Shown here: positions 1 through 64,000 of the stretch, one piece after another
How the letters are laid out: each line of letters starts with the position of its first letter
Numbering within the stretch: position 1 is the stretch's first letter
Assembly (NCBI GenBank): GCA_963790465.1
Contig: CAWBOP010000013.1
Location: 128,092 to 192,091 of the forward strand
Origin: Terriglobia bacterium
Lineage (GTDB): Bacteria > Acidobacteriota > Polarisedimenticolia > Polarisedimenticolales > JAIQFR01
Reading direction: 5' to 3'
DNA length: 64,000 bases
Position numbers and translations under genes: made by a program
The notes under the pieces: generated by a model
Database searches by the model: none
What the model was told of the DNA's origin: nothing
Seen by the model: only the letters and a program-made list of their open reading frames with translations

Positions 1-510
1 ACTCGGGAGGGAGCGTCTCGCCGGCCGCGAGGACCTCCGCCTCGAACGTCTTCCGGTCGAAGCGGACCGGGTCCTGGAATCGGTCGGGGTCGAGGAGCGC
101 GGCTTTCACGAACAGGGCGTCCGCGTCGTCGAACTTGCCTTCGCGCTCGAGGAGCAGGGCGTGGACGTACAGGGCGTCGGGGCTCTTCGGGTCGGCGGCG
201 AGCGCTTTCGCCGCGTGGTCGGCGGCCTCGGGGAAGAGAACGCACCGGAAGAGGGCGAGGGCCAGGGTCGCGAGGGCCTCGGCGTCCTCGGGGTCCATCG
301 CGACCGCCATCCGGAGTTGCTCCACCGCATCCACGGGCTGGTCCATCTCGAGCAGCGTGAATCCCGCGAGGAAGCGGATCACCGGATCGTCCTCCCCCTC
401 GGGAAGAGCCTCGATCGCGTCGCCGAGGAGCTCGAGAGCGGTCTCGAGGTCCCCCTCGTCGAGAGCGTCGTAGATCCGGTCGAGGGTCGGGTCGTCGTCG
501 CGTTCGGGCA
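1..510 (-). CDS. TPR-repeat protein, N-terminal part (gene continues beyond window start)
   Basis: Not in the ORF track because it is open at the window edge. Reverse translation from ATG (510-508) reads MPERDDDPTLDRIYDALDEGDLETALELLGDAIEALPEGEDDPVIRFLAGFTLLEMDQPVDAVEQLRMAVAMDPEDAEALATLALALF... Contains A/L-rich TPR-like helical repeats. GGGAGGAG Shine-Dalgarno lies 6 nt upstream. Confidence 0.6.
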
Positions 511-688
511 TGGGGTGCTCCTCCCGGCCGGCGAAAGGGGGCGCGGAGAAGTCCGCATTGTCGCATCCGCCGCCCGGCCGGACAAGCGGCTTGAGCACCG
601 AGCGGCGAGCGTGCTATGTTAGACGCAGGTCGGAAGCGGCGCTTCCGGCCTTTTTTATCTTCCGCCCGCCGACCGGGGGGAGCGCACC

Positions 689-2500
689 ATGAGCATCGCG
701 ACGAGAGACGACATCCGGAACCTGGCGATCATCGCCCACGTGGACCACGGCAAGACCACGCTCGTGGACTCCATGCTGTGGCAGAGCGGGATCTTCCGCG
801 AGAAGGAGTACGTGGTCGAGCGAGTCATGGACTCCATCGACCTCGAGCGGGAGAAGGGGATCACGATCATGGCGAAGAACACCTCGGTCCAGTACCGCGG
901 GACGAGGATCAATATCGTGGACACCCCGGGCCACGCGGACTTCGGCGGGGAGGTGGAACGGACCGTCAAGATGGTGGACGGCGTGCTCCTGCTCGTGGAC
1001 GCGAGCGAGGGACCGCTTCCGCAGACGCGGTTCGTACTCCGGAAGGCGCTCGAGGCGGGACTCAAGCCGATCGTGGTGATCAACAAGATCGACCGGTCGG
1101 ACGCGCGGCCGAAGGAGGTCCTGAACGAGGTGTACGACCTGTTCATCGACCTCGACGCGCGCGAGGACCAGCTCGGCTTCCCGGTGCTCTACTGCAACGC
1201 GAGGAAGGGGCTGTGTCGCAGGACCGTGGACGGGCCGGACGAGCCGCTCGCGCCGCTGTTCGACGAGATTCTCCGCTCGATCCCGGCCCCCGTGTACGAC
1301 ACCGAAGGGCCGCTGCAATTCCTGATCACGAACCTGGACTACGACGACTACCTCGGGCGGCTCGCGGTGGGACGGATGTTCTCGGGAACGGTTCGCAAGG
1401 GGCAGGAGGTGGCTCACTGCCGCCTGGACGGGAGCGTCGTGCCCGCGAAGGTATCGGGGCTCTACGGCTTCGAGGGGCTCCGCCGCGTCGAGCTCCCCTC
1501 GGTCGGTCCGGGGGACATCCTGGCGCTCACCGGGATCGAGTCGATCAATATCGGCGAGACGGTGTCGGACCTCGAGCGGCCGTCCCCTCTACCCCCCATC
1601 CAGGTGGACGAGCCGACCATTTCCATCGAGATCCGCGTGAACGACTCGCCGCTCGCCGGGCTCGAAGGGCAGTTCGTCACGTCGCGCAAGCTAAGGGAGC
1701 GGCTGTTCAAGGAGATTCTTTCGAACGTCTCGATCCGGGTGGAGGAGACCGACGGGCCAGAGGCGTTCAAGGTGTCGGGGCGGGGGGAGCTGCAGCTCGC
1801 CATCCTGATCGAGATGATGCGCCGCGAGGGGTACGAGCTGGGCGCCGGCCGCCCCGAGATCCTCACGAAGGAGATCGACGGCGAGCGCCACGAGCCGATG
1901 GAGAGCCTCATCGTGGATTGTCCCGAGTCGTTCGTCGGCGCCGTGACCCAGAAGGCGGGAATCCGCAAGGGGCGAATGACGAAGATGGTGAACCACGGGA
2001 CCGGACGCGTGCGGATGGAGTTCCGGATCCCTTCCCGGGGTCTCATCGGCTTCAGGACCGAGTTTCTCTCGGACACCCGCGGGACCGGTATCATGAACCA
2101 CCTGTTCGACGGGTACGCGCCGTGGCAGGGGGAGATCCCGCGGCGGACCACCGGCGCGCTCGTCGCCGACCGTTCCGGCCGGTGCAATGCGTACGCGGTC
2201 GAGCACCTGCAGGACCGCGGGACGATGTTCGTCGCCCCCGGGGACCAGGTGTACGAAGGGATGGTCGTCGGGGAGAACTCGCGCTCCGCGGACCTCGACG
2301 TCAACATCACCAAAGAGAAGAAGCTGACCAACATGAGGGCCTCCACCTCGGAGATCACCGTGCGGCTGATCCCCCCCCGCCTGCTGAGTCTCGAGCAGGC
2401 GCTCGAGTTCATCCGGGACGACGAGCTGGTGGAGGTGACGCCGAAGGCGTTCCGCCTCCGAAAGCGGGCGCTGTCGGCGCTGGCGAGGAGACGGGCGTAG
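689..2500 (+). CDS. typA: Translational GTPase TypA/BipA
   Basis: 603-aa ORF. GTPase motifs [21 protein letters not shown] and NKID. Full-length collinear with TypA/BipA-type elongation-factor-like GTPases. Confidence 0.95.
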
Positions 2501-2527
2501 CTCGCGGGGACGCGGAGATACGCGGGA

Positions 2528-2720
2528 AATTGATTACAACGCGGGCGAACGCCCGCGTCAACATCCCGATCGAACGGCAGCGGACTGCCGTCCGATCGGG
2601 ATGTTTCTTGTTCGGAGTCCGGAGTCCGGGGTCTGCAATAAGAAACTTCACGAACGCGCGGCAGTCCGCTGCCGCGCGTTCGTGAAGTTAACGCGGGCGT
2701 TCGCCCGCGTTGTAATTAAT
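2528..2720. repeat. Nested palindromic intergenic element (outer ~30-bp inverted repeats enclosing three hairpins)
   Basis: Outer arms are attacaacgcgggcgaacgcccgcgtcaac (2534-2562) and gttaacgcgggcgttcgcccgcgttgtaat (2687-2716), reverse complements of each other. Inner hairpins at 2562-2603 and 2646-2687 share the core ggcagcggactgcc / ggcagtccgctgcc. The central gtttctt...aagaaac arm pair (2603-2646) encloses a (CGGRGTC)x3 7-nt tandem repeat at 2613-2633. Confidence 0.8.
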
Positions 2721-2937
2721 GGCAGCGCCGACGTCGTTGACCGTTCGACTAGATTGATCTGTCGTCTTCGGAGGCCTGGACATCGCCTCCCGCTCGACTA
2801 GATTGAAGTGTAGTCTTTTCACCCCCGATGTAACGCCAACCGAACTCGTGTCGGGGCCCTGCTCCTCCCCGGTTTGCCCCGAACGAGCTTTTGTCGGATC
2901 ATACCCCCGCCTCGACGGAGTGCTCCCGGAGAACCGC

Positions 2938-3606
2938 ATGCTGGACGATCTCGAACTGGCCTGTTTCGCCGTCGGCCCGTTCGTGCAGAACGTGTACGTG
3001 CTGGTCGGCCCATCGGGGAAGCGAGCGGTGCTGTTCGATCCCGGGTTCGGGATCGAGGAAGTGCTGGCGTTCCTCGATCGGCGAGGGCTCGCGCTCGACC
3101 TGGTCGTGAACACGCACGGTCACCTCGATCACGTGGCCGGGAACCGCCTCGTGAAGGAGCGCACCGGCGCGCGTCTCGCGATCCACCCGGCGGACATCCC
3201 TTACCTCCGGAATCTCGCGGCCCAGGCGGCCGCATTCGGGTTCGACGTGCCTTCCTCGCCCGAGCCGGACATCGCTCTCGCGGACGGGGTGCCGCTCGTT
3301 TTCGACGGGGTCGAGATCGACGTGATCCACACGCCGGGGCACACCCCAGGGGGGACCTGCCTCGCGTTCGGGGGTCGCATGATCGTCGGCGACACGCTCT
3401 TCGAGGGAGCGGTCGGAAGGACCGACCTTCCGGGTGGGGATTGGGACGTTCTGGTGGCGTCGATCCGGGAGAAACTGTTCCGGCTGCCGTCGGAGATCGT
3501 CTGCTACCCGGGCCACGGCCCGGACACAACGCTCGGGCGCGAGCGCCTCACGAACCCGTTCGTCTCCGACGCGGCCGTGGGGGGGCGTGAGAAGGAGCGT
3601 TCATGA
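2938..3606 (+). CDS. MBL-fold metallo-hydrolase (glyoxalase II-like)
   Basis: HGHLDHVAGN (HxHxDH) and HTPGHTPGG motifs. I prefer the internal ATG at 2938 (MLDDLELACF...) over the ORF-track start 2803, because the upstream 45 codons overlap repeat/promoter-like sequence. Stop overlaps the rny start (ATGA). Confidence 0.85.
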   Translation: MLDDLELACFAVGPFVQNVYVLVGPSGKRAVLFDPGFGIEEVLAFLDRRGLALDLVVNTHGHLDHVAGNRLVKERTGARLAIHPADIPYLRNLAAQAAAFGFDVPSSPEPDIALADGVPLVFDGVEIDVIHTPGHTPGGTCLAFGGRMIVGDTLFEGAVGRTDLPGGDWDVLVASIREKLFRLPSEIVCYPGHGPDTTLGRERLTNPFVSDAAVGGREKERS

Positions 3607-5171
3607 TCGGCCCGTGGGTTCTGCTGATCTCGATCCTCGCGGCGCTCGCCGGGGGAGGGGTGGTCGGGTGGTTGCTCAACAACCGACTCGGGAGGAGTAG
3701 CCTCGAGGCGGTCCGGCGCCGGTCCGAGGAGGTCCTCCACAACGCTCGCCGGGAGGCGGAGAAGGCGAAGAGGACCGCGCTCGTGGAGGCGCGGGAAGAG
3801 ATTCTCCAGCAGCGGGACAAGGCGGACAACGATCTTCGCTCGAGGAAGGGACAGGTCCAGAAACGCGAGCGCGATCTGAAGACCCAGCGGCAGGCGGTGC
3901 AGGACCTCGATGCGGATCTCGCCCGGCAGCGCGAGGCGCTCCAGGAGCGGGAAGGGGGGCTCGCCGCCAGGGACGCCGAACTCCTGGTCGCCCGGGAAGA
4001 GACGGAGAAGCTGCTCCACCAGGGGTTCCTGGAGCTCGAGCGGATCTCCGGGATGACCCGCGAGGAGGCGAAGCGGCAGATCCTCGCCAATCTCAAGGTG
4101 GAGGCGCGCTACGAGGCGGCGGCGCTCATCAAGGAGATCAAGGACGAGGCGCAGCGGACCGCCGACGCGGACGCCGTGAAGATCATCTCCCTCGCCGTCG
4201 AACGCGCGGCCTCGGATTTCTCGGTGGCGCGCACGGTCACGCAGTTCCCCCTGCCGGAGGGGAGCCAGGTCAAGGGACGGATCATCGGCCACGAGGGGAA
4301 GAACATCCGGGCGTTCGAGGCCGCCACGGGCATCCAGCTCCTCATCGACGAGGAGGCGAGCACCGTGACGCTGTCCGGGTTCAACCCGGTGCGCCGCGAG
4401 GTGGCTCGCCGCGTGCTCGAAGCCCTGATCAAGGACGGAAACATCCACCCGCGCCGGATCGAGGATCTGGAGCGACGCAACCGGAAGAAGCTCGACGACG
4501 AGATGCGGCGGACGGGGGAGCAGGTTCTCAAGGAGCTGGGGATCCGCGAGGTCCACCAGGAAATGGTCAAGCTGCTCGGGCGGCTCCTGTACCGGACCTC
4601 CTACGGGCAGAACGTGTTGATGCACTCGAAGGAGGTCTCGATCCTCACCGGGATGATGGCGACGGAGCTTCGCCTCGACGAGAAGCTCGCCCGCCGCGCC
4701 GGGTTGTTCCACGACATCGGCAAGGCGGTGGACTACGAGCGCGAGGGGACGCACCCCGAGATCGGCGCCGAGGTGGCGAAGAAGTACGGCGAGCCCGACG
4801 TGGTGGTCAACGCCATCGCGTCCCACCACGAGGACTGCGAGGTCATCTCGCCGATCTCCGTCCTGGTGTCGGCCGCGGACTCGCTCTCGGGGGCGCGCCC
4901 CGGCGCCCGCCGGAAGAGCGTCGCCGAGTACATCAAGCGGATCGAGCAGCTCGAGGGGCTCGCCAACTCGATGAAGGGGGTGGAGCAGTCGTACGCGATC
5001 CAGGCGGGGCGCGAGATCCGCGTGATCGCCCGCTCCGAGGAACTGGACGACGCGAAGGTCGATCTTCTCGCCTCGGAGCTGGCGTCGCGCATCGAGTCCG
5101 AGATGGACTATCCCGGCAAGATCAAGGTGACCGTGATCCGGGAGGTGCGCGCCATCGAGTACGCCCGCTGA
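3603..5171 (+). CDS. rny: Ribonuclease Y
   Basis: 522 aa. N-terminal TM helix, long coiled-coil, KH domain (GRIIGHEGKNIRAFEAATG) and HD domain (HSKEV...LFHDIGK). Confidence 0.95.
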   Translation: MIGPWVLLISILAALAGGGVVGWLLNNRLGRSSLEAVRRRSEEVLHNARREAEKAKRTALVEAREEILQQRDKADNDLRSRKGQVQKRERDLKTQRQAVQDLDADLARQREALQEREGGLAARDAELLVAREETEKLLHQGFLELERISGMTREEAKRQILANLKVEARYEAAALIKEIKDEAQRTADADAVKIISLAVERAASDFSVARTVTQFPLPEGSQVKGRIIGHEGKNIRAFEAATGIQLLIDEEASTVTLSGFNPVRREVARRVLEALIKDGNIHPRRIEDLERRNRKKLDDEMRRTGEQVLKELGIREVHQEMVKLLGRLLYRTSYGQNVLMHSKEVSILTGMMATELRLDEKLARRAGLFHDIGKAVDYEREGTHPEIGAEVAKKYGEPDVVVNAIASHHEDCEVISPISVLVSAADSLSGARPGARRKSVAEYIKRIEQLEGLANSMKGVEQSYAIQAGREIRVIARSEELDDAKVDLLASELASRIESEMDYPGKIKVTVIREVRAIEYAR

Positions 5172-5172
5172 C

Positions 5173-6060
5173 ATGGCGGAGCCCGCGGTCCGGGAGAGAG
5201 CGCGCTGGACCCGCGAGGAGGCTTACGCGTACTGCGCCGCGGTCGCCCGGGGCCACTACGAGAACTTTCCCGTCGCCTCCCTCGTCGTGCCGCGCCGGCT
5301 CCGCCCGCACGTGGGGGCGATCTACGCGTTCTCCCGCGCTGCCGACGACTTCGCCGACGAGGCGGTTCATGACGGGCGGCGTCTCGAGAAGCTCGCTCTG
5401 TGGGAGGAGCGGTTCGACCGGTGCCTCGAGGGGAGGGCGGACCACCCGGTCTTCGTGGCGCTCGGCGACACCCTCTCGCGTTTCGGCTTGCCGGCGGCTC
5501 CGTTCCGCGACCTCCTGGACGCGTTCCGCCAGGACTGCCGCGTCCGGCGGTACGAGCGATGGGAAGATCTCCTCGACTACTGCCGCCGCTCGGCGAACCC
5601 GATCGGCCGCCTCGTGCTCCGGCTATTCGGCCACGCCGACGAGGAGCGCGACCGACACGCCGACGCCGTTTGCACCGGACTGCAGCTGACCAACTTCTGG
5701 CAGGACGTCGCGGTCGATTTCCGGAAGGACCGGATCTACCTCCCGGCGGAGGACAGGAAGCGATTCGGCGTGACCGAGGACGACCTCCGGGCCGGCAGGC
5801 TCCACGAGGGGTTCCGCGCGCTTCTTCTCGAGATGGTCGGCAGGACCCGGCGCGTCTTCGAGGAAGGGCGTCCGCTCCTGTCCGAGGTCCGCGGGCGGCT
5901 GGCGCTCGAGATCCGGTTGACCTGGCTCGGCGGCCACAAGATTCTCGACGGGATCGAGGCGGCCGGCTGCGATGTGTTTCGGGCCCGCCCCGAGTTGACC
6001 CGCGCCGACAAGGCGGTGATCGGCGCGAGGGCGCTGCTGGGGCGATGGGGGGTGCGGTGA
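5173..6060 (+). CDS. hpnC: Hydroxysqualene synthase HpnC (squalene/phytoene synthase family)
   Basis: 295 aa. YENFPVASLVVP and YAFSRAADDFADE motifs are typical of HpnC. Followed by hpnD and hpnE. Confidence 0.85.
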   Translation: MAEPAVRERARWTREEAYAYCAAVARGHYENFPVASLVVPRRLRPHVGAIYAFSRAADDFADEAVHDGRRLEKLALWEERFDRCLEGRADHPVFVALGDTLSRFGLPAAPFRDLLDAFRQDCRVRRYERWEDLLDYCRRSANPIGRLVLRLFGHADEERDRHADAVCTGLQLTNFWQDVAVDFRKDRIYLPAEDRKRFGVTEDDLRAGRLHEGFRALLLEMVGRTRRVFEEGRPLLSEVRGRLALEIRLTWLGGHKILDGIEAAGCDVFRARPELTRADKAVIGARALLGRWGVR

Positions 6061-6893
6061 GCGAATCGGTCCCCGCCACGAGCCACTTCCGCGTCGCGTT
6101 CCGCGTGCTGCCGCCGGCGAGGCGGGAGGGGATCGCCGCGGTGTATGCCTTTTGCCGCCGCGCCGACGACGCCGTGGACGAGGCGGCCGGCCCCGATGAC
6201 GCGCGCGCGCGCCTTGCCAAAGTTCGACGGCAGCTCGACGACGCGTTCGCCCTCCGGGCGGACGACCCCTCGGTCGCGCCGCTCGTCCGCACGATCGCGG
6301 CGTTCTCTCTTCCACGCAAGCCGTTCGACGACCTCCTCGAGGGGGTGACCTGGGACCTCGAAGGGCGGCGATATGCCGACGCGGGAGAGCTCACCGAGTA
6401 TTGCAGGCGCGTGGCATCCACGGTCGGCCTGCTGTGTGTCCGCGTGTTCGGCTGCGAGGGGGCCGGCGCGGACGCTTACGCCGTGGAGCTCGGCGTCGCG
6501 CTCCAGTGGACGAACATCCTCCGCGACGTCGGCGAGGACCTGGCGCGAGGGAGGGTGTATCTCCCCGCCGACGCCCTCGGGCGACACGGACTTTCCGAGG
6601 AGGGGCTGGGTCGCCGGGACGCGGCGGCCCGGCGGGGGATGGATGCGCTCGTGAGGGAGCAGGCGGCGTACGCGAGGAAGCGGTTCGAGGGGGCGGATGC
6701 GCTTCTCCCGGACGCGGACCGGCGGCGCCTGCTCGCCGCGAGAATCATGACCGCCGTGTACCGCGCGCTGCTTGCCAAGGTCGAGCGCGCCGGTTCCGGC
6801 GTTCTCGACCATTCGCCTCGGGTGCCGGCGGTCCGGCGCGGGGTGCTCGCTCTCGGGCTCCTGCTGGGCGACCGGCTGGGACGGCGCGCGTGA
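6045..6893 (+). CDS. hpnD: Presqualene diphosphate synthase HpnD
   Basis: Internal ATG at 6045 in the 5400..6893 frame (MGGAVSESVPATSHFRVAFRVLPPARREGIAAVYAFCRRADDAVDE). Squalene/phytoene synthase family. Overlaps the hpnC end by 16 nt. Confidence 0.85.
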   Translation: MGGAVSESVPATSHFRVAFRVLPPARREGIAAVYAFCRRADDAVDEAAGPDDARARLAKVRRQLDDAFALRADDPSVAPLVRTIAAFSLPRKPFDDLLEGVTWDLEGRRYADAGELTEYCRRVASTVGLLCVRVFGCEGAGADAYAVELGVALQWTNILRDVGEDLARGRVYLPADALGRHGLSEEGLGRRDAAARRGMDALVREQAAYARKRFEGADALLPDADRRRLLAARIMTAVYRALLAKVERAGSGVLDHSPRVPAVRRGVLALGLLLGDRLGRRA

Positions 6894-8269
6894 GCCGGGA
6901 CGTCGTCGTCGTGGGGGGAGGGTGCGCGGGGCTCTCCGCGGCGACCGCTCTCGCCGCACAGGGGGCGAGGGTCCGGCTGCTCGAGGCGAGGCGCACGCTC
7001 GGCGGGCGCTCGCGCTCTTTCGTGGACCGGGCGACCGGCGACGTCGAGGACAACGGCCAGCACCTCTTTATGGGGTGCTACTCGAGCTTTCTGACATTCG
7101 CGAGAAGGACCGGCGGCGCCGACACGATCGAGTTCGCGCCGCGGCTCGAGGTGGTGTCGATCCATCCGGGCGGCGCGGTCTCGAAGCTCGAGCCCGCCTC
7201 GCTCCCTCCTCCGCTCGACCTCATGGCGGGGCTCGCGAGGCTGCGAGGTTTCCCGGTAGGCGATCTCGCCGCGGCGGGTTCGCTGGTCCGCGACGTTCGC
7301 CTGGGCGCGCCGCGCGCACTGGGCCGGACGGTCGCCGAGTGGCTCGATCTCCTCGGCGCGTCGTCCGCGGGGCGAGCCGTTCTCTGGGATCCCCTGACCC
7401 TCGCCGCCCTCAACCTCGATCCCGGAGCGGCGCCTGCGACGCTGTTCGCGGAGGTGGTGAAACGATCGTTGCTCGGCGGTCCCGGGGCCGCCCGCCTCGG
7501 CTTCGCGGCGCGCGGCCTCGATGCGGCGATCGCGGGGCCTGCGGCGGCGTACCTTGGCGAGCGTGGCGGGGAGATCCTTTTCGGGAAAGTCGTCGAGCGA
7601 ATCGAGATGGCCGGCGGCCGGTTCGCGTCCGCCGTCTGCCGGGACGGAAGCCGCCACGAGGCTGGCGCCGCGGTACTCGCCGTGCCGCCGCGCGCCGCCG
7701 CGGCACTTCTTCCTCCAGGCGCTTCCGGCTTCGGTCCGGAGCGGGCGGAAGCGCTCGGAGCGTCGCCGATCGTCGAAGTCCACCTCTGGTTCGACCGCGC
7801 TGTCGCCGACCGCCCGATGGTGGGCCTGGTCGGCTCCCCCGTGCAGTGGGTGTTTCGCCGGGAGACAGCCGGTGGGTCCGCGGCAGGGTACGCGGCGCTG
7901 CTCAGGAGCGCCGCGGACGACTGGATCGAGGCGGACGGCGCCCAGATCGTGCGCTCGTCTCTCGAGGAACTGCGCCGCTTCGTTCCGGCGAGCCGAGGGG
8001 CGGCGTTCTTGCGGGCGCGCGTCATCAAGGAGCGCGAGGCGACCGCGCGCTTTACTCCCGCGAACCTCTCCCTGAGGCCGCCCGCCGAGACCGCGCTGCC
8101 GAACCTCGTCCTCGCCGGCGACTGGACCGATACCGGCCTTCCGGCCACGCTCGAAGGGGCCGCGGCCTCCGGCGAGCGCGCCGCCGCGATCCTCGCGGGA
8201 AATAGGGCCAGCCCCCTTTCCCTGCTAGAATCGCGCCGCTTCCCGATGACGAGCGAGGCTGCCCCGTGA
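6890..8269 (+). CDS. hpnE: Hydroxysqualene dehydroxylase HpnE (FAD amine-oxidase family)
   Basis: GTG 6890 overlaps the hpnD stop (GTGA). FAD dinucleotide fold VVVVGGGCAGLSAA at the N-terminus. Position after hpnC-hpnD. Confidence 0.8.
   Translation: MSRDVVVVGGGCAGLSAATALAAQGARVRLLEARRTLGGRSRSFVDRATGDVEDNGQHLFMGCYSSFLTFARRTGGADTIEFAPRLEVVSIHPGGAVSKLEPASLPPPLDLMAGLARLRGFPVGDLAAAGSLVRDVRLGAPRALGRTVAEWLDLLGASSAGRAVLWDPLTLAALNLDPGAAPATLFAEVVKRSLLGGPGAARLGFAARGLDAAIAGPAAAYLGERGGEILFGKVVERIEMAGGRFASAVCRDGSRHEAGAAVLAVPPRAAAALLPPGASGFGPERAEALGASPIVEVHLWFDRAVADRPMVGLVGSPVQWVFRRETAGGSAAGYAALLRSAADDWIEADGAQIVRSSLEELRRFVPASRGAAFLRARVIKEREATARFTPANLSLRPPAETALPNLVLAGDWTDTGLPATLEGAAASGERAAAILAGNRASPLSLLESRRFPMTSEAAP
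8223..8231 (+). promoter_or_regulatory. Extended -10-like box TGCTAGAAT
   Basis: TGnTAGAAT lies 35 nt upstream of the 8266 start. The identical 9-mer recurs upstream of guaB (16128-16136). No -35 box evaluated. Confidence 0.3.
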
Positions 8270-8988
8270 CCGACGCAACGACTTACCTCCTGGCCGGGAC
8301 CGCCGTCGCGACGGCCGTGTTCCACACGCTCATTCCGGACCACTGGCTCCCCTTCGTCCTCATCGGCCGGGCGAGGGGCTGGCGCGCGAGGACGACCGCC
8401 TCGGTCTCGGGGGTCTCGGCGCTGATTCACACCGGCCTTTCGGTCCTCCTTGGCCTGGTCGCGATCCGGCTCGGACACGGGGCGACAGCGGCGCTCGGGC
8501 AGACGCTCGAGCGGGCGAGCGGGTTTCTCCTGGTGGCGTTCGGGCTGATCTACGCGGCCTGGTCCTGGAAGAAGGGGGGGCACTTCCACCCTGGCGGGGC
8601 GATGTTGCACCGCGAGGAGGACGGGCCGGACTGCGACGGGCACGAGGGGGACTCGGACCCCGGCCACCTCCACTACCACGCCGACCGGCAGATCCTCGAG
8701 GGGGCCGCGGGGCGAGGGGCGTTTTACCTCGCGACGATCGTCGGCGTGAACCCGTGCGTGCTCGTCCTCCCGATCATGCTGGCGGCGGCCCAGCACGGAG
8801 TGGGCGCGGTCGCTCTCGTCTCGCTCGCTTACAGCGCCACCACGATCGCGCTCATGATGGGCCTGTCGGTCGCCGGTGTCGCGGGGATCCGGCGGTTCGA
8901 TCCGCCGGGGGCGGCCCGCTACATGGAAGCCGCGAGCGGCCTCCTGATCGCGGCGGTCGGCGTGGTGTTCTGGTTCCTCGATCGGTGA
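8266..8988 (+). CDS. His-rich-loop membrane protein, possible Ni/Co-type metal transporter
   Basis: 240 aa. GTG start overlaps the hpnE stop. Several hydrophobic segments, an HTLIPDHW motif and a central loop HFHPGG..HREEDGPDCDGHEGDSDPGHLHYHAD. Family assignment is tentative. Confidence 0.6.
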   Translation: MTDATTYLLAGTAVATAVFHTLIPDHWLPFVLIGRARGWRARTTASVSGVSALIHTGLSVLLGLVAIRLGHGATAALGQTLERASGFLLVAFGLIYAAWSWKKGGHFHPGGAMLHREEDGPDCDGHEGDSDPGHLHYHADRQILEGAAGRGAFYLATIVGVNPCVLVLPIMLAAAQHGVGAVALVSLAYSATTIALMMGLSVAGVAGIRRFDPPGAARYMEAASGLLIAAVGVVFWFLDR

Positions 8989-10188
8989 TCAGCGGTGGAG
9001 CACCGCCACCACGGTCTGGTCGTCCACCGGGGGGTCGGCGGCGGAGAACGACCGCACCGCGGCGAACACCTCCTCGACCAGATCGCGTGCCGAGGACCAG
9101 CGGCGGGCGGCGAGGATCTCCCTCAAGCGCCCGGTGCCGAACGCTTCGCCCGCGGGGTTCTCCGCCTCGGTGATCCCGTCGGTGTAGAGCAGTACCGTCG
9201 CTCCCGGGGTCATGTCCACGTAACCGCGCTCGTACAGCGCCTCGGGGTTGGGGCCGAGTACCGTCCCTCCGCGTGAAAGCTCGCGGATGCCGTCGCCGGA
9301 CAGCAGGAGGGGCGGCGTTTGCCCAGCGTTGCAGTACACGAGCGTGCCGTTCAACTCCAGCTCACCGTAGAACAGCGAGATGAACTTCGACGCCAGCGCC
9401 GAGTGGCTGACGACCCGGTTGAGCTTCTCGATCGTGGCCGTGATCCGCAGCTGCTCTTGAACCCCCATCCTCAGGCCGATGATGGCGTCGCGCGCCTGAA
9501 GCGCGGCGGGGATCCCGTGCCCCGACGCGTCGGCGATCGCGACCCCGAGGCGGCGGGGGGAGACATGAATGAAATCGTAGAGGTCGCCCCCCACCTCCTC
9601 GGCGGGGACCGACGCGCCGGCGAGGTCGAACGGGCCGAAGATCGGCGGGTTCTCCGGCAGCAGCGAGAGCTGGATCTCCCGCGCCTCCGCCACCCGGTCC
9701 TCGAGGTGCTCCTGGCGCACCTTGAGGTTCACGACGTGCCGGATCGTGTTCAGCGTGTAGACGACCTGGTCGGCGTCGGCGGGGTGCTTGAGGCTGAACG
9801 CGATGATCTGCCGTCCCTTCTCGCCGACGCGGATCGCGGCGAAGACCTTGACACCGATCGCCTGCTCGATCTCCGGGTCCATGCCCGGGTCGGTGATGTC
9901 CTTGAGAGCGAATCCGCGCTCCAGGATCTCCCGGACCGGCGGGTACGACGCGGGGATCCTGAAGCCGAGCGGCGCCTTGCCGGCGGGACACTCCGTCTCG
10001 AGGACGTAGTCGTTGCCGTGCCGGACGTAGATCCTTCCCCCCACGATCCCGAGGTCGTCGTGGAAGTCGGTGACGAGCCGGCCGAGGATCGCCGACAACG
10101 TCGCGAGGAGGTCCTCGGAGCGCTCGAGCGTGGCGAGCGTCTTCTCGAGCTTGCGGAACAGGTTCTTGTAATACACGGGGCTCTCCAT
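8989..10188 (-). CDS. GAF domain + PP2C/SpoIIE-type serine phosphatase (RsbU-like)
   Basis: 399 aa. The C-terminal half has SLLPE...EVGGDLYDF...ADASGHG...LLYTDGITEA, typical of SpoIIE/PP2C. The N-terminal half is GAF-like. Confidence 0.9.
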   Translation of the reverse strand: MESPVYYKNLFRKLEKTLATLERSEDLLATLSAILGRLVTDFHDDLGIVGGRIYVRHGNDYVLETECPAGKAPLGFRIPASYPPVREILERGFALKDITDPGMDPEIEQAIGVKVFAAIRVGEKGRQIIAFSLKHPADADQVVYTLNTIRHVVNLKVRQEHLEDRVAEAREIQLSLLPENPPIFGPFDLAGASVPAEEVGGDLYDFIHVSPRRLGVAIADASGHGIPAALQARDAIIGLRMGVQEQLRITATIEKLNRVVSHSALASKFISLFYGELELNGTLVYCNAGQTPPLLLSGDGIRELSRGGTVLGPNPEALYERGYVDMTPGATVLLYTDGITEAENPAGEAFGTGRLREILAARRWSSARDLVEEVFAAVRSFSAADPPVDDQTVVAVLHR

Positions 10189-10355
10189 CCCTGGGCGCGG
10201 GGAACGGCGTACGGTAGCAGAACGCGGGAAAACGGGGCAACGGGAGCCGGGGGTTCTGTCGCACCGGTCGGGATGTTAGATTGGCGCCGGGCCGGAAGCG
10301 ACCGGCGCATCGACCCGCTTCAGGCGGAGATCCGGGCCGCCGAAGTGGCGATCCA

Positions 10356-10628
10356 TCAGCGCGCCGCGCGCCGGGAAGGGAAACCCCAGGAGGATTGAGG
10401 GCTTCCACGGCACGGCGGAAACGGGAGAGGTCCGGCGATCGAGGAGATCCGTGGCACGGTGAACCGCAAGCGTGCCATGCTGGCGCGGGGGTTGCCGCGC
10501 CACGTCAGCCTGGCAGCGCGCGAAGGGCGCGCGAATGTCGCGTGGGTGGCGTTAAAGCCCGAAATTATGGAGTTTTTCGAGCCGTCATGATTGGCATCGA
10601 CCTTGCTCTTCTTCAGGGGCGTAGACAT
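10356..10628 (-). CDS. Hypothetical small protein (90 aa in ORF track)
   Basis: Strong SD (AGGAGGAGG, about 5-nt spacer) before ATG 10628 and GC-rich third codon positions. No recognisable family. The C-terminal extent is doubtful in this GC-rich context. Confidence 0.3.
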   Translation of the reverse strand: MSTPLKKSKVDANHDGSKNSIISGFNATHATFARPSRAARLTWRGNPRASMARLRFTVPRISSIAGPLPFPPCRGSPQSSWGFPSRRAAR

Positions 10629-10651
10629 GACCTCCTCCTGGTCAGTGTCGC

Positions 10652-10714
10652 ACCCCTTCCGGACCTGATGGTCATGCCCCCCCGAGGGTCCGGAAGGGGT
10701 CGGCTTTTGGGTTT
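10652..10714 (+). terminator. Perfect 14-bp hairpin followed by a T-rich tract (terminator- or attenuator-like)
   Basis: Arms accccttccggacc (10652-10665) and ggtccggaaggggt (10687-10700), 21-nt loop, then cggcttttgggttt. Lies between divergent starts at 10628 (-) and 10721 (+), so the role is unclear. Confidence 0.4.
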
Positions 10715-10720
10715 GGACGC

Positions 10721-11326
10721 TTGAAACTCCCCGAAGGCCTGAACACTCCGCTGCTCGACGCCGCCGTGGCGCTCCTGGGAGACGCCGGGCGAACCGGCGA
10801 AGTTCGGGTGCTCGGCGAGAGCATGCGGCCGACGCTCCCTCCTGGCTCCATGCTCCACGTGGAGTTCGCGCCGGGGGAACTCCGTCGCGGCGACTTGCTG
10901 CTGTTCCGGCAGGCGGACTACCTGGCGGTGCACCGATTTCTCGGCAACGCGAGATATCCCGACGGGCGTCCGTGCCTCAGAACGCGCGGCGACAACGTGA
11001 TCGCGCTCGATCCGCCCGTCGACCGTTCCCGCGTCGTGGGGCGCGCGCTCGCGGTGCGGCGGGACGGCGTCTGGCGCGACCTGACGAGCCGGCGCGCCCA
11101 TGCGTATGCCGCGCTTCTCGCGTTCCACGATCTCGCCTTCGCGGCGGCCGGGGTGGTGGCCGACCGGACCTCGGACCGCGTCTTCCGGAAGCTCCGCGTT
11201 TCGCTGTCGTTCCGGCGCGTCGCAGCGTCGCTCGACGGTGCGCTCCTTCGAGCCGCCGACAGGCTGTTGTTCCGGGTTCTTCACGCTCCCGCGGCCGCGC
11301 CCGGCCGGGTCGAGGAGCAGCCGTAG
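10721..11326 (+). CDS. S24/S26-family (signal-peptidase-I/LexA-like) serine peptidase
   Basis: 201 aa with a TTG start in the ORF track. VLGESMRPTLPPGSML matches the G-x-S-M-x-P-T catalytic Ser motif. RGDN further downstream. Confidence 0.65.
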   Translation: MKLPEGLNTPLLDAAVALLGDAGRTGEVRVLGESMRPTLPPGSMLHVEFAPGELRRGDLLLFRQADYLAVHRFLGNARYPDGRPCLRTRGDNVIALDPPVDRSRVVGRALAVRRDGVWRDLTSRRAHAYAALLAFHDLAFAAAGVVADRTSDRVFRKLRVSLSFRRVAASLDGALLRAADRLLFRVLHAPAAAPGRVEEQP

Positions 11327-11417
11327 CCATTCTTCGGACGGCCTCCTATACTGACCGGCGCTTCCGGGAGGGATCGCGCGACACGGCGCGCGGCTGCCGT
11401 CCCGCGGGAAAGGCCAG

Positions 11418-14154
11418 ATGATCAACGCGATCCTGACCAAGATCGTCGGCTCGAAGAACGACCGCACCCTCAAGCGGATGCGGGCCAATGTCGAGCGGAT
11501 CAACGCCCTGGAGCCCGGGATCCGCGCCCTGTCGGACGAGGGGCTCCGGGCGAAGAAGGACGAGTTCCGGGAGCGCTTCGGTCGGGGCGAGACCCTGGAC
11601 GAACTCCTTCCCGAGGCGTTCGCCGTCGTGCGAGAGGCCGGTCGCCGCGTCCTGGAGATGCGGCACTTCGACGTCCAGCTCGTCGGCGGGATGGTGCTCC
11701 ACGAGGGGAAGATCGCCGAGATGAAGACCGGCGAGGGGAAGACGCTCGTCGCCACGCTCCCCGTTTACCTGAACGCCCTCGCGAGCAAGGGGGTCCACGT
11801 CGTCACGGTGAACGACTACCTGGCCCGGCGCGACTCGGAGTGGATGGGCCGGCTCTACCGGTTTCTCGGGATGACCGTTGGCTGCATCCAGCACGATCTG
11901 TCCGACCCGGAGCGGCAGGAGGCCTACGGCGCCGACATCACCTACGGGACCAACAACGAGTTCGGGTTCGACTACCTCCGCGACAACATGAAGTTCTCGC
12001 TGGACGTCCATGGTCCAGCGGGGGCACGACTTCGCCATCGTGGACGAGGTGGACTCGATCCTGATCGACGAGGCGCGGACCCCGCTGATCATCAGCGGGC
12101 CGGCCGAGGAGTCCACCGATCTCTACTTCCGGATCGACCGGATCGTACCGAAGCTCCAGAAGGGGGCGTCATCCAGGGCGGGAAGGAGTACGAGGCGGAG
12201 CAGACCGGCGACTACATCGTGGACGAGAAGGCCCGCACGGTCACGCTCACCGACGGGGGCGTGGAGCACTGCCAGCAGCTGCTCGGCATCGACAACCTGT
12301 ACGACCCCGCGCACATGGAGGTCCTCCACCACGTCAACCAGGCCTTGAAGGCCCACGTCCTGTTCCGGCGGGACGTGGACTACATGATCAAGGACGGCGA
12401 GGTGGTCATCGTCGACGAGTTCACCGGGCGGCTGATGCCCGGGCGGCGCTGGAGCGACGGCCTGCACCAGGCGGTGGAGGCGAAGGAAGGGGTGAAGATC
12501 GAGCGGGAGAACCAGACGCTCGCCACCATCACCTTCCAGAACTACTTCCGCATGTACGGGAAGCTCGCGGGCATGACCGGCACCGCCGACACCGAGGCGG
12601 TGGAGTTCGACAAGATCTACAAGCTCGAGGTGGTCGTCATTCCGCCGAACCGGCCGCTCATCCGGCTCGAGAACCCGGATGTCGTCTACCGGACCCAGGA
12701 CGAGAAGTGGAACGCCGTCGTCGAGGAGATCGCCGAGTGCCAGAAGCGCGGCCAGCCGGTGCTGGTCGGCACCGTCTCGATCGAGAAGTCCGAGAAGATC
12801 TCGACGATGCTCCGCCGCAAGGGGATCAAGCACGTCGTCCTCAACGCGAAGTACCACGAGATGGAGGCGGAGATCGTCGCCCAGGCCGGGCGGCTCGACG
12901 CGGTCACGATCGCGACCAACATGGCGGGCCGCGGGACCGACATCCTGCTCGGCGGCAACTCCGAGTACCTCGCGAGGCAGGAGCTGATCCTCAAGGGGCT
13001 GAAGCCGGGGGAGACGCCGAAGGAGGAGTGGGACGCGGCGTACGCCGAGGCTCTCGAGCGCTCGCGGGTCGCCTGCCGGGTCGAGCACGAGCAGGTCGTG
13101 GCGCTCGGCGGCCTCCACATCATCGGGACCGAGCGGCACGAGTCGAGGCGGATCGACAACCAGTTGCGCGGACGCGCCGGCCGGCAGGGGGACCCGGGGT
13201 CCTCGCGCTTCTACCTCGCGCTCGACGACGACCTGATGCGGATCTTCGCCAACGAGTTCGTCCAGCGGGTGATGAACCGGGTCTGGACGGAGGACGGCGT
13301 TCCGATCGAATCGGGGATGGTCAGCCGCGCCATCGAGAAGGCGCAGAAGCGGGTCGAGGAGCGCAACTTCGAGATCCGCAAGCACCTTCTCGAGTACGAC
13401 GACGTCAACAACATGCAGCGGAACGAGATCTACGCCCTGCGCCGCGACCTGCTCGCCGGGAAGGAACAGACCGAGTACGTCTTGGGCAAGGGGCGGGAGA
13501 TCCTGCAGGTGCTCGTGGACGACTACCTCGCCGTTCACAAGAGCCCGATGGAGTGGGAGGTCGAGCCGTTCCGGCAACAGGTCCTCCACTACTTCGGCAC
13601 GGAGCCCGAGCGGGAGGGGATCGATCTCCGGCAACTCGAGCTCGACGCGGTCGGCGACGCGGTGTGGGAAAAGCTCGAAGCTCGCTATGCCGCCAAGGAA
13701 GCCAAGGTCGGCAAGGAGCTGATGCGCCAGTACGAGCGGCACATCCTGCTCCAGATCATCGACGGATCCTGGAAGGACCACCTGCTAGGAATGGACCACC
13801 TGAAGGACGGGATCGGCCTGAGGGCTTACGGTCAGCGCGACCCGCTCGTCGAATTCAAGCGGGAGTCGTTCGACATGTTCTCGACGATGAAGGAGCGGAT
13901 CGAGAACGACGCGGTGCGCTTCCTGTTCCTCCTCGATCCGATGACCGACGAGGACCGGCGGCGCGAGGAGGAGCGCCGGCGGCGCGAGCAGGAAGCGGTG
14001 TTCTCCGCCGCGTCGCGCTCGGCGGCCGGGCGTGACCGCGCGCGGCGGCATCGAGACGGTGGCCCGCAAGACCGCCAAGGTCGGCCGGAACGATCCTTGC
14101 CCGTGCGGCTCGGGGAAGAAGTACAAGAAGTGCCACGGGGCGAACGAGGCGTGA
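11418..14154 (+). CDS. secA: Preprotein translocase ATPase SecA (three frame breaks)
   Basis: Collinear SecA sequence throughout. The segment [34 protein letters not shown] sits in another frame (12010-12165) and the main frame resumes at about 12170. The C-terminal zinc motif [19 protein letters not shown] (stop 14152-14154) is in a +1 frame relative to the body, with the break near 14000-14030. Confidence 0.9.
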
Positions 14155-14233
14155 CGGGTTGGGGGCGCATAGCGAACACGCCAAGTCGGACGAGATTTCC
14201 AAAACCTGAGGCATCCGAATTGGACTCCATCTT

Positions 14234-14420
14234 ATGCGAACGACGCTGGACATCCCTCAAAGCCTGCTCGAGGAAGCCCGGAAACTCCTCGGGTTCACGT
14301 CGAAGACTGACACGGTCGTGTTCTCGCTGCGCGAACTGATCCGGCGCGGGCGCATCATGGAGATCAAGGACCTGCTCGGGACGGTCCAACTGGACGTCGA
14401 CGTGGCGGCGTCCCGGCGAC
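14234..14420 (+). CDS. vapB: VapB-type (DUF2191-like) antitoxin, 3' end fused to downstream remnant
   Basis: MRTTLDIPQSLLEEARKLLGFTSKTDTVVFSLRELIRRGRIMEIKDLLGTVQLDVDV is typical of MRTTLDIDDELL-type antitoxins. There is no in-frame stop until 14623, so the end is approximate. Confidence 0.7.
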
Positions 14421-14423
14421 GCC

Positions 14424-14516
14424 GGCTTCGCCGATCTGCTCATCGGAGCGATCGCGCTGTCTCGCCCCGCCACAACGACGCCGCGGCGTCTTGGAAATTG
14501 CCGCTTCGAGGAGTAG
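14424..14516 (+). pseudogene. Possible C-terminal remnant of a PIN-domain VapC toxin
   Basis: GFADLLIGAIALS... resembles the conserved D-x-L-I-A-A-x-A C-terminal segment of VapC. The whole N-terminal PIN core is absent. Confidence 0.35.
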
Positions 14517-14565
14517 ATTTTCCATTCCGCCGCCCGTGCGGCCCTCAAGGGGGTGGACCTTGCCG

Positions 14566-15051
14566 ATGCCGTCCTCCGAGAAGAGCTTCCTCGAGAAGAT
14601 CGTCGAGACGATCCCAGGGGTGAAGGGATATCGCGACCGCGAGGCGCGCCGGGAGACCGACCGGAGGCTGCGTGAGTACCTCGCGCGCCGTCTCGACGAG
14701 GGGAGGGGAGGGCTCGACGCGCTCCGGCGGGCGTGCGTGGCCGCGGGGGACCTCTCGCCCCTCGACGCCGTCGGGCGGCTCGACAGGACGATCCAGAAGA
14801 TCGCGGCCGCTCTGCGCTACGCCGAAGCGGGGTACAGCGGCTTCTTCGACCAGGTGAAGATCGGCGAGGCGGAGCTGGACCGGCTCTACGCCTACGACGA
14901 GGCGCTCCTCGTCGAGGTGCAGGGGCTCGCGGAGGCGGTTCGCGAGGCGGCCGCGGGGCAGGCGCAGCTCGAGGCGCTCGAGCGGCGCGCCGCGCAGCTG
15001 GACGAGCAGGTTTCGCGTCGCCGCGATCTCTTCAATTCGCCCACGCTCTGA
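14566..15051 (+). CDS. Hypothetical coiled-coil protein
   Basis: ATG 14566 ([26 protein letters not shown]...) preceded by AAGGGGGTGGA. Heptad-rich, Ala/Glu/Arg-rich. Placed 20 nt upstream of the SPFH gene. Confidence 0.6.
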
Positions 15052-15071
15052 AGACGCGGGAGGAACCCGGC

Positions 15072-16115
15072 ATGGCGATCCAGGTCATCGAATGGAAGGA
15101 CGACACCGGACGGGAGATGGTGCACCGATTCGAGCCGGGCGGCGAGCTGAAGCTCGGCGCGCAGCTCGTCGTGCTCGAGAACCAGTGGGCGGTGTTCTTC
15201 CGCGACGGCCGGGCGCTCGACACGTTCACGACAGGGCGCCACACGCTCACCACCGGCAACGTGCCGCTCCTCGGCCGGCTGATCGGGGCGCCGTTCGGCG
15301 GGACGTCGCCGTTTCGCGCCGACGTGTACTTCGTGAGCCGAAAGGTGTTCACCGACTTGAAGTGGGGCACGAAGGACCCGGTGGCGTTCCGGGACGCGGA
15401 GCTCGCGATGGTGCGTCTTCGGGCGCACGGTGTCTTCGCGGCCCGGGTGGTGGCCGCGCAGATGTTCGTGAACCAGGTCGTCGGGAGCATGGGGACGTAC
15501 GCCACCGACGAGATCGAAGGGTATCTGAGGGACCTGATCGTCGCGCGGCTCAACGACGTGCTGGGCGAGACGGTGAAGACGCTGTTCGACCTCCCGAAGC
15601 GTTACGACGAGCTGGCCGAGGCGCTCAAGGGGCGCGTCGCCGGAGACTTCGCCAAGTACGGGCTCGAGCTGACGGATTTCTTCATCAACGCGATCACGCC
15701 GCCGGAGGACGTCCAGAAGGTGATCGACGACCGGTCGGGGATGGCGGCGGCGGGAGACCCGAACGCCTACCTGCGGTTCAAGGCCGCGCGCGCGATGGGG
15801 GACGCGGCCGCGTCGCAGGCGGGCGGGGCCGCGGCCGGAACCGCCGCGGCGGGGATGGGGCTCGGGGTGGGCGCGGGGCTGGGGATGATGATCCCGGGGA
15901 TGCTGCAGTCATCGGCGAAGGCGGAGGCGCCGAACGTGCCGGCGGCGCCGGCGGCGGCCACTTCCCCCTGCGCCGCTTGCGGCGCGGCTTTGCCGGCTGG
16001 CGCGAAGTTCTGTCCGGGCTGCGGCGCGAAACTCGCCGCGGGGTTCTGCACGGCGTGTGGCGTCGCGTTGCCCGCCGTCGCAAAATTCTGTCCGGGCTGC
16101 GGCGCCAAGCAGTAA
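15072..16115 (+). CDS. SPFH/band-7-like (virion-core-like, YdjI-type) protein with C-terminal double zinc ribbon
   Basis: [34 protein letters not shown]... matches the N-terminus of the SPFH-like COG4260 family. The C-terminus carries CAACG...FCPGCGAKL and CTACG...FCPGCGAKQ. Confidence 0.85.
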
Positions 16116-16127
16116 CGGGAGACATGC

Positions 16128-17639
<1,512 letters not shown>

Positions 17640-17660
17640 GAGGGAAGAGGACCGAGTTCT

Positions 17661-18191
17661 CTAGGCGTCCCCCTGCGGACGCGCGACGGGCCTTGGCGCG
17701 GTCTGGATCTCGATCCGGCGGGATCCTTCGCCCACGTCGTGGAAGCGGACGGTGATCGCCTCGCGCCGGAGATACGGCGGCAGCTTTTCCCCCCACTCCA
17801 CCAGGATGACACCGCCGCTCGAGAGAATCTCCTCGAGACCGAGCGTGCCGACGTCTTCCGGATTGTCGAGCCGGTAGAGATCGACGTGAAACATCGGCTG
17901 CCGGCCGCCGGTGTACTCCTGGACCAGCGTGAACGAGGGAGAGGAGACGTCCTCCGGCTTGATGCCGAGGCCGGCCGCGACGCCGCGGGCAAACACCGTC
18001 TTCCCGAGACCGAGGTCCCCTTCGAGGAGGATCAGCTCGCCGCCGCGGAGCCCGCGAGCCATCACGCGCCCCATCTCGTAGGTCTCCTCCTCGCTCAACG
18101 AGAAGGCCGATTTCCCGCCGGACGGCCCGGAAGGGGGCGCCGCGCCCCGCTGGGGTTCGGCGGCCTGCTTGGATTTTCTCGCCATCACCAT
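17661..18191 (-). CDS. tsaE: tRNA t6A37 biosynthesis ATPase TsaE
   Basis: GDLGLGKTVFARG (P-loop), SPSFTLVQEY, HVDLYRL. The ATG at 18191 overlaps the nnr stop (ATGGTGA). Confidence 0.85.
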   Translation of the reverse strand: MVMARKSKQAAEPQRGAAPPSGPSGGKSAFSLSEEETYEMGRVMARGLRGGELILLEGDLGLGKTVFARGVAAGLGIKPEDVSSPSFTLVQEYTGGRQPMFHVDLYRLDNPEDVGTLGLEEILSSGGVILVEWGEKLPPYLRREAITVRFHDVGEGSRRIEIQTAPRPVARPQGDA

Positions 18192-19766
18192 GTCCTGGGC
18201 GCTCCCGGGCCGCCCAGCCCCGCAAACGCGTCGGGCAGCCGATCCAATAGATCGGCCGCGATCATCCCTTCTTGACCTTTCTCTCGCGCGGCGCGGTCCC
18301 CGGCGTCCCCGTGCACGAAAACGGCGATCCGACAGGCTTCCCGCGGCTCGAGGCCGCGCGCCAGGAGGGCGCCCACGATTCCGGTGAGGACGTCGCCCGA
18401 TCCCGCCGTTGCCATCCCCGGGTTCCCGCTGGCATTGATGGCGGCTTGTCCCGACGGCGCCGCGACCACGGTCCGGTGCCCCTTCAGGACGACGATCGCC
18501 CCCGAGCTTGCCGCGAGGCGCCGGGCCGCGCCGAGCCGGTCGGCCTGGATCGAGGTCACGCTCGTGCCCAGCAGGCGTGCGGCCTCGCCGGGATGAGGCG
18601 TCAGGACGAGCGGCGCCCCCCCCCCGCTCGCGAAGCCCGTCGAGTCCCGTCGTGGCGAGAGCGTTGAGCCCGTCCGCGTCAACGACGGCGGGGCATGCCC
18701 GGCGCGCCAGAACGGCGTTCACCATCTCGCAAGTCGAGGGATCGGTTCCGATGCCCGGACCGAGGGCGAGCGCGTCCCTCGACGCGAGCAGATCGAGGAT
18801 CCGTGCCGCCGCGTTCGACGAGATTCCCCCCGAAGGCGTCTCGTCGAGAGGTTCCGTCATCGCCTCGGCCTGAAGCGACGCGACCACGGGAAGCACCGAG
18901 GCCGGCGTCGCGACCGTGACGAGCCCCACTCCGGACCGCAGTGCGCCACGGGCGACGAGCGCCGCCGCGCCTCCCCGACCACAAGCCCCCGCCACCGCGA
19001 GGAGGTGGCCGTAGGTTCCCTTGTGAGCGTGCGCCGCCCGGGCGGGCATCGCGCCCGCGAGCGCCGCGGCGTCTGTCCACTCGAGCTCCGGCCGTTCCTC
19101 GGCGACCGCCGTGTCGGGGATGCCGATCGGAAGGACCGTCCAGATTCCGGCGTGGAGCGACGCCGGCTCGAGAACGAGCGGGAGCTTCGGGCGACACAGC
19201 GTGTAGGTGCGCTCCGCCTTGATCGCGGGCCCGTCCACGCGGCTCGAATCGGCATCCAGTCCCGAAGGAAGATCCACGGAGACGACCGTCGCGAGAGACC
19301 GGTTCAGTTCCTCGATGATCGCCGCAACCCAGCCGTGGGCGCCGCCACGGACCCCCGTGCCGAGGAGTGCGTCGAGGACGATCGGGCCGCGCGGCGCGAG
19401 CGCCCCCTTCTGCCGGTCCCATTCCGCCGCGGCCGGCGCCTCCTGAACCGTCAGGCCCGATGCGCGCGCCGCGCGAAGGTTCGTCGCGGCATCTCTCGCG
19501 AGATCGTCCCCGTTCGCGAGCAACAGGACTCTCGGCACGAGACCGGCACGGGCGAGGTGGCGCGCGGCCACGAGCCCGTCACCGCCGTTGTTCCCCTTGC
19601 CGCAGAGAACGAGCACGCCGCGTGTCCGCGCATCCGGAAAGTCGGCGAGTAAACTTTCCGCGACCGCTCGTCCGGCGGACTCCATCAGCAACATGCTCGG
19701 GATGCCGAGGGTGTCGATCGCCCTCCGATCGACCCGTCGCATCTGCTCGCCCGAGAGAATCTCCAT
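18185..19766 (-). CDS. nnr: Bifunctional NAD(P)H-hydrate repair enzyme Nnr (epimerase + ADP-dependent dehydratase), one frame break
   Basis: The N-terminal YjeF-N part is in the 17661..19772 frame (LCGKGNNGGDG). The C-terminal dehydratase part is in the 18185..18682 frame (GNPGMATAGSGDVLTG). The frames join at a run of 10 C at about 18612-18625. ATG 19766 is preferred over TTG 19772. Confidence 0.85.
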
Positions 19767-19926
19767 GGGCAACTCCCGCCGGAAGATATCTCTCGCGGAC
19801 GAGGGCGGTCAAGCCGATCGCCGTAGCACCAGGCGACCCGGAGGCCGAGCCAGCGGAGTTCGAGAAGAGCGGGAGCCGTTGCGGAAAAGGAAGGGAGTGA
19901 CGGGAGGGAGTAACGGCGACTCGAAG

Positions 19927-19965
19927 GAACAGACAGGAGGAACAGACAGGAGGAAGACGGAGGAG
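19927..19965. repeat. Tandem 13-mer (GAACAGACAGGAG x2 plus a degenerate third copy) inside a purine-rich tract
   Basis: Copies at 19927-19939 and 19940-19952, then gaagacggaggag. The surrounding region (about 19880-20010) is almost all A/G on the + strand. AGAGATC x2 at 19981-19994. Confidence 0.7.
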
Positions 19966-20130
19966 TGGTGGAAAGGAACAAGAGATCAGAGATCAAGGAG
20001 CGAGAAAAAAGTGTACTCTTGTGCCTGACGTGTGGTATGCATGTTCGACAGCGGAGAGCGGTCGAGATGTCACTTGGGTGATTATATTGTAAAACAGCTC
20101 CCGGAGAGAGGGGCTGCGGCCCGGCATCCG

Positions 20131-20433
20131 ATGGTGCCGATCTGGCGCGCAGCACGTGCGATCGGAATCCTCGCGATCACGTCCGCCTGCGCTCCGGCAA
20201 TGCGGATTGCGAAGCCGGCCGTCGTGACCGAGTTCCATGTCCGTCATGCTGGCCTCTCTCCCGGCGACCCAGCACGCGTCGACCGCAACTGTCCGGCCGG
20301 AATGCCCGGGCACCGGGACGGGCACCGGGAGGATCATGAGCTTGGGTGGTGGTACGTGGGTGGGGACAGGCGGGTTGATGGAACGTTTCATTACCGGATC
20401 ATTACCGGACGTCGTGCCGAACAAGCAGTTTAA
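20131..20433 (+). CDS. Possible small lipoprotein
   Basis: MVPIWRAARAIGILAITSAC... has a signal-like segment ending in a lipobox-like ITSAC. No family recognised and the RBS is weak. Confidence 0.3.
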   Translation: MVPIWRAARAIGILAITSACAPAMRIAKPAVVTEFHVRHAGLSPGDPARVDRNCPAGMPGHRDGHREDHELGWWYVGGDRRVDGTFHYRIITGRRAEQAV

Positions 20434-20536
20434 ACGTCTTATCCGTTGAAGGGAGGCGGTGCTGCGAATAAGGACGACTCGGGAGACTGACCACAGACAC
20501 GTGCAGAGCACGGAACCAACGAGGGAGGGCTTTGAA

Positions 20537-21925
20537 ATGAAGGCACAGACACGTCGCAGCATGTTTCTGATGAGCGTCTTCCTGCTGGTGCTCGCAATGG
20601 CTGTCGTCGCCAGCGTTCAGGCGCAGCAGGGAAAGGTCTCGTCCAGCTACGGCCCGACGAACCAGACCGTGACCTTCGAGCAGATCAAGGCCGCGCGTCT
20701 GGCCGTCAAGGGAGAGCTGGCAAAAGCCCACGGGGAGCTGCTCAGAGCGAGGTACAACCTCGACGTCAAGACCGATCCGGAAGTGAGGATGTCGGGCGGC
20801 AAGTTGGTCCCCGTGGGGCCGACGGCAAGGCTCTCGGGTGTCACCTGGGAGCAACTCGACCGATTGACGCCGGGGCAGATCAAGGAGAAGGGGCTCTTTC
20901 CCTACAAGCCTCTACCCTTCCCCGACCACGCCGAAGGGGGCATGCTCTTCCCCGAGATGACGCTGAAAGCCCTGCCGAGGCTGACCCGCTTCGACCTGGA
21001 CTTCGACCTGCCCGAACAGTTCCTGCCTGACCCGGTGCCGGCCATCTACCTCACCACTCGGCCCGACTTGGGCGATGTGGCCAAGGGCCGGCTCATCACG
21101 ATCAACAATTTCTACGAGATCTTCAATGGCATCCTGAACCCGAAGCAACTCGAAGGGCTCCGTCTCCTGCTCACCCAGTTCCCCCAGCAGCAGTTCAACG
21201 CCACCGAGGACCGGCGGACCGACCGGCCAGACGGCATGCTCGGCGTGACCTGCTTCGACTGCCACGTGAACGGGCACACCAACGACGCCACCCACCTGGT
21301 GGGTGACATCCGACCCCAGGAGTTTCGCCACCGCATCAACACGCCGTCCCTGCGCGGCATGAACATCCAGCGGCTCTTCGGCTCGCAGCGGGCGCTCAAG
21401 ACCGTCGAGGACTTCGTGGAGTTCGAGCAACGGGCCGCGTATTTCGACGGCGATATCTGCATGGCCGCCAAGAAAGGTGTCAACGTTCTGGAGCGGGGAA
21501 CGCAGGTCCACTTCATGGCGGAGTTCCTGGCGCTCCTGGACTTCCCGCCCGCCCCGAAGCTGGACATCTACGGCGAGCTCGATCCGGCCAAAGCGACACC
21601 CGCCGAGCGCAGGGGCGAAACGCTCTTCAACGGCAAGGCGAAGTGCGCCAAGTGCCATCCAGGCCCCTACTACACCGACAACAGCATGAACAACCTCATG
21701 GCCGAGCGCTTCTACAAGCAGGAGCTGGTAAACGGCATGATGATGGCCCATGACGGCCCGATCAAGACCTTCCCGCTCCGGGGCATCAAGGACTCCCCGC
21801 CCTACCTGCACGACGGTCGCTGCCTCACCCTGGAGGACACGGTGGAGTATTTCAACCTTGTCCAGCAGCTCCACCTGAACGCCGAGGAGAAGAAGGACCT
21901 GGTTGCCTTCCTGCGATGCCTGTAG
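20537..21925 (+). CDS. Di-haem cytochrome c peroxidase / MauG-family protein
   Basis: ATG 20537 after GAGGGAGGG. Signal peptide, two haem-c motifs (CFDCH, CAKCH), and a C-terminal RGIKDSPPYLHDGRCLTLEDTVEYF...DLVAFL typical of the CCP family. Confidence 0.85.
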   Translation: MKAQTRRSMFLMSVFLLVLAMAVVASVQAQQGKVSSSYGPTNQTVTFEQIKAARLAVKGELAKAHGELLRARYNLDVKTDPEVRMSGGKLVPVGPTARLSGVTWEQLDRLTPGQIKEKGLFPYKPLPFPDHAEGGMLFPEMTLKALPRLTRFDLDFDLPEQFLPDPVPAIYLTTRPDLGDVAKGRLITINNFYEIFNGILNPKQLEGLRLLLTQFPQQQFNATEDRRTDRPDGMLGVTCFDCHVNGHTNDATHLVGDIRPQEFRHRINTPSLRGMNIQRLFGSQRALKTVEDFVEFEQRAAYFDGDICMAAKKGVNVLERGTQVHFMAEFLALLDFPPAPKLDIYGELDPAKATPAERRGETLFNGKAKCAKCHPGPYYTDNSMNNLMAERFYKQELVNGMMMAHDGPIKTFPLRGIKDSPPYLHDGRCLTLEDTVEYFNLVQQLHLNAEEKKDLVAFLRCL

Positions 21926-22151
21926 TCTCTGCTTCAGGCGTCTGCGGGAGGGGCGTGGTCGTCCGGCGGAGGCGAGGTTGACGAACGCCCCTCGTCGAGG
22001 CTCGAAGCTTGCCACGTAGAAGGGATAGGTTCTGGCCGAACCTGAAACGCCCGAACCATCGTCCGATGCCGAGGTCCTCCCGTTGACGGCGGGCGCCCTC
22101 GTGTTCATCCGCCATGACGGCCGAGGCGCCGAACTTGCCGGGGAAGACGCC

Positions 22152-22886
22152 ATGAGGCTGTTTTCGATGATCGGGCTGTGCTTGTTGCTGCTCGCCGGCA
22201 TGGCAGGCGGAGCCGCGGAAACCCCGGCAGGTTGGAAGACCTACCGCAATGAGAGATTCGGCTACGAGCTGTCGTACCCCGCCGACCTGGAATACCGGAC
22301 GTACGTCGACGGGGCGAGCGGAGAGCTGAAACGCGCCGGCACGGGGCACAGGCTGATCGATTTCGAGGTGTGGCCCCCGGGCGAGTGTCCGCGGCAACCG
22401 GCCGGTGTGGTGGCGAGGGAGATCGGGATCGAACGCGCCCGGACCGTGACGCAGGCCGACGGCCCGGAAGGATCCTCGTCCTGCGGGGATCCGGTGACGG
22501 TCCGCGAATCCACGTCCCTTCACGGAGCGAAGGTCTACGAACTGGAGCTGACCTGCACGCGCGTGACGTATCCGGGATCACGGGACGACTCGGACGACAC
22601 CGAACCCGGACCCGCCGCGGCCGACGCGGGCCCCGTCATGACGCCGGAAGGCAGGAAGGGCCCGACGTATTTCGTCGATATCTCTCCGTCGTGGATGAAG
22701 CGGATCCTGACGGCCGATCCTGCCGGGGTCGATCCGCGGATGCAGCCGATGAAGGAGGAGATCGACCCGGCGCTCGTCCGCAAGATCCTGGGGACGCTGA
22801 AGACGTTCCCGACCAGGAAGCCCGCGGGGCTCTGCATCGAGGAGCTGCAGGACCGGGGCCTGTCGACCGGGAGCCCGGTCCGTTGA
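22152..22886 (+). CDS. Hypothetical secreted protein
   Basis: MRLFSMIGLCLLLLAGMAGGAAE is a signal peptide. No family recognised. Confidence 0.6.
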   Translation: MRLFSMIGLCLLLLAGMAGGAAETPAGWKTYRNERFGYELSYPADLEYRTYVDGASGELKRAGTGHRLIDFEVWPPGECPRQPAGVVAREIGIERARTVTQADGPEGSSSCGDPVTVRESTSLHGAKVYELELTCTRVTYPGSRDDSDDTEPGPAAADAGPVMTPEGRKGPTYFVDISPSWMKRILTADPAGVDPRMQPMKEEIDPALVRKILGTLKTFPTRKPAGLCIEELQDRGLSTGSPVR

Positions 22887-23022
22887 AGGGATGATCGAAA
22901 GGAGTCTGTGAGGATCCGGAGCAGATGCGGCCATCGTCTTCCACCGCCCCTTGCGGTGGCACGCGGCTCGGGCGGGATCACGGGGCGTACGAGGATCTGC
23001 AGCCAGGCAAAGGAGGAACTTC

Positions 23023-23700
23023 ATGAAGAGAGCCATCGCGGTGGGGATCGGTCTGATCGTGCTGGTGTCATTCAGCGCCCGTGCACTGGGCACCACGGAG
23101 GGCGGGGCCGTCACGGGCGACGCTGCGCAGCAGAAGTTGATGGATGGGAACAAGCGATACGTCGAGGCCGGACCCTTGCACCCGGACCAGACCGCCGAGC
23201 GCCGCGCGGAAGTCGCCAGGGGGCAGCATCCCTTCGCGGTCATCGTGAGTTGTGCCGACTCCAGGGTGCCTCCGGAGGTCCTCTTCGATCAGGGGCTGGG
23301 TGACCTGTTCGTCATACGTCTGGCGGGCAACATCCTGGACGATGCGGCCCTGGGCAGTCATCGAATATGCCGTGGAACACCTGGGTGTGAAGTACATCAT
23401 GGTCCTGGGCCACGAACGATGCGGCGCGGTGGAGGCCGCGGTGAAGGGTGGCAAGGCCCCCGGACACATCGGCAGCCTGATCAAGGCCATCCAGCCGGCC
23501 GTCGACCAGGCCAGGAGCCAACCCGGCGAGCTGCTGGACAACGCCGTCAGGGCCAATGTCACGATGGTCGTTCGGCAGGTGAAGTCCTCGGCCCCGATCC
23601 TGAAGGAACGGGTCGAGAAGGGCGACTTGACCGTCGTCGGTGCGCGTTATGATCTGGACGATGGAGTGGTGGCGATCCTCCGCGCATTGACGGACGGCCT
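23023..23700 (+). CDS. Beta-class carbonic anhydrase (one frame break, 3' end uncertain)
   Basis: AAGGAGGA SD. Signal peptide, SCADSRVPPE and (in the next frame) VLGHERCGAV zinc-ligand motifs. The frames join at an extra C near 23359 (..LGS|IEYAVEHLG..). The second frame has no stop until 23833, so the true end is unknown. Confidence 0.8.
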
Positions 23701-23783
23701 GTGCTGTTCAGGCGGTGCCGCCGCACGATGCGCAGATGATCCTCTTCCGTGCACGAGTCACCCTCCGAGCGAAAGGAGCCCAG

Positions 23784-25047
23784 ATGAGACGCTGGATCGC
23801 GGACGCTTCCCCTGTTCCTGGCCCTGGCGGTGATCCTCGCCCCGTCGGCCGTGCGGGCGACCAACGGCTACTTCGAGCACGGCTACGGCACCGACTACAA
23901 GGCCCTCGCGGGCGCCGGCGTGGCGCTGCCCCTGGGCTCGCTCGCGGCGGCGACCAACCCGGCGGCCATGGCGTTCGTCGGCGAGCGCTTCGACGTGGCG
24001 CTCGCGTTGTTCAACCCCAACCGTGACTACACCGTGACCGGCGCCCCATCGGGCTACCCCGGCACCTTCGGCCTCGCCCCCGGCAAGGTGGAGAGCGACA
24101 GCCGCTACTTCCCCGTGCCGTCGCTGGGCTACAACCACCCGCTGGACGAGGACCAGAGCGTGGGCGTGAGCCTCTACGGCAACGGCGGCATGAACACGAA
24201 CTACCCGGAGCCCACCTTCGGCTTCGAGCCCACCGGCGTGGACCTCATGCAGCTCTTCGTCGCCGTGACCTACGCGCGGAAGCTGGACGAGAGGAACGCG
24301 CTCGGCCTCACGCCGGTCCTGGCGGTCCAGCGCTTCAAGGCGACCGGCCTCGCGGCCTTCGCGCCGTACTCGAGCGCGCCGAACGACCTCACGGACAACG
24401 GCTACGCCAGTTCCCTGGGTGGCGGCGTGCGCGTCGGGTACCTCGGGCGCTGGACGCCGCAGCTGGCCTTCGGCGCGTCCTACCAGAGCCGCACGTGGAT
24501 GGGCCCGTTCGACAAGTACCAGGGCCTGTGCGCCGAGCAGGGCGACTTCGACATCCCGTCGAACTGGGTGGCCGGCGTGGTCGTGACCCCGAACCCGAAG
24601 GTGGACTTCGTCGTGGACGTGCAGCAGGTGCGCTACTCCGAGGTGAAGTCGATGGCGAATCCGATCCTGCCGAACCTCGCGCCGGCAACGCTCGGCAACG
24701 ATGATGGCGCGGGCTTCGGCTGGCGGGACATGACCATCGTGAAGGGTGGCGTGCAGTTGCACGCCGCGAATGGCTGGACCTGGCGTGCCGGTTACTCGTA
24801 CGGCCAGCAGCCGATCCCGGAGCAGGAGGTGCTGTTCAACATCCTCACGCCCGGGGTCATCCAGCAGCACGCTACCGTCGGCTTCAGCAAGACGCTCGCG
24901 GGCGGCCGCGACGTGCACTTCGCCCTGACGCGCGCGTTCTCGAACGAGGTCACGGGCGCGAACGTGCTCGAAGCGCCCGGTCAGCAGGAGATCGCGCTGC
25001 GCATGGACCAGTGGGAAGTAGAAGTGGGCTTCGGCTTCGGGCGCTGA
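23784..25047 (+). CDS. FadL/TodX/OmpP1-family outer-membrane transport protein (frame break in signal peptide)
   Basis: ATG 23784 after AAAGGAG. Signal peptide ..LFLALAVILAPSAVRA, then ATNGYFEHGYG, the hallmark of the family. The frame changes in the C-run at 23809-23812. Confidence 0.8.
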
Positions 25048-25357
25048 GCTAGCCCGGCCTATTCATGAAGCGCCGCCTGCGAGTACGATCTGGAGCACGG
25101 CGACTGCGTTGCGCGACCGGGGTGCTCCTCGGCGTGCTCGTCGCGGTGCTGCTGGACAGGTTCGCGCTGCGGGTGCTCTGCAGGGCCAGGCCGGCTCCTT
25201 CGGGAACGACGGCATAGGGGAAGCGGGTCGCAGAAAAGAGCGAGGGTGCTGCCCAGCAAGGAGATGAGGCTGACGAAGCCCGGTCAACTTCAGAGCTTCG
25301 CGGCTTATCCACAGTGTTCGGCGGACGGCACGAGAAGCGTACGGTTGGGGGCATCCG

Positions 25358-25798
25358 ATGAGATCCGGGCTGAGATCCTCGCTCCTGATATGTGCAGGGG
25401 TCATCACCTACGCGCTGGCGCTGTTTCACGCGGGCTTCTGGGTCGTGTTCGGATGGGACGCCGATCTTGCGAAGCTGACCTTCGAGAACCGCGCTATCCT
25501 GCAAACGCTCAACGTGTGTCTGATCTACCTGCTGCTCGCCATAGCCACGGTCTCCGTGTTCGGCCGCAAGGAGCTTGCGGAGTCCCGGTTGGGAAGACTC
25601 GTGTCCGCGTCGGTGGCGGGTTTCTGGGTGATGAGGCTCGTCGCGCAGATCGTATTCTTCGGATTCAGGGAGCCGATCTCCTATGCGATGTCGGCGTTGT
25701 TCGTGGCGATGGCGGTTCCCTACGCTCTCGCCCTCGCGCCAGCACAACCGGACCAGCAGCAGCATCGGAATGGCGTTGCCAGCGAACGTGAACGGTAG
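25358..25798 (+). CDS. Hypothetical 4-TM membrane protein
   Basis: 146 aa with four clear hydrophobic helices. No family recognised. Confidence 0.5.
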   Translation: MRSGLRSSLLICAGVITYALALFHAGFWVVFGWDADLAKLTFENRAILQTLNVCLIYLLLAIATVSVFGRKELAESRLGRLVSASVAGFWVMRLVAQIVFFGFREPISYAMSALFVAMAVPYALALAPAQPDQQQHRNGVASERER

Positions 25799-25976
25799 CC
25801 GCTATTCGCCGAACCCGCGAATCGGCCCGGCGCGCAGGAGTCATCGACCAGACGGAAACGGTACGACGCGCGGGTCATCCGCAAACACGTCGGGCAGCAT
25901 CGAATCGCAAGAGATGGACTCTCAGGGTCGGCGGTGATCGGCCAGCGGGGGGCAGGTCACCTGGAAGGAGGAGCGC

Positions 25977-26402
25977 ATGATCGGAGCACTTATCGCCAGG
26001 CGGGCGCTGGCTGGCGCTTTCGACGCTCTGAACCGTCATGATCTGCCGAGGTTCATGTCAGCCTGGCGAGAGGATGGGACGTTCGTCTATCCAGGCGAAA
26101 TACCTGAAAGCGGAACCTTCCAGGGCAGGAGCGCCGTCGAAGGTTGGTTCCGCCGTTTCTTCGAGCAGTTCCCGGGAATCCGATTCGACATTCAGGATGT
26201 CTGTGTCCGGAACATCTTCGACGTGTCCGGCACAAACGTAGTGGCTGTGCACTGGACCATCCAACTCACCAACCGAGAGGGGCGGATCGGCCAGAACAGC
26301 GGGGTGACGGTCGTGAGCCTCGCTGGCGGCAAGGTCTTCCTGGTGAAGGACTTCATCTTTGATCTCGGCGACAATTTCAGGCGCAATTGGGGCGCGTCGT
26401 AG
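25977..26402 (+). CDS. SnoaL/NTF2-like fold protein
   Basis: 141 aa with GGAAGGAGGAG SD. Pattern ..FMSAWREDGTFVYPG...GRSAVEGWFRRFF.. is typical of SnoaL-like domains. Confidence 0.75.
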   Translation: MIGALIARRALAGAFDALNRHDLPRFMSAWREDGTFVYPGEIPESGTFQGRSAVEGWFRRFFEQFPGIRFDIQDVCVRNIFDVSGTNVVAVHWTIQLTNREGRIGQNSGVTVVSLAGGKVFLVKDFIFDLGDNFRRNWGAS

Positions 26403-26479
26403 GGGCGCGTCGACCTGACGAGGCGTCGGGCGGGATCCTGGATGGCCCTGGAAGCTCCACGGACGCGGAAGGAGGAGTC

Positions 26480-26918
26480 ATGTACAGGAGCGATGCGCCC
26501 GGCCAGGAGTCGGTCGAGGCCGCGATCCGAGCGCGCGTCAAGATGTACGAAGTGGCGTACAACGCCGGCGACGCCGATGCCGTGGCCGCCATTTACGCCG
26601 TTGATGGCACCCACACCTACGCGCTCGGTTTCACCCATCACGGCCGGCTCGAGATCGCCAATGGCCTCAAGGGAGTTGTTTGCCGGGCCGTTCAAGGGCA
26701 CGAAGATCACGATCGACCCGTTGCGCATCCGCGCGCTCTCGCCCGATGTCGCCGTGGAAGAGGCGTCCTTTTCCCTCACGGGTCTCAAGGGGCCCGGCGG
26801 CGCGGATCTCCCGCCGGTCATGGGCCTGTGTCTCGGCGTCTATCAGAAACAGGATCACCTCTGGTTCGCGGTGGCCCTGCAATGCATGGTGCCGCCCCCG
26901 ACCTCTCCACCGAGGTAG
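26480..26918 (+). CDS. SgcJ/EcaC (DUF4440, NTF2-like) family protein, one frame break
   Basis: The N-terminal part (..IRARVKMYEVAYNAGDADAVAAIYAVDG..) is in the 26387 frame and the C-terminal part (ELFAGPFKGTKITIDPLRIRALSPDVAVEE...) is in the 26442 frame. The join is near 26675 (G-run). Confidence 0.65.
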
Positions 26919-27009
26919 CGTGGCAAGGGCTGGCAAGGAGGTGCAGCGGCCGGTCCGCTCCTCGTCCCGCCGCTGACCTCCGGCGCTGGCCGCGCAAGAA
27001 GGAGACTCC

Positions 27010-27661
27010 GTGGTCGAAGCAGCGGCGGTCCGGCACCGGGCGCAGTCCCGCGGGGAGGAGATCGCGAACAGCATCAGCCACGGCACGGGATTCCTCGCGG
27101 CGCTGATCGCCCTGCCGGTGCTCGTGCTCGGCGCGGTCCGGCACGGCGCGGCCGCCACCGTGGGCGCGGCGGTCTTTGCCGTGACCATGGCGCTCCTCTA
27201 CCTGACCTCGACGCTCTACCACGCGCTGGCCCCGAACCGCGCCAAGCGCGTGTTCCACATCCTCGACCACGGCGCGATCTACCTGCTCATCGCGGGGACC
27301 TACACGCCGTTCACGCTGGGCGTGCTCCGGGGCCCGTGGGGGTGGACGCTCTTCGGGGTCATCTGGGCCCTCGCCGTGGCCGGGATCGTCCTCAAGTCGG
27401 TCGGGGGCGTGCGACATCCGCGGTTGTCGACCGGGTTGTACCTGGCGCATGGCGTGGTTGATCCTGGCCGCGGCGCGGCCGTTGTGGCACGCGATGCCGG
27501 GGTGGGGTCTCTTCTGGCTCGCGGCCGGCGGGGTCGCGTACACGGCGGGCGTGGGGTTCTATGCGGCCCGCCGGATGCGGTACGCCCACTTCGTCTGGCA
27601 CCTGTTCGTGCTCGCGGGCACGGCGTGTCACTTCATCGCCGTGCTGCGCTACTCGACCTGA
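27010..27661 (+). CDS. Hemolysin III / PAQR-family membrane protein, one frame break
   Basis: EEIANSISHG, TLYHA, DHGAIYLLIAGTYTP and C-terminal HFVWHLFVLAG motifs. Frame change near 27445. Confidence 0.85.
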
Positions 27662-27680
27662 CCCGGCAGGAGCGTCCCCC

Positions 27681-28022
27681 ATGGACCGCAAAGCCCAGAT
27701 CCGTGCCTACAAGGAATCCCCGCGGCAGATGGGGGTCTTCCGGGTGCGGAACACGACGAATGGCAAGTCGCTGATCGGTTCGAGCGTGGACGTCCCGGCG
27801 ATGCTCAACCGGCAGCGCTTCCAGCTCGGGGCCGGCGGGCATCCCGACCGGGCGCTCCAGCAGGACTGGAAGGAGTTCGGCCCCGCGGCCTTCGAGTTCG
27901 AGACGCTGGACACGCTCGATCCGCCGCAGGAGCCGGGCTACGACCCGGCCGTGGACCTGCGGATGCTCGAGCAGATGTGGCTCGAGAAGCTCGGCCGGCC
28001 GGGCGAACGGGGCTACCGCTAG
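27681..28022 (+). CDS. GIY-YIG-like small protein
   Basis: MGVFRVRNTTNGKSLIGSSVDV...GGHPDRALQQDW..FEFE resembles GIY-YIG domain proteins. The assignment is moderate only. Confidence 0.5.
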   Translation: MDRKAQIRAYKESPRQMGVFRVRNTTNGKSLIGSSVDVPAMLNRQRFQLGAGGHPDRALQQDWKEFGPAAFEFETLDTLDPPQEPGYDPAVDLRMLEQMWLEKLGRPGERGYR

Positions 28023-28089
28023 CATCGCGGGAAGCGGATGGGACTGCGGCAGGTGCAGATGGACCGACACGACAGACCAGGACGCTGAC

Positions 28090-28550
28090 ATGCCGACCGA
28101 GTACGTGATGCGGCCCATCGGCTTCGTGCGGAGCCCGTACCGTGACACGGGAGCAGATCCCGAAGGGCTGCGGCGCCCAGCACGAAGCGATCGGCATCCT
28201 CGAGATCCTGCCCGACTACGAGCGGGGCCTGACCGACATCGAGGGCTTCTCGCACCTGTTCGTGCTCTGGGTCTTCGACCAGGCGGAAGGCTGCGAGCTG
28301 ATGCCCACTCCGCCGACGGACACCGTCCCGCACGGGATCTTCACGACGCGCGCACCCGCGGCGGCCGAATCCGCTGGGGCTCACGGTCGTGCAGCTCCTG
28401 CGGCGGGACGGGCCGCGGTTGCACGTCCAGGGGATCGACATGCTGGATGGGACGCCGATCCTCGACCTCAAGCCGTATCTCTCGGGCGTCGCGCCGGAAG
28501 CGCTGCGGCGCGGGTGGCTGGCGGAGTCCGAACGGCGAAAGGGCGGCTGA
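28090..28550 (+). CDS. trmO: tRNA (t6A37) methyltransferase TrmO/TsaA family, two frame breaks
   Basis: MRPIGFVRSPY / QIPKG..DIEGFSHLFVLWVF...PHGIFTTRAP / RPNPLGLTVVQLL..GIDMLDGTPILDLKPY lie in three successive frames, with breaks near 28145 and 28355. Confidence 0.8.
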
Positions 28551-28626
28551 ACGGTGCCGCGTGCGACGCGGTCCACGTCGGGTGCGCGGAACCAACCGGG
28601 TTGCAGCGCGAAGGGGGAGTGTGGTC

Positions 28627-29103
28627 ATGAGTGACGAGGATGACGCCATCCTGGACCTGCTGGTCGCGCACGAGCAGGCGATCGGGCGGCTCTACGACTT
28701 GTATACCGTGGCATTCCCGGCGCACCGCCCCCTATGGGCACGCCTCGCTGCAGACGAGCGGGCGCACGCGGAGCGCCTCGCGACGCTCCGGGCGGGGACC
28801 CTGCGGGACGCTTGGCGGTCGCGGGGCAGGTGGTTGAGGCCCCAGCCGATCCGGTTGTCGATCGGGTTCGTGGAGCAGCACCAGGCGAAGGTCCAGGCCG
28901 GGGAAACCAGCGCGCGGGAGGCGCTCGCCATCGCGAGGGACCTCGAGAGCGCCCTGCTCGAGAAGCAGTTCGCGAGGCTCGACGATGAGCTGCCTGCCGA
29001 GGTCCTGTCGGTCCTCCGCTACCTCGCTGCCGAGACCGAGCAGCATCGCGCGCTCGTGATCGCTGCGCTCGAGGCGGAGACCGGTGCCGCCGGAGAGGGC
29101 TGA
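28627..29103 (+). CDS. Ferritin-like / rubrerythrin-like four-helix protein (hypothetical)
   Basis: Two E-x-x-H motifs (DERAHAERL, ETEQHRAL) in a helical ~158-aa protein. Confidence 0.55.
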   Translation: MSDEDDAILDLLVAHEQAIGRLYDLYTVAFPAHRPLWARLAADERAHAERLATLRAGTLRDAWRSRGRWLRPQPIRLSIGFVEQHQAKVQAGETSAREALAIARDLESALLEKQFARLDDELPAEVLSVLRYLAAETEQHRALVIAALEAETGAAGEG

Positions 29104-29390
29104 GCCGTCCGCCCGGGATCGCGTCGAGGTCCCGCCCTGCGCTGCGACCTTCCTGGCGCCGCAGGTCATTGCCCGGCTTGCGCCTCCCTCGCGGGGCACC
29201 CGCGCCGGGCCCGCTTCGACCGAATGAATTTCGGTGCGGCGCCCCCATTCCCGCATTGTCCACCGGTCGCCCGAGGCCTTAGAGTCCCCCGCACTTGAGT
29301 TCGAGCGGGGCGTGTCGGCTTCGCTCGCCTTGGCAGCACCCGTGGATGTGTCCGGACCCGCAGCGAAGAGCCCAACGAGGAGGTTGCCCC

Positions 29391-30518
29391 GTGGCGAAGA
29401 AGTTCAAGATCGCGTGGCTGCCGGGCGACGGCGTCGGCGTCGAGGTGATGGAAGCGGCGAAGATCGTGCTCGACAAGGTCGGGCTCGACGCCGAGTACAT
29501 CCACGGCGACATCGGCTGGGAGTTCTGGTGCAAGGAGGGCGACGCCTTCCCGCCGCGCACGATCGAGCTGCTGAAGAACGTGGACGCCGCGATGTTCGGC
29601 GCCATCACCTCGAAGCCGGTCAAGGCGGCCGAGGCGGAGCTGGTGCCGGCGCTGCAGGGCAAGGGCCTGATCTACCGCTCGCCGATCGTGCGCATGCGGC
29701 AGCTGTTCGACCTCTACATCTGCCTGCGCCCATGCAAGGCCTACCCGCGGCAACCCGCTCAACTTCAAGGAAGGCATCGACCTCGTCGTGTTCCGCGAGA
29801 ACACCGAGGACCTCTACTGCGGGCGTCGAGTTCAACCCCGTGCCGGACGAGCTGCGCGACACGCTCGCCGAGCTGTCGCCAGCCGTTCGGCCGTTCAAGG
29901 ACCTGCCGGGCGACCAGTACGCGATCTCCTGCAAGATCAACACGCGGAAGGGCTCGGAGCGCATCGTCCGCGCCGCCTTCGAGTTCGCGCGCAAGCACGG
30001 GCGCAAGAAGGTCACGGTCGTCCACAAGGCCAACGTCGTGCGCGCCACCGACGGGCTGTTCCTCGAGATCGGCGAAGGAGGTGGCGAAGGACTTCCCCGA
30101 GATCGCCATGGACGACGCCAACATCGACGCCATGACGATGTGGCTGCTCAAGAACCCGTTCAACTACGACGTGCTGGTGGCGCCGAACCTCTACGGCGAC
30201 ATCATCTCCGACCTGTGCGCGCAGATGGTCGGCGGGCTGGCTTCGGCTGCTCGGGCAACATCGGCGAGAAGCTGCGGTGTTCGAGCCGACGCACGGCTCG
30301 GCGCCGAAGTACGCCGGGCCAGTACAAGGTGAACCCGATCGCCACGATCCTGGCCGCCAAGATGATGCTCGACTGGCTGGGCGAGACCGACGAAGGCGCG
30401 CGCGCTCGAGCAGGCGCGTGGCCGCGGTCATCACGCGAGGGCAAGGTCCGCACCTACGACATGGGCGGCACGAGCACGACGCTCGAGATGGCGCGAGGCC
30501 ATCGCCGCGAAGCTCTGA
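29391..30518 (+). CDS. Isocitrate/isopropylmalate/tartrate dehydrogenase-family enzyme (many frame breaks)
   Basis: GTG 29391 after GAGGAGG. KIAWLPGDGVGVEV, FRENTEDLY, NLYGDIISDL and FEPTHGSAPKYAG are found across three frames, with at least 6 frame changes by eye. Confidence 0.8.
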
Positions 30519-30539
30519 GCGGCTGCGCCGGGCGAGACC

Positions 30540-31471
30540 ATGACGCGCAAGGTCATCCTCCACGAGGTCGGCCTGCGGGACGGCCTGCAGATGGAGAAGC
30601 AGGTCGTCCCGCTCGAGCAGAAGGACGCCTGGATCCGCGGCGCTGCTGGCGGCCGGGCGTGGACATCATCCAGGTCGGCTCGTTCGTCCACCCGGAGAAG
30701 GTGCCGCAGATGGCGGACACCGACGAGCTGTTCCGCACGTCTCGACGCCGGGCAAGACCGCCGGCGCCGTGCTCTCGGGCCTGGTGCTGAACGAGAAGGG
30801 CCTGGAGCGCGGCCTGGCCTGCGGCGTCGAGATGTTCTGCATGGGCGTCTCGGCCAGCGAGACCCACAGCCGGAAGAACACCGGCATGAGCACCGCCGAG
30901 GCCACGCAGCGCATCATCGCGATGGCGCAGCAGGCGCGTCGGCGGCGGGCAAGAAGGTGCAGGTCTCGGTGCAGTCGGCCTTCGGCTGCGGCTTCGAGGG
31001 CCCGGTGCCCGCGGAGCGCGTGCTCGGCATGGTGCGCGCCGTACCTCGAGGCGGGGCTGCGCAGCATCAGCCTCGCCGACACCGCCGGCCACGCCGACCC
31101 GGCGCAGGTCGAGCGGCTCTTCGGCGCGGTGCTCGACGCTCGACCCGACGGTCGAGTGCACCTGCCATTTCCACAACACCTACGGCCTCGGCCTGGCCAA
31201 CTGCTACGCCGCCATGCGCGCGGGCGTGACGTCGTTCGAGACGTCCGTTCGCCGGCCTGGGCGGCTGCCCGTTCACGAAGGTGGCCGGCCGGCAACGTGT
31301 CCACCGAGGACCTCGTCCACGTCGCTGCAGCGGCAGGGCCTGCGCACGGACGTGGACCTCGACGCGGCTCGATCGCGGTCGCGCGCGACGTGGCGGCGCA
31401 TCTTCGGCCGCGACCTGCCGGGCTTCGTCCACCGGACCGGGCCCGATCGCGACGCAAGCGAGCCGTCATGA
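30540..31471 (+). CDS. HMG-CoA-lyase-like (DRE-TIM) lyase (many frame breaks)
   Basis: EVGLRDGLQ, VQVSVQSAFGCGFEG, CHFHNTYGLGLAN and GLGGCPF are spread over three frames. Confidence 0.8.
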
Positions 31472-32684
31472 GCAAGTCGCATGCGACTCTCGACGGCGTC
31501 CGCGTGCTCGACCTGACCAACGTGCTGGCCGGGCCGTTCGCCACGCTGCACCTGGCGCTGCTCGGCGCCGAGGTCATCAAGATCGAGAACCCGAAGGACG
31601 GCGACCTGGCGCGCAAGCTCGGCAACGTGCCCGAGCTGAACGAGCAGCTGATGGGCACGAGCTTCCTGGCCCAGAACGCCAACAAGAAGTCGGTGACGCT
31701 CAACCTCAAGTCGCCCGAGGGCAAGGAGATCTTCAAGCAGCTGGTGAAGGACGGCCGACGTGCTGGTCGAGAACTTCCGGCCCGACGTCATGGACCGCCT
31801 CGGGCTCGGCTACGACGTGCTCGAGGCGATCAACCCGCGGCTCATCTACTGCGCCATCTCCGGCTTCGGCCAGACCGGGCCCGGACGCGTTCAAGCCGGC
31901 CTACGACCAGATCATCCAGGGCCTGAGCGGCGTGATGGCCGTCAACGGCGACGAGCGGCTGAACCCGCTGCGCGCCGGCTTCCCGGTGTGCGACACGGTG
32001 GGCGGGCTCAACGCGGCCTTCGCCATCATGGCGGCGCTGTACCACCGCGAGCGGACCGGCGAGGGGCAGTTCATCGACGTCGCGATGCTCGACTCGATCA
32101 TGCCGCTGATGGGCTGGGTCGCGGCCAACCTGCTGATCGGCAAGCAGCAGCCGGTGCTGATGGGCAACGACAACTTCACCGCGGCGCCCGTCCGGCACGT
32201 TCCGGCACGCAAGGACGGCTACATCAACATCGCCGCCAACAAGCAGGAGCAGTGGGAGTCGGTCTGCGACGTGCTCGGCGTGCCGGAGCTGAAGACCGAC
32301 CCGCGCTTCCAGAAGCGCGACATCCGCAAGAAGAACCGCAAGGCGCTGACGCCGCTGCTCGAGGCGAAGCTCGCCGGAGCAGCACGACCGCGACTGGGTC
32401 GAGCTGCTCAACGCGAAGGACGTCCCGACCGGCGAGATCCTCGAGCCTCGAGGACGCGCTGCAGCAGCCGCAGATCGCAGCACCGCGGCACGCTGCAAGA
32501 CAGGTGCCCGTGGAGGGCATCGGCGACGCTGCCGCTGTTCGGGCTGACCGCGAAGTTCGAGAAGACCCCGGGCGACATCACCGCGCCGCCGCCGCGCCTC
32601 TCCGCGCACACCGCGGAGGTGCTGGCGGGCGTCGGGGTGACGCCGGAGCAGCTGGCAGCACTCAAGTCGAAGGGCATCGTCTGA
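31468..32684 (+). CDS. Family III (CaiB/BaiF) CoA-transferase (several frame breaks)
   Basis: [56 protein letters not shown]. The ATG overlaps the upstream stop (ATGA). Confidence 0.85.
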
Positions 32685-32713
32685 CACGGCCGCTGAGGGA
32701 GGAAGGGATCACG

Positions 32714-34012
32714 ATGGGCATGACCGTACGTGCAGAAGATCCTGGCCCGCGCCTGCGGCAAGCCCGCGGTGGCGGTCGGGCGACGTCGCTCGAGCCGCCG
32801 GTCGACCTGGCGATGTCGCACGAGAACGCGCGCGCTCGTCATCAACCAGTTCCACGAGATCTTCCAGGGCACCGGCCGCGAGCCGAAGGTCTGGGACCCG
32901 TCGCGGATCGCCATCATCTTCGACCACCGCGTGCCGGCGGAGTCGTCGAAGACGGCGACCAACCAGAAGAAGATCCGCGAGTTCGTCGCGAAGCAGGGCA
33001 TCACCAAGTTCCACGACATCCGCGGCGACGTGGGCGGCATCTGCCACCAGATCCTGCCCGAGAACGGCTACGTCCGGCCGGGCTACGTGCGTGGTCGGCA
33101 CCGACAGCCACACGACCAGCCACGGCGCGCTCGGCGCCTTCGCCTTCGGCATCGGCGCCACCGAGATGGCCGTCGGTCTGGGCGCTGGGCAGCATCCTCA
33201 ACGTCGAGGTGCCCGGCACCATCAAGGTCGTGGTGAACGGGCGCTTCGCCGCCGCGCGTCTACCCGAAGGACCTGATCCTCCACCTGATCGGCAAGCTCA
33301 CCGCCGAGGGCGCGAACTTCAAGGTCATCGAGTTCCACGGCGAGACGATCACGGCACATGTCGACCTCGGGCCGGCTGGTGCTCTGCAACATGACGGTCG
33401 AGGCCGGCGCCACCGCCGGCATCGTGCCGCCCGACGCCGAGACCGAGCGCTACCTGCGCGAGGAGGCCGGCGTGACGGACGCCGCTCGACCTGTTCGGGC
33501 CGGACGCGGACGCGGTCTACGACCGGGTGGTCGAGATCGACGTGGCGACGCTGGCGCCGCAGATCGCCTGCCCGCACACGGTGGACAACGTCAAGCCGAT
33601 CGGCGAGGTGGCGGGCAAGAAGGTGCAGCCAGATCGTCATCGGCTCGTGCACCAACGGCCGGCTCGACGACCTCGAGATCGCGGCGAGGATCCTCAAGGG
33701 CAAGACGGTGGCGGACGGCACCCGCATGCTGGTCTTCCCGGCCTCGTGGCGGATCTACCGCGAGGCGCTGCGGCTGGGCTACCTGCGCGACCTCGTCGCG
33801 GCCGGCGCGGTGGTCATGAACCCCGGCTGCGGCCGTGCCTGGGCGTGCACCAGGGCGCGCTGGGCGACGGCGAGACGGCGCTCTCCACCACCAACCGCAA
33901 TTTCAAGGGGCGGATGGGCAACCCGAACGCCGAGGTCTACCTGTGCTCGCCCGCGGTCGCCGCGGCCAGCGCGCTCACCGGCGTGATCACCGACCCGAGA
34001 GGAGTGGACTGA
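32714..34012 (+). CDS. Aconitase-family hydro-lyase large subunit (LeuC/homoaconitase-like; several frame breaks)
   Basis: [36 protein letters not shown] and [12 protein letters not shown] motifs. Confidence 0.85.
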
Positions 34013-34013
34013 G

Positions 34014-34518
34014 ATGGCCACAGGCAAGGTCGTGCGCAAGCTCGGCGACGACGTCTCGACCGACATCATCTACCCGGGCCGCTTCATGGCCACGGTGCTG
34101 CCGACCGAGACGCCGCAGTTCGCCTTCGCGGACGACGCGGAGTTCAACCGGAAGCTGAAGGCGAAGGAGATCCCGCCCGGCTCGTTCATCGTGGCGGGAA
34201 GAACTTCGGCTGCGGCTCCTCGCGCGAGCAGGCCGCCTCGTGCATCAAGGGCTACGAGCTCATCGTCATCGCGCGGAACTTCGCGCGCATCTTCCTGCAG
34301 AACTCGATCAACGTCGGGCTCGCACATGGTGATCTGCCCGGCGATCGAGGCGGAGGAGGGCGACGAGCTCGAGATCACGGACGGCAAGGTCTGGAACCGC
34401 ACCACGGGCAAGTCGTTCGCGATCGAGCCCCTGCCGCAAGGCGCGGCAGGCGATCATCGACGCGGGCGGCCTGATCCCGTACGCGCGCCGGCTGCTGCTG
34501 GAGCGCCCGGCGCGCTGA
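34014..34518 (+). CDS. Aconitase-family hydro-lyase small subunit (LeuD-like; frame breaks)
   Basis: [14 protein letters not shown]... and [11 protein letters not shown] (reached after a frame change). Starts 2 nt after the large-subunit stop. Confidence 0.8.
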
Positions 34519-34737
34519 CGGCACAGGGCGCCGCTTTTGCGCGGTGAGGGGGCAGGGCTCCGGCCCGGCCCCCCGCCTGCGGCCCCGGAGCGCAGGCCAC
34601 GGGCCCCACGCGGGAGCGGGGCCTGCAGGTGCGTAAGAACGCACGCGGGATCGCGATCGGTCACCGGCGGCCGCACAGCGCTCTCACCCGGGCACCGGCG
34701 AGTACACTCCGCTCACACCCGAAGGAGGGAGCGGACG

Positions 34738-35205
34738 ATGAAGGGCAACGACAAGGTGCTGGCCGTCCTGAACGAGCTGCTGGCGGAGGAGTTGACCGCC
34801 ATCAGCCAGTACATGGTGCACTCGGAGATGTGCGAGAGCTGGGGCTACGAGAAGCTCCACAAGGCCATCGAGAAGCAGGCGATGGAGGAGATGAAGCACG
34901 CCGAGTGGCTCATCCAGCGCATCCTGTTCCTCGACGGCATCCCGATCGTCTCGAAGCTCAATGCCATGAAGATCGGCAAGGACGTCACGCAGATGGTCGC
35001 GAACGACGAGGAGGCCGAGCTGGGCGCGGTGCGCGGCTACAACGCCGCGATCCGCGTGGCACGCGAGGCCGAGGACCAGGCCACCGCGGACCTGCTCACG
35101 AAGATCCTCAAGATGGAGGAGGAGCACGTGGACTGGGCCGAGGTGCAGCGGGCGCAGATCGCGCAGATGGGTCTGCAGGTCTACCTGGCCAACCAGTCCG
35201 CGTAG
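34738..35205 (+). CDS. bfr: Bacterioferritin
   Basis: MKGNDKVLAVLNELLAEELTAISQYMVHSEMCESWGY...EEMKHAEWLIQRILFLDG. About 155 aa. GAAGGAGGGA SD. Intact frame. Confidence 0.95.
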   Translation: MKGNDKVLAVLNELLAEELTAISQYMVHSEMCESWGYEKLHKAIEKQAMEEMKHAEWLIQRILFLDGIPIVSKLNAMKIGKDVTQMVANDEEAELGAVRGYNAAIRVAREAEDQATADLLTKILKMEEEHVDWAEVQRAQIAQMGLQVYLANQSA

Positions 35206-35286
35206 CCCGCGCCGGCCGCGAACGAGCGACCCGGGCCGGACCCGCGCAGTGCGCGCGTGCCCGACCCGGGTCGTCGTGCGTCCGTC

Positions 35287-35322
35287 CTGCCGCTGCGCCG
35301 GAGCGGCCGCGGCGCGCGGCAG
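35287..35322. terminator. GC-rich hairpin between convergent bfr and tonB-like genes
   Basis: ctgccgctgcgcc (35287-35299) pairs with ggcgcgcggcag (35311-35322) with one bulge. No U-tract, so the terminator function is speculative. Confidence 0.3.
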
Positions 35323-35332
35323 CGAAACCGGG

Positions 35333-35782
35333 CTACTTCAGGCTGAACTTCACCGGGATGACGATCCAGACGGCCACCGGTTTGCCCTTCGACTTGGCCG
35401 GCTCGAAAGTCCACTGCTTCACGGCTGCGACCGCGGCCTCGTCCAGCGCTGGCGACACGCCTTTTCCGGAGGCGACTGCCACCATGACCGGCGTCCCGTC
35501 CTTCTTCACGATTGCCCGGACGAAGACGGTTCCATGCTCACCGCGCTTGCGGGCCGCCTTCGGGTACTTCGGCGGGACCCTCTTCACGAACTTCGGTATC
35601 TCGTCCACGATCTTGAAGTCGGCCGTGTCCTCCAGTGCCTCGCGCGTTGCGCTCGTGGCGACCTCCGCACCGCGGTTGCCGCCCGTGTCCGCCGGCTCCT
35701 CGCCCGCCTGCGCCATGCCCGCGGACGGCCGTGCGAAGGTGGCCAGGCAGAGCGTGAGCGCGATCCAGCTCCGAGTGTGCAT
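35333..35782 (-). CDS. TonB C-terminal-domain protein
   Basis: Signal/anchor MHTRSWIALTLCLATFA, then PKYPKAARKRGEHGTVFVRAIVKKDGTP..AAVKQWTFEPAK (TonB-C fold). Start chosen at the ATG 7 nt after GGAGGAG. Confidence 0.8.
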   Translation of the reverse strand: MHTRSWIALTLCLATFARPSAGMAQAGEEPADTGGNRGAEVATSATREALEDTADFKIVDEIPKFVKRVPPKYPKAARKRGEHGTVFVRAIVKKDGTPVMVAVASGKGVSPALDEAAVAAVKQWTFEPAKSKGKPVAVWIVIPVKFSLK

Positions 35783-35825
35783 CGTCATTCTCCTCCGTAT
35801 CAGGTGTGTGACTCTCACGACCCGG

Positions 35826-36316
35826 TCACTTCCCGGATGTCGCTACCGACTTCCCGGTGACTTCGATCTGTGGCATCGAGCAGACGTAAATGTAGGCGGG
35901 CCCGCCGGGCGGCTGCTTTGCCTGCTCGGCGTCCGGTGTGCGCTGCGGCGCCCTGCCAGGACGCGCTGCCAGGCTGGCGCCGATGACGATTCCCGCGACC
36001 AGCAGCAGCACCGCGAACGCGATCGCCGCGGGCGCGGGAAGTGCCGGGCGCCACCACGATGACCACCAGGTTCCCTGCGGCCGGCGGGCGCCAACCTGCG
36101 CAGGGAGCAGGAACCGTGCGGGCAGCCTCTCGTCCGTCTGGCGCAGGATCTCCTCCCGGTCCTGCCGCGCCGTGCTGCGGAAGCGGATCAGGGAGTCGAG
36201 GAAGTGCCGGCACTCCGTGCAGCCCTCGAGGTGCGTGAAGAGGCCGACCGCTCCAGGCCGTCGGGCTCGGCATCCATCAGCAGGCTCAGTTGCAGTTGTC
36301 GTTCATCGCATGTCAC
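35826..36316 (-). CDS. Anti-sigma factor (zf-HC2 type, one TM), frame breaks
   Basis: GTG overlaps the sigma stop (GTGA). VTCDERQLQLSLLMDAEPDGLE / FTHLEGCTECRHF in the adjacent frame. TM segment AFAVLLLVAGIVIGASL. Confidence 0.65.
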
Positions 36317-36864
36317 GGCTCGCCTCCTCGCTCCAGCGCGGGTCTCAGCATTCCGGCCAGTGCCTGCCGGGCCCGGAACAGCCGGGCCTTCACGGCGCTC
36401 TCGGTCGCCCCGGTGACCTCCGCGATCTCGCGGTACGAAAGTTCCTGGTACTCGCGCAGGACCAGAACCTCCCGCTGCTCCGGTGGCATCTCCGCCAGGG
36501 TCCGCTGCACGAGGCGCGACTCCTCTTCGCGCTCGAGCAACGTCGCCGGCCCTTCCCTCCGCGGCTCGGGGTCCGCGCCGGCGCTCAACCGCTCGCGGGT
36601 TTTCTGCTGGCGTAGCAAGGTCAGGCAGCGGTTCCGCCCCACGGTGAAGAGCCAGCCGCGGAAGCTCCTCAGGCTCTGCAATTCGTGGCGCCGCTCGTAA
36701 ATCCCGAGGAAGGTGTCCTGCACCAGGTCGCCGGCCGCCTCGGCGCTCCCGAGCATGCGGACGCCGAAGACGTACAGCGGCCGACGGTAGCGTTCGTACA
36801 GGGTGGAGAACGCTCCATCGTCCCCGCCACGGAAGGCGTCCGCGAGTTCCTCGTCCGAGCTCAT
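36313..36864 (-). CDS. ECF-type RNA polymerase sigma-70 factor
   Basis: Region 2 (FSTLYERYRRPLYVFGVRMLGS..DLVQDTF) and region 4 (REVLVLREYQELSYREIAEVTGATESAVKARLFRAR). The start is either 36864 or 36906. Confidence 0.9.
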   Translation of the reverse strand: MSSDEELADAFRGGDDGAFSTLYERYRRPLYVFGVRMLGSAEAAGDLVQDTFLGIYERRHELQSLRSFRGWLFTVGRNRCLTLLRQQKTRERLSAGADPEPRREGPATLLEREEESRLVQRTLAEMPPEQREVLVLREYQELSYREIAEVTGATESAVKARLFRARQALAGMLRPALERGGEP

Positions 36865-36990
36865 CGTTCGACGGTCCCCAGTCGGCAACGGTCCTGCCGG
36901 GTTCATCCCAAGGACGCCCGAGCGGGCGGAAAGTTGCGCTCCGCCACCGGAAATGGAACGGGGGCGGACCTTGCTTCCGGTCCTCCCGCG

Positions 36991-39378
36991 CTACCGGTTC
37001 TTTGTCTTCGCGTCGAGGAACGCGCGGATGGCCGCGTGCTGCGCCTCCGCGTCCAGCCCCGCCTCGTGCAGCACGGCCGCGCCCTGGCCGCTGCCCAGGT
37101 AGTGGCCCTTGACGTAGGGATGCAGCGTGGCCGCCCGGCCGCGGTCGGACCGCACCCAGCGGTACATCGTGGCGAGGGTGAAGCCGGTGATGCCCATGGC
37201 CTCGCGGCGCGCTCGCCTCGGGGAAGATGCGCTCGCGCTCCGCCGGCGGGCAGCGCGTCGAACAGCTCGGCGCTCGCCACGTAGTAGACGTCGAGGTCCA
37301 CGCCCTCCTGCTCGAGCCGGGGCAGCACGTCGGCGACGAAGGCCAGCGTGACCGCGCTCTCCTGCAGCACCAGCGTGCCGTCGGCCTTCGCCTTCGGCGC
37401 GCGCAGCCGGTAGACGCCGGTGCGGCACGCCTCGACCGGGGCGAGGCCCAGCTTCGCGCGGTCGGGCACGGTCTCGTTGGGCCGCGTGACGAACGGCGCG
37501 AGCACGGCCGGCCGGCGCGCGAGCGCGGCGGAGACCAGCGGCCACAGCTCCGGCGGGTCCCAGGGCGTGAGCGTGATCGGCGGTCCCGGGCGGGAAGTTC
37601 TCCTGCAGCAGCTGGAGCGCCTGCGGGTCGGCGTGCGTCGGGCCGTCCTCGCCGGTCTTCAGCCCGGCGTGCGCGCAGACCAGGATGATCGGCCGGTACG
37701 GCCCGCCGTCCACGCCGTGCCGCGCCTGGTTGCCGATGGCGTGCAGGCGCGCGGCGATGTGCCCGAGCGGCGCGAGGAAGGCCGCGTACGACGAGGCCAC
37801 GCCGATGTGCCGGCCGAAGCTGCCGATGCCCGAGAGGACGCCGCTCATGCGCGTCCTCGCAGATGCCGCCGATCGACGAGCGTGCGCGACTCGGGGTTCG
37901 TCGCGGCGTTCCAGAAGCCGGCGGGGAAGCCCTCGGCGACCTTGTTCACGCTGGTCGAGCCCAGCAGGTCGGCGGCGGCCACGAACAGCGCGCCGCCGCT
38001 GGCCTGGTTGAGGTGGTGGAGCGCGCGGCCCAGCTCGTTGCGCAGCGTGGTCACCGTGCCGGGGGCGAGCGCGCAGCGCCGCGGGGATCGCGCCGCCGTC
38101 CTGCGCGATGCCGTCTCGTACACGGCCTCGACGCGGGGCGCGCCCGCGCGGGGCTTGCGCGCCCGGGCGTCGAGCCGCTCGCGGGCGGCGCGCAGCCGGC
38201 CGGCCAGGTGCTGCACCATCGGCCGGCCGCTTCTCGAGCGCCCGGCGGATGACCTGCAGCGCCTCCCAGAAGCAGGCCTCCATGACGTCCGGGCCGTCCG
38301 GCCCGGCGCAGCGCAGCGGCGTCGAGGCCCTGGCAGCAGGGCAGCGCCTGCTTCGCGTCGCCGAGCAGCGGCTGCAGCGCCTCGTAGAAGCCGTCCGAGC
38401 AGAGCGCGTGGCCGGCGCCGTGCGAGGCGCGGCCCTCGATGCCGTACTGCCAGCCCTTGACGGTGCGGTAGACGATGGCCGTGGGCTGGCCGTTGCCCGA
38501 GCGCGGCCGCCAGGCGCTGGGCGGCGATCACCTGCTGGAAGTCCTTGCCGTCGGGCACGAAGATCGACGTTCCAGTCGTGCAGGTAGGCCAGCTCCGCCG
38601 GCGTCCACTGCACGTAGTCGCCGGGCTTCTCGCCGTCGCGGCAGACGCGGTTCGAGTCGATCGAGGCCTGGTTCCAGTCCACGTGGAGCACGGCGTTGTC
38701 GAGCGAGGCGGTGCCGGCGGCGGCCAGCGCCTCGGCGACGCGGCCGGGCGTCATGCCGCCCTCGCCCTCGACGATGTGCACGCGCGGCGCGTCCGCGCCG
38801 TAGTAGTCGCGCGCGCCGAAGGCCAGGCCCAGCGAGGCCGCCAGGCCCACGCCCGAGGCGCCGGTCGAGAGCCGGACGAACGGCGTGGCCGGCGTGGGAT
38901 GGCCGTCGAGCGCCTTGGCCTTGAACTTCAGGAACAGCGGGGTGCGGCTGGACGGGATTGCGGCGGAAGCCGAGCAGGTCCTCGAGCCGCAGCTGGCGCT
39001 GCTCGTCGCGCGGCAGCAGGTCGGGCGCGCCGATGCGCAGCAACTCGTTGCGCAGCGCCCACATGGCGTACAGGCCGAGCGCCTTGTGCCCGGCGGCGTA
39101 GGAGATGATGTCGGCGTCGTCGCGGTCCGGGCTCGCTGACGTCGTAGTCCATCGCGTCGAAGAGCAGCGCCGGCCACGAAGCGGCCGGACGAGATGGAGC
39201 CGCCGGGGTGGCCCGACAGCGGGACGTAGTTGTAGAGCACCGCGCAGAGCGAGCGGTAGATGAGGTCGAAGGCTTCGAAGTGCTCCAGCTCCTGCGGCGG
39301 GAGCGCCGGTGCCCGATCGCGCGTCGCGTCGGCGACCTCGACGTAGCGGCCCCGGCGCGGCCCGAATTGGAATGCCAT
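36991..39378 (-). CDS. Transketolase-family thiamine-diphosphate enzyme, unusually long (many frame breaks)
   Basis: SGHPGGSISS, VEGEGGMTPGRVAEAL (GDG-x-EG-like TPP motif). Pyrimidine-binding and C-terminal domains are recoverable from alternate frames (36903..37505, 37845..38558, 38528..39637). Confidence 0.75.
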   Translation of the reverse strand: MAFQFGPRRGRYVEVADATRDRAPALPPQELEHFEAFDLIYRSLCAVLYNYVPLSGHPGGSISSGRFVAGAALRRDGLRRQRARTATTPTSSPTPPGTRRSACTPCGRCATSCCASARPTCCRATSSASCGSRTCSASAAIPSSRTPLFLKFKAKALDGHPTPATPFVRLSTGASGVGLAASLGLAFGARDYYGADAPRVHIVEGEGGMTPGRVAEALAAAGTASLDNAVLHVDWNQASIDSNRVCRDGEKPGDYVQWTPAELAYLHDWNVDLRARRQGLPAGDRRPAPGGRARATASPRPSSTAPSRAGSTASRAAPRTAPATRSARTASTRRCSRCSATRSRRCPAARASTPLRCAGPDGPDVMEACFWEALQVIRRALEKRPADGAAPGRPAARRPRAARRPGAQAPRGRAPRRGRVRDGIAQDGGAIPAALRARPRHGDHAAQRAGPRAPPPQPGQRRRAVRGRRRPAGLDQREQGRRGLPRRLLERRDEPRVAHARRSAASARTRMSGVLSGIGSFGRHIGVASSYAAFLAPLGHIAARLHAIGNQARHGVDGGPYRPIILVCAHAGLKTGEDGPTHADPQALQLLQENFPPGTADHAHALGPAGAVAAGLRRARAPAGRARAVRHAAQRDRARPREAGPRPGRGVPHRRLPAARAEGEGRRHAGAAGERGHAGLRRRRAAPARAGGRGPRRLLRGERRAVRRAARRRSASASSPRRARREAMGITGFTLATMYRWVRSDRGRAATLHPYVKGHYLGSGQGAAVLHEAGLDAEAQHAAIRAFLDAKTKNR

Positions 39379-39476
39379 GAGTCCCCCCTGGTGGCGGCGC
39401 CGTCGTCGCGACGGCGCCCATCGTCTCGCGCACAGTATCCGTTTCCGCGCGTCGCAGCGTCAACGTGCGGTCGTGC

Positions 39477-39600
39477 CCTGAAGATTGTGTCTGGTCCCGC
39501 GCCAGGGCCTTTGCAGCAACAAGATGGACCGCAGGCCGGCAGGGAGCGAGGCAGGTTTCGAGCGCCCAACGGGATGCGGCTTGGCAGACACAATCTTCAG
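39477..39600. repeat. Perfect 16-bp inverted repeat enclosing ~90 nt (structured RNA or MITE-like)
   Basis: ctgaagattgtgtctg (39479-39494) and cagacacaatcttcag (39585-39600). The flanks gtcgtg / cacgac extend the pairing. Confidence 0.7.
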
Positions 39601-40043
39601 ACCACGACACACCGGAAGACACGTGATGCTCCGCCATGGGCCGGGCTCACGCGGGCCGGCGAGCCTGCGGCCGGGGTCGGTTTGGCTGTCAGGCCTGTCA
39701 GGGGCGTCATGCCGAAGGGCATCCCGGTTTTCACCGGGAGACGCGGCGGTCCTGGACGCGGTCGGACACGGGGTTCGGGGCCCTCGAGCGGACGCGGAGC
39801 AGCGGCGAGCTCGGGCTCCGGATCCTGGTCGACCCGAGGAATCGGATGAACGACATGCAGGTTAGGCTGATCCATCGGATCCCGGGGCCGCGCGGCGCGA
39901 CCGCGGGCTTCCCGGTGGGGAGAGTCGCGTGGGGCGGGGGACGCGTGGCCCGACGGGGGTGCGAACGCGGGCGAGCCCCGAAGACCGGCGCTCGGCCGAG
40001 CGTGACGGAGGCGGCCGGAGGCTCTCCAGGCCCGCCGCGAGCG

Positions 40044-40060
40044 TTGGCACCCTCCATGCA
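40044..40060 (+). promoter_or_regulatory. Sigma-54-like -24/-12 element TTGGCAC-N5-ATGCA
   Basis: GG (40046-47) and GC (40058-59) have the canonical spacing, about 290 nt upstream of etfB. No cognate AAA+ activator gene in the window. Confidence 0.25.
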
Positions 40061-40350
40061 GGGTCGAACGCGCGGAACTGTTGTCCCGCTTCAAGGTGCA
40101 GGCCGCGGGGTGCTGCCGATCCGATGCCGACAGGGGCTCGATGCCCCGGTCGGCGTCGCGCCGGATAGAGCATCATGGCCTGCGCTGCTATTGTCCGGCT
40201 TCGAGTCCGGCGACGGCATCCGCAGGTCCACCGTCGCTTCGTCGCGCCCCGGCACCTGCCTCCACCCGTGGGCCGGCGATGACCGAGACACCCCAGGTCG
40301 TTCGACAGATCACGTCACAGAAGGATCGCCCAACAGCGAGGTATCGGCCC

Positions 40351-41130
40351 ATGAACCTGTTCGTCCTGCTGAAGACGGTTCCGGACACGGTCGAGGAGCT
40401 GACGGTCGCCGCGGACAACAAGTCGCTGGACGCGGAGTGGCTGAGATTCAAGCTCAGCGACGCCGACGAGCACGCGCTCGAGCAGGCCCTGCTGCTGAAG
40501 GAGAAGCACGGCGGCACGGTCACGGTGGTGGCGATGGACGCGCCCGAGCTGGACGAGGCGCTGTTCATGGCGCTGGCCAAGGGCGCGGACCGGGTGGTCA
40601 AGCTCACCGGCGAGCTGGCGCGCGGTGCAGAGCTGCTCCGCGGCGCGAGCTGTTCGCCGACTTCCTCAAGGCCGCGCCGGCTGCGGTCGCGGCGGACACG
40701 CTGATCCTGCTGCGCAGCCAGGCGATCGACGACCTCGAGGGCGAGATCGGCCCCTTCCTCGCCGACCAGCTCGGCGCTGCCCTACGTCGGCGTGGTGACG
40801 GGGTGGCCCCCGGCGGCGGCGGGCGTGCATCGTCACCAAGGAATTCGCCGGCGGCCTGCGCGGCGAGTTCAGCCTGCCCGATGCCGGCGGTGCTGGGGAT
40901 CCAGTCGGCCGAGAAGCCGCCGCGCTACGTGCCCATCGCCAAGGTGCGCGCGGCCATGAAGTCCTCCACGCTCGAGACCGTGGACGTGACGCCGGACGCC
41001 CCGGCCCGCTTCCCGATCGAGAAGCATGTACAAGCCGGAGAGCGCCGGACGGGCCGAGATGCTGGAAGGCTCGCCGGAAGAGGTGGCGGACCGCCTCGTG
41101 GACCTGCTCGCGAACCAGAGCCTGATCTGA
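40351..41130 (+). CDS. etfB: Electron transfer flavoprotein beta subunit (frame breaks)
   Basis: MNLFVLLKTVPDTVEEL...ALEQALLLKEKHGGTVTVVAMDAPE...MPAVLGIQSAEKPPRYVPI. Confidence 0.85.
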
Positions 41131-41143
41131 GGGGGTGACGACC

Positions 41144-42129
41144 ATGGCAAACGGAATCCTCATCCTGGCGGAGCACCTCAAGGGCGAGGTCGCGGACATC
41201 ACGTTCGAGATGCTGGGCGCGGGCCGGAGGCTGGCGGACGCGCTGGGGCGTGCCCCTGCGCGTGGCGCTGGTCGGCAAGGACGTCGCTTCGCTGGCGCCC
41301 CGGCTGGGCCTGGCCGACGAGGTGCTCGTCGGTCGACGACTCCCGCGCTCGAGATGCCGGCGGCCGGCACGCTCGGCGGGCCTGCTCAAGGCCTGATGGA
41401 GCAGAAGTCAGGCCGGGCTGGTCCTGCTCGGCGGGACGAACGCTCACGATGGGCGTCGGCTCGATCCTCTCGGCGCGGACCGACCTGCCGCTTCGTCAAC
41501 TTCTGCAAGGACGCGAAGGCGGACGGGCCCGACGTGCTCGTCACCAGCCAGTTGTTCGGCGGCAAGATCCTCACGGACGTCCGTCTCGCCGGACGGGACG
41601 CGGCATCGTCGGCGTCTCCCCGGCTCCTTCCCCGCGGACGCAGGCCGAAGCGACAAGACGCCGCCCGGTCGAGAACGTGGAGGTGCCGGTGGAGGCCTCG
41701 CCGGTGACCTTCAAGGCGTTCATCGAGCCCGAGGCCGGCGACGTCGACATCACGAAGCAGAACGTCCTCGTGGCCGTCGGCCGCGGCATCCAGACCCAGG
41801 ACAACATCGCCCTGGGCGAGGAGCTCGCCGCGCTGCTGGGCGGCGCGGTCTGCGGCTCGCGCCCGGTCATCGACCAGGGCTGGCTGCCGCTGACCCGTCA
41901 GGTCGGCAAGTCGGGCATGACCGTCAAGCCCAGGCTCTACCTCGCGCTGGGCATCAGCGGCGCCCCGGAGCACCAGGAGGGCATGAAGGACTCGCCGATG
42001 ATCATCGCCGTCAACACCGACCCCGGCGCCCCGATCTTCGACGTCGCCAAGTACGGCGTGGTCATGGACCTCTTCGAGCTGGTCGAGCCCCTGAAGGCCG
42101 CCATCGAGGCGCGGAAGGCCAGCGCATGA
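41144..42129 (+). CDS. etfA: Electron transfer flavoprotein alpha subunit (frame breaks)
   Basis: MANGILILAEHLKGEV... and the C-terminal FAD domain VAVGRGI..CGSRPVIDQGWLPLTRQVGKSGMTVKPRLYLALGISGAPEHQEGM..IIAVNTD. Confidence 0.85.
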
Positions 42130-42139
42130 CGGCGGGCCC

Positions 42140-44173
<2,034 letters not shown>

Positions 44174-44188
44174 AGAAGGGACGACTCC

Positions 44189-45403
44189 ATGGCTCATCGT
44201 CGAACGCGCTGTCACCTGTCCGACCGACACCACGCTGGAGACCCTCCTGGCCACGCCCGAGGGCCAGCAGATCATGACCTGCCTCCAGTGCGGGACGTGC
44301 GCCGGCACGTGCCCGTACGGGGAGTACATGGAGTACCCGCCGCGGGCGATCATCAACATGCTGTGGCGCGGCCTGCTCGACGAGGTCATCACCTCCGACA
44401 GCCTGCTGCGCTGCGTGGCCTGCTACGCCTGCCTGAGCAAGTGCCCGCGCGGCATCCGGCTCACCGACGTCCTGCTGCCGCTGGTCAAGGAGCAGACGCT
44501 GGCCAACCTGAAGGAGCTGCCGGCCGAGCTGCAGAAGTCGCTCGAGAACATGTCGCGCTACGGCAACCCGATGGGCGAGTCGCCGCGCAAGCGGGCCGCC
44601 TGGGCGGCCACCGCGGGCGTGCCGGTGCGCAACCTGGCCGAGAAGCCGGGCCCGGTGGACGTGCTCTGGTTCGTGGAGTGCTACACCTCCTTCTACCCCC
44701 GCGGCCAGGACGAACAGCCGCGCCACGGCGAAGCTGTTCCACGCGCTGGGCGTGGACTTCGCCATCCTCGGGCAACGAGGAGAAGTGCGCCGGCGAGTGC
44801 GGGCAGCCTGACCTGGGAGTCGGGCCTGTTCGAGACGCTCACCGAGGCCAACATGAAGACTCTTCAAGCAAGTACAAGTTCAACCGCATCGTCACCGGCG
44901 ATCCGCACGCCTTCAACGCCTTCCGCAGCCGCTATCCGCTGGCCGAGCATGGGCTGGCAGGTCGAGCACACGACGCTGTTCCTGGCGCGGCACCTCGACC
45001 AGCTGCAAGCCCAGGCTCACGAAGAAGCTCGAGGCCAAGGTCACCTACCACGACACCTGCTGCCTCGGGCGGGGCATGGGCTGCTACGACGAGCCGCGCG
45101 AGCTGCTCGGCGCCATCCCCGGCGTGACGCTGGTCGAGATGGTCGCACAACCGCGTCAACTCGCTCTGCTGCGGCGGCGGCGGCGGCGGGATGTGGCTGG
45201 ACACCTACTACAAGTCGAAGGGCATGGACCGGCTGTCCGAGCGGCGGGTGAAGGAAGCCATCGCCACCGGCGCGGACGTGCTGGCCGTGTCCTGTCCCCT
45301 AGAGCTGTTCCGTTTCGAAGACGCCGTGAAGACGCTCGGCCACGACAAACAGATGGTGGTGCGGGACGTGGTCGAACTGCTGGCCGAGTCACTGGAGGGT
45401 TGA
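44189..45403 (+). CDS. Second HdrD/GlpC-like Fe-S protein (2x[4Fe-4S] + 2 CCG domains; frame breaks)
   Basis: ATG after GAAGGGA. CLQCGTCAGTCP, CVACYACLSKCP, YHDTCCLGRG, LCCGGGGG. Confidence 0.75.
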
Positions 45404-45406
45404 CCG

Positions 45407-47404
45407 ATGAGCGAGCCCGTCCGAATCGGGTTCTACATTTGTCACTGCGGCACCAACATCGCCGGCATGGTGGACGTGGAGGCGGTGGCCAAGTACGCGG
45501 CCACGCTGCCCAACGTGGTCGTCTCCCGCGAACTACAAGTACATGTGCTCCGATCCGGGCCAGGAGCTGATCCAGCAGGACATCAAGGAGCACAAGCTGA
45601 ACCGCATCGTCGTGGCCGCGTGCTCGCCGCTGCTGCACGAGCACACCTTCCGCAAGGCGACCGACGAAGGGCGGCCTGAACCCGTTCTTCTTCCAGATGG
45701 TGAACATCCGCGAGCACGACGCCTGGGTGCACACCGACCGCGCGGAGGCGACGCGCAAGGCCATGGCCCTGGCGCGCGCCGCCATCCAGCGCGTGCCGCT
45801 CCACAAGCCGCTCGAGGTCAAGAAGGTCCCGATCAACCCGAACGTGCTGATCGTGGGCGGCGGCATCGCCGGCATCCACGCGGCGCTGACCCTGGCCAAC
45901 GCCGGCAAGAAGGTCTACCTCGTCGAGCGCGACGCCACCATCGGCGGGCACATGGCCAAGTTCGACAAGACCTTCCCGACGCTCGACTGCGCCGCCTGCA
46001 TCCTCACGCCCAAGATGTCCGCGGTCGGCTCGCATCCGAACATCACGCTGTGGACGCTACTCCGAGGTCGCCAAGGTGGACGGCTACGTGGGCAACTACA
46101 AGGTCACCGTCAAGCGCAAGCCGCGCTACATCATCGAGGACCTCTGCACCGGCTGCCAGGAGTGCGTCGAGGCCTGCGTCTATCAAGGAGCCGCAGTTCG
46201 CCGACGAGTTCAACCAGGGGCTCGGCAAGCGCAAGCCGGTCTTCATGCCGTTCCCGCAGGCCGTGCCGCCCGTCGTCATGATCGATCCGGGCACCTGCAT
46301 CGAGTCTGGACCCACGGCAAGTGCAAGAAGACCTGCGTCGAGGCCTGCGGCGACCGCAAGGCCATCGACTTCACGCAGAAGGAGGAGCTCAAGGAGATCA
46401 AGGTCGGCACGATCATCGTGGCCACCGGCTTCAAGATCTTCGACGCCAAGCGCATGCCCTACTACGGCTACGGCGTCTACCCGAACGTCTACAACGCGCT
46501 CGAGGTCGAGCGCCTGGTCAACGCCTCCGGCCCGACCGGCGGCGAGATCGTCATGCGCAACGGCAAGACGCCCGAAGACGGTCGCCATCGTCCACTGCGT
46601 CGGCTCGCGCGACGAGAACACCAACCGCTGGTGCTCGCGCGTCTGCTGCCTGTACTCGCTGAAGCTGGCGCACCTGATCAAGGAGCACACCGACGCCGAG
46701 GTCTACAACTTCTACATCGACATGCGCACGCCCGGGCAAGAGCATGGAGGAGTTCTACAACCGCATCGCCGAGGAGGGCGTGCACCTGATCCGCGGCAAG
46801 GTGGCCGACGTCTATCCCGGACCCGAGCGATCCCGAGGGCAACCGGCTGCTCGTCGTGCAGGCCGAGGACACGCTGCTCGGCCGGGTGCTCAAGTTCCCG
46901 GTGGACATGGTGGTGCTCGCGGTCGGCCTGGAGCCGCAGGCCGACGCCGCAGGACGTGCGCCGCATGTTCAACATGAGCTGCGGCACGCGAGGGCTTCTT
47001 CCTCGAACGCCACCCCAAGCTGGCGCCGGTCAGCACCTTCACCGACGGCATCTTCCTCGCCGGCTGCTGCCAGGGGCCGAAGGACATCCCGGACACCGTG
47101 GCCCAGGCGGCGCGGCCGCGGCGGAGGCCTGCTCGCTGATCGACAAGGGCTACATCGAGCAGGAGCCGAACACGGCCTACATCCGTCGAGGAGGAGTGCT
47201 CGCGGCTGCAAGTCCTGCATCCCGCTCTGTCCCTACACCGCGATCACCTTCGACGAGGACAAGAAGAAGGCCATCATCAACGAGGCGCTCTGCAAGGGCT
47301 GCGGCACCTGCGTGGCCTCCTGCCCGTCCGGCTCGATCGTGCAGAACCTGTTCGAGGACGAGGAGATCTTCAGCGAGATCGAAGGGATCCTGGCCAATGA
47401 ATGA
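45407..47404 (+). CDS. hdrA: Heterodisulfide reductase subunit A-like flavoprotein (about 10 frame breaks)
   Basis: [24 protein letters not shown] (FAD), [36 protein letters not shown]. Confidence 0.85.
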
Positions 47405-47909
47405 CAAACCCTGGGAGCCGCGCATCGTCGCGTTCTTCTGCAACTGGTGCACCTACACGGCGGCGGACCTGGCCGGCGTGTCGCGCATGAAGTACGCGGC
47501 CAACATCCGCGATCATCCGGCTGATGTGCTCGGGCCGCGTGGACCCGCAGTTCATCCTGGACGCGCTTCGCCAAGGGCGCCGACGGCGTGCTCATCGGCG
47601 GCTGCCATCCCGGCGACTGCCACTACGTCGAGGGCAACTACAAGATGCTGCGCCGCTTCCAGCTGCTGCAAGCGGATGCTCGGCGACATGGGCATCGAGC
47701 CGGAGCGCGCTGCGGCTGGAGTGGATCTCCGCCGCCGAGGGCGAGAAGGTCAAGACGCGTGGTCAACGACATGGTGGAGAAGGTCAAGGCGCTCGGCCCG
47801 CTCGACCTGCCCGGAGCAGTTCGAGGCGTGGGACCGCGAGATGGATGAGCTGCGAGGCCGGAGGCCCTGCAGCCGCACGCCGGACATCAGGAGGCGGCCC
47901 ATGCGCTAA
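47397..47909 (+). CDS. mvhD: MvhD-like (methyl-viologen-reducing hydrogenase delta subunit) [2Fe-2S] protein (frame breaks, 3' end uncertain)
   Basis: The ATG overlaps the hdrA stop. [32 protein letters not shown]. Confidence 0.75.
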
Positions 47910-48884
47910 ACCCAAAGTCGCCTTCTACTGGTGCGCCTCCTGCGGCGGCTGCGAAGAAACCGTCGTGGACCTGGCCGAGGACATCCTCGGCGTGGTCGAG
48001 GCGGTGGACATCGTCCTCTGGCCCGTGCGCGATGGACTTCAAGATACAAGGACGTCGAGGCGATGCCGGACAAGTCCATCGTCGCCACGCTCCTCAACGG
48101 CGCCATCCGCACCTCCGAGCAGGAGGAGATGGCGCACCTGCTGCGCCGCAAGAGCCAGTTCCTGATCGCCTACGGCTCCTGCGCGGCCACCGGCGGCATT
48201 CCCGGCCTGGCCAACCAGTTCTCGCGCGAGCAGATCCTCAAGTTCACCTACGAGGACGGCCCGACGATGGTGAACGAGGCAGAAGACGCGCCCGCAGACT
48301 CAAGTTCACGCGACGAACGGCCACGAGCTGCACGCTGCCCGGAGCTGCGCAAGGTCGTGCGCTCGCTCGACCAGGTGGTGGACGTGGACTACTACCTGCC
48401 CGGCTGCCCGCCCACGCCCAAGCTCACCAAGGCCGCGGTCGGCGGCGCTGCTGGAGGGCAAGCTGCCGCCCAAGGGCACCGTGCTGGCGCCCGACATCGC
48501 GCTCTGCGACGAGTGCCCGCGCAAGGACGAGCAAGCCCACCGACCTGGCGTTCACCGAGTTCAAGCGGCCGCACCAGGTGCTGATCGATCCGGAGAAGTG
48601 CTTCCTGGCGCAGGGCGTGGTCTGCATGGGCCCGGCGACCCGCGGCGGCTGCGAGGCGGTCTGCATCCAGCGGCAACATGCCCTGCACCGGCTGCTTCGG
48701 CCCGACCTCGCGCGTGAAGGACCAGGGCGCCAAGATCCTCTCCTCGGTGGCGTCCAACGTCGCGCCCAGGGAGACGGGGGCCATCGACCAGGTGCTCGCC
48801 GGCATCCCCGACCCGGTCGGGACGTTCTATCGCTACGGGCTGGCCAAGTCGCTGCTCCGCAGAAAGGTGCCGAAGCAAGGGTGA
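47901..48884 (+). CDS. mvhG: [NiFe]-hydrogenase small subunit, MvhG-like (frame breaks)
   Basis: [61 protein letters not shown]. No Tat signal, so a cytoplasmic type. Confidence 0.8.
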
Positions 48885-50896
48885 ACGCTCCTGACCACCA
48901 TCCTGGGGAGCCTGCGCAACGGGCCGCCGCGTCGAAGGCGGCGGCCTGGCGCGGCTGTTCCGACTGCGCATCGGCGCCAAGCTGGAGCTGAGCTTCCTGC
49001 TGATCATCATCCTGATCAGCCTGATCCTCAGCCTGGTGGGCACGTGGGTCATCGGCGACCGCTTCGTGGAGCAGGCCCAGGAGAAGGTGCGCACGGATCT
49101 CAACTCCGCGCGGGAGATCTACCAGAACAACCTGCTGCGGATCAGCGACGCGGTCCGCTTCGTCTCGGACCGGGACTTCGTCCGCTCGCCGGCGTCCGCC
49201 GGCGGCCGCGACCGGCTGCTGCGCCGGCTCTCGGAGCATCCGCGAGCAGGAGCATCTCGACGCCCTGACCGCTGACCGACGCCCGCGGGGTCGTGATCCT
49301 GCGGACCTCGAACCCGGGCGTGTACGGTGACGACCAGAGCCGGCAGCAGCTGGTGCGCGCGGTGCTGCGAGCGGCACGAGCCCGTCGCCGCGACGGTGCT
49401 GATCCCGCACGAGGAGCTGGCCATGACCTCGCCGCGAGCTGGCCGCAGCGGGCGACGATCGAGCTGGTCCCGACGGAGAAGGCGCGGCCGCGCCCCGAGC
49501 GGTACTCGACCGACCGGCATGACGCTCAAGGCGGCGGCGCCGGTGTTCGACTTCGACCACCGCTTCGTCGGCGTCGTCTACGGCGGGCGTGCTGCTGAAC
49601 CGCAACCACGAGATCGTGGACAAGATCAAGCAGACCGTGTTCCAGGGCCTGCAGTACCGCGGCCGGGACATGGGGACCGCGACCATCTTCCAGGACGACC
49701 TGCGGATCTCGACCAACGTCCTGAACGCGGACGGCTCGCGGGCGATCGGCACGCGCGCCGCCGAGAACGTCTACGACGCGGGTGGTGCGGGACGGCCAGC
49801 AGTGGATCCACCGCGCCTACGTCGTCCGCGACTGGTCCATCACCGCGTACGAGCCGATCCGGGACTACGGCGGCGCCATCATCGGCATGCTGTACGTGGG
49901 GCTGCTCGAGGGGAAGTACGTCGAGGTCCGCCGCCGCACCGTGTTCGTGTTCCTGGCGGTCACGCTGGTCGGCTCGCTGCTGGCGCTCACGCTGTCCCAC
50001 TACCTCTCGCAGCGCATCTCGGGCTCGCTGGAGCAGCTGGTCGCCGGCGCGGAGCAGCTCGCGTGCGGGAACCTGGACCAGCGGGTCGAGATCCGCTCCG
50101 GCGACGAGTTCCAGGAGCTGGCCGAGACGTTCAACGCCATGGCGGCGGCGCTCAAGAAGCGGGACGAGCAGCTCAAGGAGCAGGCCGCGCGCAAGGTCAT
50201 GGAGTCCGAGCGGCTCGCCCTGATCGGGCAGCTGGCCGCCGGCGTGGCCCACGAGATCAACAACCCGCTCACCGGCATCGTGACCTACTCGCAGCTGCTG
50301 CTGGAGAAGAACCCGGGCGAGGGCTCCACGCGCTCGTCGCTGCAGAAGATCGTCACGCAGGCGAACCGCTGCCGCAAGATCGTCCGCGGGCTGCTGGACT
50401 TCTCGCGCCAGAGCAAGCCCGACGAGCGTCCGTGCAACGTGAACACGGTGCTGCAGGAGTGCGTCTCGCTGGTGGCCAACCAGGCGCTGTTCCACAACAT
50501 CGAGCTGGTGCAGAACGCTTCGGCCGAGGACCTGCCGCTGGTGCCGATGGACCCGTCGCAGATGCAGCAGGTCTTCATGAACCTGATCATCAACGCGGCG
50601 GAGGCGACGCCCGCGGATGGCCGTCTGACGCTGACGACCCGGCGTGGACGCGATCGGGCCGGTTCGTCGAGTTCGAGTTCGCCGACACCGGCTGCGGCAT
50701 CAAGGAGGCGGACCTGGAGCGGATCTTCGATCCCTTCTTCACGACGAAGGGGGCGCGCCGCGGGACCGGGCTGGGGCTGGCGATCAGCTACGGGATCGTC
50801 AAGGAGCACCGGGGCACCATCGCGGTCGAGAGCAAGGTCGGCAAGGGCACCACGTTCGTGGTGAGCCTGCCGTTGTCGCTGGAGGAGGCGGCGTAG
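48881..50896 (+). CDS. Sensor histidine kinase with TM, Cache-like sensor, HAMP, HisKA and HATPase domains (frame breaks, start uncertain)
   Basis: TM LSFLLIIILISLILSLVG. Cache-like region ..ATIFQDDLRISTNVLNADGSRAIGTRA..AYEPIRDYGGAIIGMLYVG. HAMP. H-box GVAHEINNPL. NLIINAAEA, DTGCGI, GTGLGL. Confidence 0.8.
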
Positions 50897-50899
50897 GAC

Positions 50900-52064
50900 G
50901 TGGAGAAGCCCAGCAGGATCCTGATCATCGACGACGAGGAGATCGTCCTCGATTCCTGCCTCGCGGTGCTGGAGGGCAGGAACTACGAGATCGCCACGGC
51001 CCCGGACGGGACCGAGGGCCTGAAGCTGGCGCAGGAGTTCGCGCCGGACCTGGTCCTGGTGGACCTGATGATGCCGGGCATCTCCGGGTTCGAGGTGCTG
51101 GAGGGGATGCGCGGCATCGACCCGACGATCGTGACCATCGTCATCACCGGCTACTCGACGGTGGAGTCCGCGGTCGAGGCGATGAAGCGGGGGGCGTTCG
51201 ACTTCCTGCCCAAGCCCTTCACGCCCGACGAGCTGCGCCTGATCGTCCAGCGCGGTCTCGAGCACCGCCGGCTGGTGCTGGAGACCATCACCCTGCGCCG
51301 GGAGAAGGAGATGCTGCAGCAGAACTTCGCGGCGATCATCTCCCACGAGCTGCGCTCGCCGCTGAGCGCGGTCCAGCAGAACCTGTTCGTGCTCACGGCC
51401 GAGCTGGACGCACCAGCTCAACGAGTCGCAGAAGGACCGTTTCGAGCGCCTCAAGGCCCGGATCGCCGACCTGCTCAAGATGATCCAGAGCTGGCTGCGG
51501 GCCGTGTCGGTCCCCGAGGGGAAGATCGGCGGGGACTTCGCCCCCGTGTCGGTCCAGGCCGCGATCGCCAGGGCGATCGAGAGCGTGCAGCCGCACGCGA
51601 CGCGCAAGGACATCGCGATCACCGACTCCGACGCCGGGTCCCTGCCGCCGGTGCTCGGGGACGAGACGATCCTGACCGAGGCGCTGGTCAACCTGATCGG
51701 CAACGCCGTCAAGTACACGCACGCGGGGGGCAAGGTCGCCGTGAGCGCCGCGGTGGAGGCCGGCCAGGTCGTGGTCTCGGTCGCCGACACCGGCGTCGGC
51801 ATCGCGGCGGAGGACGTGCCCTTCGTCTTCGACGCGTTCTACCGTGGCAAGATCGGCCCCGACGCCGAGGCGGGGTGCGGTCTGGGGCTGGCGCTCACGC
51901 GCCGGATCATCGAGGCCCACCACGGCACCATCTCGGTCGAGAGCGAGGTCGGCAAGGGGACGACGTTCACCGTCCGCCTGCCCGTGCATACCGCAGAGAG
52001 CACCAGCCCGCCCGGAGAGGCACCGGCTGCCCCATCCACCCGTGATCCCGGAGACCAGCGATGA
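50900..52064 (+). CDS. Hybrid response-regulator receiver + histidine kinase (one or two frame breaks)
   Basis: REC (ILIIDDE..LVLVDLMMPG..LPKPF). H-box ISHELRSPL. NLIGNAVKYT, DTGVGI, GLGLAL. Confidence 0.8.
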
Positions 52065-52484
52065 GCGATCGCAAGCAGCTGCTGATGATCGACGACGATC
52101 CCGATTTCGTCGATGGCATCAAGTCCATCCTGACGGCCGCCCAGTACGACGTCGACGTCGCCCACAACCCGAAGGACGGCCTCGCGGCGCTGCAGAAGAA
52201 GAAGTACGACCTGCTGCTGCTCGACATCATGATGGGGCGCGGCGCCGAGGGCGTCATGATCGCGCGCAAGATGAGCCGGGACCCCAAGCTGCGCGAGATC
52301 CCCGTGCTGATCATGACCGGGCATCCGGGAGCAGATCGCCTTCCTGTTCGGCAGCCAGGCGCTGCACCCCCACTTCGTCGAGGTGGACGAGCTGATGGAG
52401 AAGCCGGTCGAGCCGCGGCTCCTCCTGGAGCGGATCGAGGCGCTGCTGAAGGCGGCGAGCGCGAAGGCAAGCGAGAAGAAATGA
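52061..52484 (+). CDS. Stand-alone response-regulator receiver protein (one frame break)
   Basis: LLMIDDDPDF..LLLLDIMMG..PVLIMTG, then the C-terminus ..MEKPVEPRLLLERIEALL in the adjacent frame. The start overlaps the upstream stop (ATGA). Confidence 0.75.
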
Positions 52485-53062
52485 GCACCGAGACCATGGA
52501 GACCAGGCTGGATTTCATCGGGGAGATCAACAACCTCCTCCACGCCTCCACCAGCAACCCGGTGAACACCTGCATCCAGTGCGGGACGTGCTCCGGGTCC
52601 TGCCCGGTGGCCTCCGGCGGGTTCATGAGCCACACGCCGCGGCGGATCATCGCGATGATCCGGGCGAACCGGAAGGATGAGACGCTCCGGGCGAACACCT
52701 ACTGGTACTGCTCGTCGTGCTACATGTGCACGGTGCGGTGCCCGCGGGGGATCGACATCGCGGAGCTGATGTACGCGCTGAAGCGCTACTCGATCTGGAA
52801 GAGCGAGTACGCCAAGGACCTCATCGGCCCGACGTTCTCCGAGACGTTCATCCAGACCATCATGAAGAGCGGCCGGTCCTACGAGCCGGTGCTGGCGACG
52901 ACCTATCTGTTCTCCTTCGGCTTCCAGGACATGCTGCAGGAAGCGGCGACCGCGACCGGCCTGATGCTCAAGGGCCGCATGCCGGTGCTGCCGCCCCGGA
53001 TCAAGCGGCTGGAGAACTTCAAGCGGATGATCCGGAAGATCGTCCCGGTGGAGGAGAAATGA
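52481..53062 (+). CDS. hdrC: Heterodisulfide reductase subunit C-like (2x[4Fe-4S])
   Basis: CIQCGTCSGSCP and CSSCYMCTVRCP. Intact frame. The start overlaps the upstream stop. Confidence 0.85.
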   Translation: MSTETMETRLDFIGEINNLLHASTSNPVNTCIQCGTCSGSCPVASGGFMSHTPRRIIAMIRANRKDETLRANTYWYCSSCYMCTVRCPRGIDIAELMYALKRYSIWKSEYAKDLIGPTFSETFIQTIMKSGRSYEPVLATTYLFSFGFQDMLQEAATATGLMLKGRMPVLPPRIKRLENFKRMIRKIVPVEEK

Positions 53063-53951
53063 CCAGGAAGTACGCGTACTTCCCGGGCTGCTCGCTGGAG
53101 AAGATGGCGCGGAGCTACCACGACTCCGCGATGGAGACGACGCGCGCCCTCGATGTCGAGCTGCAGGAGATCGAGGACTGGAACTGCTGCGGCGCGACCA
53201 CCTACTTCAACATCGACGAGCTGCTCGCCTACACGCTGTGCGCGCGCAACCTCGCCATCGCGGAGCAGCTCGAAGCTGGACGTCGATCGCGCCCTGCAGC
53301 GGCTGCTACAAGAACATGTACGCCGCCCGCAAGCACCTCAAGCACGAGCCGGATCTCATGGAGCACATCAACGAGGCGCTGGCCGAGGACGACCTGAAGT
53401 TCGCGGGGACCTCCGAGGTGCGCCACCTGATCGACGTGCTGGTGAAGGACGTCGGGCTCGAGGAGATCAAGAAGCGGGTGCGCCGGCCGCTGACCGGCCT
53501 CAAGGTGGCGCCCTACTACGGCTGCCAGATCGTGCGTCCGCGCAAGGACCACGAGGACGTCGAGTCGCCGCGCTTCTTCGAGGACCTGATGACGGCGATC
53601 GGCGCGGACCCGGTGGAGTACCTGCTCAAGCTCCGCTGCTGCGGCGGCGCGCTGCTGATCACCAACCGCGAGGCGGCGCTCAGCCTGGTGCGGAACCTGC
53701 TGGAGAACGCGGTGCAGTCCGGCGCGGCGATCATCGCCACCGCCTGCCCGCTCTGCCAGGTCAACCTGGAGTGCTACCAGAAGCAGGTCAACAGCGAGTT
53801 CGGAACGAACCTCAACATGCCGGTGCTCTACTTCACGCAGCTGGTCGGGCTGGCGCTCGGCGTCCCGCCCGGCAAGCTGGGCATCGGCTCGGAGCTCGTC
53901 AACGTCATGCCGGCGCTCGCCAGCGCGGGGAGCGGCGGAGGTGGACGTTGA
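53059..53951 (+). CDS. hdrB: Heterodisulfide reductase subunit B-like (two CCG domains; one frame break)
   Basis: FPGCSL, WNCCGA, CSGCY, YYGCQ, LRCCGG, ACPLCQ. The start overlaps the hdrC stop (ATGA). Confidence 0.85.
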
Positions 53952-54011
53952 CCCATCGTGAGATCGCAGGAAACCGACGGCGGATCCGTTGAAACCGGAG
54001 AAGGCAAGCCA

Positions 54012-55546
54012 ATGAACCCAGTCACTGGAGCAGTCTCGAAGGGCGACACCGGGGCCGCCGCCGTCGCCCAGGGCAAGCGCATCACCATCGATCCGATCAC
54101 CCGCCTCGAGGGGCACGGGAAGATCGACATCTTCCTGGACGACCAGGGCGACGTGGAGCACGCCTACCTGCAGATCCCCGAGCTGCGCGGCTTCGAGGTG
54201 TTCAGCATCGGGCCGGCCCGCGGAGGACATGCCGCAGATCACCAGCCGCATCTGCGGCGTCTGCCCCACGGCGCACCACATGGCCGCCACCAAGGCGCTG
54301 GACGACCTCTACCAGGTCGAGCCGCCGCCCGCGGCGAGGAAGATCCGCGAGCTGGTCTACAACGCCTTCATGTTCGAGGACCACGCGCTGCACGTCTACA
54401 TCCTGGGCGGGCCGGACTTCATCGTCGGGCCGGACGCGCCCGCGGCGAAGCGCAACGTGGTGGGCGTGATCGAGACGGTCGGCGTCGACGTCGGCAAGCA
54501 GGTCATCAGCATGCGCCGGCGCGTGCGCGAGCTGATCGCGTACTTCGGCGGCAAGGTGATCCACCCGGTGCTCGGCCTGCCCGGCGGCGTGTCGAAGGGC
54601 CTGGCGCCGTCCGACCTGCCGCGGTTCAAGGAGCTGGCGAAGGAGTCGGTCGAGTTCGCGCAGTTCACGCTCCAGGTGTTCAAGGACATCGTCCTGAAGA
54701 ACCCGGAGTACGTGAAGCTGATCACCTCGGACGCCTACACCCACAAGACCTACTACATGGGCATGGTGGACGCGAACAACAAGGTGAACTTCTACGACGG
54801 CCTGATCCGCGTCGTGGACCCGGCCGGCAAGGAGTACGCGAAGTTCCCGGCGCAGAAGTACCGCGACTACATCGGCGAGCACGTCGAGCCGTGGAGCTAC
54901 ATCAAGTTCCCGTTCCTGAAGCCGCTGGGCTGGAAGGGCTTCGTGGACGGGCCGGAGACCAGCCTGTTCGCGGTCGCGCCGCTGGCGCGGCTGAACGCCG
55001 TCCGACGGCATGGCGACGCCGCTGGCGCAGAAGGCCTACGAGGAACTCTTCGCCACGCTCGGCGGGAAGCCGGTGCACCACACGCTGGCCAACCACTGGG
55101 CGCGCGTGCGTCGAGATGCTCCAGGCGGCCGAGCGCATGGTCGAGCTGCTGAACGACCCGGAGATCATCAGCCCGGACATCCGCACCATCCCGACCGCAG
55201 AAGCCCACGGTCGGGCATCGGCGTGGTCGAGGCGCCGCGCGGCACGCTGTTCCACCACTACGAGACCGACGAGAACGGCATCATCACGATGGCGAACCTC
55301 ATCGTCGCGACGCAGAACAACGCGGCCCGCATCGCGATGAGCGTGGACAAGGCCGCCAAGGGCCTGATCTCGAAGGGCAAGGTCACCGACGGCCTGCTGA
55401 ACATGGTCGAGATGGCGTTCCGCGCCTACGACCCGTGCTTCGGCTGCGCCACGCACGCGCTGCCGGGGGAGATGCCGCTGATCGCGCGCATCTACGACCC
55501 GGACCGCCAGCTGGTGCAGGAGATCCGTCGCGACCCGAAGGCGTAG
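54012..55546 (+). CDS. mvhA: [NiFe]-hydrogenase large subunit, cytoplasmic Mvh/group-3-like (few frame breaks)
   Basis: RLEGHG, RICGVCPTAHH (N-terminal Ni-binding), DPCFGCATH (C-terminal Ni-binding, Cys not Sec). Confidence 0.9.
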
Positions 55547-55711
55547 AGGGAAGGCCGGCGCCGTTGCGGGGCACCTGCGGATCTTCGCAGGTCCGGGGCC
55601 GCACCCCGCGCGGCGGCCGGCCGTAGGAACGGGAGCCGTCGCCGGGGCGCTCGCGCCGGAGGCGGCTCCCGCGTTCGTGGTACACCTGCGCAGGAGCGAG
55701 ACTCGGCCATC

Positions 55712-56179
55712 ATGAAGATCATCGTGCTGGGGCTGGGCAACGACCTGCTGGCGGACGACGCCATCGGCCACCTGGCCGTGAAGCGAACTCGGGCCGCGCC
55801 TGGAGGGCCGGGCCGACGTCGAGGCCACGGCGCTGCACGGACTGGCCCTGCTCGACGTGCTGGCGGGCTACGACGCCGCGGTCGTGCTCGACGCGGCCTG
55901 CACGGGCGACGCGCCCGGTCGGCGAGGTCCACGAGATCGACGCCGGCACGCTGGCCCGCGTCCAGAACCCCTCGCCGCACTTCGCGGGGTTCCCCGAGAT
56001 GCTCGACCTCGCCGGGCCGCCTCGAGCTGCACTTCCCGCAGAAGCTGCGGATCATCGCGGTCGAGGTGCTGGACCCGTACACCGTGGGCGGTGTCATGAC
56101 GCCCGCGGTGCGCGACGCGCTGCCCGAGCTGTGCGAGCGCGCGGAGCAGGCGGTGGGGGAGCTGGAAGCAGGAGGCTGA
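55712..56179 (+). CDS. Hydrogenase maturation endopeptidase (HycI/HoxW/FrhD family; frame breaks)
   Basis: MKIIVLGLGNDLLADDAIG... and ..SPHFAGFPEMLDL.. are typical of the family. Confidence 0.8.
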   Translation: MKIIVLGLGNDLLADDAIGHLAVKRTRAAPGGPGRRRGHGAARTGPARRAGGLRRRGRARRGLHGRRARSARSTRSTPARWPASRTPRRTSRGSPRCSTSPGRLELHFPQKLRIIAVEVLDPYTVGGVMTPAVRDALPELCERAEQAVGELEAGG

Positions 56180-56225
56180 GAGCTCGCCGTGCCCGCTCCC
56201 ACCTGCGCCCTGCGCGGGTGACGGG

Positions 56226-56453
56226 TCAGGGTGTGGCGGGGATCAGGTCCAGCACTTCACCCGGCTCGGGGAACCGCCCGGTCTCGTGCTTCGAGAAGAG
56301 GGTCGCTCCGTCGAGGACGACCTCGAAGATGCCACCGGAGCCCTTCACCAGCTCCGCCTCGATGCCCCTCGCACCACGGATCTCGGCCGCCAGACCGGCA
56401 GCCCTGGGCAGGTACCCTCACTGACCGCAGTAGGTGATCGTCAGCCTGCTCAT
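56226..56453 (-). CDS. SelW/SelT/SelH (Rdx)-family selenoprotein candidate, in-frame TGA = Sec
   Basis: Not callable as a plain ORF. Reads MSRLTITYCGQ-[TGA 56420-56418]-GYLPRAAGLAAEIRGARGIEAELVKGSGGIFEVVLDGATLFSKHETGRFPEPGEVLDLIPATP, with the same frame on both sides. The TGA sits exactly at the second redox position of the family CxxC/CxxU motif. GAGGGAGG SD. Confidence 0.7.
56385..56403 (-). other. SECIS-like hairpin downstream of the in-frame TGA
   Basis: On the coding strand, GGCTGCC-GGTCT-GGCGGCC gives a 7-bp stem (one G-U pair) and a GGUCU loop, starting 14 nt after the TGA. The loop resembles the E. coli fdhF SECIS apical loop. Confidence 0.45.
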
Positions 56454-56678
56454 GTCGCCTCCCTCGGGTGCGTGAACGGCTCCTGGAGGCACTATAGGCT
56501 CGCCTCCCGGCCCTGCCAAAGTCCGCGGCCCCGTCAACACCCGCAGCTCCGCCGCGGTTCGGCGCGCGCGACACCCGCGCCGCTTTCCGTGCGCCTGCGC
56601 GACGGACTAAGATGCGAGCCCTCGCAACGGCCGTCCCGGGGCCACCGGCTCCCGCGGCCCGACCCTGGAGATCCACGC

Positions 56679-57666
56679 ATGGCTGACCCCGCCCCGAACC
56701 TCGAGGACCGCCTGCAGCGAACGCTCGGCGACGGACTGCGCGAGGGCGGAGCCGCTGCGGCTCCACACCACCTTCCGCATCGGCGGCCCCGCCGACTTCT
56801 TCTATGTCGCCCGCAGCCCCGAGCGCCTGGTGGCGGCGCTGCGGGTCGGCCACGAACTGGGCCTGCCGGTCTTCCTGCTCGGCGGTGGCAGCAACCTGCT
56901 GGTGTCGGACGCGGGGCTGCGCGGGCTCGTCGTGCGGAACGCCTGCGAAGAGGTCGAGTTCGAGGGCGCGGTGGCCCGCGTGGGCTGTGGCGCGGATCTC
57001 CTCGGCTTCATCGAGCGCTGCCGCGACCGCTCGCTCGCGGGGCTCGAGTTCGCGGCGGGGATCCCGGGCACCGTCGGCGGCGCGCTCTACGGCAACGCCG
57101 GCTGCTATGGCCGGGACATCGGCTCCCAGGTCATCGACTGCACGCACGCCACTCCCGACGGCGCGACGATCGAGACGCGGCCGGCGGCCTGGTACGAGTT
57201 CGGCTACCGGGACTCGCGCCTCAAGCGCGACCCGCGCGTGCTGCTCTCGTGCCGGCTGCGGCTCGTGCCCGGCGAGCGTGCGACCATCCAGCGCGAGATG
57301 GACGAGAAGCTCGAGATCCGCCGGGTGAAGCACCCCGAGTGGCGCACCGAGCCCACCGCGGGCTCGTACTTCAAGAACCTGCCGCCCGACTGGCAGATGC
57401 CGGGAGCGAAGCACTCGCCCGGCACGCGCCGCGTGGCCGCGGGGCAGTTGCTCGAGGAGTGCGGCTGCCGCGGCCTGCGCGTGGGCGACGCCATGGTCTT
57501 CGCGAAGCACGCGAACATCATCGTGAACGCGGGCCAGGCGAGCGCGGCGGACGTGCTGGCGCTGGCGCAGGAGATGAAGTCGCGGGTGCGCGAGCGCTTC
57601 GGCGTCACGCTCGAGGAGGAGGTCATGTTCCTGGGGGCGAGGCCGGAGCCCGGCGGGGCCTCGTAG
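56679..57666 (+). CDS. murB: UDP-N-acetylenolpyruvoylglucosamine reductase (one frame break)
   Basis: TTFRIGGPADFF, FLLGGGSNLL, GIPGTVGGA, AGSYFKN. Frame change near 56750. Confidence 0.9.
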
Positions 57667-57721
57667 TCCCGGGCAGCGGCCCGCGCCGGAGAGCGCGCAG
57701 GCCGGGGTGATCGGCGGGCCG

Positions 57722-58720
57722 TCAGCCGCCGATCGCGCTCATCCCGCGGGCGGGCTGCAGGAACGCCGGGTTGTTGATGAGGTGCCCCGGCTCCTTGCGC
57801 CACGCCGCCGCCTTCAGCAGGCCGGTGAGCTCCTCGTCGCTCGCGCCGCGGCGCAGGGCCCCGCGCAGGTCGTGCTCCTCGTGCGCGAAGAGGCAGGTGC
57901 GGATCTGCCCGTCGGCCGTGAGCCGGATGCGGTCGCAGCGCGCGCAGAAGGGGCGGGTCACCGAGGCGATGACGCCCACCGTGCCGCCGCCGTCGCGGTA
58001 GCGGTGCAGCTCGGCCGGCGCGCTCGGGTCCGCGCCCGGCACCGGATCGAGCGGGAACTCGGCTGCAGCGCCGCCAGGATCTCCGCCGCCGGGACCAGCC
58101 GCTCGGTGGACCACGAGCGCTGCGAATCGAGCGGCATCCACTCGACGAAGCGCAGCTCGAAGCCCTGTTCGCGGGCCCAGCGCGCGAGCGGCACGGCCTC
58201 GTCCTCGTTGAACCCGCGCATCAGCACGACGTTGACCTTGATGGGGGAGAAACCCGCGCGCTTCGCGGCCTCGAGGCCCGCGAGGACCTCGGGGAGGCGG
58301 TCGCGCCGGGCGATCCTGCCGGAAGCGCGCGCGGTCGAGCGTGTCGAGGCTCACGTTGATGCGCGTGAGCCCGGCCTGGCGCAGGTCCCCGGCCAGCGCC
58401 GCGAGCCTGAGCCCGTTGGTCGTCAGCGAGAGGTCGAGCGCCGGGTCGAGGTCGCGCAGCGCGCGCACCAGCACCTCCAGGCCGGCGCGCACCGTCGGCT
58501 CGCCGCCCGTGAGCCGGATGCCGGTCACGCCGAGCCCGATGGCGAGGCGGGCCACGCGGACGATCTCCTCGTAGGTGAGCACGTCCGCCCGCGGCAGCCA
58601 GGCGACGCCCTCGAGGGGCATGCAGTAGACGCAGCGCAGGTTGCAGCGGTCCGTGACCGAGATGCGAAGATCGCGGAGGACGCGGCCCTGCGGGTCTGTG
58701 AGGGTGCCGACGGTGGGCAT
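57722..58720 (-). CDS. moaA: GTP 3',8-cyclase MoaA (radical SAM; frame breaks in the middle)
   Basis: SVTDRCNLRCVYCMP, RLTGGEPT, NVVLMRGFNEDE (alternate frame 57958..58227), FCARCDRIRLTADG. Confidence 0.85.
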   Translation of the reverse strand: MPTVGTLTDPQGRVLRDLRISVTDRCNLRCVYCMPLEGVAWLPRADVLTYEEIVRVARLAIGLGVTGIRLTGGEPTVRAGLEVLVRALRDLDPALDLSLTTNGLRLAALAGDLRQAGLTRINVSLDTLDRARFRQDRPARPPPRGPRGPRGREARGFLPHQGQRRADARVQRGRGRAARALGPRTGLRAALRRVDAARFAALVVHRAAGPGGGDPGGAAAEFPLDPVPGADPSAPAELHRYRDGGGTVGVIASVTRPFCARCDRIRLTADGQIRTCLFAHEEHDLRGALRRGASDEELTGLLKAAAWRKEPGHLINNPAFLQPARGMSAIGG

Positions 58721-58943
58721 GGGATGGGCTCCTGGGCCGGAAGAGCATAATCGGCGCGCCCCGGCCGCCTCAAGCGGGAGCCGCGCCGCAGCGGGCACGG
58801 CCGTGGCCGGCAGGGCCGGCTTCGGCCCGCCGACCGCCGCATGTATCCTTGTTGACCGATCCTCGACATCCGGCCCGGTCCGAGTGGCTAGACTGTCCAC
58901 GAACCGGCTGTGCGTTTCGCGCCGCCAGAGAGGGATTCGCCGC

Positions 58944-59961
58944 ATGAGACGCACGCTCCTCTTCGCCCTGCTGCTGCTCGCCGTCGCCGCGCGCGCCCGC
59001 CCGCTCGCAGAGCCAGGTGGAAGACACCACCTTCGTCCCGAAGGTCGCGAGGCCCGCCTTCACCGCACCGCCAGCCGGTCGTGATGATCGACGAGGCCCA
59101 CCGGAACCACTTCACCCGGAAGGGGCTCTACCGCGGCCTTCGCGAGCCTGCTCTCGCAGGATGGCCTGCGCGTGATCCCCGGCGGGCAGGCGTTCTCGCC
59201 CCAGCTGCTCAAGACCTGCCAGGTGCTGGTCGTGGCCGACGCGCTCGGCGCGCGCGGGCCGAACGGCCCGGCGGCCCGCGCAAATCCGCCTTCCGGATCC
59301 CCGAGTGCGACGTGGTGCGCGACTGGGTGAGGGAGGGTGGCTCGCTGCTCCTGGTCGCCGACCACGCGCCCTACGCCTCGGCGATGGACAGCCTCGCCGT
59401 CCGCTTCGGCGTGGACATGGGCAAGGGCTACACGGTGGACACGCGCCGCGTGGACCCCGAGACCGGGAACCTGGGCTGCATCCTCTTCACGCGCGCCCAG
59501 GGCCTGCTGGGCGACCACGCGATCACGCGCGGGCGGGACAAGAGCGAGCGCATCGACCGGGTGGCGACCTTCACCGGCCAGTCGCTGGCTGGGCCCGCCG
59601 GGCAGCGCAGGCCTGCTGGTGCTCAGCCCCTCGGCCTGGGACGTGCCCTTCACCCCGGACGCGCGGCGCGAGACCACCCCCGAGGCCCGCCGCGAAGGCC
59701 GACACCACGTCGGTCGGTGAACACGCCCGGGGCGGTGACCGGCGGTCGGTCGCTTCCAGGGTCTGGCGTTCGGCTTCGGCAAGGGGCGCGTCGTGGTGCT
59801 GGGCGAGGCGCCGATGTTCGGCTCCCAGTTCGTGCTCGGGACGGACGCCCGGCGCACGCGGCAGGGACCGCCTGAGGATCGGCCTCAACCGGCCGGACCT
59901 CGACGACAACCAGCAGTTCGCCCTCAACGTCCTGCGCTGGCTGGCGAGGGAGCTGAACTGA
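58944..59961 (+). CDS. Hypothetical secreted protein (frame breaks)
   Basis: Signal peptide MRRTLLFALLLLAVAARA. The body is recovered from three frames (..VVMIDEAHRNHF.., ..LLLVADHAPYASAMDSLAVRFGVDMGKGY.., ..NQQFALNVLRWLAREL). Possibly a DUF4350-like fold, not certain. Confidence 0.5.
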
Positions 59962-60069
59962 GACGCGCCCGCGGCCGGGCGGCGGCGCGCGGCCGGTTCG
60001 GCTATCATGCGCGCGGTGGCCCGGCGGGCCGTGGCGGCCCGCCGGCGAGCGTTCGATGGGAGATGAGCG

Positions 60070-60270
60070 ATGCCTCTCTGCGTGTACCTCTGCCATGTGC
60101 CCGGCTGCCAGGTGAAGGTGGAGCGCTGGATGCCCACCGCCGGCGAAGGCGCCGATGCGAAGATCCCCTGCCCGCGCTGCGGCAACCCGCTGACCTGCGC
60201 GTGGACGGGCACGCAGATCCGGACGCCGGATCTCAAGGACGCGCCCGCCGGGCCTTCCAGCCGAAGCGCT
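60070..60270 (+). CDS. Possible small zinc-ribbon protein
   Basis: MPLCVYLCHVPGCQVKVE...IPCPRCGNPL has CxxC...CxxC pairs. The end is not defined (no in-frame stop before mutY). Confidence 0.3.
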
Positions 60271-60379
60271 GAGCGCGGGGCGGAGGGCGGTGGGCGAGCG
60301 CAGGTGCCTCGGCTCGCCGCCGCCTCCGCCCCCGCGCCGGACCGCGCACCACGCCCGGCGCCCGCGCGGCGGAGCCTGC

Positions 60380-61400
60380 CCATGCCGCTGAGCTCCGGCG
60401 CGCTGCGGATCCCGCGCTGCGCCGCGCGCTGCTGCGCTGGTACGACGGGCACCGCCGCGCGCTGCCGTGGCGCGGCGAGCGCGACCCGTACCGGGTCTGG
60501 CTCTCCGAGGTGATGCTCCAGCAGACCCGGGTCGCCACCGCGACGCCGTACTACCACGCCTTCCTGGAGCGCTTCCCGACGCTCGGATCGCTGGCCCGCG
60601 CCCGCGAGGCGGACGTGCTCGCCGCCTGGGCGGGGCTCGGCTACTACCGTCGCGCCCGCCAGCTGCGCGAGGCGGCGCGCGCGGTGGTGCGCGAGCACGG
60701 CGGGCGCGTGCCCGACGAGCCCGCGGCCTTCGCCCGGCTGCCCGGGCGTCGGCCGCTACACGGCCGGGGCGGTGCTCTCCATCGCCTTCGACCGCGCCGC
60801 TGCCCGCGCTGGACGGCAACGTGGCGCGCGTGCTGTCGCGGCTCGCGCGCGCTGCCGGCCGCGCTGCGCGAGCCCGGCGGCGCGCGGCGCTGTGGGCGCT
60901 GGCCGCCGCGCTGGTCCCGGCGCGCCGGCCCGGCGACTGGAACCAGGCGCTGATGGAGCTGGGCGCCACCGTCTGCACGCCGCGCGCCCCGCGCTGCGGC
61001 GAGCTGCCCGGTGTCGCCGCCGCTGCCGCGCGCTGGCGCTCGGGCGCGTGGCGGCGTTCCCGCCGGTGCCCGCGCGCCGGGCGGGGGAGCAGGTGCGGCA
61101 GGCGGTCGCGCTCATCGAGCGGCGGGGCCGCGTGCTGGTGACGCGCCGCGAGGGCCCGCTGCTCGCCGGGCTGTGGGAGCCGCCCGGCGTCGAGGTGGCG
61201 CCGCGCCGGTCCGCGCGCCGGGCGCTGGCCGCGCGGCTCGCCGAGCTCGGCCTGCGCGCGCGGCTCGCGCCGGCGGGGACGACCGTCCGCCACGCGATCA
61301 CGCACCGGCTCATCGCGGCGGAGGTCTGGCGCGGCGAGCTGGCCGTTCCCCTGCCGCACATGGTGGGGAAGGCACGAGAATTTCGCCAACAGTACGACGA
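60380..61400 (+). CDS. mutY: A/G-specific adenine DNA glycosylase MutY (frame breaks; boundaries approximate)
   Basis: LSEVMLQQTRV, GLGYYRRAR, LPGVGRYTAGAV, a Cys-rich [4Fe-4S] loop and a NUDIX-like C-terminal domain. The open frame runs on into the repeat array to 61500. Confidence 0.8.
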
Positions 61401-61426
61401 AGACGTTGAAGATGAATCTGAAGAAA

Positions 61427-61531
61427 TAGAAATGGGCACTGGGCAATGGGCACTGGGCACTGGGAAGAATGGTCAGGGGTCAGTGGTTAGTGGGCAGTGA
61501 GGAAAACGTCAATCGTCAAGCGTCATTCATT
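61427..61531 (+). repeat. Array of ~15 consecutive 7-nt units in one register (TAGAAAT, GGGCAYT x4, GGGAAGA, ATGGTCA, GGGGTCA, GTGGTTA, GTGGGCA, GTGAGGA, AAACGTC, AATCGTC, AAGCGTC, ...)
   Basis: Read directly from the sequence. The heptad register is preserved while the unit sequence drifts. Confidence 0.85.
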
Positions 61532-61532
61532 T

Positions 61533-61599
61533 CCCCTCCTTTGTAAGGAGGGGAAGGGGAGGTGAGAGCCTCTACCCCACCTCACCTTACAAAGGGGAG
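61533..61599. repeat. ~70-nt palindromic element, copy 1
   Basis: cccctcctttgtaaggagg...ggaggtgagagcctctaccccacctcac...cttacaaaggggag. Second copy at 62903-62979. Confidence 0.8.
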
Positions 61600-61678
61600 A
61601 TAAATCAGTAAGAAGTGACAGCAAGGACATGGGTTTTGGAAGAAGGTTTTGCTATACTCCTGAGGCACGGAGGGTCCC

Positions 61679-61890
61679 ATGAAAGAACAACTCACCGCCG
61701 TTTTCGAGAAGGTTCCCGAAGGATATATCGGATTTGTCGAGGAATTGCCGGGGCGGAGCGTGGGGGACACGCTGAAGAACCCCGCGCCAACCTTCAGGAA
61801 GCCGTAAGCTTGGTGCTTGAAGCGAACCGGGCATTGGCTGAAGAAACGCTTGGCGACAAGACCAGCGCTCGTTGGGAGCGAAGATCATGA
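61679..61890 (+). CDS. HicB-like (UPF0150) antitoxin-family protein, one frame break
   Basis: MKEQLTAVFEKVPEGYIGFVEELPG.., then ..EEPRANLQEAVSLVLEANRALAEE in the adjacent frame. GGAGGG SD. TATACT box at 61653-61658. Confidence 0.65.
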
Positions 61891-62125
61891 CGTTCTATAA
61901 TTTTGAAATTGTTGTTGAGAAAGAATCAGAGGACGGAGGTTACTCGGCCTACAGTCCTACGTTACCGGGCTGCCACAGTAATGGCGGCACGGTGTTGAAG
62001 AAGCAAATCGTAATATCCGCGAAGCGATTCAGCAGCACATTCAATCTCTACTCGCTCATGGCCAGCCGATTCCCCAGAACGAAAAACTTGTACACGTGGA
62101 GGAGCTGACCGTTGGAGTTCCATAA
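61887..62125 (+). CDS. hicB: HicB antitoxin, one frame break
   Basis: MTFYNFEIVVEKESEDGGYSAYSPTLPGCHSNG.., then ..EEANRNIREAIQQHIQSLLAHGQPIPQNEKLVHVEELTVGVP in the adjacent frame. The TAATG overlaps hicA. Confidence 0.75.
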
Positions 62126-62353
62126 TGGCACGGATGCCACAGGTCACGCCTGCCGACCTTGTGCGTTTTCTAAAATCTCAAGGATTCACAGAAGACCGAC
62201 AGTCCGGGAGTCATCTGACACTCTGGCATGAGAGTCGGAAGGTGTCGGTGACTATTCCGATGCATACAGGCTGTCGTTCTCGGCCGCGGCCTCGCAGTAC
62301 GTATTCTAAAAGATGCGGGGTTTTCAGTTGAAGAGTTCTTGCGTCTTCGCTGA
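62125..62353 (+). CDS. hicA: HicA mRNA-interferase toxin, one frame break
   Basis: MPQVTPADLVRFLKSQGFTEDRQSGSHLTLWHE..VSVTIPMHTG, then VVLGRGLAVRILKDAGFSVEEFLRLR in the adjacent frame. Confidence 0.75.
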
Positions 62354-62386
62354 AGCGGCTTCCAGACAAGAGCGCTGAAGGTGGCA

Positions 62387-62424
62387 GGGCAATGCCCAGT
62401 GACGAGTGACCAATAACGAATAAC
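62387..62424. repeat. GGGCAATGCCC near-palindrome followed by heptads (CAGTGAC, GAGTGAC, CAATAAC, GAATAAC)
   Basis: Read directly from the sequence. GAGTGAC recurs at 62993-62999. Confidence 0.75.
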
Positions 62425-62437
62425 GGAGACACTTGCC

Positions 62438-62587
62438 ATGAAACAGGGCTATCGGTTGATCCTTGTGGACAAAGACGGTGTGATGGTCTCGGAATTCCAA
62501 GTGACCGAAGGCGACCTGGCTGATCCGGCGGCGTTCGTGGCGGCGCTCAAGGAGTCGATCGAGCAGGTGGAAGAGGAAGAACCCTAG
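62438..62587 (+). CDS. Mini-ORF, 49 aa, acidic C-terminus (hypothetical)
   Basis: Below the ORF-track cutoff. MKQGYRLILVDKDGVMVSEFQVTEGDLADPAAFVAALKESIEQVEEEEP. GGAGA 8 nt upstream. Its TAG stop is the first unit of the next heptad array. Confidence 0.4.
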   Translation: MKQGYRLILVDKDGVMVSEFQVTEGDLADPAAFVAALKESIEQVEEEEP

Positions 62588-62668
62588 AAATGGGCATTGG
62601 GCACTGGGCAATGGGCATTGGGCATTGAGAAGAATGCGAGCGATGAGCGATGAGTGATGAGGAGGAGA
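62585..62668 (+). repeat. Array of 12 in-register 7-nt units (TAGAAAT, GGGCAYT x5, GAGAAGA, ATGCGAG, CGATGAG x2, TGATGAG, GAGGAGA)
   Basis: Read directly from the sequence. The last unit, GAGGAGA, serves as the SD of the following mini-ORF. Confidence 0.85.
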
Positions 62669-62672
62669 CTAC

Positions 62673-62843
62673 ATGCCGCAAAAGAAGAAGAGCATCACAC
62701 CCAAGAAGGGCGGAGGCAAGTCAAAGGGCCAACAGGTCCGCGAGACGCAGCGGCCGCGCAGCGCGCGGCAAGGCCAGGGCCCGGCGGATAGGCAGAAGGA
62801 CCAACAGCAACGCGCCACCGGAAAGAGGTCGGGCGGAAACTAA
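62673..62843 (+). CDS. Mini-ORF, 56 aa, extremely basic (hypothetical)
   Basis: MPQKKKSITPKKGGGKSKGQQVRETQRPRSARQGQGPADRQKDQQQRATGKRSGGN. Strong SD. Its TAA stop is the first unit of the next heptad array. Confidence 0.45.
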   Translation: MPQKKKSITPKKGGGKSKGQQVRETQRPRSARQGQGPADRQKDQQQRATGKRSGGN

Positions 62844-62897
62844 AAATGGGCACTGGGCAATGGGCAAGGGACAAACGTCACTGGTCATTAGTCATTC
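62841..62897 (+). repeat. Array of 8 in-register 7-nt units (TAAAAAT, GGGCACT, GGGCAAT, GGGCAAG, GGACAAA, CGTCACT, GGTCATT, AGTCATT)
   Basis: Read directly from the sequence. Confidence 0.85.
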
Positions 62898-62902
62898 GTA
62901 AA

Positions 62903-62979
62903 GCCCCTCCTTTGTAAGGAGGGATGACGGGGAGGTAGAGATCTCTACCCCACCTCACCTCCCCCTTACAAAGGGGAGG
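62903..62979. repeat. ~70-nt palindromic element, copy 2
   Basis: gcccctcctttgtaaggagg...ggtagagatctctacc (perfect 16-nt palindrome)...cccccttacaaaggggagg. Confidence 0.8.
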
Positions 62980-62985
62980 AAGGCT

Positions 62986-63037
62986 GGTTGACGAGTGACT
63001 AGAAACGGGCACTGGGCACTAGGCAATGGGCAATGCC
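62986..63037 (+). repeat. Array of in-register 7-nt units (GGTTGAC, GAGTGAC, TAGAAAC, GGGCACT x2, AGGCAAT, GGGCAAT)
   Basis: Read directly from the sequence. Confidence 0.85.
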
Positions 63038-63070
63038 TGACCGGACGGGACTAGGGGGACGAAGAAGAGA

Positions 63071-63814
63071 TTAGGACGTTGAATGCATCGCCGAGTGCAG
63101 TCTGTGCGAGCTTGATTCTCTGTGGCTCATGAACTCTGTGATGGCGTCTGCGGCGGCTGTTGGGTTGGTGTACATGACGTAGTGGCGGCCCTCAATCATG
63201 CGGACGCGGACGGACGGTCGAACGCGTACAATCTCCTCGACATTGCGCTGTGGGACGATCCGGTCCCGCGTGCCGGCAAGACAGAGCACGGGACACGGCA
63301 GGGCCCCCCGTAAGTATTCTCGTGCATCCACGTCTATGAGCGCCGCCGCGCGGGCTGCCGCCGCCCGGGCACTTGTCCGCCTCCAGGTTTCTTTCTTGGC
63401 CCTGCGAAATTGATCGTTCTGTCCTCGGGCCAGCCACAGAGGAATGCGACGTCCACTCCGCACCGCCCAGGCCACCGGTGGGACTGCGGCAAACCGCAGG
63501 CGCGAAAAAATCGGGCGGGGTGAGCGGAGGAAGGTCGCAGACAGGATAGCCCCTTGGACCCTGGTCGGCTCGGCGGCAGCGAGCATGAGCGCCAGCGGAC
63601 CGGAAAACGACGAGCCCAGCACGTAGAAATCGGACAGGCCTGCCAGCTCTCCCCGGACTATATCCAACAGATGTGGGTACTCATTGGCCCCGGTTGAAGG
63701 AAAGCAAATCACATGCGGTCGTACCCAATGGGGCAGGGCTGCCAGCAGCGGTCGAAAAAACACATCGGTCCCGTCGAGACCTGGGAGGAGCACTAACGTC
63801 GTTGGCTTCTGCAT
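63071..63814 (-). CDS. Alpha/beta-fold hydrolase
   Basis: 247 aa. LVLLPGLDGT and the nucleophile elbow GSSFSG. Intact frame. Confidence 0.75.
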   Translation of the reverse strand: MQKPTTLVLLPGLDGTDVFFRPLLAALPHWVRPHVICFPSTGANEYPHLLDIVRGELAGLSDFYVLGSSFSGPLALMLAAAEPTRVQGAILSATFLRSPRPIFSRLRFAAVPPVAWAVRSGRRIPLWLARGQNDQFRRAKKETWRRTSARAAAARAAALIDVDAREYLRGALPCPVLCLAGTRDRIVPQRNVEEIVRVRPSVRVRMIEGRHYVMYTNPTAAADAITEFMSHRESSSHRLHSAMHSTS

Positions 63815-63934
63815 GTGGGTTGGTCAAAAAAAAGAATCAGCGGAGAAACGTGTTTCGCGGCATTATTTCGGGGAATGATCAGACTTCATTTTCTATGATG
63901 ATATACAACGTGTCGGAGGATGGGTCAAGGAGGC

Positions 63935-64000
63935 CAGAAACGGGCACTGGGCATTGAGAGACAGGCAATGGGCATATAGAAACAGGCACTGGGCAATGGG
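63935..64000 (+). repeat. Heptad array (CAGAAAC, GGGCACT, GGGCATT, GAGAGAC, AGGCAAT, GGGCATA, TAGAAAC, AGGCACT, GGGCAAT, ...), truncated by window end
   Basis: Read directly from the sequence. Confidence 0.85.

Follow-up and report, generated by a model that had tools for sequence, protein, structure and literature searches.

We found that a cluster of 14 genes, all on the + strand at positions 40351-56179 of a 64-kb stretch of DNA (the window), joins an ETF and membrane Fe-S module to an hdrA-mvh hydrogenase module. The two modules are almost certainly one conserved, cotranscribed unit. Our data suggest that the cluster is a variant of known Mvh-Hdr bifurcation with an outlet from H2 to ETF and quinone. 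We found no published description of this combination of hdrA-mvh with HdrD2-EtfAB-EMO in the literature, which agrees with the initial annotation, where it had not been recognized as a described system. Our model is an H2-oxidizing, cytoplasmic, flavin-based bifurcating complex of the Mvh-Hdr type, in which an ETF/menaquinone outlet takes the place of the heterodisulfide-reducing HdrBC outlet or is added to it, and we give this model an even chance of being correct. The gene content, gene integrity, motif patterns, paralogy, conservation, and co-occurrence reported below are observed. The genes of the cluster are as follows:

40351..41130, + strand: etfB, about 257 aa after frame repair, Pfam ETF, probably non-bifurcating
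41144..42129, + strand: etfA, about 325 aa, Pfam ETF and ETF_alpha
42140..44172 (3' end approximate), + strand: EMO/EtfD-like ETF:menaquinone oxidoreductase, about 675 aa
44189..45403, + strand: hdrD2, about 400 aa, soluble EMO-like protein with 2x[4Fe-4S] and an NCB domain
45407..47404, + strand: hdrA, about 660 aa, full-length bifurcating-type flavoprotein
47397..47909, + strand: mvhD, [2Fe-2S] adaptor, Pfam FlpD 1-123/123 (5.1e-55)
47901..48884, + strand: mvhG, hydrogenase small subunit, Pfam Oxidored_q6
48881..50896, + strand: sensor histidine kinase (HK), with TM, periplasmic Cache, TM, HAMP, HisKA, and HATPase
50900..52064 (3' end approximate), + strand: hybrid receiver-histidine kinase, REC-HisKA-HATPase by Pfam
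52061..52484, + strand: single-domain response regulator (RR), Pfam Response_reg only, no output domain
52481..53062, + strand: hdrC, 193 aa, Pfam Fer4_8/Fer4_17, NCBIfam CoB_CoM_SS_C
53059..53951, + strand: hdrB, 296 aa, canonical, Pfam CCG x2
54012..55546, + strand: mvhA, [NiFe] hydrogenase large subunit, 509 aa, group 3c-type motifs
55712..56179, + strand: hydrogenase maturation endopeptidase, 154 aa, Pfam HycI

The cluster begins at the ATG of etfB (40351) and ends at the stop of the protease gene (56179), and every gene that had been named earlier lies on the + strand inside exactly those limits. Three-frame Pfam scans over 39.6-56.7 kb matched ETF, ETF_alpha, 2x Fer4+CCG (twice), and HdrA-type FAD/Fer4 in the etf half and FlpD (MvhD), Oxidored_q6 (MvhG), Fer4_8 (HdrC), CCG x2 (HdrB), NiFeSe_Hases, and HycI in the hydrogenase half. 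The intergenic gaps from etfB to hdrA are 3 to 17 nt. As noted in the initial annotation, several genes overlap: hdrA and mvhD by 8 nt, mvhG and the HK gene at a GTGA (likewise in the relative L084), and RR/hdrC and hdrC/hdrB each at an ATGA. No terminator-like sites were found on the + strand across 17 kb. The tight spacing and the conserved gene set support the proposal of a single operon. The reported order of mvhG followed by hdrC named two genes that are present but skipped about 3.6 kb with three two-component signaling genes. By eye, we also identified a FadL-type porin gene and CoA-metabolism genes about 5 to 15 kb upstream of the cluster, with minus-strand genes lying between the CoA genes and the cluster.

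As read, none of the cluster genes is an intact open reading frame, and the bare list of frames misleads. We counted about 85 frame switches in the cluster region, roughly 70 of them intragenic, so that every gene is broken, as would be expected if the breaks were real and this were a decayed pseudogene cluster. We consider that explanation extremely improbable. Compared with an intact relative, L084 (91.7% nucleotide identity), the window had 46 one-base insertions and 1 deletion. Once these were removed, the frames were open: the 3,335 codons held no in-frame stop, and dN/dS versus L084 was 0.24. The cluster genes are intact in all relatives. Unrelated genes farther downstream, on either strand, showed the same insertion bias (17:4), and beyond about 25 kb there are 6 to 10 frame switches per kb. 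The breaks are a sequencing-type insertion artefact and not gene decay, because the same bias reaches unrelated flanking genes.

The hydrogenase half resembles the methanogen system. We found that HdrA is full length, with a TrxR-like FAD core and ferredoxin domains, and is colinear with structurally characterized bifurcating HdrA (PDB 8rvu_a, 3e-215, residues 2-657 aligned to 10-653; NCBIfam HdrA2, 816 bits). MvhG, in which no signal peptide was seen, is 80% identical to an intact open reading frame of L006, and the genes for both MvhG and MvhD accompany that for the large subunit and are linked to hdrA. The repaired MvhA holds RICGVCPTAHH and RAYDPCFGCATH. Its L1 (RICGVCPTAH) and L2 (AYDPCFGCATH) match the motifs given for group 3c (Mvh/Vhu type), ICGxCxxxH and AYDPCxxCATH (PMC6085437). 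Its best PDB match, 7t2r_D (1.6e-114), is slightly ahead of MvhA 5odc_F (5.7e-108), with group 1 enzymes at 1e-40 or worse; the NCBIfam score for VhuA was 405 bits, below the cutoff of 800, versus at most 181 for other classes. Intact MvhA relatives of 508 to 509 aa are 91% identical and carry the JGI name "F420-non-reducing hydrogenase large subunit." The C-terminal extension of MvhA is matched by the protease gene of the cluster, whose product scored 78.6 bits for TIGR00072 (cutoff, 47.45).

We found that the ETF probably does not bifurcate, based on one EtfB residue and on relative match scores. The marker of bifurcating (group 2) EtfB is Asp93', which is 100% conserved there and lies inside DGDT(A/G)QVGP. 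When we checked EtfB for this motif, it had QAIDDLEG in place of DGDTAQVGP, a replacement kept in homologs, and Leu/Ile ("DDLEG") at the Asp93' position in the window and six homologs. Both subunits score best to Methylophilus W3A1 ETF and not to bifurcating ETFs (EtfB, 4.9e-22; EtfA, 1.1e-48, above bifurcating EtfA); intact 257-aa EtfB homologs are found in L001 and L002. W3A1 ETF carries AMP as well as FAD, according to the reference list of PMC10279923.

The gene next to etfBA encodes a membrane Fe-S protein, as the initial annotation had held. We correct its NarI/HdrD-type label to the EMO/EtfD family (M. smegmatis EtfD, PDB 9ojn_A, E = 2.9e-67); Pfam gave no match to NarI. It has five hydrophobic TM segments, two CxxCxxCxxxC cubane motifs, and one NCB/CCG half-domain with cysteines, in which the proximal-cluster C..CCG..C is accompanied by a "DPH" histidine. 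In the alignment, the counterparts of His241 and Phe230 of M. smegmatis (reference residues from PMC13083937) are conserved. His83, His228, and His246 are present, and His83 is a plausible counterpart of M. smegmatis His78, though phmmer left it unaligned. Neither the window nor any homolog retains the cysteines of the distal cluster (FeS4); D, N, and D..T stand there instead. Judged from these features, the protein is an atypical variant of the EMO/EtfD family.

The second HdrD-like protein of the initial annotation, HdrD2, is indeed soluble (no TM segment) with 2x[4Fe-4S] and CCG, but its identity is different. It is 36% identical to the soluble part of the cluster's own EMO over about 400 aa (E = 7e-78) and 25% identical to HdrB over 212 aa (E = 2e-4). 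Its PDB matches include 9ojn_A (4.1e-41) and HdrC (1.7e-16), and BamD was not among the matches. By these similarities, HdrD2, a soluble protein, is paralogous to the cytoplasmic domain of EMO and not to HdrB. Half-domain 1 has three cysteines rather than five, and a conserved "GDxH" histidine stands where HdrB has CxxC, the positions being equated by motif only. At all loci, hdrD2 lies next to hdrA or close by. HdrD2 occupies the hdrCB slot. HdrD2 is likely an adaptor between HdrA and ETF, and therefore the "unknown disulfide" acceptor proposed earlier is not needed for the core system.

A canonical HdrCB is encoded as well, welded to the HK, hybrid kinase, and RR genes as one block. The HK has two TM segments and Pfam matches to sCache_3_3, dCache_3, HAMP, HisKA, and HATPase_c. 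L084 has an intact 387-aa hybrid kinase homolog, and the RR homologs are 140 aa. HdrC has 2x[4Fe-4S] in intact orthologs. The HdrB cysteine pattern, C..CCG..CxxC twice (10 Cys), is complete in intact orthologs and frame-broken at the first CxxC in the window, and the intact L006 ortholog matches methanogen HdrB (7bkb_B) at 3.3e-56. In L132 and L012, the block puts hdrC-hdrB immediately before hdrA, in the canonical hdrCBA order. In L053, a canonical HdrCB accompanies HdrA, and no HdrD2, Etf, or EMO was found within 10 kb upstream. Because canonical HdrCB exists in the window and in L053, HdrA can also have its classical partner, and HdrD2 may not bind HdrA at all.

These genes bring in a thiol/disulfide shuttle, in which MvhADG-HdrABC, with the HdrCB of the block, would bifurcate to a low-molecular-weight or protein disulfide and a TfrB-like HdrD2 would reoxidize the thiols and pass electrons to ETF, EMO, and menaquinone. 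We judge this quite unlikely. It fits the methanogen-like HdrB with two complete CCG motifs in the window and many relatives, the position of hdrC-hdrB directly 5' of hdrA in L132 and L012, and the top NCBIfam match of HdrD2, TfrB (114 bits, far under the cutoff of 385). However, at least nine HdrA-anchored loci have HdrD2, Etf, EMO, HdrA, and Mvh without hdrB within 10 kb, no thiol cofactor genes were seen in the cluster, and the HdrD2 histidine at the HdrB CxxC position recalls the substrate-blocked sites of BamD and EMO.

A search of genomes for the same arrangement showed that the gene set is found again on dozens of other, independent contigs belonging to several phyla, all of them from MAGs or metagenome contigs, with the gene order permuted among lineages and the set retained. 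Because of this recurrence, the arrangement is far from chance. Among genome loci anchored on HdrA and covering 6.5 kb or more upstream of it, HdrD2, EtfBA, and EMO were all present in 17 and all absent in 39, and the 39 carry hdrCB at that position. Among HdrD2-anchored metagenome loci, Etf and EMO were present in 22/22 and HdrA in 16/16, with HdrD2 identity down to 44%. In the loci counted, HdrD2, EtfBA, and EMO always co-occur and are always beside hdrA-mvhDGA, although these counts overstate independence because the loci are phylogenetically related. The two modules could be mere neighbors, an ordinary EtfAB-EMO beta-oxidation link beside an ordinary bacterial Hdr-Mvh hydrogenase; each is known singly, D. 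autotrophicum has etfAB-hdrF3 at a locus of its own, and hdrCBA-mvhDGA stands alone in those 39 loci. The two-way perfect co-occurrence, which holds in several phyla even though gene order is rearranged, the 3- to 17-nt spacing with overlaps, the hdrCB slot taken by HdrD2, and the distinct EMO variant lacking all distal-cluster cysteines make this very unlikely.

According to our model, H2 would be oxidized at MvhA, and MvhG and MvhD would relay the electrons to the HdrA FAD. The low-potential electron would go to ferredoxin via the HdrA ferredoxin domains. The high-potential electron would pass from HdrA to HdrD2 (two cubane clusters and a non-cubane-cluster domain), from there to the cluster-encoded non-bifurcating EtfAB, and then through the membrane EMO/EtfD-like b-heme Fe-S protein to menaquinone. 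The net reaction would be 2 H2 + Fd(ox) + MK -> Fd(red) + MKH2 + 2 H+. We infer complex formation, the direction of electron flow, and the use of ETF and menaquinone as acceptors. The block of HK, RRHK, RR, hdrC, and hdrB would supply a canonical HdrBC, controlled by the phosphorelay, as a second outlet or partner of the thiol/disulfide type. With menaquinone (-74 mV) or ETF in place of CoM-S-S-CoB, the high-potential electron has a better sink, which would let the reaction run at low H2. This model is close to one option of the initial annotation, H2 to ETF, with a non-bifurcating ETF, HdrD2 as the adaptor, and EMO. The cluster suggests where many non-methanogenic bacteria put the "easy" electron from H2. 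A broader reading is that it represents a widespread, hitherto unrecognized H2-dependent bifurcating class, in which an anchor-less EMO (HdrD2) feeds a dedicated ETF and menaquinone and a phosphorelay without DNA-binding output switches posttranslationally between the quinone and thiol/disulfide outlets; we regard this as tentative and rather improbable.

The other option, confurcation, would run the chain toward H2 as an outlet for syntrophy or fermentation: ETF reduced by acyl-CoA oxidation, menaquinol, or both would join reduced ferredoxin at HdrA. In principle, Hdr/Mvh chemistry can run both ways, syntrophs use EtfAB-EMO as the beta-oxidation link, and the FadL-type porin and CoA genes lie upstream. 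We nevertheless consider confurcation unlikely. ETF or menaquinone (about 0 to -74 mV) and ferredoxin have a mean too positive for H2 unless H2 is extremely low. No acyl-CoA dehydrogenase was found within the cluster or next to it, either in the window or in relatives, no dehydrogenase able to feed ETF was found in the cluster, and minus-strand genes split off the upstream CoA genes. Moreover, the histidine set of the cluster EMO resembles that of the mono-heme M. smegmatis EMO and not the twin-heme, pmf-driven syntroph type.

We compared the cluster with the closest known systems. Methanogen MvhADG-HdrABC (5ODC, 8RVU) shares the six subunit families, with a full-length, colinear HdrA, group 3c L1/L2 in MvhA, MvhD and MvhG, and a canonical HdrB with both CCG motifs. 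In contrast, the host here is bacterial, CoM/CoB is not indicated (no CoM/CoB genes were seen within the 64-kb window), and hdrCB is welded to a phosphorelay. The additional HdrD2-EtfAB-EMO module makes ETF/menaquinone, and not heterodisulfide, the likely high-potential acceptor. In class II benzoyl-CoA reductase, the high-potential electron of the HdrA-type BamE passes to BamD, ETF (BamOP), EMO, and menaquinone, and BamD is HdrD/HdrBC-fusion-like; its substrate site holds a histidine, and its distal cluster is degenerate (bioRxiv 10.64898/2026.04.10.717634). Judged by motifs and domain content, HdrD2 appears to resemble BamD in these features. By analogy, this route is a direct precedent for the one from HdrA through HdrD2, ETF, and EMO to menaquinone. 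It differs in that BamGHI is the confurcating input there and a [NiFe] hydrogenase here, that the low-potential output is tungsten BamBC there and presumably ferredoxin here, and that ETF and EMO are encoded within the cluster here.

EtfAB-EMO/EtfD of S. aciditrophicus and M. smegmatis (9OJN) shares the membrane b-heme domain, two cubanes, the NCB domain, and adjoining etfBA; in the S. aciditrophicus EMO:ETF structure, ETF docks at the NCB domain, and electrons enter there (bioRxiv 10.64898/2026.08.18.745454). Here, the distal non-cubane/linear cluster site is without cysteines, the anchor-less paralog HdrD2 is added, and the partner is hydrogenase/HdrA, in contrast to acyl-CoA dehydrogenases there. 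EtfABCX/FixABCX shares the logic of bifurcation to ferredoxin and the quinone pool via ETF (PMC10734219), in that case from NADH to ferredoxin and menaquinone. There, ETF bifurcates and EtfCX (ETF-QO type) reduces quinone, whereas here ETF lacks the bifurcating signature, HdrA would bifurcate, and the donor would be H2. We rejected identity with FixABCX/EtfABCX, since EtfC/FixC (ETF-QO-like) and EtfX/FixX domains were absent from the three-frame Pfam scans of 39.6-56.7 kb. Finally, the bifurcating hydrogenase NiFe-HydABCSL (7T2R) supplies the best PDB match of the large subunit, but its HydABC (Bfu) subunits are absent from the cluster, where the large subunit instead stands in the context of MvhD, MvhG, and HdrA.

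The window has a G+C content of ~70%, so mechanical ORF lists were dominated by spurious frames, and a GC3 frame plot was too noisy for direct use. We sought domains by three-frame Pfam scans of 39.6 to 56.7 kb with stops masked as X and stitched the frames with a codon-usage Viterbi model that permits frame switches. In the scans, single Pfam domains were frequently split across two or three frames; the FlpD/MvhD domain occupied all three within ~130 residues. From 40.3 to 56.2 kb, the model gave 86 segments and hence 85 switches, ~13 of which are true gene boundaries. Nearly all switches were +1, and the only in-frame stop crossed by the path is a real gene end. The 14 stitched proteins have clean Pfam content, as follows:

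+ strand: EtfB and EtfA
42140-44172, + strand: membrane Fe-S protein, 675 aa
44189-45403, + strand: HdrD2, soluble HdrD-like protein, 400 aa
+ strand: HdrA, MvhD, and MvhG
48881-52484, + strand: Cache-HAMP histidine kinase (HK), receiver-kinase hybrid (RRHK), and single-domain receiver (RR)
+ strand: HdrC, HdrB, MvhA, and HycI-type protease

All the domains named in the initial annotation were present on the + strand in the Pfam scans, and the span that it gave, 40351-56179, coincides exactly with the stitched genes. The gene order that it listed omitted HK, RRHK, and RR. Gaps from etfB through hdrA are 3 to 17 nt, hdrA and mvhD overlap by 8 nt, and there are start/stop overlaps at mvhG/HK (GTGA) and at RR/hdrC and hdrC/hdrB (ATGA). 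A promoter/terminator scan of the cluster, which we weigh lightly, returned zero + strand sites. Rfam at gathering thresholds gave zero matches in the whole 64 kb, and thus there are no tRNA or rRNA genes.

Frame switches occur at 6 to 10 per kb from ~25 kb to past 56 kb, against 0 to 4 per kb up to 25 kb; because the higher density holds throughout that region, the breaks are regional and not specific to the cluster. The initial annotation had considered that they might be real, making this a decayed pseudogene cluster. Pseudogene decay is expected to leave nonsense codons, relaxed dN/dS, and mixed indels. In the database, the proteins nearest to the repaired MvhA share 91% identity with it and are intact (508 to 509 aa). 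On the contigs that encode them (L081 to L084), the order is hdrD2 (3' end)-hdrA-mvhD-mvhG-HK-RRHK-RR-hdrC-hdrB-mvhA-DUF169-protease, with all genes intact and overlaps of 4 to 8 nt, and the downstream MurB/MoaA/MutY synteny is common to L081 and the window. DNA alignment of window positions 45407-55546 with L084 gave 91.7% nucleotide identity, and the one-base indels comprised 46 insertions in the window and 1 deletion. With the extra bases taken out, nine genes (3,335 codons) had 0 in-frame stops and a dN/dS of 0.24 versus L084. Gene decay fits these integrity data less well, and we give it next to no credence. Unrelated genes at 56.5 to 61.0 kb, including one on the minus strand, had an insertion:deletion ratio of 17:4 against close relatives. 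We rejected homopolymer-type sequencing error, since 36 of the 46 insertions do not adjoin an identical base; most create a CpG (C[G] or [C]G). We concluded that the insertion pattern is technical and not gene decay, and the cluster genes are therefore to be taken as functional. Across window positions ~25000-61000, the insertions resemble an artefact, specific to a platform or consensus, that varies with position on the contig.

In L081 and L084, mvhA and the protease gene are separated by a DUF169 gene, and murB is preceded by an ABC transporter and a Polyketide_cyc2 gene. The window has none of these: 55547-55711 is only a 165-nt gap, and 56180-56600 was also compared.

Classification of the large subunit by its L1 and L2 motifs, as the initial annotation had proposed, showed that MvhA carries those defining group 3c (PMC6085437). 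VhuA was the top-scoring NCBIfam model for MvhA, below its curated cutoff; we used NCBIfam matches only comparatively because the protease superfamily model alone exceeded its curated cutoff. Against PDB entries, 7T2R_D and MvhA matched far better than group 1 enzymes. MvhA also has a C-terminal extension past the L2 His, and a protease gene is present to match. The cluster's HdrA aligns colinearly with methanogen HdrA from end to end (3e-215), and the HdrB is canonical, with both C..CCG..CxxC motifs and a methanogen HdrB match of 3e-56.

The membrane protein matched Mycobacterium smegmatis EtfD/EMO (PDB 9OJN) at 2.9e-67. It has five hydrophobic segments, and both cubane motifs are present, as are the residues that match the haem ligand His241 and the quinone-stacking Phe230 in the alignment. 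In its distal-cluster half-domain, every Cys is replaced (D, N, DPH..T), both in the window and in five homologs (L001, L002, L012, L018, and L023), whereas the two characterized EMOs keep these Cys. Unlike those two, this EMO variant would carry a single non-cubane cluster (NCB). HdrD2 has no membrane segment. It aligned with the cytoplasmic part of the cluster's own EMO at 36% identity over ~400 residues (E = 7e-78), EMO-type linker included, and with HdrB at 25% over 212 residues only (E = 2e-4), and on these grounds we rejected a mere HdrCB fusion. Of its two CCG half-domains, the first retains 3 Cys and a conserved His ("GDxH") and the second retains 5 Cys. For both EtfA and EtfB, the top score was against the ETF of Methylophilus W3A1, cited in the reference list of PMC10279923 as holding AMP besides FAD. 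We judged the type of EtfB by a statement in PMC10279923 that Asp93' is 100% conserved in group II bifurcating ETFs. EtfB has Leu/Ile at this position and thus lacks this bifurcating signature; the initial annotation had proposed checking EtfB for a bifurcating-type motif.

EMO/EtfD is an ETF:menaquinone oxidoreductase (PMC13083937; bioRxiv 10.64898/2026.08.18.745454), and its NCB domain is the site of ETF docking and electron delivery (bioRxiv 10.64898/2026.08.18.745454). In class II benzoyl-CoA reductase, the high-potential electron passes from the HdrA-type subunit BamE to the HdrD-like BamD, ETF, EMO, and menaquinone; in BamD the substrate site is His blocked and the distal cluster is degenerate (bioRxiv 10.64898/2026.04.10.717634). 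We liken the window's chain to this one, with a [NiFe] hydrogenase as its input. Synteny, paralogy, and motifs lead us to infer that electrons would enter from MvhADG to HdrA, from which a high-potential branch would run through HdrD2 and EtfAB to EMO and menaquinone (MK), while ferredoxin (Fd) would be the low-potential acceptor.

We mapped all 14 proteins in a locus survey anchored on HdrA, with one genome per species, and counted the 56 loci having at least 6.5 kb upstream. Type A loci (39/56) have the order hdrC-hdrB-hdrA-mvhD-mvhG-mvhA-protease. In type B loci (17/56), HdrD2, EtfB, EtfA, and the membrane protein are all present, and the hdrCB slot is taken by HdrD2 or by the entire four-gene module. 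None of the 56 had a partial module. In a second, independent survey, metagenome contigs were anchored on HdrD2. Where both flanks reached 4.5 kb or more, all 22 loci carried Etf and the membrane protein; where they reached 7 kb or more, all 16 carried HdrA. This co-occurrence persisted at HdrD2 identities as low as 44%. Mere adjacency of separate systems accounts less well than the path through HdrD2 for the data on co-occurrence, paralogy, and integrity, and we regard such adjacency as quite unlikely.

Records in the HdrA survey assign the hosts to Verrucomicrobiota/Opitutaceae, Acidobacteriota, Ignavibacteriales, Bryobacteraceae, and Bacteroidota- and Omnitrophota-labelled MAGs; the source habitats are peat, soils, lakes, and aquifers. 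The best-matching named relatives are Verrucomicrobiota MAGs. One Ignavibacteriales MAG (L045, 1400-15000) has two adjacent hdrA copies, in the order hdrC-hdrB-hdrA followed directly by etfB-etfA-EMO-hdrD2-hdrA-mvhD-mvhG-mvhA. This order suggests alternative HdrA modules with one hydrogenase in common.

The HK-RRHK-RR-HdrC-HdrB order was fixed in 15/15 complete copies, the remaining copies being cut by contig ends. In the window, these five genes (48881-53951) include no DNA-binding output domain. In related clusters, the block occupies at least five different insertion points: before etfB, after hdrD2, between the membrane protein gene and hdrA, after hdrA, and between mvhG and mvhA (the window, L006, and L108). 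A Gemmatimonadota locus (L053) has it beside hdrA-mvh, with no Etf module in the captured 10 kb upstream. The phosphorelay-HdrBC link is strictly conserved. A thiol shuttle linking canonical HdrBC to HdrD2 seems improbable to us, since the co-occurrence, paralogy, and integrity data fit it less well than they fit direct transfer from HdrA to HdrD2.

The H2 potential is -414 mV. Values quoted within PMC10734219 are about -450 mV for Fd and -74 mV for MK. By established potentials, H2 bifurcation with MK as the sink is more exergonic than with heterodisulfide, and the MK-linked reaction would therefore run at low H2. Reverse operation of the chain, with H2 evolution, agrees less well with the same three sets of data than electron flow toward MK does; we think it doubtful, if slightly less so than the thiol shuttle.

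Hydrogenases of the Mvh/Hdr type (group 3c) abound in Verrucomicrobiota, Acidobacteriota, Ignavibacteria, and other MAGs from peat, soils, and lakes. None of these bacteria is known to make CoM-S-S-CoB, which raises the question of the physiological high-potential acceptor of bacterial group 3c enzymes. The cluster points to a testable acceptor in one large subgroup, where electrons would pass to ETF and on to menaquinone via a soluble EMO paralog. If this is true, H2 oxidation at low partial pressure would be tied to ferredoxin reduction and respiration, and the newly described BamD-to-ETF-to-EMO principle would be carried from aromatic degradation into hydrogen metabolism. The real interest of the cluster is that it opens the acceptor question to direct testing. 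The initial annotation did not recognize the arrangement as a described system, and our full-text searches likewise turned up no account of an Mvh-HdrA-HdrD-ETF-EMO cluster. The Desulfobacterium autotrophicum genome paper has etfAB-hdrF at a separate locus only. The components are all from known families; it is their combination for which we found no published description.

Elsewhere in the window, we named genes at 25000-39600 by eye from stitched translations. The + strand has a FadL/TodX-type outer-membrane channel, an HMG-CoA-lyase-like gene, a family III CoA-transferase, aconitase-family large and small subunits, an isocitrate/isopropylmalate dehydrogenase-like gene, and a bacterioferritin; the - strand has a transketolase, an ECF sigma/anti-sigma pair, and a TonB-like protein. 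An acyl-CoA dehydrogenase was not among the genes recognized by eye in this stretch. At 5100-8200, two squalene/phytoene-synthase-like genes and an amine-oxidase-like gene resemble, by eye, hpnC/D/E of hopanoid precursor synthesis. The segment at 61400-64000 could be mobile or foreign. Its GC falls to ~58%, tandem 7-nt units GGGCA(A/C)T cluster at six or more sites, a 20-nt palindrome-like element (CCCCTCCTTTGTAAGGAGGG) is repeated, and small ORFs that by eye are HicA/HicB-like toxin-antitoxin genes lie between the repeats.

Follow-up and report, generated by a model that had tools for sequence, protein, structure and literature searches.

Bacterial selenoproteins of the SelW-like family have been known since 2005. 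In the Sargasso Sea data they outnumbered every other selenoprotein family, with 48 genes (PMC1088965; Zhang, Fomenko and Gladyshev 2005), and few or no Cys homologs were found for them in organisms using selenocysteine (Sec) (PMC1794560; Zhang et al. 2006). The latter study treated SelW-like as a family in which Sec is the original form (PMC1794560). These bacterial proteins carry a CXXU motif and their SECIS hairpin is located just 3' of the UGA, inside the coding region (PMC1088965, PMC1794560). Eukaryotic selenoprotein W / MIEN1 (2LJK) belongs to the same Rdx fold family and has its CxxU or CxxC at the same position, whereas in eukaryotes the SECIS is a 3' UTR element of another structure (PMC1088965). 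Rdx proteins of solved structure are also available in the Cys form, namely Atu0228 (2FA8), 2OJL, SAV_2001 (3DEX), 2OKA, 2OBK and 2P0G. They have Cys instead of Sec, are about 100-108 residues long and exhibit a WL or WLP motif after the CxxC. Finally, the SECIS of the E. coli fdhF gene provides a reference for the RNA element, being a coding-region hairpin positioned just 3' of the UGA in a different host protein.

The locus described here lies in a 64-kb stretch of DNA (hereafter, the window) and shows no difference in kind from the bacterial SelW-like selenoproteins: same domain, same CXXU motif, and a hairpin that follows directly 3' of the UGA inside the coding sequence. It consists of a 75-codon redox-protein gene that very probably uses an in-frame UGA and a conserved RNA hairpin for selenocysteine insertion (Table 1). 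On the strength of sequence comparisons, we are highly confident that the gene is functional and specifies a small SelW-like/Rdx redox protein with a predicted thioredoxin fold, residue 12 of its Cys9-x-x-Sec12 motif being selenocysteine. The frame reads MSRLTITYCGQ, then TGA, then GYLPRAAGLAAEIRG...GEVLDLIPATP up to the stop.

Table 1. Features of the predicted selenoprotein locus, in window coordinates
Feature	Position	Strand	Remarks
SelW-like (Rdx-family) selenoprotein gene, predicted	56226..56453	-	75 codons including Sec12, plus stop; based on the frame, on PF10262 and TIGR02174 above cut-off and on homology to solved structures
Sigma-70-like promoter TTGGCA-17 nt-TATAGT	56491..56519	-	Predicted; consensus match only
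Shine-Dalgarno-like site GAGGGAGG	56458..56465	-	4 nt ahead of the ATG; read directly
Start codon ATG	56453-56451	-	Read in the sequence
Redox motif Cys9-Gly-Gln-Sec12 (TGC GGT CAG TGA)	56418..56429	-	C-x-x-TGA in 84/84 related loci (best 80 of 301 relatives plus 4 others)
In-frame UGA (TGA), putative selenocysteine codon	56418..56420	-	Same column as the second CxxC Cys of Cys-form homologs
SECIS hairpin, predicted	56385..56403	-	5' arm GGCUGCC 56403-56397, loop GGUCU 56396-56392, 3' arm GGCGGCC 56391-56385
True stop TGA of the selenoprotein gene	56226..56228	-	Homologs terminate within a few residues of the same point
murB, divergent from the selenoprotein gene	56830..57666	+	MurB_C and FAD_binding_4

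The signals expected upstream of such a gene could be read in the sequence. The candidate promoter matches 10 of the 12 consensus positions, and none was found in 50 shuffles of the region. Its TATAGT box is also encountered upstream of the orthologs carried by two independent metagenome contigs, L001 and L002, and both orthologs exhibit a Shine-Dalgarno-like site at the same place (GAAGGAGG in L001 and GAGGGAGG in L002).

The protein family was assigned by profile searches in which Sec was written as Cys. The Pfam Rdx profile PF10262 matched residues 3-71 with an E-value of 1e-18 and 67.7 bits (cut-off 22.6), and the NCBIfam model TIGR02174 (CXXU_selWTH) scored 58.2 bits (cut-off 34.2). The top NCBIfam model was NF041051 (SelTWH_Campy), with 84.9 bits over residues 5-71; this is short of its curated cut-off of 88, so that the present gene is not an equivalog member of that model despite its being the best-scoring one. 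Seven solved Rdx-family chains (2FA8, 2OJL, 3DEX, 2OKA, 2LJK, 2OBK and 2P0G) were also matched by sequence, the homology to the solved structures again spanning residues 3-71, and the CxxC of the Cys forms aligned to C9..U12. In the three alignments printed among these seven matching chains, the YCTQC of 2FA8, 2OJL and 3DEX falls onto the YCGQ[TGA] of the query. Likewise, the TGA column corresponds to the second Cys of the CxxC in the Cys-form homologs P0001-P0009. Taken together, Cys-form homologs and solved structures read YCTQC or YCGxC at this place. The present protein differs from the Cys forms of solved structure by its shorter length (75 residues) and by a GY/NY-x-P in its clade where these carry WL or WLP.

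These results could be confronted with a preliminary description of the gene made from the DNA letters. Its positions for the ATG, the in-frame TGA, the stop and a hairpin starting 14 nt past the TGA were each confirmed on the minus strand, and the single frame it had proposed, continuing past the TGA to 56228-56226, reads as described over 75 codons. Its assignment to the Rdx/SelW family agrees with PF10262 and TIGR02174, both above cut-off, and its placing of the TGA at the second redox position holds in the alignment with the Cys homologs and with 2FA8, 2OJL and 3DEX. It had also called the gene unannotatable, which is overstated given that TIGR02174 and NF041051 are already curated in NCBIfam.

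To collect related loci, one genome per species was searched with patterns for C-terminal peptides only (FSKHETGR and [VI][KE]GSGG[IV]F[DE]); the N-terminal motif thus had no part in locus selection. The search returned 301 relatives, of which the best 80 were taken, and 4 metagenome loci fetched from the homologs of a protein search were added, yielding 84 loci. All 84 (best 80 of 301, plus 4) display C-x-x-TGA in frame, and in all of them the TGA is preceded by a conserved I/V-x-Y/F-C strand with a start codon about 10 codons upstream. Because C-x-x-TGA is conserved in frame in 84/84 loci (best 80 of 301, plus 4), the codons before and after the TGA are most simply read as parts of a single translated protein. 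The loci are labelled as eight or more phyla, the record titles among these 84 (again the best 80 of 301 and 4 more) comprising Candidatus Eisenbacteria, Acidobacteriota, Planctomycetota, Betaproteobacteria, Verrucomicrobiales, Spirochaetaceae, Chondromyces and Desulfobacula. Among the best 80 of the 301 relatives, the closest protein match comes from a Candidatus Eisenbacteria MAG with 95% identity, and on this basis the window was assigned to that candidate phylum. The TGA is kept in this MAG and in the next closest Eisenbacteria MAG (L005 and L006, 95% and 92% identical, respectively), as well as in the two metagenome contigs L001 and L002. It was present at the same codon in each of the first four DNA loci fetched for homologs; L001 is a syntenic contig with the order moaA-murB-Rdx, and L003 and L004 represent a lineage of about 60% identity with a different genomic context.

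The protein search returned three kinds of homologs: full-length sequences with CxxC, full-length sequences with an apparent CxxW, and many N-terminally truncated sequences of 41-60 residues. The latter are what is expected if gene callers halted at the TGA. For instance, the close relatives P0012 and P0013 are stored as 41-aa products truncated at the N-terminus, and the TGA could be confirmed in the DNA for P0012, P0013 and P0024. The public entries truncated to 41-60 aa are P0012, P0013 and P0020-P0028, some of which bear the name 'selenoprotein W-related protein'. Public entries with a W at the Sec column are P0011, P0014, P0015, P0016 and P0018, a TGA being presumed at that codon. The SelW-like family looks systematically mis-called in public protein sets. 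The expectation that a standard ORF caller would miss the gene was borne out for the homologs, which appear as 41-aa stubs or with a W at the TGA column. For annotation, this means a real gene that ordinary ORF callers miss or truncate. Judged from its sequence, we regard it as a genuine new SelW-like bacterial selenoprotein of an already known family. Our literature search found no paper mentioning Candidatus Eisenbacteria together with selenocysteine.

We then compared the hairpin with the bSECIS model as quoted in Fig. 2A of the 2026 review PMC13188914, where the loop is given as 3-9 nt, the stem as 4-16 bp, the UGA-to-loop distance as 16-37 nt and the minimum free energy as at most -7.5 kcal/mol, with at least one G in loop positions 1-2, usually followed by G or U. 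The present element has a 5-nt loop, GGUCU, with G at positions 1 and 2, closed by a 7-bp stem. The loop lies 21 nt from the UGA, corresponding to a 14-nt spacer and the 7-nt 5' arm. The minimum-free-energy structure computed for the region contains this hairpin, and the isolated 19-mer has a folding energy of -12.7 kcal/mol; 81 of the 84 orthologous hairpins (best 80 of 301, plus 4) also lie within the energy limit of the model. For comparison, we folded the E. coli fdhF SECIS, the sequence of which was verified against 5,419 E. coli genomes. Its apical loop is GGUC and starts 18 nt after the UGA, versus GGUCU and 21 nt here, and the GU is kept in 82/84 orthologs (best 80 of 301, plus 4). The present hairpin differs from it in having no bulged U in the upper stem and a C-G instead of an A-U closing pair.

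Taken as a single sequence, the element does not stand out. The 66-nt stretch folds no better than its dinucleotide shuffles (z = 0.33), an unremarkable result that is expected in DNA of 69% GC. No SECIS family of Rfam was matched, either at the gathering threshold over the whole 64-kb window or at a permissive threshold over positions 56300-56470. The only candidate there was a Guanidine-II (mini-ykkC) match at 56309-56337 on the plus strand, opposite to the Rdx coding sequence and inside it, with 16.3 bits against a gathering value of 32 and an E-value of 0.24 in a 171-nt search; it was rejected as most likely due to chance. The 11-nt core GCCRGTYTGGC is expected by chance 0.39 times per window, and the hairpin-core pattern matched only the present element. 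The significance of the feature is derived from comparison across sequences and not from the single sequence.

For this comparison, the 84 sequences (best 80 of 301 relatives, plus 4) were aligned without gaps, using the TGA as anchor. The core GCNGCC-RGUYU-GGCN'GC was found at a fixed distance from the TGA, with the same spacing in 82/84 orthologs (best 80 of 301, plus 4). Among 78 orthologs, the loops were GGUCU (52), AGUCU (12), AGUUU (10), AGUGU (2) and other sequences (2). The hairpin overlies the codons Arg17 (third base)-Ala-Ala-Gly-Leu-Ala-Ala. Third-codon positions +21, +24 and +27 within the element reach 1.8-1.9 bits, versus 0.2-0.6 bits for most third positions outside it. Such near-invariant synonymous sites are best read as selection on the RNA and not on the protein. 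As the stretch doubles as the presumed SelB-binding hairpin, Ala-Ala-Gly/Ser-Leu-Ala-Ala is written in near-identical nucleotides in most of the 84 loci (best 80 of 301, plus 4), whatever phylum their labels give, which would make it a very clean case of a protein sequence held in place by an RNA signal.

The pairing itself was evaluated on the same 84 sequences (best 80 of 301, plus 4). The 7-bp helix given in Table 1 is paired in 90.3% of the alignment cells, against 17-59% when the 3' arm is slid by 1-3 columns. Strong covariation is observed at one pair only, 24:36, formed by two synonymous Ala third positions: C:G in 61 sequences, U:G in 9, U:A in 7, G:C in 3, G:U in 2, and unpaired in 2 (all 84; best 80 of 301, plus 4). 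The loci with the U:A and G:C variants bear the labels of different phyla. The stem is weaker at its outer end, where the last two pairs are missing from 18 and 27 of the 84 sequences (best 80 of 301, plus 4), so that the conserved core amounts to 5-6 bp. A de novo prediction by RNAalifold gave a slipped register of 4 bp with -3.85 kcal/mol, a slippage by 3 nt being allowed by the repetitive GCCGCC/GGCGGC arms. We rejected this register since the helix of Table 1 pairs in 90% of cells versus at most 59% for slid versions and carries the covariation. Two loci, L047 and L070 (positions 3031-3084 in both), exhibit a variant CGCUGC-AGUU-GCAGCG with a 6-bp stem and a 4-nt loop, shifted by about 1 nt, together with the peptide AAVAAD in place of AAGLAA. 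In these loci, RNA and peptide appear to have changed together.

Homologs in the Cys form were used as a control. In 4 such homologs from 2 lineages, the peptide AAGLA is kept and the canonical hairpin is lost in 4/4. In L087, the loop loses its GU because GGC-CTC replaces GGT-CTG. In L088-L090, GCG replaces GCC at the loop-closing pair, and a Sec-form paralog located downstream on the same contig keeps GCCGCC-AGUUU-GGCGGC. The direction of the change is what a SECIS predicts, the sample being a small one of 4 sequences from 2 lineages. Thus, the GGUCU-loop hairpin pointed out as SECIS-like in the preliminary description fits the bSECIS model, is conserved and covarying, and loses its canonical form in the Cys-form homologs. 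The contigs L088-L090 contain tandem pairs in which a Cys-form Rdx gene (CVxC) is followed on the same strand, about 60-130 nt downstream, by a Sec-form gene (CGM-TGA). The coordinates are 601-852 and 945-1145 in L088, 510-767 and 824-1009 in L089, and 237-497 and 632-817 in L090. These paralog pairs offer natural material for studying the gain or loss of a SECIS.

A mechanism for the present gene can be drawn from established bacterial Sec biology, the known picture of Sec insertion being left unchanged. An mRNA would be produced from the promoter about 40 nt upstream and its translation would start at ATG 56453. With the ribosome at UGA 56420-56418, the loop of the hairpin would lie 21 nt downstream. 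SelB-GTP carrying Sec-tRNA(Sec) would bind the hairpin and bring Sec to the A site in place of release factor 2, and translation would end at the normal TGA stop, 56228-56226. In thiol-dependent redox reactions, the protein presumably switches from a selenol/thiol form to a Cys9-Sec12 selenenylsulfide and back. We infer SelB binding, Sec insertion and redox function for this gene, and likewise the Sec-decoding trait for its host genome. No selA, selB, selC or selD gene was found in the 64-kb window or in the DNA flanking the 84 loci (best 80 of 301, plus 4); for 64 kb out of a multi-megabase genome, such an absence carries no information. Within the window, tblastn with E. coli SelA and SelD gave no match and ARAGORN detected no tRNA. 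A SelB-like tblastn match at 722-1144 was discarded, the GTPase being TypA/BipA according to Pfam. Scanning the window for in-frame TGA codons flanked by high GC3 gave three candidates for a second selenoprotein, none of them convincing.

Four other readings of the TGA were weighed. In the first, the hairpin is a genuine recoding signal and the inserted residue is Cys: the UGA would be decoded by tRNA-ReC/SelC*, a Cys-charged tRNA-Sec-like molecule, either exclusively or beside Sec. According to the 2026 paper PMC13582414, which cites Vargas-Rodriguez et al. 2018, tRNA-ReC decodes UGA as Cys with a downstream SECIS. It is reported in about 17% of the Sec-type genomes analysed and is said to limit every Sec call made by bioinformatics (PMC13582414), and the decoding tRNA of the present host is not identifiable within the 64-kb window. 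Such decoding, or its mixture with that by tRNA-Sec, would yield a mixed Cys/Sec protein set by the selenium supply, the hairpin, frozen in its nucleotides over eight or more phyla, then marking a widely exchanged recoding cassette and not plain Sec insertion. Against this stands the fixation of TGA in 84/84 loci (best 80 of 301, plus 4) across many phyla, since TGC or TGT would give Cys at a lower cost, and the view of SelW-like as originally a Sec family (PMC1794560). We consider both Cys recoding and the mixed protein to be very unlikely.

The second reading takes the TGA for a true stop codon, with a pseudogene at the locus or a truncated downstream product (e.g. one of 40 aa from GTG 56348), and the hairpin for an incidental GC-rich structure. 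In its favour, P0012, P0013 and other homologs were cut short in just this way by gene callers, the fold does not surpass that of shuffled sequences, and other genes of the window are broken. However, the 11 codons ahead of the TGA encode the conserved beta-1 strand and Cys, with a start codon and a Shine-Dalgarno site, in 84/84 loci (best 80 of 301, plus 4), and a product starting after the TGA would be deprived of the redox motif that defines the family. Neither the conservation at synonymous sites nor the covariation is expected from an incidental structure. A real stop is thus highly improbable, and a translated UGA with Sec as the inserted residue remains the preferred reading.

The third reading is a sequencing or assembly error masking a TGC or TGT codon for Cys. 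The base-level quality is indeed imperfect, since the hydrogenase, protease and kinase genes nearby show frame breaks of the indel type. These breaks are indels, however, whereas the conversion of TGC or TGT into TGA would be a substitution, and the same TGA is found in L005, L006, L001, L002 and all other loci (84/84; best 80 of 301, plus 4). Such an error is hardly conceivable. Finally, a genome-wide reassignment by which UGA would mean Trp or Gly (genetic code 4 or 25) in a host devoid of Sec machinery has a negligible probability. TGA is the usual stop in the window: 11 of 14 genes with Pfam support close with it where their domains are expected to end, and so does the selenoprotein gene. 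Neither W nor G is workable in a CxxC/CxxU redox motif. The W at the TGA column of P0011, P0014-P0016 and P0018, which would speak for reassignment, is most simply explained by the genetic code applied in gene calling.

The predicted selenoprotein gene adjoins moaA and is convergent with a [NiFe] hydrogenase cluster. MurB is adjacent in all nine Eisenbacteria-type loci (L001, L005-L008, L010, L013, L015 and L016), where it is 75-92% identical. No neighbour conserved across phyla was detected among the loci, in which we found only lineage-specific synteny and shadow ORFs due to high GC. With no cross-phylum neighbour and with the murB adjacency confined to Eisenbacteria-type loci, the context gives no clue to function.

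Several other features of the window were recorded. The large subunit of the [NiFe] hydrogenase is split over at least two or three frames on the plus strand (53958.., 54016-55152 and 54995-55546), and its C-terminal motif DPCFGC indicates a Cys-type and not a [NiFeSe] enzyme. The ORF of a HycI-like protease (55712-56179, plus strand) has recognisable termini and an Arg-rich, out-of-frame middle without Pfam match. A sensor histidine kinase is also split on the plus strand, with HisKA in 49725-50864 and HATPase in 51366-52064. The state of these hydrogenase, protease and kinase genes suggests indel errors of a long-read MAG, or pseudogenes. Directly upstream of the hydrogenase large subunit, 53031-53951 (plus strand) encodes a CCG cysteine-rich (HdrB-like) protein, preceded by a response-regulator receiver domain fused to a 4Fe-4S dicluster domain (52046-53062, plus strand). 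In the region 52046-53951, a signalling domain is combined with heterodisulfide-reductase-like modules, which is unusual. At the end of the window, the GC content falls to 0.576 over positions 62001-64000, the rest of the window lying at 0.66-0.74, and GC and AT skew are both positive there. Neither an Rfam family nor a tRNA was detected in this segment, which may be of foreign origin or non-coding. Finally, two plus-strand ORFs without Pfam match at E <= 1e-5 (20450-21925 and 8206-8988) exhibit a strong coding signature, with GC3 values of 0.87 and 0.90, respectively.

Follow-up and report, generated by a model that had tools for sequence, protein, structure and literature searches.

G-rich heptad arrays of the STRR type on a Nitrospira-like fragment probably misjoined to an acidobacterial contig, with a candidate role at gene boundaries

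Overview

The last 2.6 kb of the 64,000-nucleotide stretch analysed here (the window), which derives from a contig assigned to a Terriglobia bacterium, enclose five arrays of tandem heptamers built around the unit GGGCANT. We consider it fairly probable that these are G-rich heptads of the STRR type, belonging with the quadruplex-forming GGGNATC/GGGGAYT class, that they sit on a fragment of a Nitrospira-clade genome likely misassembled onto an acidobacterial contig, and that they act as a structure at gene boundaries. The arrays are foreign to the high-GC acidobacterial genome and lie in the Nitrospira-like fragment, in which they are heritable, limited to one narrow Nitrospira clade and hypervariable between strains.

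Structure of the arrays

Tandem Repeats Finder (TRF) located period-7 arrays at 61433-61464, 61470-61499, 61507-61525, 62591-62627, 62638-62661, 62845-62867 and 63007-63035, together with a 21-nt (3x7) array at 63936-63995, with the consensus TGGGCAC or TGGGCAT at a match of 90-92%. A pattern scan with GGGCAHTGGGCAHTGGGCA, allowing at most two mismatches, returned 11 matches against 0.01 expected from shuffles, all of them on the + strand and within 61434-63032; both searches bear out the five + strand arrays of the original prediction. Array 1 (61427-61531) opens with the head TAGAAAT, followed by four GGGCAHT units and a further GGG (61434-61464), a 9-nt spacer, a GGTCAGN run (61470-61499), an 8-nt spacer and a CGTCAWT run (61507-61525). 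The intercistronic array 2 (62585-62668) has the same head, five GGGCAHT units (62592-62626), a 9-nt spacer (GAGAAGAAT), a GAGYGAT run and the Shine-Dalgarno sequence GGAGGAGA, while array 3 (62841-62897) consists of the head TAAAAAT, three GGGCAHT units plus GGG, and a CGTCACT/GGTCATT/AGTCATT run. Array 4 (62986-63037), in which GAGTGAC units precede the head TAGAAAC (63000) and four GGGCAHT units, of which one is degenerate, lies 36 nt past the stop of a hydrolase gene on its antisense strand and is 86% identical to positions 6820-6869 of the Nitrospira-like contig L121. Array 5 (63935-64000), cut by the window end, carries the heads CAGAAAC, GAGAGAC and TAGAAAC, each followed by two GGGCAHT units with a 21-nt period, and is again placed on the antisense strand of the hydrolase gene, 120 nt ahead of its start.

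A common grammar underlies these arrays. The head is a purine-rich TRRARRY unit, and its first three bases frequently double as the stop codon of the gene before it; the core is a GGGCANT run, most often of four units, with six positions fixed and position 6 free; and the end is a purine-rich spacer (GRGAAGA) that leads into another block, into other heptad runs (GGTCAGN, CGTCAWT, GAGTGAY) or into a long palindrome. In the TRF-defined arrays, the unit entropy is 1.82 bits at position 6 vs 0.18-0.70 bits at the other six, C4, A5 and T7 being as conserved as the G-tracts, and adjacent units agree at position 6 in 0.44 of cases against 0.30 expected. Exactly four units are present in 15 of the 28 runs of the related contigs L121 and L124, whereas counting only perfect GGG tracts in these contigs weakens the preference for four (three tracts in 11 runs, at least four in 10); the runs of the tail contain 4, 5, 3, 4, 2, 2 and 2 units. 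Two REPIN-like palindromes that are repeats of one another lie directly 3' of array 1 (61531-61600; fold of -40.4 kcal/mol, z -4.1) and of array 3 (62903-62980; -46.3 kcal/mol, z -4.5).

Several details of the original prediction are modified by this grammar. The 7-nt phase, described as never broken, is interrupted, as each array is a chain of two or three different heptad runs, and the purine-rich spacers between them (9 and 8 nt) displace homologous positions by +2 and +1 nt (offsets taken from the TRF coordinates, as TRF splits the runs). The head unit was proposed to supply the stop codon of the upstream ORF in two cases; the idea stands, and the count rises to three, with TAGAAAT (61427), TAGAAAT (62585) and TAAAAAT (62841) all providing in-frame stops, the TAG at 61427 closing a truncated ORF that reads ...KTLKMNLKK. 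Internal spacer heads start with TGA, TAA or TAG even where no ORF ends, and the stop triplet is therefore part of the module itself. The arrays are polar, with the head end adjoining the ORF. A further proposal, that the last array unit supplies the Shine-Dalgarno sequence of the next ORF, is contradicted by the orthologous locus: there, AAGGAGAC stands where the 62673 ORF has GGAGGAGA, at an identical distance from the ATG, and what precedes it is no heptad run. The + strand orientation holds for the five arrays; the related block at 62387-62424 has its G-rich strand on the - strand. Located 14 nt ahead of the 62438 ORF, it has a counterpart at 12214-12242 of L121 and pairs with array 2 as an inverted repeat (arms of 25-32 nt, 72-84% complementary). 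The + strand bias largely reflects gene direction, since every gene between 61365 and 62843 runs on the + strand and array orientation obeys the rule that the head stands next to the ORF.

Frameshifted genes in the window suggest an error-prone assembly, and on this ground the arrays might be taken for an assembly artefact or chance low-complexity sequence. There is virtually no chance of this, given the 11 motif matches mentioned above and the presence of arrays at orthologous sites in four independent assemblies of other samples (L121-L124), which refutes the artefact that the original prediction had named as its own test.

Origin of the tail

At about 61355-61365, the acidobacterial body, with about 69% GC, gives way to a Nitrospira-like tail of 56-60% GC, and GC drops from 0.79 to 0.56-0.63. 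One gene is cut on each side of this junction. On the body side, the Pfam match of MutY to NUDIX_4 ends at model position 80 of 113 (about nt 61342), and on the tail side, where homology to L121 begins at about 61365, a Nitrospira lipoprotein-like gene is reduced to its last ~21 codons (61365-61429, + strand). Its C-terminus, ENFANSTTKTLKMNLKK before the stop, corresponds to AQNFANGTQTKTLKLNLKRQ at the end of the 181-aa L121 gene, and its stop codon TAG (61427-61429) lies within the head unit of array 1. In the body, GuaB is 89% identical to Acidobacteriia/Terriglobia GuaB. The tail is syntenic with the four independent contigs L121-L124 (GC 56-59%), and its nucleotide identity to Nitrospira-like contigs is about 80-89%.

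The taxonomic anchor of the tail, at both the protein and the nucleotide level, is a BioH-like alpha/beta hydrolase gene (63071-63814, - strand). Its protein is 94% and 91% identical to the metagenomic proteins P0001 and P0002, the former encoded on a contig of 57.8% GC; all named homologues are from Nitrospira, and the gene shares ~89% nucleotide identity with L121-L124. At lower coordinates, on the + strand, lie three frameshifted toxin-antitoxin genes. Compared with its intact counterpart in L121 (15409-15630), the HicB/UPF0150-like antitoxin gene at 61679-61890 shows 81% nucleotide identity, one 1-nt deletion and one 3-nt deletion, and stitched translations identify a HicB-like antitoxin gene at 61887-62126 (PF15919, 7.5e-13) and a HicA toxin gene at 62125-62353 (PF07927, 4.1e-13). 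They are followed on the same strand by a 49-aa ORF with no Pfam match (62438-62587), which shares ~80% nucleotide identity with L121/L122 and 87% with L124, and by a 56-aa ORF rich in lysine, arginine and glutamine (62673-62843); their stops, TAG and TAA, are the first three nucleotides of the heads of arrays 2 and 3, respectively.

As a gene is cut on both sides of the junction, the contig is likely chimeric, and judged also by composition and taxonomy, the join of tail and body is probably a misassembly. Both halves are carried by one public 192,102-bp contig, and GGGCAHT arrays occur in some high-GC MAGs (Acidobacteriota L002, Vicinamibacteraceae L034, Gemmataceae L017 and Actinomycetota L105), which would favour a true horizontally acquired island, the heptads then being resident in a high-GC organism. 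This we regard as quite improbable, because an island is at odds not only with the two truncated genes and with a junction at which tRNA, integrase and direct repeat are all missing, but also with the Nitrospira composition and nucleotide identity retained in the tail, the indel errors of the assembly and the lack of a heptad excess in the body. The short heptad runs at 2613 and 19981 in the high-GC part, which the original prediction had listed with the arrays, are background; period 7 accounts for 5 of the 68 TRF rows there, fewer than period 9, 10 or 12. The view of these heptads as a feature of a high-GC lineage is not supported, given a tail of 56-60% GC with Nitrospira hydrolase homologues and a gene-cutting junction. 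G-rich heptamers of a comparable kind have already been published for the high-GC genus Xanthomonas.

Distribution and variability

The tail has 1.5 arrays per kb, L121 1.3, L122 1.9 and L124 0.7, compared with 0.08 in the body and 0-0.1 in other Nitrospira (N. moscoviensis, CR1.3, YTPLAS18 and the metagenomic L125, L252, L253 and L254), this array-poor comparison set being defined by a hydrolase homologue at most 76% identical to that of the window. Since these sister Nitrospira possess homologous hydrolase loci without arrays, the arrays are dispensable. At three aligned orthologous sites, the number and type of units differ between near-identical flanks; for instance, array 1 spans 105 nt in the window vs about 170 nt in L121. 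Beyond Nitrospira, the identical heptamer was found in Bacteroidota, Acidobacteriota, Planctomycetota and one actinomycetotal MAG, and on the viral contig L276 units of the GGTCAxT type adjoin GGGCAHT.

Placement and folding

The 16 kb of L121, a single contig, contain 21 merged arrays, nearly all intergenic. In 6 of its 13 intergenic regions, a G-run starts within 6 nt (4-6 nt) past a sense-strand stop, compared with a mean of 0.91 and a maximum of 5 in 20,000 simulated trials (P<5e-5), and three G-runs of the window likewise lie just past a sense-strand stop. In the window, the arrays at 63935 and 62387 lie antisense and upstream of a start, as do those at 4743, 9814 and 12215 of L121. Simple sequence repeats of the phase-variation (contingency) type, which switch expression from within an ORF or between promoter elements, were considered and rejected, as the arrays begin past stops or precede starts by more than 100 nt; their neighbours are toxin-antitoxin, housekeeping and hypothetical genes.

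When G-quadruplex energies were included in ViennaRNA, the minimum-energy folds predicted for arrays 2 and 3 contained a quadruplex, with a gain of only about 1.5 kcal/mol. Total folding energies of the arrays equalled those of shuffles, with no significant Watson-Crick fold, and a terminator scan of the tail gave two sites vs 2.8 expected, none of them at an array; intrinsic terminators of the hairpin-plus-U-tract type were rejected on both grounds. Across the whole window, no match to an Rfam family attained the gathering score; the palindromes gave nothing but spurious miRNA-like matches below threshold.

Possible roles of the arrays

The function of the arrays is probably that of a gene-boundary structure. 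Units would be gained and lost through slippage and block duplication, and blocks would be retained at gene boundaries because four G-tracts at 4-nt spacing can fold into a G-quadruplex. Located in the non-template DNA or at the mRNA 3' end, such a quadruplex might mark where transcripts end, protect the mRNA upstream of it or separate the expression of adjacent cistrons, in a stretch of genome lacking canonical hairpin-plus-U terminators. Against a quadruplex role, four perfect GGG tracts are present in only about half of the G-runs, and the conservation of C4, A5 and T7 exceeds what a quadruplex needs, which indicates a sequence-specific partner or process.

That partner could be a DNA- or RNA-binding protein, for which TGGGCA every 7 nt with one free base would form a series of sites, recruiting or titrating the factor at gene boundaries, with the quadruplex as an incidental property. 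The recurrence of the identical heptamer across Cyanobacteria and the other phyla listed above fits such sites, as does a free position 6 amid invariant neighbours, and the RNA-binding proteins S1, Csp and CsrA have been proposed by MacGregor for the TAACTGA repeats (PMC4679880). With a 7-nt spacing, however, one site and the next face different sides of the DNA duplex, and the preference for four units is what a quadruplex predicts, so that binding sites as the primary explanation appear unlikely. Somewhat more credible, though still clearly less so than a gene-boundary structure, is a neutral or selfish by-product, in which a clade-specific mutational process (heptamer slippage by the polymerase, or a small stop-carrying cassette that copies itself to gene ends) fills intergenic DNA with arrays that are useless to the cell, selection merely purging them from coding sequence. 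The hypervariability between close strains, the array-free hydrolase loci of sister Nitrospira, the stop triplet within the module, the similarity of neighbouring units at position 6 and the fact that the published heptamer class has no known function are all in keeping with this. On the other hand, neutral decay would be even, yet variation is centred on one of seven positions; the mode at four units is sharp; and the significant placement 4-6 nt past sense-strand stops is a further point against it, although an insertion preference could mimic this placement.

Comparison with known repeat systems

STRR heptanucleotide sequences of filamentous and heterocystous cyanobacteria were reportedly described by Mazel et al. 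in 1990. They are 7-bp repeats of unknown function that may affect transcript stability or translational coupling (PMC2670836). The arrays share with them the tandem 7-nt units in dispersed intergenic positions but occur in a Nitrospirota host (57% GC, Nitrospira-like flanking genes) instead of a cyanobacterium, and the classical STRR1-3 consensus units are other sequences. The description of the arrays as STRR-like is nevertheless upheld, as over 100 loci in filamentous cyanobacteria, with Nostoc, Calothrix, Microcoleus and Tolypothrix among the genera, carry GGGCAHT in tandem, and the placement is that of the published G-rich heptamer class (PMC4692102). The cyanobacterial GGGCAHT runs have a broad length distribution (40 of three units, 41 of four and 22 of five, among others) in contrast to the peak at four observed here. 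The TAACTGA heptamers reported by MacGregor in 2015 in Beggiatoaceae, Cyanobacteria and Bacteroidetes are also intergenic direct repeats adjoining ORF boundaries, with a patchy cross-phylum spread that, like that of GGGCAHT, includes Cyanobacteria and Bacteroidota; however, they are not G-rich and lie mostly a few nucleotides upstream of starts, with a proposed role in translation initiation (PMC4679880), whereas the main site of the present arrays is just past stop codons.

The REP/REPIN/BIME palindromes occupy the same niche of gene 3' ends and intercistronic gaps, with proposed roles in mRNA 3'-end protection and cistron decoupling, and two REPIN-like palindromes stand immediately beside arrays 1 and 3. 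REPs, whether single or in pairs, are hairpins that RAYT transposases mobilise; the heptad arrays, in contrast, are direct repeats without a significant Watson-Crick fold.

The closest match is the class described by Rehm et al. (PLoS One, 2015), which comprises quadruplex-forming GGGNATC in Xanthomonas and GGGGA(C/T)T in Nostoc PCC 7120, and for which no regulatory role was found (PMC4692102). These repeats prefer four units, lie in sense within 50 bp past a stop or antisense upstream of a gene, vary in length from strain to strain and form quadruplexes as judged by CD (PMC4692102). Differences lie in the unit, GGGCANT, and its host, a Nitrospira clade; in the block grammar of a stop-bearing purine-rich head, about four units and a purine-rich spacer; in the chaining to non-G-rich runs (CGTCAWT, GAGTGAY) and long palindromes; and in the quadruplex, which was measured for the published units and is predicted for GGGCANT. 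The shared features extend from the 7-nt unit itself, with a tract of three to four G and a short loop with one variable base, to the intergenic location, the inverted pairs, the lack of an evident tie to particular gene functions and the wide variation in number and sequence at the same loci of close relatives. The preference for four units recurs in L121 and L124, and the placement rule in L121 and the window, including the antisense-upstream cases. The GGGCANT arrays are thus a member of the already described class of G-rich, quadruplex-prone intergenic heptamers.

Period-7 repeats at the end of the window

The last 2.6 kb of the window (the tail) is dense in period-7 repeats, which Tandem Repeats Finder (TRF) places at 61433-61464, 61470-61499, 61507-61525, 62591-62627, 62638-62661, 62845-62867, and 63007-63035, together with a 21-nt array at 63936-63995. 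Allowing at most two mismatches, the three-unit pattern GGGCAHTGGGCAHTGGGCA is matched 11 times in the window against 0.01 expected from shuffles, and all 11 matches lie on the + strand within 61434-63032. When the five arrays of the original prediction (61427-61531, 62585-62668, 62841-62897, 62986-63037, and 63935-64000, the last cut by the window end) are divided into 7-mers, the units described there are reproduced. The register, claimed never to break, is not strictly kept, because purine-rich spacers of 9 and 8 nt between heptad runs (e.g., GGGAAGAAT and GAGGAAAA) shift homologous positions by +2 and +1 nt in TRF coordinates; a single "array" strings together two or three distinct heptad runs. 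A coding reading is rejected, as 7 is not divisible by 3, and the small ORFs that cross the arrays on either strand are regarded as by-products.

The block at 62387-62424, predicted to be related to the arrays, is indeed one, but in the opposite orientation, forming an inverted repeat with array 2 (62585-62668). The heptad blocks at 62390-62421 and 62596-62627, which flank an ORF of 49 aa (62438-62587, +), are 72-84% complementary over 25-32 nt and could pair in a transcript, thereby enclosing this ORF.

The heptad runs that had been proposed for the high-GC body of the window (1 to about 61355) amount to background: period 7 makes up five of the 68 TRF rows, fewer than periods 9, 10, or 12, and its density is 0.08 arrays/kb in the body versus 1.5 arrays/kb (8% of bases) in the tail. 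The supposed AGAGATC duplication falls within a non-coding, purine-rich stretch at 19892-19995, which carries the 13-nt tandem repeats AGGAACAGACAGG (2.4 copies) and AGGGAGTAACGGG (1.9 copies), which are not heptad arrays.

Origin of the tail

At about 61360, there is a fall in GC content from 0.79 to 0.56-0.63. The sole intact gene of appreciable size in the tail encodes a BioH-like alpha/beta hydrolase (63071-63814, -), which shares 94% and 91% identity with two metagenomic proteins and whose named homologues are all from Nitrospira (CR1.3, 66%; YTPLAS18, 61%; N. moscoviensis, 56%). The 94% relative is carried by L121, a Nitrospira-like contig (16 kb examined, GC 57.8%) that is syntenic with the tail, with nucleotide identities of 89% for the hydrolase, 80% for two mini-ORFs, and 81% for a HicB-like gene. 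On the body side, the taxonomy is settled as acidobacterial by the identities of its IMP dehydrogenase (GuaB), which reach 89% with an Acidobacteriia/Terriglobia bacterium and 80-81% with Polarisedimenticolaceae and Sulfotelmatobacter; the HdrA-like protein of the body was uninformative in this respect.

Genes are truncated on both sides of the junction. MutY ends mid-domain, its NUDIX_4 match stopping at model position 80 of 113 (about nt 61342), while homology to L121 begins at about 61365, and the correct frame reads ...ENFANSTTKTLKMNLKK*, corresponding to the C-terminus (...AQNFANGTQTKTLKLNLKRQ*) of a 181-aa L121 gene of which only the last ~21 codons are present in the window. Since one NCBI/ENA contig of 192,102 bp holds exact copies of both a body protein and the tail hydrolase, the junction exists in the public assembly and was not made by windowing. 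Additionally, MutY (60400-61360) falls into three frames, and frameshifts also affect HicA and the two HicB-like genes (61679-62353), one of the shifts being a 1-nt deletion when compared with the intact orthologue on L121; this points to an assembly prone to indels (long-read?) or, alternatively, to pseudogenes.

On the most economical reading, the public contig is probably a cross-phylum chimera, in which an acidobacterial body is fused to a Nitrospira-like tail. The tail could alternatively be a real island in an acidobacterial genome; however, neither a tRNA (none occurs in the whole window) nor any other integration signature was found at the junction (61355-61365), and we regard an island as very improbable. 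If the contig fuses an acidobacterial genome with a Nitrospira fragment, bins that include the 192-kb contig are contaminated.

Distribution and variation among Nitrospira

Four independent contigs from other samples (L121-L124) have arrays at sites orthologous to those of the tail, and on this comparison of assembled sequences the arrays are no assembly artefact. Period-7 density is 1.3 arrays/kb in L121, 1.9 in L122, and 0.7 in L124, whereas it is 0-0.1 arrays/kb in N. moscoviensis, CR1.3, YTPLAS18, and four further Nitrospira contigs (L125 and L252-L254), a set defined by a hydrolase homologue at most 76% identical to that of the window. Possession of the arrays is therefore a mark of one narrow clade within Nitrospira. 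Relatives occur in GCA_016307145.1, SRR14001272, and ERZ27264500. Between orthologous sites, the coding sequence next to the arrays hardly differs, but the arrays themselves vary in their spacers and in the number and type of their units: array 1 measures 105 nt in the window versus ~170 nt in L121, and L124 has GAGTGAY units at a site where the others have GGGCAHT. Such variation is the dynamics expected of simple-sequence repeats.

Anatomy of the arrays

Listing every run with its flanks yields a simple grammar. A purine-rich 7-nt head of consensus TRRARRY (TAGAAAT, TAAAAAT, TAGAAAC, TGAAAGC, GAGAGAC, and similar) comes first and is followed by GGGCANT units, after which the array either ends in a purine-rich unit (GGGAAGA, GAGAAGA, or GAAAAGA) or continues with a further head and block. 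It is because long arrays are built from such blocks that TRF reports periods of 34-35 nt and 43 nt in L121. Run length peaks sharply at four units, which is the length of 15 of the 28 runs in L121 and L124; the runs of the tail comprise 4, 5, 3, 4, 2, 2, and 2 units. Positional counts were taken from TRF-defined arrays, whose detection does not depend on position; there, variation is very low at six of the seven positions (0.18-0.70 bits), and position 6 is close to unconstrained (1.82 bits; A 27, T 24, C 18, G 5), being alike in adjacent units only a little more often than expected (0.44 versus 0.30). Of the new details, the most useful are this grammar of four-unit blocks, opened by a stop-bearing head, and the one free position; both observations are unusually clean and bear on the role of repeats resembling the short tandemly repeated repetitive (STRR) heptanucleotide sequences.

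Placement relative to genes

In L121, a G-run begins within 6 nt after a sense-strand stop codon in 6 of 13 intergenic regions, while random placement and orientation gave a mean of 0.91 and never reached six in 20,000 trials. The head unit provides a real in-frame stop, as predicted, although in three cases (61427, 62585, and 62841) and not two, and these three stop-abutting arrays are orthologous to three of the six L121 cases. Most other arrays have their G-rich strand antisense and upstream of a start codon, as at 63935 (hydrolase), 62387 (49-aa ORF), and L121 4743, 9814, and 12215. In both placements, the head (5') end of the G-rich strand points to the nearest ORF. The five arrays do all lie on the + strand, but the pattern follows gene direction and does not disregard it: heads face ORFs, and the genes at 61365-62843 are all on the + strand. 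The two arrays beside the - strand hydrolase fit the antisense classes and are therefore also on the + strand.

The Shine-Dalgarno (SD) sequence of the 56-aa ORF (62673-62843, +) was attributed to the preceding array. Its L121 counterpart, AAGGAGAC, stands at equal spacing with no heptad run upstream, and the SD is thus independent of the array. No Pfam match was obtained for this ORF, which is rich in Lys, Arg, and Gln, or for the 49-aa ORF, which has an acidic C-terminus; the small-ORF region retains ~80-87% nucleotide identity in related Nitrospira-like contigs, and the SD ahead of the 56-aa ORF is conserved. L121 also contains, at 6233-6579 and 15860-15983, a 54-nt (18-codon) tandem repeat in the coding region of two separate genes, which points to a family of repetitive proteins with no relation to the heptads.

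Palindromes adjoining the arrays

REPIN-like palindromes of 70-78 nt directly follow arrays 1 and 3, at 61531-61600 and 62903-62980; their folding energies are -40 and -46 kcal/mol (z about -4), and within each half a separate hairpin, CCTCCCCTTACAAAGGGGAGG, is present. A scan for the half-site CTACCCCACCT(N2-9)CCTTACAAAGGGGAG matched over 120 metagenome contigs (40-66% GC), none of which has GGGCAHT arrays, diverse other heptads being found instead; the palindrome is therefore far more widespread than the arrays. Many of these palindrome-bearing contigs (L135-L249) have period-7 arrays of unrelated units, often as adjacent inverted pairs that could form long hairpins, such as TCAAAGG/CTTTGAC (L179), GTTCAKA/TGAACTA (L185 and L239), AAATTCG/TTTCGAA (L231), and AGTGATG/CACTCAT (L181).

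Structural potential and proposed function

A hairpin-terminator reading of the arrays is rejected, since their Watson-Crick folding is no better than that of shuffles and hairpin-plus-U terminators are not enriched in the tail (2 found versus 2.8 expected). An Rfam search of the window returned nothing real. Four GGG tracts at 4-nt spacing match the canonical G-quadruplex motif, and about half of the runs reach four perfect tracts. With quadruplex energies, ViennaRNA includes a quadruplex in the minimum-energy structure of arrays 2 and 3 (62841-62897), with a small gain of ~1.5 kcal/mol.

The arrays are heritable, confined to one clade, hypervariable, polar, located at ORF boundaries, quantised in fours, and constrained at six of seven positions. 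Units would be gained and lost through slippage and block duplication, and the arrays would be retained because a four-tract block can fold as a quadruplex in the non-template DNA, or in RNA, nascent or mature, immediately after the stop codon. Such a quadruplex would make transcription pause or stop, shield the 3' end, or uncouple cistrons, which are the usual roles of REP elements or hairpin terminators. As a long shot, we propose that a modular gene-end cassette (a stop-bearing purine-rich head, four TGGGCA-N units, and a purine-rich tail), of which the arrays are copies, recently spread to many 3' gene ends in one Nitrospira clade, where it acts as a quadruplex-based or factor-bound terminator/insulator that replaces hairpin terminators. 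Because the GGGCAHT heptamer recurs in filamentous cyanobacteria, Bacteroidota, Acidobacteriota, and Planctomycetota, the proposal includes a shared, horizontally transferable machinery that may generate or read the arrays. If it were true, STRR sequences would finally gain a function.

The loop bases C4, A5, and T7 are conserved as strongly as the G-tracts, which disfavours a pure quadruplex model and would favour a partner that recognises the sequence or a biased copying process. A serious rival to functional retention is a neutral or selfish origin of the arrays: sister lineages live without them, the stop triplet itself seems to belong to the module, and the placement bias could stem from an insertion preference.

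Comparison with known heptamer repeats

Classical STRR hosts commonly carry the GGGCAHT unit. When one genome per species was scanned, at least 120 loci were obtained, and among the matches listed 108 of 120 are from filamentous cyanobacteria, the remainder belonging to Bacteroidota, Acidobacteriota, Gemmataceae, an actinomycetotal MAG, a "Mycobacterium" contig, and an unclassified bacterium; several listed loci hold further heptad arrays. GGGCATT arrays lie on the antisense strand directly upstream of a start codon in two high-GC MAGs, from Gemmataceae (L017, 265-352, where the array is followed by its own inverted copy to give a long hairpin) and Acidobacteriota (L002, 6827-6862), and the GGGCAHT-type heptamer thus occurs in at least five phyla. 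A scan of viral contigs gave only 26 scattered matches, with no sign of a phage vehicle. The patchy distribution of GGGCAHT across phyla is similar to that of the TAACTGA heptamers across Cyanobacteria, Bacteroidetes, and Beggiatoaceae (MacGregor 2015, PMC4679880).

The novelty suggested for a high-GC lineage came from the apparent contig fusion, as the arrays sit in the Nitrospira fragment; nor would high-GC hosts be new, since Xanthomonas is published and GGGCAHT arrays occur at 66-70% GC in three contigs (L017, L034, and L105). Full-text literature searches found no description of such heptamer repeats in Nitrospira. The G-rich heptamers GGGNATC of Xanthomonas and GGGGAYT of Nostoc are over-represented in intergenic regions, favour four units, are placed up to 50 bp past a stop on the sense strand or upstream on the antisense strand, lie near the 5'-neighbouring ORF whatever its orientation, vary extensively in length and sequence among close relatives, and are mostly transcribed, transcripts starting or stopping oftener at G4-capable than at control repeats; they form quadruplexes by CD, and no function was identified (Rehm et al. 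2015, PMC4692102). The repeats of the tail are real and STRR-like, as first proposed, and they match this class in every property tested. They thus belong to an already published class of G-rich, quadruplex-prone heptamers, whose host range is widened to a clade of nitrite-oxidising bacteria.
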